Under the pieces are notes generated by a model that worked only from the letters and a program-made list of their open reading frames with translations, was not told the origin of the DNA and did no database searches. A program made the position numbers and the translations under genes. A stretch of 64,000 bases of DNA, taken from the NCBI GenBank assembly GCA_001662655.1, contig KV460226.1; one strand, given 5' to 3'. Shown in pieces: positions 1-64,000 of the stretch (its first letter is position 1; every line of letters starts with the position of its first letter). The DNA is from Pseudogymnoascus verrucosus. Its lineage: Eukaryota.

Positions 1-39
1 TAAAAACATAAGTCTAACCCTATGACCATTTTCACTGTT

Positions 40-482
40 TAATGGACCCAATCACCTAGAGGATATAGGAGCATTAGATGGCGGTGCGGCGGGAATAGCG
101 ATCGGCGACGAATGAGGAAAGGAGGGCGCCAAAAAAGGATCCAAAGGGCATGGAGGCAGTGATGGCGCCCTAGGTAGAGGAAACGCTGTCTGAGTAAGCG
201 GTGTCCGTACATGGTCAGATCCGGCGGCGCTCACGGATTATTGAAGTATCGTTTATACGCCGCTGTCCCAAGGACTCCTGACATAGAGGAGATATCGAAG
301 CCAGAAAGGCCACCGCCTAGCCACCATTAGGTCAGCTTGGTGGTTTCTTATGATCTAATGTCCTAATGCCCGATCTGTCACGAGACATCACCCTACATTC
401 GGCCACAAGCACACAGAGAGGAAGTGGACTTACCAATGGCGGCAAAGCCACAGATCAAGTACACATTCTTCGCCTGATACAT
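40..482 (-). pseudogene. MFS sugar porter (HGT1/LAT-1-like), 5' part, damaged by RIP-type stops and truncated
   Basis: Spliced reading MYQAKNVYLICGFAAIG/GGLSGFDISSMSGVLGTAAYKRYFNNP/..GAITASMPFGSFFGALLSSFVADRYSRRTAI*CSYIL*VIGSI. Stops TAA and TAG sit where CAA (Q) and TGG (W) are expected. Confidence 0.8.
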
Positions 483-2071
483 GGTTTCTGAAGTGCGCGC
501 GCCGGGACGCTGTGTGTGTCGGAAGTTATAGATGCCTAATCTAGCAGCGTGTCCATTTGAGTGATCGTGGCTGGAAAGTTGAGTAGATGCGGATCGAACA
601 GGTCGAGACTGACGAAGCAAAACTTCACCACGGCGACGATTGAGGTCGATAGCTGATATAAAATTGCTCAAGACAGACAGGGCCCAGGAATCGCTGCTCT
701 ATGTACTGGGATGATGCAGGCGCCATGCAGATGGCGGGGTTGGCCCAGCCAAAGAGTGGTAGAGTGTGGGTTTGAGAAAGGGGAAGGTCTAGGGAACCGC
801 TGAACTAAGGCCGTGCACTACTAATTCCATTCTGTTTGGGGAAGCGGGTTCGGGGATACCAGGTCCGACACTATGGGGCGGAACGATATAGTTAGAACAC
901 TTGGAAATATTATCCTCGATGTCGATACCTAGCTCTACCCCACAATCGCAAATGTGGATCCAATTCTGCTAGCGAGTACAAAGCTGCTAGCATGAATATC
1001 ATGCAGGCTTTACTCTAGCAAAAGAGCATCTTGTCCAAAGTGGACGGTATACCGTCTCATTCGCATGAGCAGCGACACAGAAGCCATACGTGATCTGAAA
1101 CCGATTGGACTTTTACTTCATTTGCGCAGCACAAATATGTTATTTCCACCTAGGGAATTTAGCTGAGACTACAAAAAGTTGTCGGGCCGAGACGGATAGA
1201 CGCAGGGTGATACTTCCAATTTTAGCTCACTTTGCTCCGGAGCACCATCCCGAGCCGTGGTGTTTTTGGTCTTTTGCTTCCAGGAAGGAATTAAGGGAAA
1301 GGCAACGGCGTTCCGTGAACCCTTGCCTTTTATCTTAGGCACATTTTACTTTCAAGTATACATGACGCTTCAAAATTGCGATAGTACGCAAGCGCCACAG
1401 GTTTCCTAGTGGCAGGCAAGCGGTTGTAGAACGGTCGGCCGCAGTTTTCGTAACAAACAACAGTTGTACAACTGCTTTACAACGGTATATAAGTAAGGAC
1501 CGCAAAAGTAGAACTTACAGAGCCTAAATGTGTAGGCTGAAATGGTAGATATTTGTTGTTTAACTATAGTTAAAGCTATGAACTGTCGCTACCGTCGTTT
1601 AAAACTACAGTTGGAGCAATAAACTAGAGCCCAACCTTATCGTTAGGTTGGAAAACCGTCCGAAAACCGTCAACTAGCGACCACCTAGAAAGTAATGGCC
1701 GCTCTTTAGCCCCACTGTCGCCCATGTCTGTTCCCCCTACTGTTTTTGATTAGACTGGAGCTCCAGTAACGTAGTTAGGGATGGCTCTCCACATTTCTCG
1801 CTACCAAAGCTCTCCCCATGTTCTCGACCAACATTCTCGGTAATATCCGTGGACGGACCGAGACACCTTCCCCAGACGCACATGCACATCAACGTGATTA
1901 CTTGGGGAATCCATGCATGCCTGAGTGAACCTATTCAGAAATCAGTTAATCCTTGTTTTCGTCAGAAATCTATAAGAGCACGTTGGTCTCCTCTTGGTCA
2001 AATCTGTTATATCAGCATTGATCACTCATTCAATTTCGTCCAACTCTTCAACTAAGCATCTGTCCATCAAA

Positions 2072-3842
2072 ATGGACAAGCCAGAGCTGCACCTCAAGGA
2101 GGATGTTCTTCAAACCGAGAGCAAAACCGATGAGTTAAGCAACGCCGTTCAACTTGCTCACGACGCCACCGAAGGAAAGTACAATCCCTTCACGCCGAGT
2201 ATGTGGCGTCTGTACGGCTGTCTTTGGGTCGCCTACCTTTGCGGATGTCTCAATGGCTATGACGGAAGTCTTATGGGAGGCTTGAATGCGATGACAACTT
2301 ATCAAGACTATTTTGACGTGTATGTGTAAATGCTTATACTGGGTTGTAAGATTCTATTACTGATATATACACCTGCAGTGGCGTTTCAAGTCAGCTCACC
2401 GGCCTAATTTTCGCCATGTACAATATCGGCGCTATTCCTGCGGTCTTCTGCACAGGTCCAGTCAATGATCTGTACGGGCGACGAATGTAAGATAATTTAG
2501 TCCGTACCTATGAGGCTTCTGCTGATTCAACCAGGGGTATGTTCGTTGGAGCTGTAGTTATCATAATTGGTACCTGCGTCCAAGCAACCGCGACCACAAC
2601 CGACCAGCTTCTGGCAGGAAGATTCGTCCTAGGCTTCGGCGTATCCTTTTGCTGTGTAAGCGCTCCGTGCTATGTCAGCGAGATGGCACATCCAGAGTGG
2701 CGAGGGACGTTAACTGGCTTTTATAATTGTACATGGTATGTCTGAGACGAATGGGTTTCGAGCATGTTAGAATAGTATTGATATTGATTCACAGGTACAT
2801 CGGATCTATAATTGCTGGATGGGTGGTCTTCGCCTGCTCTTATATCGAAACATCCAATGGCTTCCGCATTCCCATCTGGTGTCAAATGATCACTTCCGGC
2901 TTCGTCGCCATCGCTGTATGGTTCCTACCAGAGTCTCCTCGATGGCTCATGGCCAACGATCGATATGACGAGGCTAGTGCTGTCCTTGCACGCTATCACG
3001 GGGAGGGGTCCGCAACGCACCCACTGGTCATGCTACAATTGAAAGAGATGCAGAATCAGATCGGAACACAGTCTTCAGACAAGAAATGGTGGGATTACCG
3101 TGAGCTGTTCAATACCCATTCTGCCAGGCGACGTCTTATTTGCGTTCTGGGCATGGCTACTTTCGGTCAGCTTAGCGGAAACTCGGCTACTGGCTACTAT
3201 CTACCCGTTATGGTGAAAAACGCCGGTATCGACGACGCACATACCCAACTCATTCTTAACGCTATATATCCGATAATTTGCTTCATCGCCGCCGTTACCG
3301 GAGCGAGAATGACGGATGTAATTGGCCGTCGACCACTCTTGCTTTACAGCACCGTCTTCTGCTCTATGAGTTTCCTCGTCATATTTGGGACATCTAAGCT
3401 CGCGACCGAGAGCGCCGCCAACCGCGCTGCAGCAAACTGCACGATTGCATTCATCTACGTTTTCGGGATTGTCTTCTCTTTTGGTTGGACTCCCCTACAA
3501 TCAATGTACATCGCTGAAACCTTACCCACCGCAACCCGGGCCAAGGGTACAGCTCTGGGCAATCTTGCTTCTAATGCTGCTGGTGCCGTTTCTAACTATG
3601 GTATTGGCCCTGGTCTTCAAGCAATTGGATACTGGTTCTATCTAGTTTTCGTCTTCTGGGATCTTATTGAGGTTGTCGTTATGTATTTCTTCTTCCCAGA
3701 GACCAAGGAGCGCACGCTGGAGGAACTTTCAGAAGTCTTTGAAGCTAAGAATCCGGTGAAGAAGAGTTTGGAGAAGAGAGGAGCCAATACATTGTTGCAC
3801 ACCATGCGTGTCGAGGATCCGGCCAAGCTGATGGATGCCTGA
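2072..3842 (+). CDS. MFS sugar porter, lactose permease/cellodextrin transporter-like (3 introns)
   Basis: [31 protein letters not shown] and [10 protein letters not shown] motifs. GT..AG introns near 2319-2378, 2486-2535 and 2736-2794. Confidence 0.9.
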
Positions 3843-5503
3843 GAAAACTCTGAAGTTCGCAGGAGGAATCTTTTCCACACGCTCGCTGATACAAAAAATT
3901 TCATTCTAAAAACAACGAAGAGATTAGCCACAACTATATAACAATATTAACAATTATCCTTCCAAAATCAACCAGACCACTATGAATCAGTAAAAATAGA
4001 CTAGAATTGTCCTCATAAGATATTTCTACACGCACCTCCCACATGCGCACATGTTACGTAGGTAGGTCTTAGAGGAGTGTAAGTGGTGAATATAGATTTT
4101 TTTTTTTTTTTGACAAGGCTTCAAACATATTATGAATATTCTTCCCATATGTTTTCTAAATACTTGTGTTCGTATGTGTCAGGATGCGATCAGGGGTTGA
4201 CACCGACCCCCCCTGTTAGCGCAGACCTCTTAATTACCCCGCGATCGCCTATGTGGAATCCACGATCGCCCACAGGGATCCGCACGTAGTCTTAATTAAA
4301 TAGCTATCAGCGCTAGCCAACTCGCTTCTCGACCCAACCCACTTTACAAGTAATGGTCAGTCATACTCCCGTCTGTCATGATTTTTCTTGGTAACCCCTG
4401 CACGTGTTATTTTGCTTCATGCGATCGCGGTGCAAAATAAATGTGGCGATAAAGGGTACCATGGTATAATAAGTACATTCGTGGAGTTGTACTTCAGTAC
4501 AACTTCTTTTCTACACTGATTCGTTACAACAATGCTAATCCTTAAGATAAAGATGTAGGACAAGGATACTGGATACTATAATTTAATATCAGCCCGTATA
4601 ATTCTATAGAATTTGAACCATCGAGAAAAGAGATTTATATAAAAACTGGAGACCATTAAAGGTGATGAAGTTACCTGAATCCCATTTCATATGAACCCTA
4701 TGTTTTCTGACCCAAATATCCCCGCATAGATTTTTAGTCTGCATGAACAGACCCCAAAAACTTCATGTCAAACAGGTCGCCCCCTGGCCCAATTCGGGAA
4801 ACAGAGAGAGCGCTACGCGCGGCAAGACCTTCTCGACGTTTATCTAACCGGCCATCGCTGTACTCATCGATATTGTGGCTATTCTGACTACAACATGTTC
4901 TCATGTGGTCTCTCCAGGCCAACAAACAGAGTGGTATGTTTTCGGCCAACATTGCTGATCGCTCCTAGTGATAGAAAGTGAAGCTACTGTGAACTAGATG
5001 TGATGGAATACAACCTATGAAGTCTAAGTCGTTAGGAACGAATGTTCTTACAGTGAGGAAGCAAAACCCGCGAGTCGTTAACAACTGATTTGATCGGTCG
5101 GCGACTTACTTACGGAAGCGAAGGAAGGGGAATAATGACTTAGTATATCCGGGATAGCATGAAGATCCTCAGCGTCTAGATTGCCTCCTGTTTAGATGTA
5201 TGCGGTAATCGGGCAAGAGATTTGGGTGACATGGGAGAGGATAATATGACATTACTTCTAGGAATGGCTAGCTTCTAGGAATGGCTAGAACGAGGGGAAT
5301 TTACCCCAATCCGCCCATCCTCTGTGGTACTTATGTATAGAGTATATATATGTAATGAGCATCGACTTCAATTTCATATTTGGAAAGAGTCAAATTTTTG
5401 GATCTTCAAGATCATTATCTGAATACCCCTCTCTAGTATTAATAAACTCGATGAGAACAAAACTCGAACGGGGGATACTTAGTATCTATACACGAGGCGA
5501 CAT

Positions 5504-7242
5504 TTAAACAGCCTTCTCGCCGAGAACCTCGACGCGCTCAACGGACTTCTCGGCAATCTTGATACCATCATGCTTGGCACGCATCTCCGCGACGAAGGTG
5601 GAGTGTGGCTTCCACTTGTTGGAGGAACGTGGGTTGGTCTCCTCCAACATCTTATCGACTTGCTCGAGAGAAAGACCCTTAGTTTCTGGGACGAGGAAGT
5701 ACGCGAAGGTGAAAGAAACGCAGCAGAGGGCTCCCCACAAGAAGAAGACCTTTGCCCCGAGGTTTGCCTGCCCTTTCTCGGTACCGACAAGGTATGGGGT
5801 AATGAAACCGATAAGCTGGGGAATGTTAGAATAGCGTTTACCAAGCTAGGGGATTGGAGATAACTTACGAAGTTCCAGAACCAGTTAGAGGCGGTGGAGA
5901 GACCGACACCACGAGAGCGGATGGGGAGCGGGAAGACCTCGCCGATGACGACCCAAGCGCCTGGACCCCAAGTGGTGGCGAAGAACGAGATGTTGATGCA
6001 GATGAATGCAATCATGGTCTTGACGGCAGTTGCGTTGTGTGCCTCCAACCTTCCGGCGGTTACACCGATGATACCGACGATGAACTGGGCGGCAACCATA
6101 CCAGAAGCACCTATGATAAGAATGCGACGACGGCCGAAACGCTCAATGATCCAGAAGGCTAATGGGGTGGACAGGACGTTCACGAGGGTGGTGATGAGGG
6201 AGATTAAGAAAGGGTTGTCGATCGTGCCTAGAGACTGGAAGAAGATGGTCCCGAAGTAGAAGATAAAGTTGATACCGGTCAACTGTTGCATCATCTGCAT
6301 GAGAATACCAAGAATAGTGCGGCGGAGGTTGGATGAACCGTCGCTAAGGGAGCCCTTGAAGCAGTTTGCCCACCCACCGATGTAAGAGGTTTGCGGGATG
6401 GCCTGTTGCTCATACTCATAGTTGGCGACAATCTCAGCAAGCTCGTCCTCAATGTATTTAGAGTCGACTTCCTGGCCACGAACGGATGCGAGAGCGGCAG
6501 CAGCCTCTACGAGTCTACCCTTCTTGACGAAATAGCGTGGGGACTCGGGGAGGAGGAAAAGACCGACGGCGAGAATGATAGCCCAGAGGAACTGGACGCC
6601 GATGGGGATTCTGTACGATCCAGTGTCATCGCGCTGCTGGGTCGCATAGACAACACAGTTAGCGAGGAGGATGCCAATGGTGATGCAGAATTGATATCCG
6701 GAAACCAAGGCACCGCGGACATTCTTTGGTGCAATCTCGGACATGTAAAGAATGATAATGGCGGAGATGAAACCAACACCGACGCCAGCAATCAGACGAC
6801 CGACAACCATCACGGCAAGGGTGGTGGAAGCAGTCTGGAGGACAGCCCCGATGCTGAAGATGATGCAACCAGCGATGATAGCCATACGACGACCGATGAA
6901 ATCAGCAATATCACCAGCGGCGATGGCGCCACAGAAGGTACCACAGGAGAGAATAGAAGTCATGAGCGATACATTCGTAGCGGGAATATGAAAGTCGAGC
7001 TTATATTGCTCGTACGCGGCGCCCTCCATAGAGGGGTATTTGTCCCATGGGTATTCGAGACCGGTGTGCTGGCGGATGAAGTATGGCATTCCAAGAACAC
7101 CTCCCATCCATCCCGTATCATAACCAAAGAAGATTCCTCCAAATGCGGCAAAAGCACACATAAGGTAGGCCTTGACCGTCACGGGTGCCTCGATGCGCTC
7201 AGTATCAAAGGTCCCGCGAAGGGCAGGAGCGTCGTCAGCCAT
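5504..7242 (-). CDS. MFS monosaccharide transporter (one intron 5816-5868)
   Basis: FGGIFFGYDTG, PESPRY, QQLTGINFIFYFG, ASNWFWNF/LIGFITPYL and VPETKGLSLEQVD. Confidence 0.92.
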
Positions 7243-8339
7243 TGTTATTGTTTTTGCTTTCATCGAATGTAGGGAGTGAGAAGAAGATCCAATTTAAGGA
7301 GATCGAGGTTCAGGTCGGGCTTGCAAGGAGAGCGAGTGAAGTGATGATGAGTTGCAACAGAAGCCATGGGGTCTGGGAGCAAACTTGTTATATAGGAATT
7401 CTGTGTTCCTCAAGACGGTCCCTCCCTCCATCTAACAGGACTCATCCTGGGGTACTAGGTGGGGAAACGAGGCAGGATGGATGGGGCTGTTGTGCCCTTC
7501 ACCAAACCCCAAAATCTGATCACACCACGATACCATGGGGAATTTTCTCACGTTTGAGGACGTAGTGGAGCTCAGGCTCTGTGCGGAGTGAGTCTGGAGT
7601 ATTGCAGTGAAGGGAATGACTAAGAGAACGAGTCAAGGCCCTTCGGGTGCAATCCCCACATGCCGTCGGCGAAGTAACAGCTGAGATTGCCCAGTTGCCA
7701 CATCCTTAGAGTTTGAGTTACTCGGGCCTGTCCAGAGCGACGACCAGGAGTGCCAATCAGGACGTTAAGGGAGATTAGGGCCGCATGGATTCCTAAATTA
7801 ATTTGTTTTTCGCTAGCTACAGTACATCCTAGGAAAATCTCCATATGGGGGGCTTCGGCACTATGCTGGCTACAGCCTGGCGCCGAAGCCCATGGACAGG
7901 GGCAAGTTTCTTAGAGAATACAGAAAGGCAAGGTTGCCGGAGCTAACCCCCACACCCAGCCTGACCTACTACCAAATGTCCTTCACTCACAATGCACCCT
8001 TAACGTTACAGCACATGATAATACCTCAACGTGTCTTACAAATCCCTCTATTCAAACAAAAATACATATGCGGTATTTCCACGAAGAGGTATTTACGCTC
8101 TATTCTCGTTATTGATTCACCCCGCCACAATATTAATACAAACCCACACAATCTTCGAAATTACAAGTTTCAGCCCAATCGCATCCATGAATAGAGCACA
8201 TAAACTACTGGTTGCATTGTGTTTAGGGAAGCAGGTCCGGGGATATCGGGTCCGACACAGTGGGCAGCCCAAAACAGCTAAAACACAACGGTTGCTAGGT
8301 TACCTATGTTTGAAGCGTTTGTGTGCGTGAATCACAACC

Positions 8340-8801
8340 AAACGCAGGGATGTAAGAAACGGCCCCAGAACACGCAACTCTGATCTATCATGACAAGGGA
8401 GAGAATCGAAAAATTGTCATCCAACTTGTTGTTATCAATTTTGACTTTATTGTCATCGACCTGGGACTCATCACTATGGAATTCGCAAACTTGCGTACTA
8501 ATCAAATCACACGTTCGAGGGTTTAGTGTACAGCATTAAGTTGAAGGTTGAATTCGCGGTTCTTGGCAAGCTAGTGCTGATTGCTGACCATCACGACCAG
8601 AAACCAGAAGCATCTCATCTTGGCAGACCCTTGGAGACCCCCTCAGAGGTCGCTGATTTTGTCGATGCCTCTCATCTTACATCTGATGTCACCCATGCGA
8701 CTGGTCCAGCAGTACGGATTTACCGTCCGCCACCTCATATGCATCCGAAAGATGTCTCAATTGCCATGTTTGATATTCAGGTCACAGTGATGATGTGCTA
8801 G
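8340..8801 (+). pseudogene. C-terminal fragment of a fungal integral membrane protein (DUF7703-like)
   Basis: ..IDLGLITMEFANL..GLVYSIKLKVEFAVLGKLV motif. Frameshifted, and no 5' part is visible. Confidence 0.5.
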
Positions 8802-9090
8802 ATGATACCTCATCTTTGGAAGTTGAAACCGAGGGTGAGCCTTCATCTAGCATATCAGGAGATGTGAATCCACTAGCCTTAACCATATAGACTCTCTTGT
8901 GAATTCCGCATTAAGCCCAACATAGATGGCTTTCGTGGGAGAAGGTTGATATACAGAAATAATTCGCAAGCATCACTTCGAGAATTTAAAGACGTAGTTG
9001 TACATAGTCTCCCTTTTAGCGTGGCAAAATCCAATTAATTCTAGCACTGTGTTCTTTGTAGCACTATAATAAGAGAAACCCTAATGATAC

Positions 9091-10533
9091 TCACAATACC
9101 ACACCCGTAACCTCAAAAGTCTGCACGGTATTCGTATTGAAATACGACGAGAACTTGGCTCCGGAAACGGTTGTATTGGAATACTGAACATAACGATCAC
9201 CGCCATTGATCTGGGTATTCCAGCGAGCAATCGCAGTACCGTTAGCGGGGCGCTGGGAGAAACTGGACAGATCGAAGTTGATATATTGCGCAGTGTCGTA
9301 GTTGGCAGCGACAACAACCAACTTCTGTGCGCTGGCATTATACGCAGCGACAACGTTATCGTTACCGCCGTCGAGAATGCGCATTCCAGGGCGAATATGC
9401 CGCGTGAACTGCGCAAGCACCCAGTACTTCTGGTTCACTCCGCTGATCTGACCAGAATCATTACTAGCGTCTATAAGACCCCAACCGCCGCCGTCGAGCG
9501 CTTGCCAATACACCCAGCCCGTCGGGAGAAGCCAACGGAAATCCAAAAGGAGATTCTGGACAAGATTCATACCCGTTCCGTCTCCGTCTCCGTATTCGGA
9601 GTTCCAGAGTGTTTTGTTGGCGGCAGATGCGAGGCTGTACAGCGTATCTCTCCTTCCGCTTCCGCCCTGGTAGCCGTGGACGTTGACGCGTGAGATCTTG
9701 CTGATCGCCGTGCTTCCAATGTTTTGGAGAGTATTAACTGCCTGGTCGTAGTAAGACTCGTCCGAGGCCGCGATTATAGTCGACAGCTTGCGACTATCGA
9801 GGTGGGTGCGAAGGTAGCCTATGACCGTCGCCATAGTGGCGATGTCAAAATGACAACCTTCTTGCGTGCCATCGGCCCTCCACCAATCGGCAGAAGGTTC
9901 ATTGAAAGGATCGACAGACTCGAATTGCACGTTCCACTTGTCCTTGAAGTGCTTGGCAACGTTTGCCATGTAGATGGCATGCCGCTCCAGGTTCCAGGAC
10001 TGGATATTCTCACTTCCGTCGCTGGCGCCAGACGGATTGTGGTTCTTGCACATCCACCACATGGGCGAGTTGGAGAACAGCTCTATCCTAGTTGCGCCTC
10101 TGTCGATTGCATGGCGCAACGCCTGGCGCTGGGGCCTGTCAACCGTCCAGTTCCAGCTCGACGACGTCGGGTTTTCACTCGCCCAGTTAACCCAGTAACC
10201 ATCCATCTGTCTTGAGGGTAAGATATTCGCCGACTTCACCATGCTCTCGCCATTGTAGCTGTTTGAGCTGCCGGCGCCAGCATTATAGCGGGCGATGTTG
10301 AACCCCAAGCCGGGTAGGCTCTGGCCGAGGAACTGCGATTTCTTCACGGTGAAGAGGATATCGGACAGATCTGTACGATCGCCAAACTTCTTGGCCCACC
10401 ACGCCAGTGAAGTTCCCCATCCGTCCCAGGTCCCCCGGTTAGACTGGGCGCTTATGGTTGTGGTGACATCGGCCGCCGTGAGAGGACTGTGGACTAAGAC
10501 CACGGCCAATCCTAGGAATGCATGGAAGCGCAT
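9091..10533 (-). CDS. GH30 (subfamily 5-like) endo-beta-1,6-galactanase, secreted
   Basis: Signal peptide, WDGWGTSLAWWA, LPGLGFNIARYNAG, ELFSNSPMWWM, DPFNEP (acid/base) and LWNSEYG (nucleophile). Intact 480-aa ORF. Confidence 0.9.
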   Translation of the reverse strand: MRFHAFLGLAVVLVHSPLTAADVTTTISAQSNRGTWDGWGTSLAWWAKKFGDRTDLSDILFTVKKSQFLGQSLPGLGFNIARYNAGAGSSNSYNGESMVKSANILPSRQMDGYWVNWASENPTSSSWNWTVDRPQRQALRHAIDRGATRIELFSNSPMWWMCKNHNPSGASDGSENIQSWNLERHAIYMANVAKHFKDKWNVQFESVDPFNEPSADWWRADGTQEGCHFDIATMATVIGYLRTHLDSRKLSTIIAASDESYYDQAVNTLQNIGSTAISKISRVNVHGYQGGSGRRDTLYSLASAANKTLWNSEYGDGDGTGMNLVQNLLLDFRWLLPTGWVYWQALDGGGWGLIDASNDSGQISGVNQKYWVLAQFTRHIRPGMRILDGGNDNVVAAYNASAQKLVVVAANYDTAQYINFDLSSFSQRPANGTAIARWNTQINGGDRYVQYSNTTVSGAKFSSYFNTNTVQTFEVTGVVL

Positions 10534-12119
10534 TGCGAAGAAAATGTTTAAAATACGAAGAGAGGAAAGGGGTGGAGAGCGATTTTTGTGGAAGGAACCA
10601 CAGATGATCTGTGGTTAATGGCTATGAACAATGAGGAATCTGGCCTTAAATAGCAAATTCTGTACACTTGAAGGTCTTCAAGGCCAAGTCGGGGATGCCA
10701 ACTATCTGTTCACGGAAAGAAAAATCCGAGCCCGTCGCCATAAACGCTACAGTAAGCGTCTAGTTTGTTAAAAAAAATCCCCCATGAATTGGCAAATGGC
10801 TGCCACTCCATCATGTTTAACTTTCCCTCTAATCCACCGGGGATGTCGGAGCCGAGACAGTAATACGTAAATACTTTACTCAGACTAATTTGTAAAAGTA
10901 AAGATGTAAATCGAAGCGAAAGAACAATATCCCACCCTACCTAAAATAAAACTTGATTGGTACATTATATAAATGCGGGGAAATTATGGGGTTATAGTTG
11001 TCAATTGCGCTGGGTGGGGGATCTGGGTAACTGAGATGTTTGCTTCAACATTGGTTAGTTTGGTGAACGGATGGGACCCGGACTAGCGCCCAGCGGTACA
11101 TGGGTTGGTTGTCAGTCTACCCTGGTACCCCGCCTACTACCCCGCCTACTAGTGCGCAGCGCAGTACAAGTTTGTCAAGTGGGCACTTGTTGACAGAAGA
11201 TGGGGCTAAAGACTCGCTCAAGGTTGAGGGTACGTGTCCATTAAGATTAAGCGAGCCGTACCGTACGCAATGACCAGCTGGTCATTAGCTGGCTTGTTTG
11301 CCCCACTAAAAAGATCCCCCCTGGAGGATCTGCAACGTTCCTCCGCAAGTTTCTAGGCCAGGAATCGGATTTACACCCCTAACCCTTACCTTCTGGCTCC
11401 CTGACAAGTTTCTAGGGTGCAGGGAAACAAACGTAGGAAATTTGTAGATCCGGCAGCTCCGTATTCAGGCCAAGACTGTTGCAGATGAACAAGCCATAGA
11501 AAGCGGGAACAACTCTCCATTCGGCAGCCCTGTGCCGTCTAAATATTTGTTCCAAACTGGGCAAGTTTCCAGGCTAACACAATTCCGCATTCCAGCTGGG
11601 GCTGGGGGCCCGTTCCCCACACGCCCCATTGATCATCCTCTACGGTCCCCTGTCTTCTCGGCAACTTCCACACTCGCATCCACGCCCCTAACCACCCTTA
11701 CTTTCTGGCTCCCTGACCAGTCTGCTTGCGGCTTAACGCGCGTGTTCGTTTCCAGAATAACTGCCCAGCAACTAGAAAGGCTGCGTTTTCAAAGTTTGGT
11801 CAGGATGACCACACCCAAATTATCGCACCCGACCGACTTCCAAAGTCAATCATCACCATGCCACTTGAAGGAAGAACCAGCTTTTTCAAGTCGACTACTA
11901 ACCTCCAGCCATGACATATCCTCGTCGTCTGATCCGGCATCTGAGTCTCTGGATCCCTCAACTCCATCATAAACAGGGATACTTGACCTGAAGTTACATT
12001 GTTCTAAGCCTATTGCCGACATGAAACCTCCAAAGAAAGCGCCGGCTAAGGTCGCACCGCCAGTATTAACTGGCCCAGGTATGCACTTTGTGACGAATTA
12101 ATATGAATATCGTCCCCCT

Positions 12120-12715
12120 GACAGATTCTCGCAGCGAAACTGGCCGAGGTGGCGCGCGTCATATACGAGCTGAATCGGGATCTTGGGAAGATCTGCATGT
12201 TACCGCACCGTGAGCAATTGTAAAAAGCTAATGTGCAATCGACATTGCTAACAGATATAGAGCGGGATGCAGCTCTCGAACAGTTGAAGGTATACGGACG
12301 AGACTCCAAGGATGCGGATCCCATGTTCACAAACGAGGTATGTGTGAGAATCATCCCGCTGTACACAATAATGCTGATGGCAACCCTACCAGGGAATCGA
12401 AACCAACACTCGTCATGCCTTCAACAGCCCTTCCTTCACAACTTCTCGATGTGCGCTGCGCTGCCTAGCGAATGCAATGCTGCTCAACCCTTCCGCCAGA
12501 GCTCGGTTTGTTGAATTGCATTACGAAAAAAAGCTATGCCAGCGCCTCAAGAATGGGAACCAGGAGGACGAGCTCCTGGTATCGAGGATCATATTCCTCA
12601 CAACGTACGGTGGGAATATAGACATCGAGAACCTGATCGACCACCACCACCTAGCCGACAATATTAATCACAACATCGCCCGCCACGCGAAACAATACGA
12701 TGAAGCACACAAAAT
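12120..12715 (+). pseudogene. Ric8/synembryn G-protein GEF, N-terminal fragment
   Basis: RDAALEQLKVYGRD..ADPMFTNE/GIETNTRHAF..SRCALRCLANAMLL..DELLVSRIIFLTTY with two introns. The frame runs on into unrelated kinase-like sequence. Confidence 0.75.
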
Positions 12716-12719
12716 CGAG

Positions 12720-13462
12720 GAAATCCAAAGTGATCGGCCCTCCTATTCGTTCATGAAAGATGATACAGATGTTTTAGGCCTAACTCCTTGACAGCCATCA
12801 GTTGTGTCACTCATCCACTACGACGCCGTAAATTTAAGTCTAGAGCTTGAATACATCGGACCAAATCTAGCTACATTTTCTGATAGAGATCGCATGTCGC
12901 TATTGCCAGAAACTTCACAGAATCGAATATGGAGGGATATCACCAGTGGTATCGAATATATGCATGCCCAAAATGTCACCCATCTCGATATCAAGCCCCA
13001 GAATATTCTGCTTCAAGAAGGTGGTCGAGCTGTGCTCTGCGATTTTGACATTTCTGTGAGAGGAGCTAAGCCAGTACCTTGTAATGCCGGAACTCCCTGG
13101 TACGTTCCCCCAGAACACATATTCGACGGCCGACGCGGACGAGAAGGTGACGTCTGGCCCTTCGGCGGCACCATGTTGTTTGTATTGGGCCTCATGCCTC
13201 TTCCAAATCCAAAAAGGCTTGGAGAATCGCGGAGGTTACTCTTCATAAGGAGGCCCACGGAAAGATGTTGAATTGGCTTCGCGAAGTTCGACGAGCTGCA
13301 GATGCTGCCCCAAAGAATCTTTCACTAGTCCGGTCTATGCTTGAGCCGAATCCCAGGAAACGCATCACAGCAGCACAATTGACCATTGAATTGGCCGCAC
13401 AGGTGTCGTGGAAGTCAAGCGGCAGTGAACTCGTAGCAAACCTTGCCCTACTCAACATTTGA
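12720..13462 (+). pseudogene. Ser/Thr protein kinase fragment, frameshifted
   Basis: LELEYI, YMHAQNVTHLDIKPQNILL, LCDFD, GTPWYVPPE and DVW. After a frameshift comes MLEPNPRKRITA. No N-lobe. Confidence 0.75.
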
Positions 13463-14538
13463 TCAAACCCAGAACTACTATTTGTGTGAATGGGATGGTA
13501 TGGACAAACACGATCATATTAACACTCAAATGCTGACTGAATTGAAGGAAAAGCGCCCACCAGGTTTCATTATAGAGTGCTGAGGGTTAGAGGTTATACG
13601 ACCTGTGGAAAGTTTTGGGCGGGACTTAGAGAAATTTTCAACAGCAACAAATCAAACGAGGGTGTAAGGTGATAGTAGAGATAGCCACAAAACATATAAT
13701 ATATTTGTTTTTCTAATTTGACATGAAGAAGTGAAGTTATTAATTTGTTTACTCCAGGTTGTAACCTCGGGCTTCAAGATGGAGTTTGTTGAGTAAAGTT
13801 TGGAGGGAGATGAGAGGGTCAGCGAATGATTTAAACGATTTCAATTGGACATTACAATTGAAAGTCAACGATTTAAATTGGATGTTACAAAGTAACCCAC
13901 TGATAAAGATATTTAGGCGCTCGAACAATAGCTCAGGTGTATCAGGTAATACTCCGTAGAGGTACCTAGAAGACCAGCCATTCCACCATGATAAGCTGCA
14001 ACCCTGAAGGTTCAACAACGACAGCTTGGGTAAGTTAGTGTAGGGTTACCCACGTGCCACGTTTCGTACAACATTGGAATCTTGTACGAAGGTCTATTCA
14101 AGTTCTGCGGACAGTCCCTAAGCTTTACGGGATTTCATGGTCACGATAACAGTGGATATACCAGACCCGTTCGTACGAATTCAAGGTACGATACACCACG
14201 CCGGCGGCCGGGAAGATCCGGGAAGAAGATCATATTGGGAGGCATGGAAGCCAGTGTTTTATTACGTGTTTTATTGGTTGACAGCTGGGTTGGAAGATGG
14301 GGTTAGGAGTATAGATTAGGCACGATAGACCAAATAGACGATAGAGTAGAGAATAGGCATAGATTAAATAAAGAGGTGAGAAGTTGGAAAGCGACAGAAT
14401 AAACCATAGATATAGGGGGGACAAACCACAAGTACAGGGCGGAGGGTTTGGGGTAGGATATATATATTCCAACAAGTCCAGCAGAGCACAGCACCAGTTA
14501 TATCGACAAAAGTAAGCAAGGCAGTGCAAGAACCGACA

Positions 14539-15090
14539 ATGAGCGACAGCGAGAAGCAAATGATGGAAATATTGGATGAGTGGTCGACGTTATTCACAGA
14601 TAACATAGAGTATCAAAGGTTGATTTGCAAGGAATGTAGGGTGGGGATAACAGTGGGGTTTGTAGGGAAGCATTTGAAGACGAGACATGGGATCAAGAAG
14701 GATATGGCAAACAAGGTTGAGAGGCATATACGTGCACATCATTGGGGTTGGGTGGATTGTTTAGGGTTGAAGCCGGAGGATGGAAAGGGTGCACAGGAAG
14801 GGTTGGATGTGATTGATGGAATCAGATGCAAATGTTGCTGTGAATTCAATTCGAGGTTGGTAGTGGAGGTGGAAGAGCATTGACAGTTGATGGGGCATGG
14901 AGAGATGAAAGGATGTTCGATAGAGGCGGTGCGGATGCAGCCGTGGGTTGGTCGAGACGGCAAGCGTCCGGAATTATGGGCTGTGGGGGAGAGGGAGGAG
15001 CGGGAGAAGAGTTTCAAGGGTTGCAAGGTTCAGAAGGGGCAAGCGGAAGAGTTTGGCGATTGGCAGTTGGAGATAATTAAGGAGGGTTGA
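14539..15090 (+). pseudogene. DUF3505/OrsD-like zinc-finger protein remnant
   Basis: LICKECRVGI..GKHLKTRH and a later GIRCKCC..EEH*..GH motif. Internal stop at 14881. Confidence 0.5.
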
Positions 15091-15881
15091 AAAGTGTTGG
15101 GCTGGGAGACGAATGGGTAGTTGCATTCGTCAACCCGGGGCTTGTGTATGAGCTTGTTCGCAAACAGTGGTGGTCGTCGAGAGAATATCTAGGCTTCAAT
15201 CTTAGTTCTCGTGCTGCAGGCAAACTCGTTCCGACATAGTGGTACACCGGCCAGGGGACCAGGAGCGCAATCGCAGACGTGATAAAGGTTGAGGCGTTCT
15301 GTTATTCAAAGATTTGGGCGTTATCACAGGTCACTTCTCCAGTTTCTGGTGCTGGAATCAGAGGGTCAATGTGCTGTGCCTCTATCTCGTGCGGGACCAA
15401 AAATGTCCCGGGATCATAGATACTAGGAGACGAACTGTAGATGACGAGTTAGATATATTAAAGGATTTTCCTGGCAGGTCCTCCAACTTCCTCGAAAAAC
15501 GATCGCTTGCCATACTGCAACAAGCCAGGTCTGAAATCCCAAGGATATAATTGCGGTCGAGCAGTTCAACATGTACGTACCCGTCCCAATCACCAAACAC
15601 CGCCCCTTCTTCTAATTCACAAATTACAAATGCAAGACAACAACCTCTAAGCCCTCCTTAAATTGTTGGAGCTGTAGCAGAATGTATTTTATTGCTTATG
15701 TAGGAAAACATTAAACTTCAAAATTCTGCCACCTTATATAGAATGTAAAACGTGGAAACACTGCACAACACAACACTGCTTTATACCATCACTATCAACA
15801 GATTAGTTTACTGAGACTGTGCTATTCACTGTAAGATAAACCACCGAAGGCCAATCAGTATGCATAACAGCGTGCCTACTC

Positions 15882-17770
15882 TTAAGAAATGGGCACTATT
15901 AATCGATCGATATCAGCAACTTCACTAAGTTAGCAAATCATTAGTCTCCAATCACAGTAGGAGGTAGATACTTACCATATCCACCATTATACGCCTCAAA
16001 CTTGATCACATTTGCTGAGTCTTTTTTGAGCGGAACAGTCAAGACAGAAGTCCCTGGAGTATTCCCGTTCGGAGTCGGCACAAAAGCGATTATGTTCGAG
16101 ACACCATTAACCGTCACATTTCCATATCTTTGAACCCCGTCCCCATTCTGCTGTTGGATCCGAATCGTTGTAGTAGTAGAAGTCCAACTAGAAATAGCAG
16201 GGAATGTCAAGGTGCCGTTTCCAGAGCCACCAATCCACCCAACAGCTTTGCCATTAGAGCATCCTGAGCATGATACGACTGTAGCACCCCCTATGAGGAT
16301 GTTAGAGCAGCTTTCAGCTTCTATAACTGTTTCCGTAGGAGGTGATGACCAGGTTCCAGCAGAGGGGTTAATTATCCAATTATTCCTGTTGTCCTATAGA
16401 TGCGTTAGCGGCATTTGATAATAAGACAGGTACAGGTAATACCATTGTGGCAGTAGTGCCTGATATTGTTAACGGTAGCCAGATGTAAGTTGATGACATA
16501 AGGTTGTTAGATACCCAGCGATCCCCCATATACATAACAACCCCATTAATAGATACCACAGCGGTTGTTTGGGAGCTGTATGTGTTAGAGCCAGGGGCTG
16601 CGAACGTTTTCCATTCTGCCCACGGGCCAAGGAGACTAGTTGCTGTAGTGTACACGTTGTCATTTGCATCTGTTCATGACGTAAGTTAGGTGCCATTTAA
16701 GGCTATCATAGGAAGTGTTCTTACTCCATCCTATCGTTTTGATATCAGCTGTTATCCATAGGAGAAGTGTAGAAAGGAGAATCTTACCAGTTAAGCTTGA
16801 ACCAAACATAAAATAAGTGCCATTAGACTTGTACATAGCAGGCGATTCATAATCAGCAAGGATATAGACTGTAGATTCCACGCTTAGGTAATCTGAAGAT
16901 AGCTTATCAATTCGTAGGCCATTAGATCGCTGAAGAAAAGAGTTAGGTATATAACTTCTGTATGTGTGCGGGGGCACATACGTCCTCAGAAAGGAGATAG
17001 CCACTACCATCAGTATCTATAAGCATTAATAAGCATTAGTTTCCATAACTCCTTTAACATTGCAAATAAAAGATAGATTGCAAACCTTTAAAAAGGCCCA
17101 TATCTCTTGATTCAAAACCAAGCGGCCGAGAAGAGCCTCTAAAATCACATTGTATTAGATATTACCCTTAAGAAACGAATAATGGAATCTGAGTCTTACT
17201 GATACGCATAATTGCCACAAACTGTTGGTGAAGTAGCAACTCCAGCTTTGGCTTCTTGGTAATCGCTAGAATCAATATGCATCCACATAACATATGTTAA
17301 TGTTTGAGAGTTGTAGATAACATGTGGTCTTTCGACAACACGGTTTGGCCCAAGATCCCCACCCGGTTGCAATGTTAGGAGTTCGTTCACAAAGGTCCAC
17401 TGAACAAGATCCTTAAGAAAATTAGTATAGTTCCGTAAAGCTGGAATTGAATACATACGGTACTGGAATAGCAGTTGATTGATTGGAATGCGCTCCCGGA
17501 AAGCTTGTTCTCCCCAATCCAATAGTACGTTGAGCCAACTTGGGTGATATCTAGAGAATCTTAGCCCTCCACTTCTCTTAATGAAGAGTAATCTCACCTC
17601 CTCCATGGGCTTGAACATGCTGGTTTGTCCCCTTTGCAGTCCAGGTCGCTCCAGGAACCTACCTCAACCGTTAGCTATTTTCTGTAGTGAGATATTTGAC
17701 TTGCAATTTGCTTCGATGCTAATGCCAAACTTATAAACAAAGCAGCTCCTAGTGTAATGAAAGTCAGCAT
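15882..17770 (-). CDS. GH43 (subfamily 24-like) exo-beta-1,3-galactanase with C-terminal CBM35, multi-exon
   Basis: Signal peptide, QIVPGATW..HVQAHGG, GDLGPNRVVERPHVIYN, YVMWMHIDSSDY, YESPAM, TYSSQT and YMGDRW. CBM35-like CSGCSNGKAVGWIGG..DIDRLIVP*. Confidence 0.85.
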
Positions 17771-17918
17771 CTTAGGAAGGTTTAATAAATAATTGCGATG
17801 ATGTTAAAGATCTCATCATACGCATGGATACCCCCATATATATATGTTTGAAGGAAGTAGAAGATTTACTAATTTTGCAAATCTCTAGACTTTGCCTCTA
17901 TGCCCCATGATTTCATGC

Positions 17919-18144
17919 GCTAGACGTGTTAAGTGCTAATGTTGTACCCGAGGAGCGGGACGGACTGTCATAGACCCCAACCCTAGCGTGAAGTAACAAT
18001 TCGTTCCTTACCGGCCCGAGCAGCTCCTATCGAATAGGCTCGGATCGTCAATCATTTTGCCTCAACTTAGGACTTCTCCATGCGGGGAACCTCCGGGCCC
18101 CTGCTCACACCCCTTACCCCGCAAACCCAGGCGATGCAGCGATA
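17919..18144. repeat. Left arm of a long inverted repeat (partner 19480-19803)
   Basis: GCTAGACGTGTTAAGTGCTAATGTTGTACCCGAGG... is the reverse complement of 19625-19803 with few mismatches. Weaker similarity extends further inward. Confidence 0.9.
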
Positions 18145-18915
18145 CGTTCCAATCCAAAAGAGTTTGCCGAGCGCATGATAGACCACCTTGATCTCGCGAC
18201 TACTGCCTATCCAGAACGAAACTTAGACCGACAAGTGTCACCTATCTTATCGCTGATGCGGAAGGTTTACAGCCTGGCACCCAGACAGGTGAAATTACAT
18301 ATGCGTACCCTCCTCTACCAACAGCAGATGATCGAGCACAGCCACTAGGGAAAACAAATACACTCTGTTCCCGTATTCTAAGACTATCGACGACTCCTTT
18401 CACGCCTATAGTGCGAGAAGAACTCTCGAGCCTGCTCTTTGAAATGAGTGACAAAGATGCCAACAACTTCGTGCAGAACGTCGGCTACGGCTTTTCCAGT
18501 GGACTCTTGTTCCGGCAGAATGTGCAGGTTCCAGACAATGCCTTAGAGGCATGGAGTACTAGCGACACCGGTGGCGTGACTGAGAGGATCAGCATGGGAG
18601 CTCGAAATAGTAGTAGTAGCAGCAGTATAAACTTTGGTAATGTGGCTGGAAAGCAAATTAACCCGATTACGGAAGCAAACAGTAGAGACGGAGGAACCAT
18701 GGGAGGGCCCAAAGATGACGAGGGAGGAGAGGGAGAGGGAGAGGCTGATGGCTATATTCGACGGGTGAGTAAATGCTATGTTTGTTCCTAGTGACTTATC
18801 TATGGATTTAAACTAATGAGTTTCATAGAGTTTAGAATAACGATAAAATCAAGGCAGAAAATAAAATGAGGGACATGCAGGAAGAGGGACGGTTTGAGAG
18901 TTTAGGGATGATTAT
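18145..18915 (+). pseudogene. Ric8/synembryn C-terminal fragment
   Basis: ERMIDHLDLATTAY..VSPILSLMRKVY, PTADDRAQPLGKTNTLCSRILRLST, LLFEMSDKDANNFVQNVGYGFSSG and INPIT. Frameshifted. Confidence 0.8.
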
Positions 18916-19479
18916 TCGAGCTGAGAAGCAGTGTTGGATTAATAACCTGGCGAGCGATGTGTATAGTGGGGTCGCCTAGATTGTTTCGGGCATGAAAAAA
19001 TATGATTGCAATATGATACGTTTCATCTTGTTTCTTTGATCATTCCTAAGGCTGTCTTCACCTGTATGCACCTGTACAAGTTTTTTGATCCGTCCGCGGG
19101 CGTCAATGGCCTACCCCTCATATTGTGCTTCTCCAGTACAATTGTGTAGACCCGTAATCGTTCCCCATCATGCAGGATGATCCATTTAACGGACTTTGCA
19201 AAGTTCGAAGACACAACAGAGGCTGACGCTAAAGCTGAAGATAAAAGCGCCAGGAAGAAACATGTCGCTACTGACCGACGGCCCCTTACATGCGAGTGCC
19301 AATTATCACGATCACTGTGCTAGTAAACATCCCCGTGTGGAGGCTCCGTAGATCATTTACAGGCCTGTAAGAAAGATGCCGGGATGGAGCGGATAAGATA
19401 TATGATCCCTGTATCATATCCGACTTGCGCCCTTTCTAGACAGACTGTGGATCTGTATTATCATTTTTGGAGTGATAAT

Positions 19480-19803
19480 TTATCGCTACGCCACTTGGGT
19501 TTGCGGGTTGGGAGCGGAGCGGGAGCTTCATTCCCCGTGGGTTGCGGGGTGTGGGGTGTGGGGTGTGAACAAGGGCGGCTCGGAACCTTCCCCGTGGTTT
19601 GCGGATATGAGGCGTGAGCCGGGGACCGGAGCTTCCCCGCGTGGAGAAATCCTAAGTTGAGGCAAAATGATTGACGATCCGAGCCTATTTGATAGGAGCT
19701 GCTCGGGCCGGTAAGGAACGAATTGTTAATTCACGCTAGGGTTGGGGTCTATGACAGTCCGTCCCGCTCCTCGGGTACAACATTAGCACTTAACACGTCT
19801 AGC
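19480..19803. repeat. Right arm of the inverted repeat (partner 17919-18144)
   Basis: Ends ...CCTCGGGTACAACATTAGCACTTAACACGTCTAGC. Longer than the left arm on its inner side. Confidence 0.9.
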
Positions 19804-20382
19804 AATGCATTTTATTGGTGCCCGCCCCCCGAACCTCAACCTTTGGACCATATATCGCGGGGACGGGCTTCCCCGCTATGTTCGTGTTCAATGCGGGCAT
19901 GCCAAGCCCCTTAAAGCAAAGGCTGGTGGTATAACACTAGAATATCACATCCGCGCGAATAAAACTTCAAGAACAAGAATTTTCGGATCCACATCCAGCG
20001 TTTCAGAACTTAGATTGTCTGACGTTTGTAGGCCGGAATGGACCCTGAATTTTACACCCCGGCGGTCCTCATTTCATACCTCAGGTAGCAGCTTAGACTT
20101 ACCCCACATCTATCAGGAAGCTGGAATGCATTGCTTGATGTCTGATCCCAAAGGTAATTCGCTACTCAAATATTAACGACAGCCTTATTTCTTTCATCCA
20201 GAAGCTCCGGCCTACTGCATAATAATAGTAATACAGTTTAGCGTTCTCGTTTTCCACGTATGAAATTGGAATTACCGTCTATATAAGGTTGAAGAATTCC
20301 CCAACTTGTGGTTTGTTATTCTACAACCTGCACGCTTGTACTACTAAAGGCCTGTACCGTTTTGTTTCTGGAACACTTCATC

Positions 20383-22783
20383 ATGGTTGGCATTACGAAG
20401 CTGATCGTAGTCGGCTTACTTGGCCATGTGTCCGCCATATCAAACGCATCATCAAAGCTTTGGTATGGCAACCCCGCAGGCAATTTCCAGGAAGCATTGC
20501 CGGTAGGTAATGGCCGGCTTGGTGCTGTTGTTTTTGGAACCATCGCAGAGAAAGTCGTCTTGAACGAGGATTCCGTTTGGAGCGGCGGTTATCAAGATCG
20601 TGTCAACCGCAATGCCCTTGGATCATTTCCTAACGTGGTGTCAAATCTCAACAACGGGGATGTTAGTTCGGCAGATAGCCTTTGGAACTCCGACTTGGTA
20701 GGAACACCGTCTATATCGAGAATTTACCAACCTGTTGGAAACATGATCTTGAATTTTAACCACGATGCGTCGCTTGTCTCGAACTATAATCGAACGCTAG
20801 ATCTGAAGACTGCAAGCAATGTGGTTTCATACCAGATAAATGGGGTCAAATATACTCGTCAAGCTATCGCCAACTATCCCAGAGGTGTAATCGGTTTCAG
20901 GTACACTGCCGATCGCCCTAAAGCCCTGTCCTTTACCATCTCGTTAAGTCGAGATCAAGGCGTAAGAAGTTTGGATGTAAATGTGTCAAATCGTTCTATC
21001 ACACTCAATGGCAAAGCACCGGCCGACTCGGGTTTGGACTTTGCTGCCAAGATTAAAATTGTCACAAGCACTGGTGAGCATGATCTTCTTCTACTACGAG
21101 CAATATTAACAGTTGTCAGGCACGGTAACGTCCACCACAACTGCCTTGACGATTACAAATAGTCAAGTTGTAGAAATATACTTTGACGCCGAAACTGCAT
21201 TCAGGTATCCATCCGAGCAGCAATGGTGGAACGCAATAGACTCGAAAATCGACGGGGCAATATCTGCTGGGTGGTCATCATTTTATAATGAATCCATAAC
21301 GGACTACCAAAATCTATACAATCGCGTTTCCCTAGATTTAGGGAACTCTGGAACCGTAGGAACAGCCGAGACTGGCACCCGTCTGTCAAACTGGAGATCG
21401 CAAGGGGGTGTCAACTATGATCCCGAACTTCTAACTCTTGCCTATAACTACGGGAGATTTCTTCTCATCGGATCATCTCGCCCCGGTAGCTTGCCAGCAA
21501 ACCTCCAAGGAATTTGGAATGATAATTTTGATCCGTCTTGGGGCTCGAAGTTCACAATCAATATCAACATACAAATGAACTATTGGCCAGCTGAAACAAC
21601 AAACCTTGGAGAGACCTCTATGCCGGTCTTTGATCATCTGAAACGAATGCAAAGTCGAGGGCAGGATGTGGCGAGAACGATGTATGGGGCTGGGGGATGG
21701 GTCTGCCATCATAATACTGATCTTTGGGGCGACTGTGCTCCACATGATAGCGATACGCTCTGGTCTGCAAACCCGATGGGCGGTGCCTGGCTTAGTCTGC
21801 AGTTGATCGAGCATTACCGATTTTCTAGAGACAACAACTTTGCAGCAAATGTTGCATTGCCCATACTAAGTGATGCTCTATCATTCTTTTATGATTTTCT
21901 CATCCTTAAGCCCGATGGATACTACGCAACAGGCTATGCTGCATCTCCCGAAAACCAATATTACATTCCTGCGAACAAGTGCACTGGTGGTGCCATTGCA
22001 GGTTTAGATCATGGAACTGCTCACGACCGGCAAGTCCTTTATGAGCTCTTCAAAGGTTTTGTCGAGCTTTCGGATGCTCTCGGTAGTACTGCCGGCGTTT
22101 CACAAGCGAAGGATTATTTGTCAAAGATCAAACCTCCGATAGTTGGAAATAGTGGTGAAATACTAGAATGGTCAGGCCAATATGCTGAAAGGGAACCAGG
22201 GCATCGACATTTGTCTCACCTTGTTGCAGTGTACCCTGGCTCGCAAATCAGTCCTCTGCTTAACACCACACTCTCAAACGCCGCATTAGTCAGCATCAAT
22301 AGACGTATGGAGGCTGGAAGTGGGAATATGGGTTGGTCTCGCGCATGGGCCGCTGGAATATATGCCCGACTGCTACAGGGCAATGAAGCTGTGTCCCACG
22401 TCTTGTACCTCGTGTCTTCTTATCTCTCGAACAATTTGTTTGATTTGAACACGTCGGTATTCCAGATCGACGGAAATCTTGGCTTGGTTGCCGCGTTCAC
22501 AGAAGTCTTGCTCCAGAGTCACGCTGGTGTTGTGCATTTGACGCCTGCATTGGCAAATAATGTGTTAGCAGCAGGTAGTGTTAAGGGATTAGTGGCTCGA
22601 GGGAATTTCGTGGTAGATATCACATGGGCTAATCATGCTTTATTGACGGCGACCGTGAGGTCACAGATTGGTGGAATGTTGGCACTGAGGATCGCAGGAG
22701 GCACGACCTTCTCTGTCGATGGTGTGAGGTATAGTGGGCCAATATCTACGATAGCGGGAAGGTCTTATTCGATTACCGTGTAG
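20383..22783 (+). CDS. GH95 alpha-L-fucosidase (or alpha-L-galactosidase), secreted; intron 21074-21119
   Basis: EALPVGNGRLGA, YGRFLLIGSSRPG, PANLQGIWN, WGSKFTININIQMNYW, HHNTDLWGD, HRHLSHL and FQIDGNLG. Confidence 0.93.
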
Positions 22784-23249
22784 ATAGAATTAAATTTTAT
22801 TTACGTGTGGCTTTGGCGGGAGATCGTTTAATTCAAGTCTCAATCCGACTAGTGAAGATATAGGTCTGGTCTAGGAATTGGATAGGTAGACGGTTCATTT
22901 TCTTGGTTCTAGTTTCTTCAAATGGGACTACGTTTTCTCCTTCACCAACTTGCTCGCGGAGCCAGTGTTGGTGAATATCCACATGTCGAAGCTTGGGTAT
23001 TGGCTTTAGTGCATCTTAAATCATAAGACGGACTGTCTGAAGGTTGTCACAGTGGAGCGTTGCATCCTGATGAAGCTCTAGTTTGATTTCTAAGAAGGGT
23101 CTAAGCCACCATATAAGCATTGTAGATGTGTATCACAAGTCGAGGCTTTTTCGGAAATCGTCGTACACATTTATAAAACCTATCCTACCACCTATTATAG
23201 TTATCTAACTGTACCCTAAACCCCTGACTTGAAGCACAAGGCGCGCTTG

Positions 23250-24250
23250 CTTATTTCCCCATATAGACTTTCTTTTTGTCTTTTCGAAAGGCGATCGGGC
23301 GGAGGTCGATGCCTACTGTGATTAACCGGTCTATTAATTCGCCATCTGTCAGTTCTGGAAGGAATCGTGGCGGGACTGGAGAGATGGATTTGAGAGTGAT
23401 ATGCCGCACGGAAAGGACAAAGAAGAGAGCAAATTCGACAAATATGTGGTAACTATGGCGCAATATTAAGCATGTACATGGATAGTTTCTTGCATGTACT
23501 TAAGCTGACTCTGGTCTCCCAAGAAACAGGACCTGCCTGAGTAATTTTTGAGAATCTTCCTCGAAGAGGCCAAGAGTGTGGAGGTGGGCTTTGAGTGGTG
23601 GCTCGTGGCGCAATTCGTATTCGAGCGATATAGCGTCGGTCCACTGTCCATCATCCAGTTCTTCGTTTAGAAAACAAAGCTGCTGTAGTCTTGCTAGCTT
23701 GCTATTAATTTCATTATCATCTACCAGAAAGGTACTTTGTACCTGTCGGAAGACTTCGCCGAGTTTATGCAAATACCACACGAGGCGACCCTTATAAAAC
23801 TGTACCATCGTGGGCCGGAGCAAATCTTTAGTCTTGTCTCGGGGCTGCCAGGTTCTCGACCCAGCGCTGAGCCCGATTTGGAGTCTCTTGAGCATTTTCA
23901 CGTCGTCCGGACTGAGACCTCCATTCTTAGTGATGTATACGACGGCAGTTCCATCTACCATCTGCAGAAAAGTAGCACAGATGTCTTTTGCCTTCGCCGT
24001 TTTGTCCTCTCCGGGGCCTCGGCCACCTGGAGGGATAGCGGCCATGAACTCGGCGAGCCTGTCAAGGAGTGCTGCTTTTAGCCGTTCAGTCCCATGTTCG
24101 CGCACAAGCTTTCGCGGCTCAATCGTAGCATCATCATCGTCGTCGCTGGAGGAACCATCGTCATGTTGGTGGTCGTCATCCTTCGTGTTGGCTGTTTGTG
24201 CGGAGACTTTAATTGCATCGTCGGGATCTTGCTGCTGGCTTACTCATCAA
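23250..24250 (-). pseudogene. Degenerate hypothetical gene, resembling the N-terminus of fungal OTT_1508-like deaminase-family proteins
   Basis: LLDRLAEFMA..ICATFL..TAVVYITKNGG pattern. Broken into several frames and no catalytic HAE motif seen. Confidence 0.3.
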
Positions 24251-24314
24251 CGTTGAAGCCAATCTGTGATCCACCCCCAATTTGGGGGGGGTTTGGTCTC
24301 GAGCCGTACTGTCC

Positions 24315-25669
24315 GCGAGATAAAGCTACTGCGGCACTTTAACCATAAGAATATCATTCCTCTCCTTGATATTCAGAAGCCACAGAGCTATGAAAAGTTC
24401 TCGGAGGTCTACCTTACCCAGGTATAGTAATACCTTCCATCGTCCCTTCGTTCCTGACATGAAGTAGGACCGCATGAGGTCAGATTTGCGCCATTACATG
24501 AGTAATAATCATCTATCGGCCGACCGCTGCTAGCATTTTATCTACCAGATCTTATGCGCTCTGAAAGCTCTTCATTCTGTAAAGATCATGCACAGGGATA
24601 TTGTGAGAGTCATATCGCTCGGTGATTCAAGACAGGTAAGCAGCATGGGGTTTCGTAGGTAATCATGTTCTATTCGGAGGTAGCTATTAAAACTAGCCGC
24701 TGGCTTCCTATTGAAGCCAGCTCGTTCCTACTTATATACTCTGTGTGCGCTCGCCGAGCTAGACGAGAGCACAGATTTGCAGAGTTGCCTATTGCGGGGC
24801 CCCGGACACGTTCACGTGACACAGAAGGGGGTCGGCTGTTAATTGAGAACTGCTATATATACCTGTACTGGCAACTGAACTCCGTTCAGTTGTTACAATG
24901 ACTTTTGTGGGGGCACTTTGGTCTGTATTTTGCCAGGGGTACAGGCCTCGCCAAATAACACGGCCGACTCCTGATCGTGACAGATATTAAGCCAGCTAAT
25001 ATACTAATTAACTCGGACGACCAACTTAAAATCTGCGATTTTGGCCTTGCGCGTTCTCCCCGATCTGAGAATAGCTCAAGTTTAACTGGGTCTGTTATGG
25101 CTAGGGGATATCGCCCTCCAGAAGCGGTGTTGACACCCGGAGAATGCACTCTAGCCGTTGATATATGGTTCACAGGCTGTACTTTCGCCGAAATGTTAAG
25201 TGGCAAGCCGCTTTTCCAGGGGTGGAATCGTAGGTAAAGCTCGTCCGTCAAGTTCATGTCTAATTTTACTTCAGACGACCGCCTCCTCACCAAGATTTTG
25301 AATGTATTGGGTAACCAAGACTACATGTGGATAAGATCTGAAGATTCTCGCAACGCTATCATGTCTAATTACAAACCCGAGAGGAAGGTGCCTCTCATGG
25401 ACAAGGTTCCTAAAGCCTCAACTTCCGCCCTCGATCTACTAAAGAAGCTCCTACAATTCGACCCTACAAAACGTATTAGGGCAGAAGAGGCCCTCAGGCA
25501 CGAATATCTGAGGGAGTATCACAATCCGGAAAATGAGCCAAGCGCAGCTCCACTACCTGAGAGCTCGGTTAATTTTGAAAGTATTGAAGATATGGAGAAG
25601 CTCAAGAAGGCGATGTATGAGGAGATTATGTCATATTTTCCCAGTTCAAGCACAACAGGTCGAGCCTAA
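24315..25669 (+). pseudogene. Fus3/Kss1(Pmk1)-type MAP kinase pseudogene interrupted by a solo LTR
   Basis: HFNHKNIIPLLDIQKPQSYEKFSEVYLTQ, FIYQILCALKALHS..HRD|IKPANILIN..LKICDFGLARS, LDLLKKLLQFDPTKRI and YHNPENEP. The TEY motif is lost (TGS). Confidence 0.85.
24602..24982. mobile_element. Solo LTR (381 bp) with 5-bp TSD GATAT
   Basis: GATAT|TGTGAGAG...CGTGACA|GATAT. Removing it restores the kinase HRDIKP motif. Confidence 0.85.
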
Positions 25670-26499
25670 CTGCGGTTGCAATGGACCATCCTCTGCTGTC
25701 TCTGGCTATCCCATTCCTCTTGTACAAGTGCCTTTGGGTGAAATCGCTCTGTACATTTCGCGAAATTGATGACCGCTTTGATGACTTGGTGTTTGGTTTC
25801 CATGTGCATCTTGGTCCGTCAAGCACAGCTTCTATTATGCGGCTCCCCCGTCCACTCCACCCGCCTGGTGCGTAGGACAGGTCAGCCCCGTCTCTCTCCA
25901 ATTGCAGCCCTCAACTCCTCTCTATCTTGCGTCCAGTTCCGGCATTAAAGAGGAAGTGTTGTGCTGTCTCTACTGCCATCCCACATGAGCATGTTCTAAA
26001 ACCCCTTACTCTTAACACTGTGCAAGTATTCGTTTAAGGGTGAGTGATTGGTGTTAAGCTAAACAAGGATCCTTGCCTCAGAAGTTCGAAGTTGGTTTCA
26101 GATTGCTCGAGTTTACATTGATGACAACCGAAACTACCTGCGAGGCCCAACGGAGAGTTTGGAAATCCAAAATGGCTTGCTTGAGCCAGCCAGGCGCCCG
26201 ATGATTCTCGACTGTCTGAGGCTATGAGCTTCCCGTGCTCCCTGGGTTGACGGAACGAGAAAGACTCGAGAGCCCTTCCATGGTGACGATGACGGCCACT
26301 GAGCTCTCCTCCAATAATGGCGGCCATTAGGATGACATCGAAGTTCTTTTCTGCCCTTTGCATCTTTTAGGTTAAATACAATGCTCGTGGAGCCAGGCCA
26401 AACACAGTGGTTTCCGACCACTCAATCGCGAGGTTTTTCATCTTAGCACCCTTCAAAGGCTATTATATTGACAGGGCATAGGCGCTGGCGACAGGAAAC

Positions 26500-26725
26500 G
26501 ACAAACTTACCTCAGCAATGCCAACCTTGCTCGCCCGGGGAGAGCTCTCGGAATTGATCAGCACATGAGGTGTAACGCCGGCACGGAATTCATCTTGGAC
26601 TCTATAATATGGTCGCAACAACTATGGAAGCCTTACTTGGAGCCGCGTTCTACAACGGTGGACTCGATTCCGTTGCACAAATGTTGAGGGTCATGGATCT
26701 AGGCTCCGGCCTAGATGCTATGTAA
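26500..26725 (+). pseudogene. Possible RNase III-domain fragment
   Basis: Manual translation gives YLSNANLARRG and TMEALLGAAFYNGGLDSV, resembling RNase III signatures. The frames are broken. Confidence 0.35.
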
Positions 26726-28224
26726 CCAGCGATGGGAGCCCCAGCATGAATCATCCTAAGGTGCCTCCACTATCGTGTTTATTTTGCTTACAAAACCTCT
26801 TTAGCTAGGTTATTGCTTGACAGGAGCGGGCTTGGCAAGTCCGTTGCCAAGTTTGAGCTCTGGTTTGGTTTTGAAGATGAACCCTCGTGCGCATAGTGCA
26901 TGGGTGCAAGATTTCACCTTCAAAACCGAGCTAGAGCTGTAAGTTGGAAACGCGGTTGAGCGCGCTCTTTCCAAGCAATTCCCATACCGTACTGATGAAT
27001 TTTGGGGCGCGAGGAGATGGACTTGGTAGTGGGTGTAGCTTAGGATGGCACTGATGCTGGGTGCATGATATGGAAGGCATAAAAGTATCGACCGAAGATA
27101 AAAACGAACCCAATAGGCGGCAGGATGAAGGAAAGGGGAATGGCGCCAGAGGATGGATTGTATAGACACGCTCAGCAGGGTTTTGACGGGTTTCCCTGGC
27201 TGCTTTGGCCGCAATGGCCGAGCACAACTGTCCCGAAAATTTGACTTGGATTAATGCCTGAACTGCTGCCACCTGAATCGTGCGTAGAATTATTCCGAAT
27301 CAATTGCTCCATGCCTCAGACGTAGATATTTTGAAAGAATCGCTGAAGGAGAGACTTTGCCAAGAAGAGCACAGCTGTGGAACTGATCTAGACAGACACC
27401 TGCTCGATCATAGCGAAGTATGTGGACACGAAACTAAGATTAATTTCCCAATTCCAATAAATTTAGCAAGATGTACCGTGAGGATTTCTTAGGAGCCAAC
27501 ATATATAGAGGTGAGGTACAACGTCAATGTCCTCCGTATGTATTTTCTATAGCTAACACAATTCCGACTTTACCCTAACCCTAAGAAAAAGGATAAAAAT
27601 AAATATAAAAACATTTTAGACCTTTTAAATAAAATTCTATATTATAGAAGTCTAAATATGTAATTTTTATAATTTTATCTTAAGAAATAACTAAGATATT
27701 TAATAGTTTACTTTATAACTAAAATAAATAAAGTCTCTATAGTCTCTTAAGATAAAATCTTAAAAATCAGTTTGTTAGAATCCTCTAGTTATGTAGTTTT
27801 ATATTTTAGCTTAAAAGTTATATAACTGTAGGTAGAAGCAAGTTCAGCAACTCGTTTAAAAGTAGAAGTAAGTTTAGCAACTCATACTAAAAATGTAAGT
27901 ACCTTTACATAGTAAATTATATGTAAAGTGACTAAAAGTAATAAAAGTAGTATAATAAAAACATATATAAACTACCTTAATACTTTATTAATGCTTCTAA
28001 AATTTAATAGAATATATATATATATATAATATTACTTTTAATAAAAGGAATTAAATTTTAAAGCCTTGTAAAGTTGTTAATCATAAGAAAAGGTGTAAAA
28101 TAACAGAAGTTTAAAGTTATATATTTCTCTAAGTTTAAAAATAAACAAGTACCTTTATATAATAAATTATATATAAAGTAACTTAGAGTAGCAAAAATAG
28201 TAGAAATATTTATAAAAAAACATA

Positions 28225-30194
28225 ACGTATTTCCTATATAAGTGGCCTACCTAAATGAGTAGCCTACTAAAACACTAAAATTAACTATTACTACCTACTA
28301 CTATACTACTACCCTACATAATAACCCTTATTTAATCGTAATTAAATCCTTAGGCCTCTTATATATATAGGAGTTATAGCCTATAATACTATATAAGCTA
28401 TAGCGCTTCTATTAGCCTATAGAACCTACCTACTAAGTAGTTCTACTTACTACCTCTATATAGACTTAAGCATTAACCTTAGTACTTTAAAGGATATCCT
28501 CTACATCTTATATAGAGAGGGTTCCCCCTTATATTATACACCTCTTACACTTCCTTTCCCTCCTCTTTTTCTATTCATTTACTACTTATAGAGCCTTAAC
28601 TTCTACCTTAAGTAGAGTAGTAGAATGTATTATAATGTTATAGCTAAAACATATAACCTATATACTATAAGATAGAGTAATAAGGTAAAATAGCTTATAG
28701 CTAATTAGTAGTAGGAAATAGACATAGAGATTATAGGTAGCTTAGTTAATAAGGGCACCTTTAGGAAAAGGTACCTTTCTTAGGAGGTACCTAGTAAAGG
28801 AGAGGTGCCTATTAGAAAAGGCACCTATATAGAGTAAGGTGCCTCCTTAAGAAAGCACCTATAAGAATTAGTACCTATAATAAGTATAGCACCTCTTATA
28901 GGATATACACATAATTTAGATTAGTAGGAATAGTAAGANNNNNNNNNNNNNNNNNNNNNNNNNNNNNNNNNNNNNNTTAGATAGGAGCTTTATGCTTAAC
29001 TTAATATAGTACTTATTATATACTATAATGTGTTTTATAAAAGCCTTTGTATCTAATCCCCTACCTTCTCTATTAAGTAAACTAATATAATAAAACCTCT
29101 ATAAGCCTTATAAGTTTAAGACCTAGCATTATAAGAACCACTCTTAAATTATCTTAGGATCTTTACATTTTGCTTGTTTATAGTTATACTTCTAACTAAA
29201 CTTTGATTTGATTTCTATATAATGCGTTATAAAGCCTATAGCCTAGTGCAACGCTAGGTCTTAAACTATAAGACTTATAGAGGTTTCGTTACGTTAGTTT
29301 ACTTAATAGAGGAGGTAGGGGATTAGACACAAAGGCTTTTGTAAAATACGTTATAGTATATAATAAAATACTATATTAAGTTAAGCACGAAGCTCCTATC
29401 TAAGAAATAACTATCTACTTATATAGTAGCGTTATACTAAAGGGAATAGTTAGAATAGTAGACTCTCTAACTATTCTCACTATTCCTACTAATCTAATTA
29501 CGTATATGTCCTATAGGAGGTGCTATACTTATTATAGGTACCGATTCCTATAGGTGCCTTTCTAAGGAGGCACCTTACTCTATATAGGTGCCTTTCCTAA
29601 TAGGCACCTCTCTTTAGCTAGGTACCTTCTAAGAAGGGTACCTTTTCCTAAAGGTGCCCTTATTAACTAAGCTACCTACAATCTCTACGTCTATTTCCTA
29701 CTGCTAATTAGCTACAAGCTATTTTACCTTATTATTCTATCTTATAGTATATAGGTTGCATGTTTTAGCTATAATACCTAGTTCTTCCTAATAGGGCTTT
29801 TACCTTGTTTAGAGAGTAGAAGGTTAGCTATTTCTTATATAGCTTATAGCTAGGGTAGAAATCTATATAAATCTAGGTTAAGGATATACTAAACAAGAGC
29901 TAACTCTTTATATAGAGTTAACTTCTATAAGTTAGGTATAGAATTGCATTAGGATGTCATTCCTTAAATTCGTTAACGTAGTGTTGTTTAAGGGATATTA
30001 TATAATGCTATAGCTACTTAGACACTTTAAAACTAGCCTTATTTAATTACTTACATAGCTAATAGTATTCTATCCTCTTAATTAGAGGATTTAGCTTGTG
30101 TTAGTCATAGCATTATTAACTATAGTTACATTAACACGTTTTAGTGTTTTAGTAGGCTACTCGTTTAGGTAGGCTACTTATATAGGAAATACGT
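28225..30194 (-). mobile_element. Fot1/pogo-like transposon, RIPped and internally rearranged
   Basis: TA|ACGTATTTCCTATATAAGT.. TIRs of about 50 bp at both ends. Minus-strand relic HTH (EDRILLAM..YNIP.TTLR) near 30100 and a CCHC-knuckle relic near 28360-28410. Confidence 0.8.
28939..28976. other. Assembly gap (N run)
   Basis: Run of n characters inside the left arm of an inverted repeat. Confidence 0.99.
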
Positions 30195-30239
30195 TATATA
30201 AACTACTCTAAATACTCTTTTTATATATTAAAAATTTAA

Positions 30240-32708
30240 TAGATTGTATATATATATACAATAACTCCTATTCCTCCCGCTCATCGTCTACATCACTATC
30301 ATCTACCTCTAGTAAATGGCCCTAATCCTATAAGCAAAGTAGATATCTAACTATTAATGGCAACAGTCTATTCCGTTTCTTAGTAATAATATCACTACCA
30401 TTACTAAATACCTGTTCTAATGCAGCTAATGTTATAGGGATTGTAAGATGATCTCTTACAATCTTTGCAATAACTAGATATTAGTACTGCTTTATAGCCT
30501 AATATTTAAGTATATTAGTCTATAGTCTAGGATAGCCCTCGTTATTCTATCTTTTCTATTCTAGCTCTTAATGAGAGGTTGTAGTTGTAACATATAAATC
30601 ATCATTAGAGTCTAGCTCTAGTTGCTCCTTAACTTCTAATTAAATCTATTACTTAATTCTCTCATTAGTAAGCTAATACTCATAGCTGTTATACTAGTTG
30701 TATACAGCCCTAAATTAAGCTAATACTTAATGCCTTTTAGCATTCTTAATGCTAGTTAGCCATAGCCTCTAAAATACAGCAAGATTTATCTATAGATTAC
30801 AAACTATAGCTATAGCTAAGTGACTATAACGCTAGCCTATTGTTAAAGTATAGTATTTGTTAAGTTTAAGCAACGTAGCTATATAAGCTAGGCTAATTGT
30901 CGTCTAGTTACTAACTGCCTAAATTGTCATTTTAAGTCTCTTAATTATCTTAAGATATTTTAGAATAACGTAGTTTAGAGTTAGGTAGGCGCTTGCTTGC
31001 ATCTTTTAAGACAGGCTTAAAAAGATCTTAAATAAATCCTTAAGACTCTAAATAATTGTCTAATCTTCTAAAGTAAGAGCAATCTCTCTTATACTTAGAT
31101 TAAAAGTCTATGTAGCACATATAGCAGTTATAGGATCTTGTAAGTACTTTGTAGTTATAAGCATATAGTATGTAGAATTCCATTAAATTAGCATGTTAAG
31201 CGTTAGCTGTTAAGGCTTAAGCCTAGCTATAAGTGCTTGCCTTTATAGAGCGTCGTTCTATTGCCTTTGATTCTAGAATACATATATATGCCTCTATAGC
31301 TTTACTAGAGTTATCATAATCTCTATATTACTCTTAACTATACGTAGAATCTAAGCTACACCTAGCTTACATTAATAATCATTAACCTCTACTAATAGGT
31401 CGGCTTTTAAGGCTTTAAGAGTAGCTTAAACTATAAGATTAATAATATAGGCAATATAGCGTACGTTACCTTCCTTAATAGTAAAGGGCTATAGTTGTTA
31501 AGATGAAATTAGATAGGCTTTAGCTAGTTTCTCAAACTTAGAGAGCATTACATCATTAACTAAGGCATTGTCCTAAGTGTAAGTAAAGATAGCTCTTATA
31601 ATGCCCATTCTGTCTATAATAGCTTATAACTCCTCTATAAGATATTTACTACTATGAATAGGCTCTTTAAGATGTATTACATTAAGTAAAGCTAACTGTT
31701 GCTACCATTTATTATTAATCTAATAACTAGTAACTGCTATAAACTAGGTATAGTTGCGAGCTAACTAGGCGTCTAATATAATTAATATTCGTCCTCTACT
31801 CTTAATATGAGAATTAAGCTCTATAATTAACTGCCCTTAGTGATATGAGAATTAGTAGAGCAGCTCACAGCTAATAGTTGTAGTAGATATACTAAGTGTA
31901 GTTAGGCTTAGGAAGTGTACTAGTTAACGGTACGTGTAGCTCTCTACAATACTTAAAGACAGGTTATTTAATATAATAAATTGTATTAACAATTCTCTAT
32001 ATTTTGCTTAGTAGAGTGCTAGCTTAAGTGTAGGCTATACTAGCTAGTAAGGCTTGAAAAAGGATGATGAATTACTGCTTAAAGCGCTAGATATACCGAT
32101 ATTGCTGTTCTTGCTATTATGTAGCTGCTCTAAAGCAGGGTGCTTTCTCTTATAATGCAACTATAAGTTACTAGTTGAGTTCTAGGTTGCAAGTTAGAGT
32201 GGCAGCTTATAGCTATAGCCTAGCTAAAGGCATTTATACTATATAGTTAAAGGTGCCGTTTTAAGTAGTAAACGGCTATATAGCCTTATAGAGAAGAGTG
32301 ATGTTTTGGTAATAGGCAAACTATGCTGTAGTAGCGGCTGCAAGTAGACTAGAGTTCTTAATGTAGACAGCAGTAGAATAGGGGTATTTAAGGGTGGGAG
32401 ATTCAATTCTTAATAGCCTATAGGGGCTTTAATATAAGTGGGAGCATCTAATAAAGGCAAGTCGCTCATTTTGTCTACAGTAACAAAGTCATAGTAAAGC
32501 AACTCTCAACTCTTCCTATTGACGGTAATAGTAAGCGTAACGATGAAATTTCTATTCTTAGCTATTCTTAGCTATTCTTAGTAGGTATCTAGATATGTAT
32601 CCGTGGATACTCATAGTATCCGGATACTCGTCGAATTCTCAAGGATACAAGTATCCGCATATAAGTATCCGGATACCCCGGATACTCAGGTATCCGTGGG
32701 GATCACTG
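30240..32708 (-). mobile_element. hAT-family transposon relic, RIPped
   Basis: Dimerisation-domain relic IAKIVRDHLTIP..LEQVFSNG.DIITKKRNRL near 30360-30510. End CAGTGATCCCACGGATACC with clustered GGATAC/GTATCC subterminal motifs at 32590-32708. Confidence 0.8.
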
Positions 32709-32929
32709 ATTAAAAGCATTTAAATTTTTTACTATTATAAAGCTCTTAATTATTAAAGGAATGTTAGAAAATAGCTAATAAAAATAAGGAAGTTATAAAT
32801 TAAGTCACTTTACATATAATTTACTATGTAATACTACATAAATTGAGTTGCCGAACTTGCTTCCACCCACGGTTATATAGTAGATTAAGAGAGTAAGTAA
32901 TAAGATATAAGTAAGTTAGATAAATTTAT

Positions 32930-33180
32930 AAAGATTAGGATAGGTATGGCGACGGGGATAGGGAAATGGGAATAGGGCGAACGGGGATAGGCGAACGGGA
33001 GTAGGGAAATCGTAGGAATATAGCAAACGGGGATGGGGATGGGAATGGGAAATGGGAACGGGGATAGGAATGGGGCGAACGGGCATAGGGCGAATGGGAA
33101 TGGAAAATGGAAATGGCGGGGATAGTAACAAAGGCGGCAACAAGGTGGCAACAAGGCGGCAGTGGGGATAGCGGCGAGCA
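32930..33180. repeat. Degenerate G-rich low-complexity tract (GGGAAT/GGGATA/GGCGAAC)
   Basis: Many GGG runs separated by 3-5 nt on the + strand. Confidence 0.7.
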
Positions 33181-33470
33181 TTTTCAAGCCGTAATTTCAA
33201 CACTTATTAACTTCTGTACCTATGGAGCGATTCCCTTCAAAATAAGTGCGTTGAATTCGCACGATTCTATAGTATATGTAAATATCGTTTTATAGATTTT
33301 AAAATCGCAATTATACGTTCTATAGTCTACGATACACAAGGGGATGCTTTCCTTACTATACATTATAATTACCCTACTATAAATCACGACATAATTATAG
33401 CGTATAGAAATACAATTTATTACTATAATACATTACTTTATACATTACTTGCATAAGGTTGCATAGTCGC

Positions 33471-34330
33471 CTACTGCGCGAATACACGCACATAGAAACC
33501 CTCCGTTTGAGGGGTAGCGCCGGGCGCTCTTGCACCAGGAGGGAGGGGAAGCACTCTAGCCTCTGCAGCAAAGTCTTTGTGCGTCCATACGCACGGTGTA
33601 AAGGAGCCCACGCAAATGGGACAGGCGAAGGTGGGATTTGCATCCGCTGGGTTATGGTAATCGTTTGTGGGCCACCTCGGATCGGTGACCCGCGACCACT
33701 TTACTGCAACACAGCAAGTCTTCTTGCTACCCGGCTGGGTCCACAGCGCCTCACCTCCCTTCCGGGTAGCACCCGCTTTCTCCTTCCATCCAGCAATCTT
33801 CGCATCGACGCGGTCGATGGTAGCGGCCGAGATACTGTGCGCGATCTCGCCATCGGCTAGGCGCCCAACCGCGAGGAATTCCACCGGCGCCTATATAGTC
33901 TGGAGGGATCGCACGGTGATGCTGCCGGATGGCACAGAGCTCGGCGATTGCGCAAGGCCGGAGACGGGGACGGGTGCTGAGGTAAGAAATTATAGCTTTG
34001 TATGGTAGATGTACTTGGTGAGGTGCGATACAATTTGATGAGGAATGTGCGTGTGTTTAGGGTATGGCAGTGTTGACAGTTGAAGCGTCTGGATTTGCCG
34101 CTTACCGGGGGATAGGGGCCATCTATCAACAGCTTCACTTTAGTGGGATACTACGAGCAGACACTATCTCGCTCTACGGTATAGCATTACAGCGTCTACT
34201 TTACTTCTTTTCCTTCTTCTACTGTGACACTCCTACTCTACTCTACTTCTTTTCTTTTCTACTATACTCCTACCGTACGCTCTACTCCCTTTCTTTACTG
34301 TGCCATACTCTACTCTATGCCTTGGCCTCC
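33471..34330. repeat. Internally deleted copy of the 40.1-43.1 kb module
   Basis: 33700-33982 is similar to 40200-40472, and 33995-34330 is near-identical to 42815-43150. Confidence 0.85.
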
Positions 34331-34694
34331 TTCTACTGCATTCGATTCTACAAAGTGGAAGCTATGTGGACTATGCTGGTAAGTGTGTCTAGACCACACT
34401 CTTGTGACGGCGTTTACCTCCTCTGTATTCCTGACCTTCTTGAGCTCCTCTACTAACCCTTAGCCGTAGTCCATGATCGTGTCGACCCTATGTGTTAACA
34501 GCGTCGAGTTTTAGCCGTAGATCATCGTGCGGCAACATAGCATGTCCTTAGAGAGAAAGTCGCACGGCCACACCTGCCTGAGGTTTCCCTTTCCCCTCTA
34601 CGAGCGATATACGTGTCCATTGAGGCCTGTGATAGCGATTGTACCACACGATAGGTTAGATATACACTCCCTAGGGAAGAAGGGTTAGGATCTA

Positions 34695-36175
34695 ACAAGC
34701 GTGTCACCTTAGCCCGCTTTCCAACAATCTGCGAGACGTCGACGGCCTTCGCGGGAGTAACAGGGCCCGTGTTATTTGATGAGAGGAAACTCATGTTGAG
34801 AATGATGAGCTTTTGAGGCATCGCGGCTGCTGATGGAGCACCTTCGTAGATTCCATAGTATGCTAGGTCGGTGTCGGCCGATGGGAGGGAGGCGATGTAA
34901 GGTTCCTTAAGCGCGAGGGCGGTGGCCATGAATAACATGCTGTAGTATCTGCATCAACGCTGTTAGTCTCTATTTGTCTTGATGTCTTAATATGGCAAAT
35001 TCCAAAGGTTTAACTTACGTTGGGTAGACCGCAGCAGGTTCCCCATTGTGTGCGACGGGTTGCCACGCGCTGTAGTAGAAGGGTGTGCCCATGTGAAAGT
35101 AGACGCCGCCTATTCCTATGGTCGCGCCGTGAAGCATGTAGTCCAGCTCCCACAGTGCAGCGCCAAGGGTATTGCTCACGCCCCTTTTACCATGACAAGA
35201 TACACTTCCCGTCTCACCCATCAAAAACGGAACACCAGCTTCCTCTGCAGCCTTGATCTCGGTATCCCACTGAGCGAGAAATTCCACCAAGGCAGTGTGA
35301 TTCATGAGATTAGGAAGCGACACTAGCTTAGCTCTCTCGGCTGGGCTTCATTAAATAGGAACGCAAATTTTGGGGCTTATAAAACTTACGATCGCACATA
35401 GAGTACGGATACGTGTGATCCGAAAGTGATACCGCATAATCCACCTTCTTTGGCAGCCCGAGAGCAACGATCTCATCGAGCGAGAAATTTCCCTGATAGA
35501 CAGGAAGCTGTGCGAGTGCCCTAATCGAAAACCCCTTCGCGGTTTTCTTGGCTAGCTGATCCAGCCAATCTTCTTGCTGTGCTACGTACGTCTGCAGGTT
35601 CCATGGCTTCGGTCGCTGTGACCCGTAGAAGTCGGGTTCATTGCCTAGTTCGTATGCGCGCAGCCGCGACGGATGCATATACTTCTCCGCTGCTTTGACC
35701 TCGGCGAGTGGGATCGAGACGTCATTGCCGCCCAAATTGAGGCCGAAGATGAATTCCTAGCGCGGAGGAACGTTTTCGTTTAAGACAGTGAAAAGGTTTT
35801 TGTTGTAGCTGGTGGCAATAGCTTCGTCGTTGCTAGGGGTGAAGGTGTTATTTAATGTCTCTAGGCAGCCGGCGCAGAACGACGCGGCGTCTTGGGTGTG
35901 TCTACCTAGGCGGATGACAAGAGGATTGCTAACTAAGTCCTCGATGTTTTGGAGGAGGTTGAGGGAGAGGACGTTGGGGCTGTCGACGTCCCTGAGGTAG
36001 TCTATGACGTAGCAGAACTCAATGGAGAGTGAGGCTATGTCTTTTGGGATTGGCCTTGCGGCAATGTTGGCTTGGGCAGATAGTTTAATCACGGTTGAAA
36101 CTGCGACGTCTGCCGCTAAGGGGCTGCATAGTGCACTTGGCAGTAAGAGCAGCACTGACGCCGGATTGTTGAAGC
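34695..36175 (-). pseudogene. GH79 beta-glucuronidase pseudogene, 3'-truncated
   Basis: SLSIEF, IRLG(R)HTQD, YELGNEPDFY, FLMGETGSVSCHGKRGVSNTLGAALWELDY and YFHMGTPFYYSAWQP. TAG stop at 35757 and Gly>Arg (G>A) changes. Confidence 0.85.
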
Positions 36176-37029
36176 CTTAGACAAATGCATCGTGAAGCTG
36201 TCAAGCGAGATATTAACGAATGGCTGGGGGTTGGATTAAAGCTGTGGGTGAAGCTCTTATAAACTACATAACAACTAACACCCTCGATATCGGTTTGTGA
36301 GTCCGGAGACTAAATGAGGAATTCGGAACCATACAACAAGCCGGAAAATAACTTATAGACCAGTCCTGGTATAAACATGACTTGTCCGCTAACCTAGGGC
36401 AGATAGCTCCTTGCATACGCAGATCGCAAGCCATTGCCGATCACTCCTAGTATTCACAGAGAAATTAATGACAAGGTAGAGAATAATTCTGCCGCATTTG
36501 ATGATTTAACCTTATAGTACCAGTAAAATGACTTAATGGAAATATGTAGTAAGGTGGAATCCGGTTGAGCAATTAAGGGGATTTGCGGGGTAGCGGGGTA
36601 GCGGGGTAGCGACAAAATGCGGAGATGCTAGTAGTTCTCCATACGTTTAGTTTTCTTATTAGTAGCGGAAGCTCTACTTCCGTCAACTCACAACAAATCT
36701 AATGAACAACTACACACTGTTCTATCTCTGCATTTTATCCCTAATTTCGGACCTCTTTTCTTTATTTCCCTTCCTATCTATCTCCACAAAGAAGGTTGCG
36801 GGGTGGCAACGGCACTAGAGGTGGCCCACATTTCAAAGGATAGTACCACTGCACTGATTATCCCTCAGCTAATCGATGGTCTCTTACCACCTAATGATCC
36901 CTCATCACTTCCTAGTCAACTCAATTAGAGGATCTCTTCGACGTTGTCGTGCCTAGATACATGGTCGCACGTTTACCGAAAGGCACCTTGTCGTCACTAC
37001 TCGACTTGAGATAGATTGAGTTACAAAGG

Positions 37030-37520
37030 CCTATCTCAAGTCAGCAAAGTATCTAAGGTATGAACAGCCATGCGCACATAACCGTCGCCTAAGGTGTCAT
37101 CACCTATGGCACTGTTTAGTAGGGACTGCGCTGCCATGCCAGTATCTAAATTTGTGAGATCTTTGGAATGAGCTTGCGGAGGTAGGGCAGCTGTGCGGCG
37201 ATAAGTTACCAAAGTCCGTCGCAACCATAACGACCGTCTCGTACTCTCCCACTGGCACACTAATTCCATGCGGTCCGCTGAACAAAGCCAGGCGAGGTAC
37301 GGAGTCGCGCTATTAAGCGCCATACGGAAAGTTCGCAAGTCAAGCCTCTCCGAGGTTGGATGAAAAGCTCCAATGTGTTGGCCCAGTTGGTTATCACGGA
37401 TGGGTGGCTGTGCAGGAAAGACCAGAAGCTGACTGAGGGAATCCATAGGTTGATATACTGGCCAGCTTGACTTCGATGGGCCGAGACATTGTCATCAGGA
37501 CTATACTCTCTAGTCGATGT
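37030..37520 (-). pseudogene. Ferric reductase/NOX-like FAD/NAD-binding fragment
   Basis: AGQYINLWIPSVSFWSFLHSHP, LELFIQPRRGLT and FSGPHG..YETVVMVATDFG. Frameshifted. Confidence 0.75.
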
Positions 37521-38698
37521 GAGTGATGAAGGCTCGAAGGAAATGGCAACTTCATGCTTGTTCCGAAACATCATGACGCCGCATTGTGTAAAGCGTAAGC
37601 CTAGGGTCTCACGGGAGTCCAGGGAACCAGGTCAGGAGGCAGGAAGGGTATCGTATTCAGTAAGCACAATAGGTCTACGTAGATACAGCGACTATTGACT
37701 GGAGTCCTCCACTGAGGCTCCAGCCCCTGATATATCTTCCTATACCGTGAACCCTAATAACCGGGCTATACCCGAATGACAGCTCCACCGTAGGGCTGCC
37801 TTCGGCGTGGCACCTCACGTGCCATCACGTGAGGACCGCCTTACACATTGAAAGGCGAGCAGTGCGGCGAACACACGTGCAAAGATGTAGACGTAGCTCC
37901 AGTCAAAACTAGACTGGGATATGACATGTCGTACAGTGGAATATACTACGAATGGGCCAGAGCTTGATGCGTGCGGGGGAAGATCTCGTAGAAGGGCCCG
38001 CGTAAGTAGTGAATTGAGAGGAGTATGTGACGACACAACGTCGTTTCATAGCCTAGTTCGCGATATTGACATATTAGTGCACATGACGGCTAGAGCTAAA
38101 ACTGATCCCGGAGGCAGATCTCCGACGTTCCATGACATACTATATTTGCAATTCTGAACTCCCCTAAACAGGCTTTGAATGCGCGCGGTGTATGTACGTC
38201 ACGGAGCGAAGCCGTAATACGACGCCACCCACGTCGAGCCATTAAGATCTTACCATTGGCCTTCTTTCACTGCCGGGCCGTCAAACATTGCCGTCCACAA
38301 GGGGAGTGGCGCTCTCAAGGTTACCCTACTTTATTCTAGTAGGGTCTTCCCCACACGGAGCTTAATCAATCCAATTTTTAGTTCCCCGCATAGAACAGTC
38401 TCATATGCTTAGCGCATCTTAACCTGCGGATCAATATTCCGTATCTTTGCTACGGACTCTTTATTTTCGCAGCATCGGAGGGACGCCTTCCATTCTCTTG
38501 GCCTAGTTTGTGTGATGCTGTATGGACGTCAGCGGTGCCACGAGGCCAGACCGGATTTGCCAAAATAGTCTAGTCAGACTCACCGACAGAAAAAAGGGGG
38601 ATCACCCCAAAGTATATAAATCAACCCATGGATCGACAAATAATGATCAACCTCTCCGCATTTTCACTCCACCAAATTAGACAAACACATCAAGAAAC

Positions 38699-39463
38699 AT
38701 GAAGGTCACTGCGCTTAACATCCTCGCACTCACCACCTTAGTGGCTGGTCTCACGTGCCCAAACAACTCTGGCGGCGGATGCGGACAGTACACTGTGTCT
38801 GGCCTGGGCTCGCGCAAGACGCAAATTAAAAATGCTGGAGGTTCATCCCGTGATCTTGCGATCGCTATGATGGAGACCGAGAAAATGGATACCAATTACG
38901 CGTGAGTAGCATTTGGGTTGCTCATCTAGCCTATTAGGCTAACGTAGCGTAGATACGGTGACAACAAGAGCGGCGATGCAGCAAACTTCGGTATTTTTAA
39001 GCAGGTATGGTCCGGAATCTCTATAGTTTCAACAGCCGGGTCTAACCGGAGCAGAACTGGGGAATGCTCCGCGCAAGCTGCAGTCAATTCAAGGGACAAA
39101 GTTCCAGCCAGTACAATAATGGTGCCGTATTGAACTCTAATCTAGCCTCAGATCTTTCATGCAGGCACCAGGGAGAGAGCTACTACGGTTACCAGAAGTC
39201 AGTCACATGTTCTTATCCTCCTTATTATGTAGGTCCTAATATTCTAAATAGGTGGGTTGCTGGACACCGAAATGGTGCCTCTGGTCTAGCGAACCCGAAC
39301 ACAGCAGACATCAACCTGTACAAGGGAGGTGTTGACTGGACTGAGCAGCAGCTTAACGGTGGCCACTTGTCTGACAACGAGCGATTCTGGGTCGACGTGT
39401 AAGCTATAGCATTCCTCTTGTAATATACTAAGGTGCTAATTTAGAGACAGTGTTCCGATCTAA
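38699..39463 (+). CDS. GH134 endo-beta-1,4-mannanase (Man134A-like), secreted, 4 introns
   Basis: YTVSGLGSRK, DLAIAMMETE, YGDNKSGDAANFGIFKQNWGMLR, WVAGHRNGASGL and RFWVDV match the remembered Aspergillus Man134A sequence. Confidence 0.88.
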
Positions 39464-40119
39464 ATCTCTAGCCATACTTGACTTAAGTGATGAGGGTATC
39501 CGAGACGTAGTAGCTATAGCTTATAGGGTATGCTAGGGTAGTAGCTTGCTCTAGGGGTATCTAGCATTAGAGTATCCTACTCTTCTGTAAATAGTGCTCG
39601 TAGCTGAGCGAAGTACTTTGTGCTTAATTAAAGCTAAATATATTAAGGCTATGTTCTTTATGTTCAAGTTAGTGGTTTAGCTCGGATCGCGGTGTATAAA
39701 CTGAAATTTAAAATGTTAAAAGAAAGTTGCGACAAAATGCTAGAGAGGTGACCGAGCAAGACGGTAGAATTCGGAGACGCACGGCAGCAGCAGCAATTAG
39801 GGTCGCGGAAGAAGCAAAGCCATTGCTACATGAAAGGCGCTAGTGTAATAGAGGGATGAACTTATGCGTAAGGTAGCAAGTGGCGAGAAAATCCGCCTTA
39901 ACGGGACGGAGATCATGCACGAAAACGTCACCTCCCGTTAAATCCCCTTCCCGCCTTACTGTCATCTCTCTCGTAGCATACGGCTCTAACTTCCTAAACA
40001 ACCTTAATCCTTCTTAAAACCCTAACCCTAATGTGTGCTTGTCATTATGTTCTTGTATAATCGCCCTATCTATAAACGCCCTATGTAAACTAGCAACTCT
40101 AGCCTTCTCTACTATACCC

Positions 40120-42785
40120 CTAATCCCGGCGGTCCTTCCCATAGTAGTTGGACGCTGGCTGTGCCACGACTACTCGGGAGGTCCTGGACTTCAGCTCCAC
40201 GCAGAGAATCCTCTTGCTCGTGGGCTGATGCCACACCCTCCCTGATCCGGGACGATTCGCCTCTGCCCTCGCCCACCACTCGGAGATCTTGGCGGCGACG
40301 TGGTCAATGGCCACGACCGAGACGCTATGCGCAATGGCGCCATCGCGGAGACGCCCAGTCGCAAGAAACTCGACTGGGACGGCCATGGTGCGGGGAGATC
40401 ACACGGTGATTGTGCCGGATGGCACAGAGCTCGGCGATTGCGCGAGGCCAGAGACGGGGACGGGTGCTGAGGCAAAGCCTCCTGCGGATGGGATCTGGAT
40501 CCCTGGAGCTGGCGGTGGCATCATACCGCGACCCTGCGATGGGCCCGGGAGAAGATAAGCTGGCGCAGGGCCAGAGAAGACACCGCGACCCATCGTAGGG
40601 CCCGGGAGAACCGGAGCTGGCATCGCACCAGAGAAGACGCCGCGCCCTGCAAGGTCGGACGGGAAGAGCGAGACGGTAGGCGCCCCTACAAAGGGACCGC
40701 GACTCCCAGATAAACCCGGGGCGATGGAGGCTGGCCGACGGCCAGGCGGAGCAGTGCGGTCCTCGGCGGATCCGGACAGGACAGGGACTGGCGCAAAGCC
40801 AGAGAAGATCTGCCCCGGTCCGCGAGAGCTAGAGCTCGCGGAGCCGGGGCCTGCGAGCTGGCTCGGTGAGCCCTGCGAGATGTGCCGTGCGAGGCCAGAA
40901 GACCGACGCTGGCTCGGTGAGCCAGGGGATGCGCGCGACGCGAAGCGGGATGGTGAGCGCTGACCCGGGGATCCGGGAGAAATCGCGGCGCCAGCGGAAG
41001 TCAGAGGCTCGAATGAGCCGGAAGCGGGCATCGCGCTCATCGCGGCGGTTGGGGCGGACGGTGCTGGCTCGAAGCCAGGCGCACCGCCACCACCGGAAAG
41101 AAATGGCACGGGGCCGTGGGACGTGGAGGAGAACGGCGGAGAACGGCGGATGACGGGACGTGTCTTCGTCCTCGTCGTCAGAGGTAGAGACAGCCCACTC
41201 TACCCTCTCCGACGACACGTCGGACGTCGACAACGCCCGCCTCTTCTTCCGATTCCATTCCTCGAGCGCTGAGCCACGACGCCGCGCAGACGGCGTCTCC
41301 GATGGTGTCATCAGCGTATCCCGCTGAGGTGGGAGAATGTGGGGGGTTCCCACGGGGAGGGGCGTCGGATCGCCAGGGGAGGGGATCACATGTGGGCGAC
41401 GCGGGATAGACTCTGCGAAGGTCAGGGCTCCGCGTCTCGACGGTGGCGGGGGCTGTTCGCGGGGATCCGCGAGCTGGCGCAGGAGCTCGGTGATTTGTGC
41501 CTTGAGCGCGACATTCTCCTCCTCGTGCAGTCTTGCGGTGGCCCTCATCTCGCCGATGGCCTCCCCATGCTTTGCTATCAATTCCTCCCGCAAAGTAGCT
41601 GCGGTGGTAAGGTCGATTTTCTGCTGGTCGATTGTGGCCTTTGCGCGCGCGAGCTCGTCAATGAGCTTCTGCTTCGTAGTATCCCCTACCATGTCTTCGA
41701 TCTTCGTAAGAGCTATCGTTATCTGAGCGAACCCCATCGCCGTATCGTGGTGGGCATCCCCGACGAGTGCTTCAACTGCTGCTATTTTCTTCACAGCAGT
41801 ATCCACACCGCCGGAGACGCCCTTGATCCCTGTGAGACCCTCTGCTGCAGACGTGGCTGCGCCCTTGATGTCGGCCTGGATCCCCCCCGCACCCCCGAGC
41901 AATTCAACGATACCGGCAATCTTCTCATCGCAGCTCTTCGCGGCCGTGGTTGATCCCCTCGATGAGCTCGCTCATCGCCTTCATCCCATCGATGGTAGCT
42001 AGCTTGTCGAATATCTTCGCGGCATCATAGGAAGAAGTCTTCAGCTCCTCGATGAGCTTATGGGTGTTTGTGAGATCCTTCGCGGATGCAGTCTTCTGCT
42101 CCTCAAGCAGCTTTGCCATAGCCATATCAGCGGCCGTCGCCCGCTTCGCCTCCTTCGCCTGGTCCTCCGCGCTCTTCTTCAGCTGGTCCTGGATCTCCTT
42201 GGCAATAGTGGTGGGAGCCCCGTCGAAATAGTTACAGAATTCCATAAACCCCTTCGCCAGCCGCCCATCCGGACCCTGCGTCGTCTCGAGAAACTCTTTG
42301 ATATCTTCAAGCCCCTCATCCACCGCACGGCGGACATCCCTCTGCTGCTTGGTCGTGAGACCCTCGTCCGGTACGCCCGGGATCTCATCAATCGCCTCCT
42401 TCACCATATCCAGCTTCTTATCGAACTGTTCCATCTTCTCATCATGGGCTTTGAGAATGGCACTTCCAGCCTGGTGCGCTCGGGTGAGACTCTGTGCTTG
42501 CACCCGCTCGAGGCGGCACACCTCCTCGAGGGCCACGAGGGGGACGTTGAGGAGCTGCGCGGGCAGCTCTGCGGCATCACGGCGGGAGTTTAGCATCTCC
42601 TCAACCTGCGCGGCTGTGTCGAATAACAAAACCTCCTCCGTCTCAAGTACCAAAGCATCTATCTGCGAGTCCATAAGATTCCCTGCGAGAGCTGGCACCT
42701 TGCGGGATCCCAGGACGCCGCGGCCGCGACGCCCCCTTTGCGGAAAATTCCCCCCTCCCCTCTGAAAATTCGCTGATGGTTGCAT
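40120..42785 (-). pseudogene. Large unknown gene: RG-rich N-terminus, long coiled coil, Pro/Ser/Gly-rich linker, C-terminal globular domain
   Basis: ORFs 41925-42989, 40829-41902, 40399-41109 and 40120-40386 join through two frameshifts and one TGA. The 33.9 kb copy has CGA at that codon. Confidence 0.6.
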
Positions 42786-43186
42786 AATCTCGTTGCTTCG
42801 TATGGTAGGTAGGCTTGTATGGTAATGTGCGATAATTCGATGAGAAATGTGCGTGTGTTTGGGGTATGACAGTGTTGACAGTTGACGCGTCTGGATTTGC
42901 CGCTTACCGGGGGATAGGGGCCATCTATCAACAGCTTCACTTTGGTGGGATACTACGAGCAGACACCATCTCGCTCTACGGTACAGCATTACAGCTTCTA
43001 ATTTACTTCTTTTCTTTCTTCATACGATACTCCTACGATACACTCTCTACTTTACTTCTTTTCTTTTCTACTCTACCATACGCTCTACTTTACTCCTTTT
43101 CTTTACTTTCTGTGTCATACTCCCACCATACGCTCTACTCTACTCTACTTCTTTTCTTTCTTCATACGATACTCCTACGGTACGAC

Positions 43187-44461
43187 ATGGCTACCCGACA
43201 GTCAATCGCGCAGAAGTTCCTGGATGCCGAGGAGACCAAGCTTCTCGACCTGGTGAAGGCAATCCTGGATCAGGACGGATACTTAGACGACGAATACATG
43301 GCGTCTCAGTACGCCTACTCAAAGCAGGCTATCATGCTTGCGGCATATCACATCCTCCTCGCCACCCCGTCAGTAGTCCTTCGGGCTATCATTCGGGGGG
43401 ATCTCCCAGCCATGTCCGGGAACGTAGAGGTCCAGTACCTCCAGGACCCAAAGTACACAGAGGTGCCGCCGAGATACGAGTTTATCTATCCTACGATTTA
43501 TACCATCTACCTCGTCGATCGAGAGACCCATGATCCCCCGACCGTCGAGTACCTGCTCCTCATCATCCATAGCATCCGACAGGTGGCTGGCCCTAGTGCC
43601 ATCCAGCGACCCGCTATGGAGACGGCGCTCAAGTTATGCACGGAGCTGGAGATCCGCATGGCGGGCCAGCAATTGCGGGATCCCATTGTAGGGGGGATCG
43701 TGGACGTTGGATTTTCTGGGGATAGCGCCGCCCGGATCGACCAGCACCTCGCGGATGAGAGCAGCAATAAGATCATGCAGATATTTGCTGACGCCGCCAT
43801 CTGAGAGTTTGGCGAAACCTACGAGCTCCAAGGCTGTATTGTGGGCAGGATGAAGAAGCTAGAGCATTGTGCCCTCGCTGAAATCATCTTCTCTCGGATG
43901 GCGCAGAGTTATACCTCTCGGGGTGGAGGGTTCAACGGAGCCATCGCCGGAGCCAGCATCCAAGGGGCCCACGCCCTTACTGGTGTCGCATGGGAGGAGA
44001 TCGCAGGGGTGGCACCAGACTGGGTGCTCAGCAATCACTATACGTCTGATGCGGCGAAGGTGCGTGCTGTGGTCCAAGACCACCATGCCCGAATTTCCTG
44101 CGCGCAGGCCGTGGCGCCGCACCAGGCTATTTATGGCAGAATTCAGGGGATGCTCTCCGCCGAGGAGAGTGCTAGTATGGACGCCTGCGCGGATGCAGCT
44201 CGCTCTGTCGCTTACAGCCAGCTGGCTGCCGGAGACTACAGCCAAGGATCAGAGGATGGCACCACCCCCGCAGACCGCGCCGACGAGACCGAAGATGACA
44301 TGGAGGACGGTACCGTACAGGAAGACGACGATGAGATCGAGTCATATGGGCTTGCTCCTATGATGGACCTGGGATCACCGGATTATGAGCGGGACGTTGA
44401 TCCCATCATCGACAGCAGCGACCCCATCGTCCCAGCTCTTCGCCGCGCTCGCCTTCCATAG
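43187..44461 (+). pseudogene. Hypothetical protein with GIY-YIG-like motifs, one internal TGA (43802)
   Basis: A single frame gives PTIYTIYLVD..VDVGFS..RIDQH..SSNKIM..EIIFSRMAQSY..GGGFN followed by an acidic tail. Confidence 0.55.
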
Positions 44462-45091
44462 GTGTTTATTTTGTTTTTTTCTATTGTTCTTCCTATCATA
44501 CAGCACCTCTTGTCATCCCCCGTTTTTCCTACCATACAGCCCATCTTGTCATCCTCTACTTCCTCTTCCCCCTCTCATTTTCCCATCGTACAGCCTGTAC
44601 CTGTCATCCCCCGTTTTTCCTTGCTTCTCCTTTTTCTCCTTTTCGTTGTATCTTAGAGTTCTTCCAGCTATTATAGGCCTATAGCGAATGAAAAGATGTT
44701 CCCTGTGTTCCCGTATCGCGTGAATGGTAAAAGCAGTGCCATATAGCTATATGTAAATAGAGATTCCGTTTATTTATCGTGGGAATGCCATAATTACCCC
44801 ATACTACCGCTTATTCGCACCAAGGCGTAAACAGTGAATTTTTGTTTTCGCTTGCCCCCTCCGCTCCAACTCTCATCAGAACAATCTCACTTTACCACTT
44901 ATCCCCCTCTGCTCCAAGTTTGATCAAAACAACTTCACTTTGCTACGTACTCCCCTTTACTCCGATCTCTACGTTTACGTTTGCTCCGAGCTTAGTCCTA
45001 CGATCTTTCCTGGATCCTACCGATCTACAATACCATCATCAAACTCACCACCACCGATCTTTCCTGTCCTCGACTTCTGATAGAAGCCGCC

Positions 45092-47092
45092 ATGAGCTCT
45101 CCTGCTCCTGCATCCGACGGTGATGCCCCCTTGATCCCAGAGACGCCGCTCACGAGTCACACGAACTCGACACAAGATACTCCGGATCCGAACAACCCAC
45201 ATAAGGCAAACACTACGAAGTATTTCGCCTTTTATCCCCTCTTGGATCCTGGAATGTTCGAGGCGTTTGACGGAGCAGCGATATTTGGCACCACCGCATT
45301 GAACAAGCATCGCATCTCCGATAACCTTGCGAGTAAGATCATCATCTGGGCGACAATCCACAAGAAGCCGAAGTACGGTTTTATGGCGCGCAACTACTTT
45401 GTTACATCCGGCAACAACGTCCGAAAGCGCGGGAAAGTGATCGGCTTTGGATCCCCCTTCATCTATGAGGGAAAGTTCGTCAAATATGTAGGGGATCCTA
45501 TTCACACAATGACCGGACAGGGCTAGAAGGTTGGGATCGCAGCGGGCGACGCATGGAGTATTATCGAGCTCTGTGAGAAGCAGGAATTCGTCGATTGGTT
45601 CCATCGGATATGCGACGGCAGATTCGCTATGTTTACGCCGGATATCCTGAAGAAATACCCCGCGATTCTGAAGAGTATAACCTCGCCGTCGCTCCCAAAT
45701 TCCATCGGCGGACCAAACCCTCCCCTAGGCCCATTTTTTGGGGTAGATCCCGCAGTCTTTCCTCCTGCTGTCGTATCCTGACTTATGGCAGCGTCTCTCG
45801 GATCTGTAGTGCCTACTGCAAATCCATTTTTGGCGGAGGCGGCGCTCGTGAAGAAAGCGCTCGCTGGCCCAACCCCTCTCGGCGACCATACGCCACCCCC
45901 TCAGGCCCCTCTGCCGCCGTCTGATCAGACTCCCACGCCCGCGCCTCTCCCAGCACCCCACGATCGCACGCCTCTCATCCGAGCAGGACTCCCTGCAAAC
46001 GACAATGGCCTCGCCGGCTCCCCGCCGCATACTACCAAGACCCAGATGGTCCGACCACGGCCAGTGAACCCGGCGCACCAGAGCGCCCCTGCGAAGCTCG
46101 CATCAGCTACGATACCAGGGCTTCATTTGCTCAGCCGCCCGCCGCCCGTGTTTGATCCAGCCGGTATTTGCGCCCCATTCTCTCTTCCCTTCCGCCACCC
46201 CATGCGATACGACAATCCTGAGGAGTTCGATTCCGAGTTCTCCCACGTCGAGTATGAACGCACGCCCTCCCCGTTCATAAAGGGTGAAGACTATGATCCG
46301 CTTCTTTTTGGGGCGCCTGCGTGGAAAGCGCCACAGACGGATAGCTCGGAGGAGTACGAGCCAAAACTCGAATATGATTCAGAGTACGATCCGGAGTTCA
46401 TGGAGCAGGTGCAGCAGCAGCCGGTGCAGGAGCCGGCGCAGCAGCAGGATCCGGCGCAGCAGCAGCAGCCGGTGCAGGGGCCAACGCAGGAGCTAGCGCA
46501 GCAGCAGGAGCCTGCGCAGGAACACCAGCAGGAGTCGGAGCAGGATCAGAGGCGGAAGGCTAAGGAGCAGGACGACAAACTTCGGTCGTTCGGCACCATG
46601 AGAGCGGGATGCCCTAAGAACCCTACCTACGAGTATCATTCAATCTCTACGACACTCTTTGATCCCTCGAAGACCTATACTGAGACTCCCCCCTTTGTTA
46701 ATAACACGAACTTCAAAGGACCTAACTTGGATTTCCCTCTCCCACCCCCATCCGACACCGACTCGACCCCGCGTCCACGCGATCCCTCTCCTATGAAGGG
46801 AGTCCGCACTACCATAACGGCGTCGGATGGCACAGTATCGTCTGTGTATGGTGAGGACGAGGATGAGGAGACCGGCAAGGCTTCGGAGATTAGCTACGAC
46901 GGTGATCTAGAGATCGGCCCCGAGGATGCAGAGATAAGCTTTGAGGATGAGAAGGAGATCCACCCTGACGAGGCCGTTGATAACCACATCCTAAGCAGCA
47001 ATGACTCGGATTATAGGATTCCATTTGGGGGGGGTAAGCAGAGTGGTATCGGACGCGAGCTAGGTGAGGCCGGCATGGCGGGCAATACCTAG
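45092..47092 (+). pseudogene. Novel-domain, Pro/Gln/acidic protein, one internal TAG (45524), fused to an ALDH tail
   Basis: ORFs 45092-45526 and 45785-47092 are in the same frame. The N-terminal domain is shared with 50843-51622. Confidence 0.6.
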
Positions 47093-47131
47093 ACTATGGC
47101 CGCTCATGTTAATATGGGCTTGATATTCTAG
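46993..47131 (+). pseudogene. Aldehyde dehydrogenase C-terminal fragment
   Basis: SSNDSDYRIPFGGGKQSGIGRELGEAG..T*TMAAHVNMG. Confidence 0.8.
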
Positions 47132-47513
47132 GTGGTGGGTGATGAAGCCGTGAGACGTGAATAGAGGGGTGGGTTTTATCTATCTAGATTTACTTGCTTC
47201 TAAAATTAGAGCAATACTAACTATTACTACCACGAACAGAATAAGCTAGCTGCTGTAAGATTTCTGCAAGGATCTCGTGCCATTAGGTAAAGTGATGATG
47301 AGCTGTGGGTAAGCAGGGTAATGTGAGGCCTTAGCTTACATACCATACTAAGGGCGCCTTTGCTCCTAATTTTGGGATGATTCGCCATTTGTAAGCCATT
47401 AGTTAGAGCCATGCATCTAAGCCTTGAAAGTTCTATAAAGAAACCACAAGAGGCTTAGTTTTTAGTACGTAGTATTTTTCGCGTTAACCTACCGTGTATA
47501 ACGGTTCCCTATG

Positions 47514-47838
47514 AGACATTAAGACATTAAGACATTAAGACATTAAGACATTAAGACGTTAAGACATTAAGACATTAAGACATTAAGACATTAAGATGTT
47601 AAGACGTTAAGACATTAAGACGTTAAGACGTTAAGACATTAAGACATTAAGACATTAAGACATTAAGACATTAAGACATTAAGACATTAAGACATCAACG
47701 CGTTGAGGCGTTAAGACATTAAGACATTAAGACATTAAGACATCAACGCGTTGAGGCGTTAAGACATTAAGACATCAACGCGTTGAGGCGTTAAGACATT
47801 AAGACATCAACGCGTTGAGGCATCGAGGCGTTGAGGCG
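47514..47838. repeat. 8-bp tandem array (GACATTAA)n with GC-richer variants
   Basis: About 40 units. Variants include GACGTTAA, GACATCAA, CGCGTTGA, GGCGTTAA, GGCATCGA and GGCGTTGA. Confidence 0.95.
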
Positions 47839-48166
47839 CGATGTTCTTTTTCCTTTAAGCCTACAATATGCGTAACCTTGTATGACGAGTTCAATGTGGT
47901 AATGCGGTATGTGGGTTTTAGCATCTACTTAACAGCAGCAGCAAAGAGGGTAACGTAATTCACATCACAGCCCACATCCTCTTCTTCATTTCAGCATTAA
48001 CAAATCAAATTTAGCTATAAATAATAAGGCTAGATACTAATCCGCAGAAAGGAAATTTTAGCAGCCCGCTACACCATCTCTTTGCCCTACAGCCGCCTCG
48101 GTCGTATCAGAGAGGATTGTGGATTTGCCGCTCGTCGCCACGCCCAACGCTTACTCCTTATCACAT

Positions 48167-48772
48167 TCATGGCGAAGTAGGCGAGCCAGTGGCCTCAGCC
48201 TCACCAGTGCGGGTGCGGGTGATGGTGCGGGTTAGGAAGCGGGTCTGGGTGGTGGTTTGGTGGTCGTGGCCACTGCCGGTGCCAGTTGGATAGGGAATAC
48301 TGGTTTGGTGGTCGTGGCCACTGCCGGTGCCGGTTGGATAGGGAATGCCGGTGCCGGTTGGCCAGGCAATGTTTGCGCCAGTAGGGCCTTGGCCACTGCT
48401 GGTGCCAGTTGGATAGTGCATGCCGGTGCCGGGTGGGTAGGGAATGCCGGTGCCGGTTGGCCAGGCAATGTTTGTAGGGCCTAGGCCACTGCTGGTGCCA
48501 GTTGGATAGTGCATGCCGGTGCCGGGTGGGTAGGGAATGCCGGTGCTGGTTCGCCAGGCAATGTTTGTGCCAGTAGGGCCTAGGCCACCGGTTGGCCATG
48601 CACCAGATGGGAAGATGCCAGCGGGAATGTCTGGGGGAGTTAGTTGAGTTCATGGTAGCATGGGCCACAGTTGGCCTATATTACGATTGTGATTCTTACC
48701 ACCGCCTCGAGGAGCTGGCGCAGCTACGGCGACGACGACGAACAGGGCCTGGACGAGGTATGTGAATTGCAT
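48167..48772 (-). CDS. Small secreted Pro/Thr/Gly-rich repeat protein (PTGTG repeats), one intron
   Basis: Signal peptide MQFTYLVQALFVVVAVA and an intron near 48632-48699. Repeated NIAWPTGTGIPYPPGTGMHYPTGTSSG units. Confidence 0.7.
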
Positions 48773-50398
48773 TTTGAATTGAAGTTGAGTTTAACAAGAA
48801 GGCCTTGTTATGAATTAGGTGAATGTGATTGAGCTAAAGAGATTTTGAAGAATTTAGATTGAGGAAGTTTTCTTTGGAAACTCGAGGTGCTTTATACCTG
48901 ACTCTAGCAAGTACTCCATGATTTCCCCAGTCTCCCATCCGGAGGAGGTTGCAGTACCCCTTAGTTAATGGCCGAATGCAACAAGTGTTGTCTAGCCATT
49001 TCGCACGATATGCTAGGTGGTCGATCTGGCCCTATTCTCATAAGAGCTTTACAAACCTAGAATATTTTCAAATACCTAGGAAATGGTTGACATTCTAACA
49101 CCTCTTTCCTAATGCGTCGGGGCCTGTAGAATTTATATTTGGTTCACCTATGTCTTACATTACTAGCCATACTAAACAAGGGGAACGTTGCTAGGTAGTT
49201 AAGCAAAAATGACAAGGCGGCTAGAAACCTAGGGTCTAGTTGTGGATCGATGGGATCCCTAGCCTCCTCGCCGCTATAGAATATTAGGCGAAACTTGAGA
49301 CCTACATAGGACTAATGCGTAAGTGATGATGCCTAGTAAAATCACTAGGGGGATAGAGTAGGATTCTAATTTATTTAGTAGTACTGAAGTAGGATGCCAT
49401 GGTGATCGCTATTGTAAACAGACAATATTTTCTGTAATCATTAGAAAACTCTTAATCATTGTGTACGATTCCGGAAAATAATTGCTGCTTCTTAACAACA
49501 ACCTTATATGACAAGTAATACATTGCTAGTACACTCGCTATATAGAGTTTAAACATAAACATCTATACGCGATATAATAATAGTCCTACTACAACTTACT
49601 CGAATTCTTTCAAAGTATGCCTACATCCGACTTAATTGGTAGACACCGTAGGATTATATAAACAACCTTGCCTTATTAATTACTACGTAGGGTTGCTACT
49701 AGTTACAAATAGGGGTTGAGAACGGATATCCCCGCCACATAAAACAGCTAGATAAGGTTCACCATCCGTTTTATCATAATTTGTTACCGTTCTACTTTTA
49801 GCCTAATAACTTAAGATCTAGGTAGTTAGGGTAGTCCCCCTCACACGATTTCACGTCTCTACACACGTCTGTACACGTCTGCACACGTCTACGTTTCCTT
49901 TTACTATTTCCTTTATTATTTCCTTCCTGTTTATATGTCTTCTAGCTATAGTTTAATAAAAATTGTTTATAATGATTCCTATGCACGTGAATGGGGGTTG
50001 CTCAGGGTGCTCTGCTGCTATCTATGCCGCTCTGTAAGTGTACGCACTATATTCCCCATTAACATATATAAAATTCACTTCAATCTCTAATTTCAGTAAG
50101 TAAAGTTTTAGGGTATGTACCTCACGCTTGCAGGCGCGTTACCTGAGTTGTTTCGCCTACCTTTGTTTTGTTTTACGTTGTTTTGCATACGCATCAACAC
50201 CTTGCATACGCATCAACACTTCCTATTTCCTTTACATTTCCTCTACTATACCTGCAAGCTTCCGATATAAATCGAGTAATCATACAGATCAATCAAAGAA
50301 GTCTTGCACCAAACCTTGCATCTTGCACGTCGTAGGTTACTCCTTAATTCCTATCGACAACCTCACTTCTAACTTGCAAAATAGATCGATTAATCGCA

Positions 50399-52363
50399 AT
50401 GGATCCTCAGCACCAGCCCGGAGATCTCTCGCATCAGTCTGGACAAGCTTAATTCAATCCCCCGCAATTTGGCCAAACTGCACAGTTTGGCCAAGTTAGC
50501 CAGCCGGGACAGCAGCTGCCCAGGTTTCCTGCACAGCACACGCAGGTGCAACAGCCCGGCCAGCTCAACCACCCCACTCAGCAACCAGCTAAAACCCAGG
50601 CGAACATGCAGCAACAAGGGCCTTTCATTGCGGATATGCAAGATTTCAGGAATTACTCCAGCCGCATGTACTCCGTTCCGCCATTATCAAACCACTTCCT
50701 CGGAGAATCCTAACAGGTGCAGCAACACCTGCAAAGCAATCTGCCTCCCCCGCCACCATCCGAGGGTACCACTAGACTTCGCTGATCGAGTTGGAGCAAG
50801 AACTTAAGTCCTCGCAAAAACCCCGAGCCACGTAGAGGCCCTATGGGGCCCCCTAACTCGAGTTCTTCTCAAGGACATGCAGGGAGCCCTGCGAAGTCGG
50901 ACTCCCTAGTAATCCAGTACAGCAAGCGCTCTCTTGCCTATTATAAACAGTTTCCAGTTTATGACCCAGGTGTATTCGCACCTTGGGACGTAAAAGTCGA
51001 TCTGAAGGTGCACCGTCTCTCTAACGACCTTGGCGTGAAAGTCTTTGTACGAGTCCATACTGAGCAGATCTCTGAGAATGTCGGGACCGCAGCACCCAAC
51101 TTTTACACGCCTAGCCACCACCACGTCCGCACTAACGCTAAAGTCGTCGGGGAGGGAGCTCCGTTTGTGTATAATGGGAAGAATACTCATACCCAAAAAT
51201 ACACATTCCCCGGGAAGTGGGGTTTGAAGCTGAAGACTAGGCCGCCGATCGAGGAACTTGTCGAAAATGAAGTGTTCCTTGCATACATGCAGCGGGTCGC
51301 AGAAGGCAAATATGCCATCTTCACGGACGAATTCTGCCGCAAGCATCCGAAAATCTTTCTCAGCATCACGTCTCCGTCCACCCCAGGATCGATCAGGAGC
51401 GAAAACCCACCTGCCGGACCTTTCTTTGGGGTGAGCCCCCATCTGTTCCCTGCAACCGCCGTGCAGGATGCAGACAATCTCCGCACCAAGATGCTGTCGT
51501 TGGAGTATACAAAGGACGACGAGGAATTGGACGACGAGGAATCGCAGCCTGCCCCCCAGCAGCCGCCACCAAACTTTCCCCCGGCCGCCCAACAGCCTCC
51601 GATCTTCTCCCAGCCCCCCTAGAATCTGGTCCAGCAGCCACCGGCCATGAACACCCAGCAGCCTCCGAACTATTCCCCGGCTGCCCAGCATCCTTCGAAC
51701 CCCCCAAACTTCGCCCAGCAACATCTGGGATTTTCGCAGTATGCCCAGGGACCATTCGCTTCGCAGGCCGGATCCTCATTCCAGGCCTATCAAGGCCAAG
51801 GCCACGCAACCGGCAACGATCAGGGCCATACATCATGGCAATCCCTAAGACCACCCCAGGAGATGCAGCCTCCCCGTGGCCACCAGCGTGCCATAACATA
51901 CCCCGCCACCCACCCCATGCAAAATCAGTTTGGAGGAAAGCAGGAGTACGCCTAGAACAATATATACCACTACCCTGCGTACCAAGGCGAAGGTTTGCAA
52001 AGACAAGTCTATCTGGCAGCTGCATACGAGTTTGCAGCGAATCGTTCGGGAACACCCAGCGCCCAACAGGGCAATGCCGCTCAATACGACACAGGTCTGC
52101 GTAGACCCTCTGACGCTCTCATGACGGATGGCCCGAGACGCCCTGAGACGCCCTGCGTCTCCGATGCCTCCCGCATCGATACCCTGCTCGAGAAATTTAA
52201 GGACGATTTGGGTTTGATTTGTAGCGACTCGGTGCTCAAGGTACGCAAGCACCCGCAAGAAGCATTCAACCAGATCAAGGTCCTTCGGGACACCTTTGAG
52301 GGTCTTGTGGGAGAATCTGAGGCCGTTATGCACAGCATCTCGAACTTTCCTCGCAATGAGTGA
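50399..52363 (+). pseudogene. Gln/Pro-rich protein with a domain paralogous to 45092-45780, several in-frame stops
   Basis: ATG 50399 and ORFs 50843-51622, 51647-51955 and 51995-52363 share one frame. Stops TAA/TAG occur in Gln-rich (CAA/CAG) context. Confidence 0.65.
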
Positions 52364-53983
52364 GAAGAGTGCACACGGATTGTTCTTGCAACGCCCTCTG
52401 ATTTTCTCTGCGCTATCCGCCTGCAACGAAGTTTTTTTTTCCCAACCCTCTGCGCCATCCTGCGAGTCCCAACTCTCTGAAGTTGTATATAGGACCTTAA
52501 TTACTTGCAAGTTACTAATCTTCGACATCGCTCTGCATCGTTGTGCTCTGCATCGTTGTGCAACTCTCTGCCATTGATTGCAGGATCCCGATTGTTCCGG
52601 ATGCTTCCAAAGCCTTGCAAGTCCTTGCAAGAAAAGCTATCAAGTCTATTCTAAAGAATTGAAACTATTGATCTTTGCCTCCGCTTGCAAATCGTGACTG
52701 TTCTGTGACCCTCGATGAACTTCCCCGTAATCCCCAGCCCTTTCTTGCACCCACCGCCACAAACAGCCTCACAAAGCCCATCACACCCTGCAAACATCTG
52801 CGCGCGCCCTGAAATTCCCCAGCAAACCACAAATCCAATCCCCTTTGCATCCCCCCTCTGAAAATCCCCAAAATTCACTCCCCCCGACGCCACCCAACTC
52901 CCTGCGACTTCCTGCATCCCCACGCCTACCCAAACCACAGTCACTCTCCTGCCCCAAACTCCGCACAGTCACTGTCATAATCCCCCACCCACGCCAAACC
53001 CCGCACAGTCACTCACACCCAAAATCTCCACTACCGTCACTAACCTAAAATCTAAAGGTAGCGGTAGCTAAACACCTAAACACACACGGCGACTAAACCT
53101 AGACCGGACAGACAGACAGACGGGCTAAACAGCGAAATATACCTTGCCTGCATCCCCTATGTGACGCTTGTAGTATGGGCGCGGATACTCGGCTTTCCCG
53201 ACCTTTGAGCAGAGCGCGGGCGGTGTGTAGTCAGCCACGACGCCACAGCCAGCTCGAGCTCCTCGTGCTATCCCATTGCGAGCTCTCTCGCACGAGGCCC
53301 CCCCCCCTTCCGCTTTGCGAACGGAGGGAGCTAGAACCCGGGAGCAAACTGCTGGAGCTATGCAACCCTTTTTTTTTTTTTTTTTGGCGTGTCTGTTAGC
53401 CTTTCTCCCGGTTCTCCGGGTTGAGATTTTAAAGGGGGGGGTGATTTTCTTGGGCTATGAGGGTAGGGGATGGGGGATGGCTACGTAGCGGCGTTGGGTG
53501 TAGGATGGGGATTAGGAATAGGTGACGGGTATGATGATGATGATGGGACATGGGTGACGAGGGTGGGAATGCCGTTTGTCATGACAAGACGACGTGAGGA
53601 CTCGGTATACCGGGACCCGCCCGCCCAGCCGCCTGTCTCCTAACTGCCAGGCCTTACTAACTGGCCCCTCTTAGTCAGAATGCGACGTGCAGTTCTCTCG
53701 GTTCTCTCTAATGCGTGTGGATCGCCGCGGAGCTACCAGCAGTGTGCACATTAGCAGGGGAAGGGCGGTAGTTGGTACTTGGCGGCATGCGACAGCGGGA
53801 GTAGTGGAGTGTAGTCGCGGGTACTTGACGAGCTATGAACCGATACTAGTGCTGGTGCTAGGGACAGCGAGCCTTGTGATGAGGTCGTGTGCGTGCTAAA
53901 AACTTAAATTTGACAGCGACTGCCGGCGAGTGCCGGGTAGCACTACATGCTGCAGGTGCTATGGCTGATTGACGACTTTACTT

Positions 53984-54030
53984 TGTTGCTGTTGTTGTTG
54001 CTGTTGCTGTTGCTGTCGCTGTTGCTGTTG
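53984..54030. repeat. (GTT/GCT)n microsatellite
   Basis: TTGTTGCTGTTGTTGTTGCTGTTGCTG... Confidence 0.85.
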
Positions 54031-55199
54031 CACAGTCAGTAAAAGTGTGTAAGTGGTGAGGATATTCGAGTAACCGTCTCTCATCCTATACTCGCTCCTT
54101 CACAGTCAGTATGCATGTATGTTTGTATGTATGTATGTATGTAAGTGAAGTGTGTTTGCTTGTCGTAGTCTCTTTTTACCTTGCTCTCTTGCCCTCGTCT
54201 CCGCCTCCAACCGCACTGACAGCATTACATCACATTCCCCTCTCACCATCCCGCAGCATCCGTGCTTCCGTCACCGTGCTGCATCACCGTGCTGCATACT
54301 CTCCCCTCTGGTTTGTCGTCGGGGAATACAAGCATGCACATTACTAACGCCCTGCCTCAGTACCCCGGATTGTTCGGCATACGGCAGGAGAAGTGAGGAA
54401 TATCGATACAGTACACCGATGTCAAAGTGACTGGCCCCCCGGGTCTTCCCTGACCCTCGACTATAGGCAAGGATATGAGCATTCATTATCAGTGATGTTG
54501 CCGCTGTTGGTCGAAAGTCCCGGATCACACCTGTATGTATCTACAACAGACAAACTGCCATGCTCCACCTACTGCTCCCTGCTGCACTGCACTGCACAGC
54601 ACAGTACCGCCCGCCACTACCGGCACTCGATGCAAGCTGCAAAGTACAGTAATCCCATCCCGCTAGCACCCCCCCCTCGTCTCTGTCAGCACATACAGTA
54701 CCAGAGTACCGAAGTCCTTGCTAACACCAAGCTCATGAACCTCCCTCACGGTCACAACGGCTTCGACGGCAGAGCAAACAGAGACCCCCCCGTCCCTCGC
54801 ACAAACCTCTAAACTCCAATGAAACGCACAGCAACGCCCTCGGTGGCGGCTTTCGCGGGCTGTTTATGTGTGTGTGATCACGAGTCCTCGGAGGCGCGAC
54901 GGATATGTCGGATCGGGTGGTGATGGGCTGCTCTAGAGAGTGTAGAGAGTGGGGATCGGCATGTGGATATTTGCTTGGTAAGAGTTGGCTTCTGAAGAGG
55001 GGGAGGGTGAGAGATTATCATTTATTTGCTCACCAGCAGGCATCATGGGGGTGGTATATAAGGGTTCCCCCCCATCTACCTCCTCCTGTGTCTCTCATCT
55101 CACACATCCCACTAATTCATTCGACCAGCAGTCGCCCAACACTTCATCTAACACCAACGAAGCCACTCTACGGCTCTAATAGTAACAACAGCCGCCAAG

Positions 55200-56161
55200 A
55201 TGGGCATCCTCCCGCGCTCTAACATGGCATTGCACACGAACCCCAACATCTTCCACTACCCGACCTCGGCGGACATCACGAACAACTCGCACGGCTCCGA
55301 CTGGCTCTGGGCCGTGACGGCCTTCTTCGCCTTCTTCACCTGCGGCATCATCGGCGACTCCTACCTCGTTCCCCGCCGCGCGCGCGCCTTCCACTATCTC
55401 GCTGCTGCCGTGAGCGTGGTGACCACGATCAACTACTTCACTATGGCCTCGAATCTGGGTTACGTCGCTATCTTCGTGGAGTTTGTGCGGGATAAGGCGC
55501 ACGTCAGAGGTGACACGAGAGAGATCTATTACGTGAGGTACATCGACTGGTTCCTCACCGGCACTGTAAGTCCTACAATTCCCCCCTTTTTTAATACCAC
55601 CAGCACAATCCTAACACCTCCAAGCTCCTCGTCCTCGCCACCCTTCTGACCGCCCGCACCCCTCTCCCCATCATGCTCTGGACCCTCTTCTTAACCTGGA
55701 TGTCCGTCCTGACCCTCCTAACCGGCGCTCTCGTCGCGTCCTCCTACAAGTGGGGATACTTCGTCATCTCCATCCTCTCCCTCTTCGGCGTAGTCTACAA
55801 CCTCCTGTGGACCGCACGCCGGTACGCAGCCCGCCACACCTCCGCCATCTCACGCACCTACCTCTCCCTCGCCGCCTGGCTTAGTTTCATGTCCCTCATC
55901 TACCCAATCTCGTGGGGCGTGAGCGAGGGCGGGAACGTCATCGGGATCGTCGGCGAGATGGTATTCTATGGTGTCCTCGACACGGTTACGCGGGTCGGCT
56001 TTGTGGGGCTGCTACTCTGGGGGCATAGACAGATCGATCCGGCTGTCTTGGGCATGGCTATGAGGGATTACGGCGAGGACGAGATCGTAGAGAAGATCCA
56101 TAGAGCCGGGGAGGTAGCGCCAGCTGAGGCTACTGCGGGTGGTGTTGTGGAGACAGCTTAA
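55200..56161 (+). CDS. Opsin-related 7TM protein (FDD123/Hsp30/Yro2-like), one intron
   Basis: HGSDWLWAV, YFTMASNLG, REIYYVRYIDW, YKWGYF, YPISWGVSEGGN and FYGVLD. Confidence 0.9.
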
Positions 56162-56419
56162 TTATCCAAGAAGGGGCTTGGTCCGTTTTACCCCCCGGCC
56201 TCTAAGTCCACGATGATGCATATCATTATAACGACCTGTGGAAAACAGGGGTGTTGCCGAAACTGTTGAACCGCGCGATGCGGTCGATGATACGACTCTC
56301 TTTTGCTAAACGTTTTGAAATATCTGATTCTAAGGGGTTATGCTCTACTGGCGAGAAAGGAGAAGGGGAGAGTGGATGTGTAGGGAATAATAGAGGAGGA
56401 TAGGCATAATTAACGTCCC

Positions 56420-56987
56420 TCCCTACATAGAAGAAATGATAGGTACTTTAACTTTAATTATCTTAAAATCTACATATGCTTTAATATCTCTTACAATTTT
56501 ATATAAGCTAAGTTCTAATGCTACTACTAAACACTCTAAACCCTAACGGCTGTTAGAATTAGAGACCACCTAGAATTAAGAAAAACGTCACGTGACTTTA
56601 CAAAAGACGAGACACGCCCCAAACTAAGAGGCTAGTAGTATCTACGCCTAAATACTAGCTAAGTTAGCTAGTTTCCTTATATAAAATTATATAAATGCTA
56701 AAATAAGGGTGCTAAATACTACCTCCTAATTATTATATCTAATTAGTCTAAAGCTAGAATAAAGGAATCTATATGTATAGATAAAGCTATATAGATATTT
56801 TAGAGTATTTCATTAAGTTGTTAAGTTATTAGTATGTTAATTTCTTGATTTTAGGTGAGATATTTAGTGACCAACTCGCGCAGGTGACTAGCTCGCCGAC
56901 GAACTACATTATAAATTATAATTTATTTAGTAATACTTAGATTTTAGTGTTCTAGTAGGCTACTCGCATAGGTAGGCCACTTACATA
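56420..56987. mobile_element. AT-rich RIPped transposon remnants ending in a Fot1-like TIR fragment
   Basis: 56942-56987 TTTTAGTGTTCTAGTAGGCTACTCGCATAGGTAGGCCACTTACATA matches the TIR at 30139-30184. Confidence 0.65.
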
Positions 56988-57064
56988 TCTCCCCGCCTCT
57001 CACAAAAGCTCATTTTCAGATCATAAAACGTCAATTTCTACAGGTATATACATCCTCTCTCCGA

Positions 57065-57990
57065 TCAAGCCTTCGGCGCCAAAATCACATCATACTTCAA
57101 CTCCAACGTCGCCTTTGGATCCCCCTCATACGGCACGAAATCCACAACCAAATCATCCTTCACCGCAAACACCGTATCCGTGGTCAAGTACTGGTCGTCC
57201 GATGGGAAGATCTGCGTCGTCACCGGCTTATACGAGTCGTGGGAAATCTACCAAGTTAGCCAGATCCCACCCTCTCGAAAAACGAACTTACCATCAAATG
57301 AATGTGCGCCGGCCTAAACGGATGCCTATCCAACAGCTTCAACAGCACACCGGCTGGCCCGTCCGTTGGCAGCGAGTATGCTGTCGGCTTCAGGCAGTAG
57401 AACCAGTACTTCCCCTCCTCGTTCGTGCGGAACTTCCCCCTTAGATTGTTGTCGGTCTGGTTGTCCGGGTCCTGGAAGTCGTACTTTCCATTCGACGACG
57501 CCTGCCAGAAATCAAACACAGCGTTGGCGACCGGCTTCTTCGTCTCCAAGTCCAAAACCTGCCCGTGCATGTACACGACCTGTCCATCATGCTTGTCCTG
57601 GATCACGCTCCCTCCCAGCTCCCTGAACGGCGCATTCGGCGACCAGAACGGACCCAAAATCGACGACGACGTAGGCGAACCAGACTCGCTGGCGTGCTTG
57701 TGCGCGATCTCATCAACGAGCGACTCAAGGCCAAGGACATCACAAATTCTCAATCCCTCGTTCCTGATTGGCGTCGACGCCTGGCCGATGGAGTTCATGA
57801 AGCGCACGCCCATCATCCACTCATCGGGGGTCAGCTCAATCTCGCGGGTGAAGTCGTGGAGGTGGCGAATCAGACTCGACAAGACGGCGCGAGTGCGGTC
57901 GTCGGTGGCGGGGCCGATGGTGTCGACGACATGGCTTGTGAATTTTGGGTCGAATCGCGACTCGGCGGTGTTTGTTGCGGAGGTAGACAT
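57065..57990 (-). CDS. Intradiol ring-cleavage dioxygenase (probably fungal protocatechuate 3,4-dioxygenase, PrcA-like), one intron
   Basis: [55 protein letters not shown] and RPAHIH. Substrate is inferred from the neighbouring genes. Confidence 0.9.
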
Positions 57991-58348
57991 GATGAATGTG
58001 ATGAATGAGATGATGTTTGATGACTTACAACAGAGAATGGAATATGATATATATATCACCAACCTACCGGCAAATATCTCCCCCGATGGATTGACCTCAG
58101 GGGTCTCATCCGTCGCCTCCCATCTGTTAGCTCCCCGCCTTCCCGCCTCCCTGAGTCGCCGACCTCTCATCCGCCAGCCGTTTGTAATTCCCGCCCTGCA
58201 TTACCCCGCAACCCCGCTGAAGATTCGGATCGGAAGAACGTAACCCCACCGGATAAGTCTTTACCAGACGGCATTGGAGTCGGCAGGTCATCATCAATTA
58301 AATGTGACAAAATGGCTTCAATGATGATTTACTCATTCAAACATCGCG

Positions 58349-59649
58349 ATGCTTCACCATTTGATGATAGGGACGTGGACTCCACCAGGGGCCATTTTCA
58401 CCGTAGAATTCGACGACGAAGCCCTCACCCTCCGCCTCGTCAAGAGGACCGAAATTCCCCACGATGAGCCAATCTCATGGATGACCTTTGATGTAAGTTT
58501 AATCTCAGTGCCCTCGTTCAATTCCCTTCGTTCAGTGCCCTTCGTTCAATACCCTTCGTTCAATACCCTTCGTCTCATTCCCTTCGTCCAATTCCCCTCG
58601 CGCTACCATCCCTCGGCCTCCCTCCCTTCGCAATTCCATTTCCCCCCCCCCCAAACGCCTCTCTAACACCCCCCAGCATGCCAGAAAAAACATCTACGGC
58701 GCATCAATGAAGAAATGGTCAAGCTACGCCGTCAAAGCCCCATCCGAAATCACCCACTCCTCATCCCAACCCATGGGAGGTGATCGTAAGTCCCCCGCCC
58801 TCATCAACCACCCAACTAACCGCCCCAGCCAAATCCGCCTCCCCCGACACCAACACTCGAGCAATCTTCCTCCTCGCGGCCCAAAAACCGCCCTACTGCG
58901 TCTATGGAAACACCTTCTACGACCATGCCCTCTACGGCAACGTCTTCTCCGTAGACGCCACCGGCGCGATAGAAAAGAACATTCAAAACTACGAGTACCA
59001 ACCAAACTCTGGCATTCACGGGATGGTCTTTGATCCCACCGAGACCTATCTCTACTCCGCGGACCTACGCGCAAACAAGATCTGGACACACAAGAAGAGC
59101 GCCGACGGAACCCTCAGCCTCGTCGGAAGCATTGATGCCCCGGCACCCGGCGATCACCCGCGATGGGTCGAGCTTCACCCCTCAGGCTACCTCTACGCCC
59201 TCATGGAAGCCGGAAACAGAGTCGCCGTCTATGTGATTGACGAGGCCACACACATGCCAGTCTTCACGCACATCACCTACCCCCTCGTGCCGCCTGGCCT
59301 CCCCCTCAAAATGTATCGCGGTGACGTCGTCTTCATGTCGCACAGCAAGAAATATCTCTTCGCGACAACCCGCTCCAACTCGTTCGACGTCACCGGCTAT
59401 ATTGCTGCATTCGAGCTTGGACCCAAGGGAAACGTCATCCGACAGATCTGCCTCAACCCGACACCCACGAGCGGCGGACATTCAAACGCCGTCAGCCCGT
59501 GCCCATGGAGCGACGAATGGATCGCGTTGACCGACGATCAGGATGGATTTGTCGAGGTTTACCGCTGGCGGGATGAGTTTTTGGGGAGAGTGGCACATTT
59601 AGATATCAAGGAGCCCGGGTTCGGTATGAATGCTATTTGGTACGATTAG
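58349..59649 (+). CDS. cmcA: 3-carboxy-cis,cis-muconate cyclase (beta-propeller CMLE), 2 introns
   Basis: HHLMIGTWTPPGAIFT, DEPISWMTFD, GIHGMVFDP, DHPRWV, TPTSGGHSNAV and GFGMNAIWYD. Confidence 0.92.
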
Positions 59650-59654
59650 ATGCG

Positions 59655-60030
59655 CCAGGAACCATTTTGTATGATGCCATTTCGGCTCTAGCTAGCCGTC
59701 AGGAACCAATTATGCCATTTATGATAATGTCATCGGCTTTAATCAGCCACCAGGAACCAATTGTGCCATTTATGATAATGCCATTTCGGCTTGACCAGCT
59801 ATTTCATGAGAGTCTCCATTCCGGCTTGTTATCCGCCGGAATCCTTTTCATATGATAGTCTGATTTCGGCTTGTCAGGAATCCATTTCGTGTGATAGTCC
59901 CACTTCAGCTTGTCAGGAATCCATTTCGATAATCCCACTTCCGCCGACAGCCGCCAGAATCCATCCGGTATGATAATCCCATTTCGGATGATCAGCCGCC
60001 AGAATCCACTTCGTATGATAATCGCGGATG
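59655..60030. repeat. Degenerate 35-50 bp minisatellite in the cyclase-hydrolase intergenic region
   Basis: About 9 units of ATGATAAT(G/C)CCATTTCGGC...(AGCCG)CCAGGAATCCA. Confidence 0.8.
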
Positions 60031-60160
60031 TCCTTCCGCGGGTAAGTCTTATCCCGCCACCCCTCCTCCCCCACGTCATGAAGCCGCGGACAATTATCCC
60101 ACATCCAAAAACAAAGACATTTAGACAATTTAGAAATAACATACTCAAATAATCGCAATC

Positions 60161-61654
60161 ATGGCCCCAGGAATGCTTTACGTGACTATGAAGCCGGCAG
60201 AGTCGCTGTCGGCCGATCAATTCCATGATTGGTACAACAATGAACACGGCCCTATGCGTCTACGGCTCCCATTCATCAAGAATGGCTTCCGGTATCGTGC
60301 AACAGACCAGGCAAAAGACCTCCCTGAATGGCTCGCCATCTACGATATCGCCGACATGGCAGAGATGGTCAAACAGCCATACATCGGCCTCCGCCTCCCC
60401 CCCATCCAAAGCCAGCGCGAAAGAGACACCATGAAACAAATCACTGTCGGCAGGAAGTTCTTCGATCTCCTCGACAGCCGTCAATCAAATGCATTCACCC
60501 CTCTCGAAGACGTCTCCGCCGAAGGACAAAACCGAATCCTCATCTCCACCACCCAGACCGCGAAACCCAGCGACGACTTATTCACCTCCGCCTCAACCAC
60601 CCCCGGCTGGCTACGCACCAGGCTATACCAAACAGCATCAATCGAGGACAAGGAAATCGAATACCTCATTCTCCACGACTATTCCCCTGACAGCAATCCA
60701 ACCGGATCAAGGCGCTACGACCTCTTCTATACCATCGGCCCCGCCCAGCGAGACCTCTCCCACATCCAGACTCCCATCGTGTCCACCGACAGCAAGATCA
60801 GAGAATTCCCTGCCACAGACTCGCAAACCTCCGCGATCGAATCATACATCACGACCAGAGATGGTGTCGCCCTCCCATATCGCCTAGAAGGCTCTTCCGA
60901 CCCCCAGGCCCCTCTCATCGTCCTCAGCAATTCCATCCTTGTGGACTACCACATCTGGGACGGCTTCGTGGCCGCTTTCCTCGCAGAAAACAAAAAATAC
61001 CGTATCGTCCGCTACCTCACGCGTGGCCGTCTGGACGCCTGCGGTGATCAGCCCATCACCGTCGACCTCCTCGCCTCAGACATTATCGACGTCCTCGATG
61101 CCCTCCGCGTGCCAAAGGCAGAGGCCGTCATCGGCGTATCCCTCGGCGGCGCAACGACGCTGAACGTCGCGCTCAACCACCCCAGCAGAGTCGCCTCAAT
61201 CATTTCCTGCGACACCAGCGCAAAGAGTCCAGCCGGAAATAGCAAGGCATGGGGAGAGCGCATCGATCTGGCGCGGGCAGAAAACGCTGGAGGCGTCGTT
61301 GGCCAAAACCTAGCCGAAATCACCACCCGACGCTGGTTTGTCGCGGAGAACTACCAACAATTGGCAGAAACCTTCGAGTCCGTCAAGCAGATGGTCGCGA
61401 GCAACAGCCTCATCGGATTCGAAAAGAGCGTGCAGGCCCTATACAACTACGATATGACACCCCTCCTAGAAAAGAACACGGTCCGAGCCGCATTCTTCGT
61501 AGGTGGACAGGACGGCGCACTTCCAGCAAGCATGAAGAATCTGGCCTCTTCAGTTGGAGAGTTTGTAGAGATTGAGGGCGCTGGACATCTACCCATGGTA
61601 GAACGACCAACACAATTCGCAAAGGAGGTTTCAAAGTTTTTAGATAGGCATTAA
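60161..61654 (+). CDS. Two-domain lactone hydrolase/decarboxylase (EthD-like N-terminus plus 3-oxoadipate enol-lactonase-like alpha/beta hydrolase; ChdA-like)
   Basis: FHDWYNNEHGPMRL, VLSNS, GVSLGG nucleophile elbow, RRWF and GAGHLPMVE. Confidence 0.85.
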   Translation: MAPGMLYVTMKPAESLSADQFHDWYNNEHGPMRLRLPFIKNGFRYRATDQAKDLPEWLAIYDIADMAEMVKQPYIGLRLPPIQSQRERDTMKQITVGRKFFDLLDSRQSNAFTPLEDVSAEGQNRILISTTQTAKPSDDLFTSASTTPGWLRTRLYQTASIEDKEIEYLILHDYSPDSNPTGSRRYDLFYTIGPAQRDLSHIQTPIVSTDSKIREFPATDSQTSAIESYITTRDGVALPYRLEGSSDPQAPLIVLSNSILVDYHIWDGFVAAFLAENKKYRIVRYLTRGRLDACGDQPITVDLLASDIIDVLDALRVPKAEAVIGVSLGGATTLNVALNHPSRVASIISCDTSAKSPAGNSKAWGERIDLARAENAGGVVGQNLAEITTRRWFVAENYQQLAETFESVKQMVASNSLIGFEKSVQALYNYDMTPLLEKNTVRAAFFVGGQDGALPASMKNLASSVGEFVEIEGAGHLPMVERPTQFAKEVSKFLDRH

Positions 61655-61709
61655 ATAATTGTAGAAAGACCAGCACAGCAAATATATCATAGAAAAGCAT
61701 TATATCCTA

Positions 61710-64000
61710 TTAATATCTCATCCTCTTCCTTACCACAGGACTTTCTGCATCAAAATCAACCCGTATCTTCACATTCACCCCCCTATTCTTCATCTGAAAC
61801 CAACTCTTCTTCTTCTCCTCCAACCAACTCATCTGGTCTGTAATTTTTATTATCCCCTTCGAGTGCTCCACCTCCTGCCTGCTCACTCCCGCTGGATCAG
61901 CCGGAATCCACAGCATCGGATCGTTAATCTTATTCAGCGACGGCTGCAGATACGCCTCCCTAAGCAACTCTGGCGTATAATCTGGATCTGGCAGATCCGT
62001 CGGAATCCTCCCCCGCAACGCATTAAAATCATGAAAAACCTCTGGGTGAAGCCACTTCAGAAGGAAGTTCGGCTTCGGATTTGTACCATCCGGAGAGATC
62101 CAAGCACTCCAAAAATCAATACTCTGAAAGAACGACGACACTGATCCAGCCCTCGCGGAGAACTTCTCTTGCATGGACGCCGACAGAAAGCGAAAGGCTA
62201 CCTTTGAATACCCCTTCGTCCCCTCCACTGCGACTCCACGCGTTCCCAACTCCTCATGCGTCACGGCATTCGGTTCCCCGGGATCGAAATCGGAGTCGTA
62301 TTGGGTCTCCAAATCCTCAACAACTATCGGAGCCTCTTCCTCCTCGAGATCATCGTACAGCCCCTGCACCGAAAGGGATCGCGGTAAATTATACAACAGC
62401 GGCCCTAGCGCATCGTTCAAAGATATCTGAACCAAAAAGGTAAAGATAGCAAGCATAAGCATCATCAGAAGCGGTCCAAAGGCGGCCTGGATGCCGAAAA
62501 GCCCGATGAGACATATCTCGGCGAGATACACACCTGTGAGAATCTGCATCAAGGCATGGGGATACAGCAGCCCACGCGTATCAACTTCCGACGAGTAGAC
62601 GTACAGCAGGTTGTAGTGATACACCTTGTGGACGAAGTAGAAACACATGGCGCCGAATGCGAGTATTATAGGGGCAATGCACGAATAGCTTATTACTGCG
62701 GGGGTTAGCTTTGAAACAACAACAGACGAAAGACTAACCAATTACACCCATATTGGCAAACAATGGAAAGTCGCTCCCCCAATGGATCGTCTTCAGGCGG
62801 TGCCACCTCGTCGACATCATCCTCGGAGTCTTTCCGTTGGCAAACACCGCTCGATGAAGCGAAGGCAGATGCACAACCCTCGTTGCGCTCATAGCCAGGC
62901 CTTGCAGAATGAGGTACGAAACATAAAAGTTGGAGGCTTTGGGGAGACTCTCAGACAGGAGATTTTGAACCGACAGCGGGTTCTCGATTATTTTCGTGAG
63001 AGAGGCTGATATGGCCGCGGTGAGGGTCGTAACGAGGAAGACCTGGACGACTTGGAAGATGAAATATGACTTTAGCACAAACAGTTCGATCATGGACAGC
63101 GAAGGCACGCCAGATTGTCTCGCGACAGCTACAAATATTAGAAAAAACTCAATAGCGGAGATGAGACTAACCTCTCAAAATCATCGGCACAGTAGCCATC
63201 AGCAGTGACAAAGCCACTGCGGGAAGAAGGCCAGTGATAAGGCCAAGAATTGGTTTCGGCAATTTGTTGATCCATCTGAGGAAAATAACCTTGTCTGTCA
63301 GGAAATCAATCTTGGATATCAATGCGACTCCTGCTGCTGGAAGGGACCAAAACACCACCATGACTGCGACCACTGCTGTCGCCATGAAATTCCGCACAAT
63401 CCGTTCCCACCACTTCATGCGCAGAGTCGACCAAACGATTTCCTCTGGTCGGATCCCGTTGATGTGCGGCGTCATGTGGAATGGTCGGTGATGTGGCAAT
63501 GTCTGATACGCGCTCTGGGCATTTACGAGGGTATCAAACTCGATAAAGGCAGCAGGCATACGTCTGGCATCCCCATTGCGATGCTTTCGTCGCAATTTAT
63601 ATATCCTAGGCGCCAGCGCTTTCAGCCTGTTCCGCGTCCATTTGATCGTGTCGACTCGGCGCCCATAGTTTGCCAATGGGCGATGGTGTGGTCGCCAGTG
63701 GACGGGTATCCATTGTGCTGCAACGGACCCCCTGACATTAGGAATGCCGCGCTGGATTCCCCATTTCAACTCTGGCCATTCGGCGTTGGGTGTGTCCAGG
63801 TTTGGGGTTTGGCTTTGGGTTATGGTGATGGAGGATGTCTCGTTCTTTGAGTCTTTGGTATTGCTCTTCACCATAGTTGCTTCGTCTGTTGAGGCTGATG
63901 AAGGCGACACAAGAGTTGCTCCGGTGAAATCTGAGGCAGGCGATACTATAGTTGCATCTGTGAAGCCTGAAGGAGACGCCAGAGTTGCATCTGTAAGGCC
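61710..64000 (-). CDS. OSCA/TMEM63 (CSC1/PHM7/DUF221) membrane channel, 5' end outside the window
   Basis: RVDTIKW, AAFIEF, PEEIVW, YFIFQVVQVFLVTTL, LPKASNFYVSY, YSCIAP and DTRGLLYPHAL. Introns near 63128-63170 and 62700-62740. Confidence 0.9.

What the first reader, a model, noticed from the sequence alone, without database searches (positions are those of the whole stretch)
40017..46992. Candidate undescribed mobile or selfish element: GC-rich three-gene module with a putative nuclease
Seen: an apparently intronless 7-kb block with (A) a ~890-codon coiled-coil/Pro-rich/Cys-domain gene, divergent from (B) a 424-codon GIY-YIG-like gene, followed by (C) a novel-domain gene. Each is hit by only 1-3 lesions, with C>T/G>A stops. 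Parts recur twice more in the window (33.5 kb and 50.4 kb). The left edge is a telomere-like dimer and the right edge abuts a broken ALDH. I recognise no transposase, RT or recombinase. Inference: a repetitive, RIP-targeted multi-gene element of unknown class, or a nuclease-based drive or conflict system.
Basis: partly seen in the sequence, partly recalled or inferred. Interest (0 to 1): 0.78.

Follow-up and report, generated by a model that had tools for sequence, protein, structure and literature searches.

The report
Decaying nuclease gene trio, not transposon
This stretch of a Pseudogymnoascus fungus holds three recently broken neighbouring genes, one of them from a large unnamed family of GIY-YIG-type DNA-cutting enzymes, but nothing shows that the block moves as a mobile element.

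Summary
At 40.1-47.1 kb lie three intronless genes. A is a minus-strand gene of about 888 codons (coiled coil, Pro-rich). B has 424 codons and C about 665. Each carries 1-3 point lesions.

A model at pLDDT 85 has the I-TevI catalytic domain as its best match among 48,161 solved chains (Z 6.6, 87 of 92 residues, 2.1 A). Tyr, Arg, His and Glu are invariant or nearly so in 58 diverse relatives. B belongs to a Pezizomycotina-wide family (516 cluster representatives) that matches no Pfam model above threshold.

B and C are neighbours in all three Pseudogymnoascus loci whose context I could read, so they form a conserved module.

The mobile, repetitive, RIP-targeted reading is not supported. Contigs of three related genomes run through the block into both flanks. 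There are no terminal repeats and no transposase. RIP indices are normal. Two of A's lesions are slippage insertions that the relatives lack.

Best reading: a lineage-specific nuclease-plus-partners cluster that recently became pseudogenes in this genome. A selfish nuclease module remains possible (about 0.2).

The parts
40020..40031 (+). Exact (CCCTAA)2 telomere-like dimer, about 90 nt beyond the stop of truncated gene A
   Evidence: A second exact copy lies at 27573-27584. The flanks of the two copies are unrelated.
40120..42785 (-). Gene A pseudogene. It has an RGG-rich N-terminus, a coiled coil, a Pro/Ser-rich region and a truncated C-terminal domain. Lesions: a 1-nt insertion in the C-run 41955-41958, a 10-nt tandem duplication at 41130-41149, TGA at 40399-40401, and loss of the last ~60 codons (Cys motif).
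   Evidence: Both insertions are absent from runs X3, X4 and X6 (table 4), and their removal joins the three frames.
42786..43186 (.). Shared divergent A-B intergenic region with pyrimidine-rich short repeats. It is copied at 33995-34310.
43187..44461 (+). Gene B pseudogene, 424 codons. It has an N-terminal helical domain, a GIY-YIG-fold core (about residues 101-253) with a ~55-residue helical insert, and a long helical hairpin (279-349). One CGA>TGA stop lies at 43802-43804.
45092..47092 (+). Gene C pseudogene. A conserved N-terminal domain (about residues 40-230) is followed by a low-complexity tail. It has TAG at 45524-45526 and TGA at 45779-45781. Its last ~25 codons (about 47003-47077) are an aldehyde dehydrogenase C-terminal relic.
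   Evidence: The public gene model P0016 splices out both stop-bearing stretches, although they are conserved coding sequence in P0017 and in the window's paralogue.
33477..33986 (-). Relic copy of the C-terminal domain of A. The Cys motif is intact and there is one stop. It lacks the start codon and the whole middle of the gene.
33995..34310 (.). Relic copy of the A-B intergenic region. No B coding sequence follows it.
50825..51463 (+). Old paralogue of the N-terminal domain of C (33% aa identity to P0017). No B-like sequence lies upstream of it.

Best explanation
The block is a low-copy, vertically inherited gene neighbourhood found in Pseudogymnoascus. It is not a transposon.

It holds a divergently transcribed pair, A and B, followed by C:
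- B is a divergent GIY-YIG endonuclease. By analogy with solved GIY-YIG enzymes (inferred), Tyr105 activates the attacking water, Arg183 and His187 hold the scissile phosphate, and Glu232 binds the metal ion. The second (YIG) tyrosine is replaced by Asp or Glu in most of the family. A helical insert, an N-terminal helical domain and a C-terminal helical hairpin are added to the core.
- C, always found directly downstream of B, is most likely B's working partner, either a targeting or a regulating subunit (inferred).
- A, a coiled-coil protein, is a looser associate.

In the window's genome all three genes were recently inactivated by ordinary mutations: CpG C>T stops and replication-slippage insertions. 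An older rearrangement had already cut off the 3' end of A. Nearby relics (33.5-34.3 kb, 50.8-51.5 kb) show that the module has been duplicated and eroded locally, in a region that also holds RIPped repeats and interstitial telomere motifs.
For: Fold:
- The model built from the 58-sequence alignment has pLDDT 85.2 and pTM 0.78.
- In a search of 48,161 chains that does not rely on Foldseek, rank 1 is the I-TevI catalytic domain 1ln0_A (Z 6.6, rmsd 2.1 A, 87 of 92 target residues, 20% identity, model residues 101-253).
- Rank 21 is a second nuclease over the same part of the model: the restriction endonuclease 9u75_A (Z 4.7, model residues 86-244). That it is a GIY-YIG enzyme is my recollection, not a tool result.

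Motifs in 58 sequences: Tyr105 58/58, Gly175 57/58, Arg183 57/58, His187 58/58, Glu232 58/58. Position 173 is Glu in 34, Asp in 13 and Tyr in 6.

Sub-threshold Pfam matches:
- GIY-YIG (2 of 58) and T5orf172 (3 of 58) are the most recurrent families.
- These matches fall on B residues 165-227, the motif region.
- The Atlas searches point to the same superfamily.

Family size and range:
- 516 representatives at E<=1e-3 and 165 at E<=1e-10.
- Named members come from Zymoseptoria, Zasmidium, Alyxoria and Pseudogymnoascus.

B-C linkage, in 3 of 3 loci whose context could be read:
- the window itself;
- V493_01110/V493_01111, on one 24,117-nt contig;
- ACLOAV_007912, which carries a B N-terminal part and then the C domain (phmmer E 8e-19).

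Not mobile:
- Run X3 record 9 (11,316 nt) covers 35006-37581, 37846-42984 and 43153-46465 in order.
- Run X6 record 24 (9,706 nt) covers 37846-43008 and 43153-47541.
- In X3 the mean word depth is 40-42 in all but one bin from 35002 to 47007 (35.4 in the bin over the repeated A-B spacer). Divergence in the block (1.1-2.4%) is like that of the flanks (1.7-5.5%).
- No terminal repeats.
- No transposase, RT or recombinase in the 8 reading-frame pieces of A, B and C, in 25 long ORFs from across the window, or in 76 ORFs of 70 aa or more at 23-40 and 47-57 kb.

Recent decay: the 10-nt and 1-nt insertions in A are absent from X3, X4 and X6. The 24MN13 orthologue of B is intact at 95% identity.
Against: - The relatives laid on the window are only 1-5% diverged. 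Their shared position cannot exclude an older insertion.
- I could not read the DNA around B, C or A in more distant fungi, so flanking synteny there is untested.
- The families are patchy, have at least two copies in some genomes (V493_01110 and V493_01706; V500_05184 and V500_01519), diverge fast (53% identity within one genus) and leave relics nearby. These features suit a selfish or conflict gene as well as a dispensable ordinary one.
- Both ends of the block are rearrangement points: A is truncated near (CCCTAA)2, and C runs into an ALDH relic.
- The structural match has Z 6.6, below the tool's own caution line of about 8. Neither Foldseek search gave a match at E<=1e-3.
- No expression data are available.
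Confidence: 0.6

Rival explanations
1. This is a relic of a selfish nuclease module. B would be the toxic or homing-type nuclease. C (and perhaps A) would be its antidote, inhibitor or targeting partner. The module would spread by cleavage and repair or by killing non-carriers, then decay once fixed, as here.
For: - GIY-YIG enzymes are typical of homing endonucleases and other selfish elements (abstracts of PMC1564403 and PMC3045582, seen in the listing).
- B and C are tightly linked in 3 of 3 readable loci.
- The family is patchy, low-copy and fast-evolving, with paralogues in one genome.
- There are local relic copies.
- All three genes died together in one lineage.
Against: - There is no presence/absence difference among the four genomes laid.
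- No intron or intein host, no defined ends and no repeated target site were found.
- The catalytic residues are conserved across a very wide family, which also fits a housekeeping-like cellular role.
- I have no genetic or expression evidence.
Confidence: 0.2
2. The block is cargo or debris of a larger mobile or unstable region, such as a Starship-like giant element or a former subtelomere captured internally. In that case the unit that moves is much bigger than the 7-kb block.
For: - Two exact (CCCTAA)2 motifs lie in the same orientation at 27573 and 40020, each at a compositional boundary.
- A strongly RIPped block lies at 27.3-33 kb.
- Gene relics (ALDH tail, copy of the A domain, copy of C), tandem repeats and a polymorphic MITE-like insertion cluster between 27 and 56 kb.
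Against: - No tyrosine-recombinase (DUF3435) or other element-defining gene was seen in ORFs of 70 aa or more at 23-40 and 47-57 kb or in 25 long ORFs from across the window.
- Ordinary enzyme genes (GH79-like, GH134) sit between the relic and the block.
- The RIPped block has no readable ORFs and was not tested.
- The window is too short to see the ends of a giant element.
Confidence: 0.12
3. The genes are intact and expressed. On this reading the 'lesions' are sequencing errors, or they lie in introns as in the public gene model.
For: The public model P0016 (605 aa) splices around both stops in C.
Against: - The spliced-out stretches are conserved coding sequence in V493_01111 and in the window's own paralogue.
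- Contigs of run X2 carry the same insertions in A, while three relatives lack them.
- The stop in B lies inside the conserved GIY-YIG core, between His187 and Glu232.
Confidence: 0.03

Closest known systems
GIY-YIG homing endonucleases (catalytic domain of I-TevI, PDB 1ln0)
   Same: - Same core fold: 87 of 92 residues superpose at 2.1 A.
- Same ordered set of Tyr, Gly, Arg, His (four residues after Arg) and Glu.
- Their spacing matches my recollection of I-TevI, which no call checked.
   Different: - B is a free-standing nuclear gene in a fungus, not in an intron or a phage.
- The YIG tyrosine is Asp/Glu in 47 of 58 members.
- A ~55-residue helical insert lies between the first two strands.
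- It has N-terminal helical and C-terminal hairpin domains instead of the I-TevI linker and DNA-binding domain.
- It stays below the Pfam PF01541 threshold.
T5orf172 / MUG113-type GIY-YIG proteins (PF10544)
   Same: - T5orf172 gives sub-threshold matches in 3 of 58 family members, on the same motif region.
- It also appears as a low-scoring Atlas lead.
- From my own recollection, fungi carry proteins of this type.
   Different: No member reaches the curated cut-off. The best is E 0.0049 at 17.8 bits against a cut-off of 20. B itself gives no match at E<=5.
Fungal toxin-antidote or spore-killer loci (for example Spok genes)
   Same: They are also nuclease-associated, lineage-restricted, patchy, duplicated and often pseudogenised. 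This comparison is recalled, not tested here.
   Different: By recollection, Spok is a single gene joining a nuclease-like domain and a kinase domain of other folds. Here I saw no kinase and have no drive evidence. The candidate partner is a separate gene.
Starship giant transposons
   Same: They occur in Pezizomycotina and carry lineage-specific cargo (abstracts of PMC10104507 and PMC12289983, seen in the listing).
   Different: No DUF3435 tyrosine recombinase was found in the ORFs scanned. No element ends were seen. The block is collinear with its flanks in relatives.

Membership tests
GIY-YIG nuclease superfamily (gene B) | Core fold of three strands packed with helices, as in the I-TevI catalytic domain | tested here: met
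   1ln0_A ranks 1 of 48,161 chains (Z 6.6, rmsd 2.1 A, 87/92 aligned). The model has pLDDT 85.2. Caution: Z is under 8, and neither Foldseek search gave a match at E<=1e-3.
GIY-YIG nuclease superfamily (gene B) | First-motif (GIY) tyrosine | tested here: met
   Tyr105 is invariant in 58 of 58 sequences.
GIY-YIG nuclease superfamily (gene B) | Second-motif (YIG) tyrosine and glycine | tested here: inconclusive
   Gly175 is present in 57/58. The Tyr position is Glu in 34, Asp in 13 and Tyr in 6 of 58. B has Asp173.
GIY-YIG nuclease superfamily (gene B) | Conserved Arg, then His/Tyr four residues later, then a metal-binding Glu about 50 residues on | tested here: met
   Arg183 57/58, His187 58/58, Glu232 58/58. 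In the window the TGA at codon 206 separates His187 from Glu232.
Pfam PF01541 GIY-YIG / PF10544 T5orf172 | Score at or above the curated gathering cut-off | tested here: not met
   B and its orthologue give no match at E<=0.1. The best family members reach 19.2 bits against 22.6, and 17.8 against 20.
GIY-YIG nuclease superfamily (gene B) | Metal-dependent nuclease activity | not testable with these tools
   Needs a biochemical assay of an intact orthologue.
Transposable element (any class) | Terminal inverted or direct repeats and a target-site duplication at the ends of the block | tested here: not met
   no repeat pairs the two ends of 39400-47600.
Transposable element (any class) | Transposase, reverse transcriptase, integrase or recombinase gene | tested here: not met
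   No such Pfam family was found in the block, in ORFs of 70 aa or more at 23-40 and 47-57 kb, or in 25 long ORFs from across the window.
Transposable element (any class) | Several copies at non-homologous sites, or presence/absence between genomes | tested here: not met
   Contigs of X3, X4 and X6 bridge the block and its flanks in the same order. Only close relatives could be tested.
RIP-mutated repeat | TpA/ApT above about 0.89 and (CpA+TpG)/(ApC+GpT) below about 1.03 (thresholds recalled) | tested here: not met
   The block scores 0.65 and 1.23. The 27.3-33 kb control scores 1.64 and 0.56. Window-versus-X3 changes are T>C 89 plus A>G 74, against C>T 85 plus G>A 86.
Starship | DUF3435 tyrosine-recombinase 'captain' at one end | tested here: inconclusive
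   None was seen in the ORFs scanned. A captain could lie outside the 64 kb or in the unreadable RIPped block.
Homing endonuclease gene | Residence in a self-splicing intron or intein, or next to its own cleavage site | tested here: not met
   B is a free-standing ORF between A and C. An Rfam scan for group I/II introns was not run.

The most novel reading that the evidence does not exclude
The B-C pair, with A as a frequent third gene, may be a previously unrecognised nuclear selfish module of Pezizomycotina. It would pair a GIY-YIG nuclease with a dedicated partner and persist by cleavage-and-repair copying or by toxin-antidote killing. The window would then show a dead copy plus two older relics.
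Probability: 0.18. Interest if true: 0.8.

Novelty: new variant of a known kind. Interest (0 to 1): 0.42.

Why it matters
- It defines a large family (516 representative clusters) of Pezizomycotina-wide GIY-YIG-fold proteins. No member reaches a Pfam cut-off, and every source name I saw is 'hypothetical', 'uncharacterized' or 'unnamed protein product'.
- The family has an unusual acidic replacement of the second catalytic-motif tyrosine and a conserved downstream partner gene. That gives a concrete enzyme and a two-gene hypothesis to test.
- It shows that a public gene model hides pseudogenisation by splicing around stop codons.
- For the scan, it is a useful negative: a compact, GC-rich, lesion-bearing multi-gene block next to RIPped DNA need not be a transposon.

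Tried and rejected

Context searches that found nothing:
- Scans with A1 and with P0164 found no relative. The DNA context of distant B relatives could therefore not be read.

Structure and binding:
- The first B model, from 10 sequences, was poor (pLDDT 50.5). It was replaced by the 58-sequence model.
- Foldseek against PDB and BFVD gave no match at E<=1e-3. Among the 50 weak BFVD rows, 9 are named GIY-YIG, I-TevI-like, SEG-like or intron-associated endonucleases.
- The pdb_via second look gave only helical-hairpin rows.
- The PDB profile search gave nothing significant. SLX1 scored E 1.4 on the motif region.
- Complex prediction of B (V493_01110, residues 1-320) with the C domain (V493_01111, residues 35-240) gave no verdict. 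The score was 0.00 and the partner was poorly folded. This is not evidence either way.

Gene C:
- The Atlas gave no usable lead.
- The source's name 'SANTA domain-containing protein' was not reproduced by Pfam, even at E<=10.

Gene A:
- Pfam gave only coiled-coil noise.

Window-level searches:
- No B-like relic lies upstream of the C paralogue.
- The flanks of the two (CCCTAA)2 sites are unrelated.

Sequencing runs:
- No RNA holder is listed.
- Runs X3, X4 and X6 have little or no cover over 33.0-34.3 kb, so whether relatives hold the relic copy is open.
- Read laying listed only 40 of 788 base differences, so I could not see whether the relatives also carry the four stop codons.

Literature:
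- Searches for 'Pseudogymnoascus' with 'GIY-YIG' (4 papers; the 3 whose titles name a genome are on mitochondrial genomes, and the fourth is a review on mitochondrial-DNA markers) and for 'GIY-YIG' with 'Pezizomycotina' (32 papers; 13 of the 15 listed are on mitochondrial genomes or introns) gave no title or abstract on a nuclear fungal family like B.
- The 2006 superfamily survey PMC1564403 has no occurrence of 'fungi', Neurospora, Aspergillus or Magnaporthe. 'Fungal' occurs only in a reference title (term search only; the text was not read in full).

Full report
**Setting.** The window is from a filamentous ascomycete of the genus Pseudogymnoascus.
- Every named relative of the three genes comes from that genus.
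- A public gene model identical to gene C, apart from two spliced-out stretches, is named by its source as VE01_04082 of P. verrucosus.
- Ordinary genes flank the region: sugar transporters, GH30, GH95, a GH79-like gene at 34.5-37 kb, GH134 at 38.7-39.4 kb, and a dioxygenase and a lactonase beyond 57 kb.
- Between 27 and 56 kb the sequence is a patchwork. It holds a strongly RIPped AT-rich block (27.3-33 kb; TpA/ApT 1.64, (CpA+TpG)/(ApC+GpT) 0.56), gene relics, an 8-nt tandem array at 47.4-47.9 kb and a repeat-rich ORF at 48.2-48.7 kb.

**The observation.** It is confirmed.
- Gene A runs on the minus strand from 42785 to 40120.
  - Three relatives of 666-1,517 aa (P0012-P0014) align to it in three successive frames.
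  - The frame breaks are a 1-nt extra C in the run 41955-41958 and a 10-nt tandem duplication (AGAACGGCGG twice, 41130-41149).
  - There is also a TGA at 40399-40401 where P0014 has Arg.
  - The reading frame ends about 60 codons early, before the Cys motif that all three relatives carry.
- Gene B (43187-44461) has 424 codons and one TGA at 43802, where the closest relatives have Arg.
- Gene C (45092-47092) has TAG at 45524 (Trp in V493_01111) and TGA at 45779 (Arg). It ends in a ~25-codon relic of an aldehyde dehydrogenase C-terminus.
- The public model of C removes both stop-bearing stretches as introns. Those stretches are conserved coding sequence in V493_01111 and in the window's own paralogue, so the model hides a pseudogene.

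**Recurrences in the window.** They are real but partial.
- At 33477-33986 lies a copy of the C-terminal domain of A with the Cys motif intact. It is joined almost directly to a copy of the A-B intergenic region at 33995-34310 (84% over 334 nt; a 188-nt core at 94%). It has no start codon, none of the middle of A, and no B.
- At 50825-51463 lies an old paralogue of the N-terminal domain of C (33% aa identity). No B-like sequence lies upstream of it.
- (CCCTAA)2 is exact at 40020-40031. A second exact copy lies at 27573-27584, at the edge of the RIPped block. The flanks of the two copies are unrelated.

**What B is.** It gives no Pfam match.
- A word-seeded search found only 10 relatives; every one that carries a source name is from Pseudogymnoascus.
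- A profile search of 1.84 billion representatives found 516 at E<=1e-3 and 165 at E<=1e-10.
- Of 60 of these scanned against Pfam, none matched a nuclease family. Three had unrelated weak hits.
- Named members come from Zymoseptoria tritici, Z. brevis, Zasmidium cellare, the lichen fungus Alyxoria varia and several Pseudogymnoascus species. All carry only placeholder names ('hypothetical', 'uncharacterized' or 'unnamed protein product').
- With a 58-sequence alignment AlphaFold2 gave a confident model (pLDDT 85.2, pTM 0.78).
- A full comparison with 48,161 solved chains put the I-TevI catalytic domain first (1ln0_A: Z 6.6, rmsd 2.1 A, 87 of 92 residues, 20% identity, model residues 101-253). 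All other rows at Z>=5 were helical-hairpin matches to residues ~295-358.
- Z 6.6 is below the tool's caution line, and Foldseek found nothing at E<=1e-3. The fold match therefore needs its independent support from sequence.
  - In 58 diverse members Tyr105, His187 and Glu232 are invariant. Gly175 and Arg183 are present in 57.
  - Six members keep a canonical Tyr at position 173. The rest mostly have Glu (34) or Asp (13).
  - The most recurrent sub-threshold Pfam families are T5orf172 (3 of 58) and GIY-YIG (2 of 58). Their matches fall on B residues 165-227.
  - The ESM Atlas searches point the same way.
- I therefore place B in the GIY-YIG superfamily as a new, divergent family. It is not a member of any existing Pfam family.
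- The roles I give to the residues are inferred from what is known of solved GIY-YIG enzymes.

**A and C.** Neither has a recognisable domain. A has an RGG-rich start, a variable-length coiled coil, a Pro/Ser-rich region and a ~160-residue C-terminal domain ending in a C-x2-C-x6-C motif. C has a conserved ~190-residue N-terminal domain and a low-complexity tail.

**Do the genes travel together?**
- B and C do, in every locus I could read.
  - The window is one.
  - V493_01110 and V493_01111 are consecutive locus tags on one 24,117-nt contig.
  - P. australis ACLOAV_007912 is an 830-aa model with a B N-terminal part followed by the C domain (phmmer E 8e-19).
- An A relative (P0012) and a B relative (P0019) each lie on a contig of 28,376 nt, probably the same one.
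- A is not always linked. V492_02604 (A) and V492_00506 (B) are on contigs of different lengths. P. australis A (ACLOAV_001947) is on another contig than its B-C gene.

**Is it mobile?** I found no sign of it.
- De Bruijn contigs of three related organisms were laid on 33001-53000. They run in the same order through the left flank, the block and the right flank (table 8).
  - X3 record 9 covers 35006-37581, 37846-42984 and 43153-46465.
  - X6 record 24 covers 37846-43008 and 43153-47541.
  - X4 records 14-16 cover 34505-47541 between them.
- The contigs break only at the small repeated pieces: 40414-40442, the A-B spacer, and the 8-nt array.
- Divergence from X3 is 56 of 5,139 nt and 79 of 3,313 nt in the block, against 54 of 2,576, 34 of 2,004 and 136 of 2,467 nt in the flanks. 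The block shares the history of its surroundings.
- No terminal inverted or direct repeats pair the ends, and no transposase-type gene is present.
- These relatives are close, so an older insertion is not excluded.

**Is it RIPped?** No.
- The block's indices (0.65 and 1.23) are those of normal DNA.
- Changes between the window and X3 are symmetrical: T>C 89 plus A>G 74, against C>T 85 plus G>A 86.
- Three of the four stops are CGA>TGA at CpG. One is TGG>TAG.
- The two frameshifts in A are slippage insertions. They are absent from X3, X4 and X6 and present in X2, and removing them joins the three frames.
- So A was broken recently in this lineage.
- B is intact in the 24MN13 orthologue at 95% identity.
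- I could not see whether the relatives share the four stops, because only 40 of 788 differences were listed.

**Verdict.**
- The block is best read as a lineage-specific nuclease-plus-partners gene cluster that has just decayed into pseudogenes. It sits in an unstable, relic-rich region (confidence 0.6).
- A selfish nuclease module (0.2) and debris of a larger mobile or formerly subtelomeric region (0.12) remain open.
- The lasting result is the family itself: a large, unnamed, Pezizomycotina-wide branch of GIY-YIG nucleases with an acidic residue in place of the second motif tyrosine and a conserved downstream partner gene.

Noticed in passing
window 37582-37845: A 264-nt insertion is present in the window and absent from runs X3, X4 and X6 (joint 37581>37846). 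It has imperfect terminal inverted repeats (37582-37595 / 37837-37850), CATTG on both sides, and summed contig depth many times that of the flanks (up to about 1,200 at single places against about 40-55). It looks like a MITE-like element that is polymorphic between close relatives.
   Followed up: partly
window 27573-27584 and 40020-40031: Two exact (CCCTAA)2 motifs lie in the same orientation. Each sits at the left edge of a sharp change in base composition, and their flanks are unrelated. They may be interstitial telomere relics. This is unexplained.
   Followed up: partly
window 27300-33000: A strongly RIP-like AT-rich block (GC 0.31, TpA/ApT 1.64). It contains long inverted repeats: 28638-28916 / 29496-29774 (279 nt, 92%) and 29013-29112 / 29267-29366. 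It is probably a degraded transposon. No ORFs are readable.
   Followed up: no
window 45092-47092 (public model P0016): The public 605-aa gene model of C splices out two stretches (16 and 39 residues) that hold the in-frame stops. Both stretches are conserved coding sequence in a relative and in a paralogue. B is annotated as a 312-aa protein that ends at its premature stop.
   Followed up: yes
window 47442-47890 and 48170-48680: An array of the 8-nt unit AGACATTA (38 overlapping windows reported) is followed by a minus-strand ORF built of 24/93-nt repeats rich in Gly, Thr and Pro. It has no Pfam match.
   Followed up: no
window 37003-38336: Summed contig depth is 3-5 times that of the flanks in all four runs, with many loose ends at 37587, 37708 and 37845. 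Further dispersed repeats besides the 264-nt insertion probably lie here.
   Followed up: no
window 12792-13268 and 24959-25666: Two separate protein-kinase-domain fragments lie in short ORFs (Pkinase E 5e-22 and 2.5e-22). They may be exons of intron-rich genes or further relics. I did not examine them.
   Followed up: no
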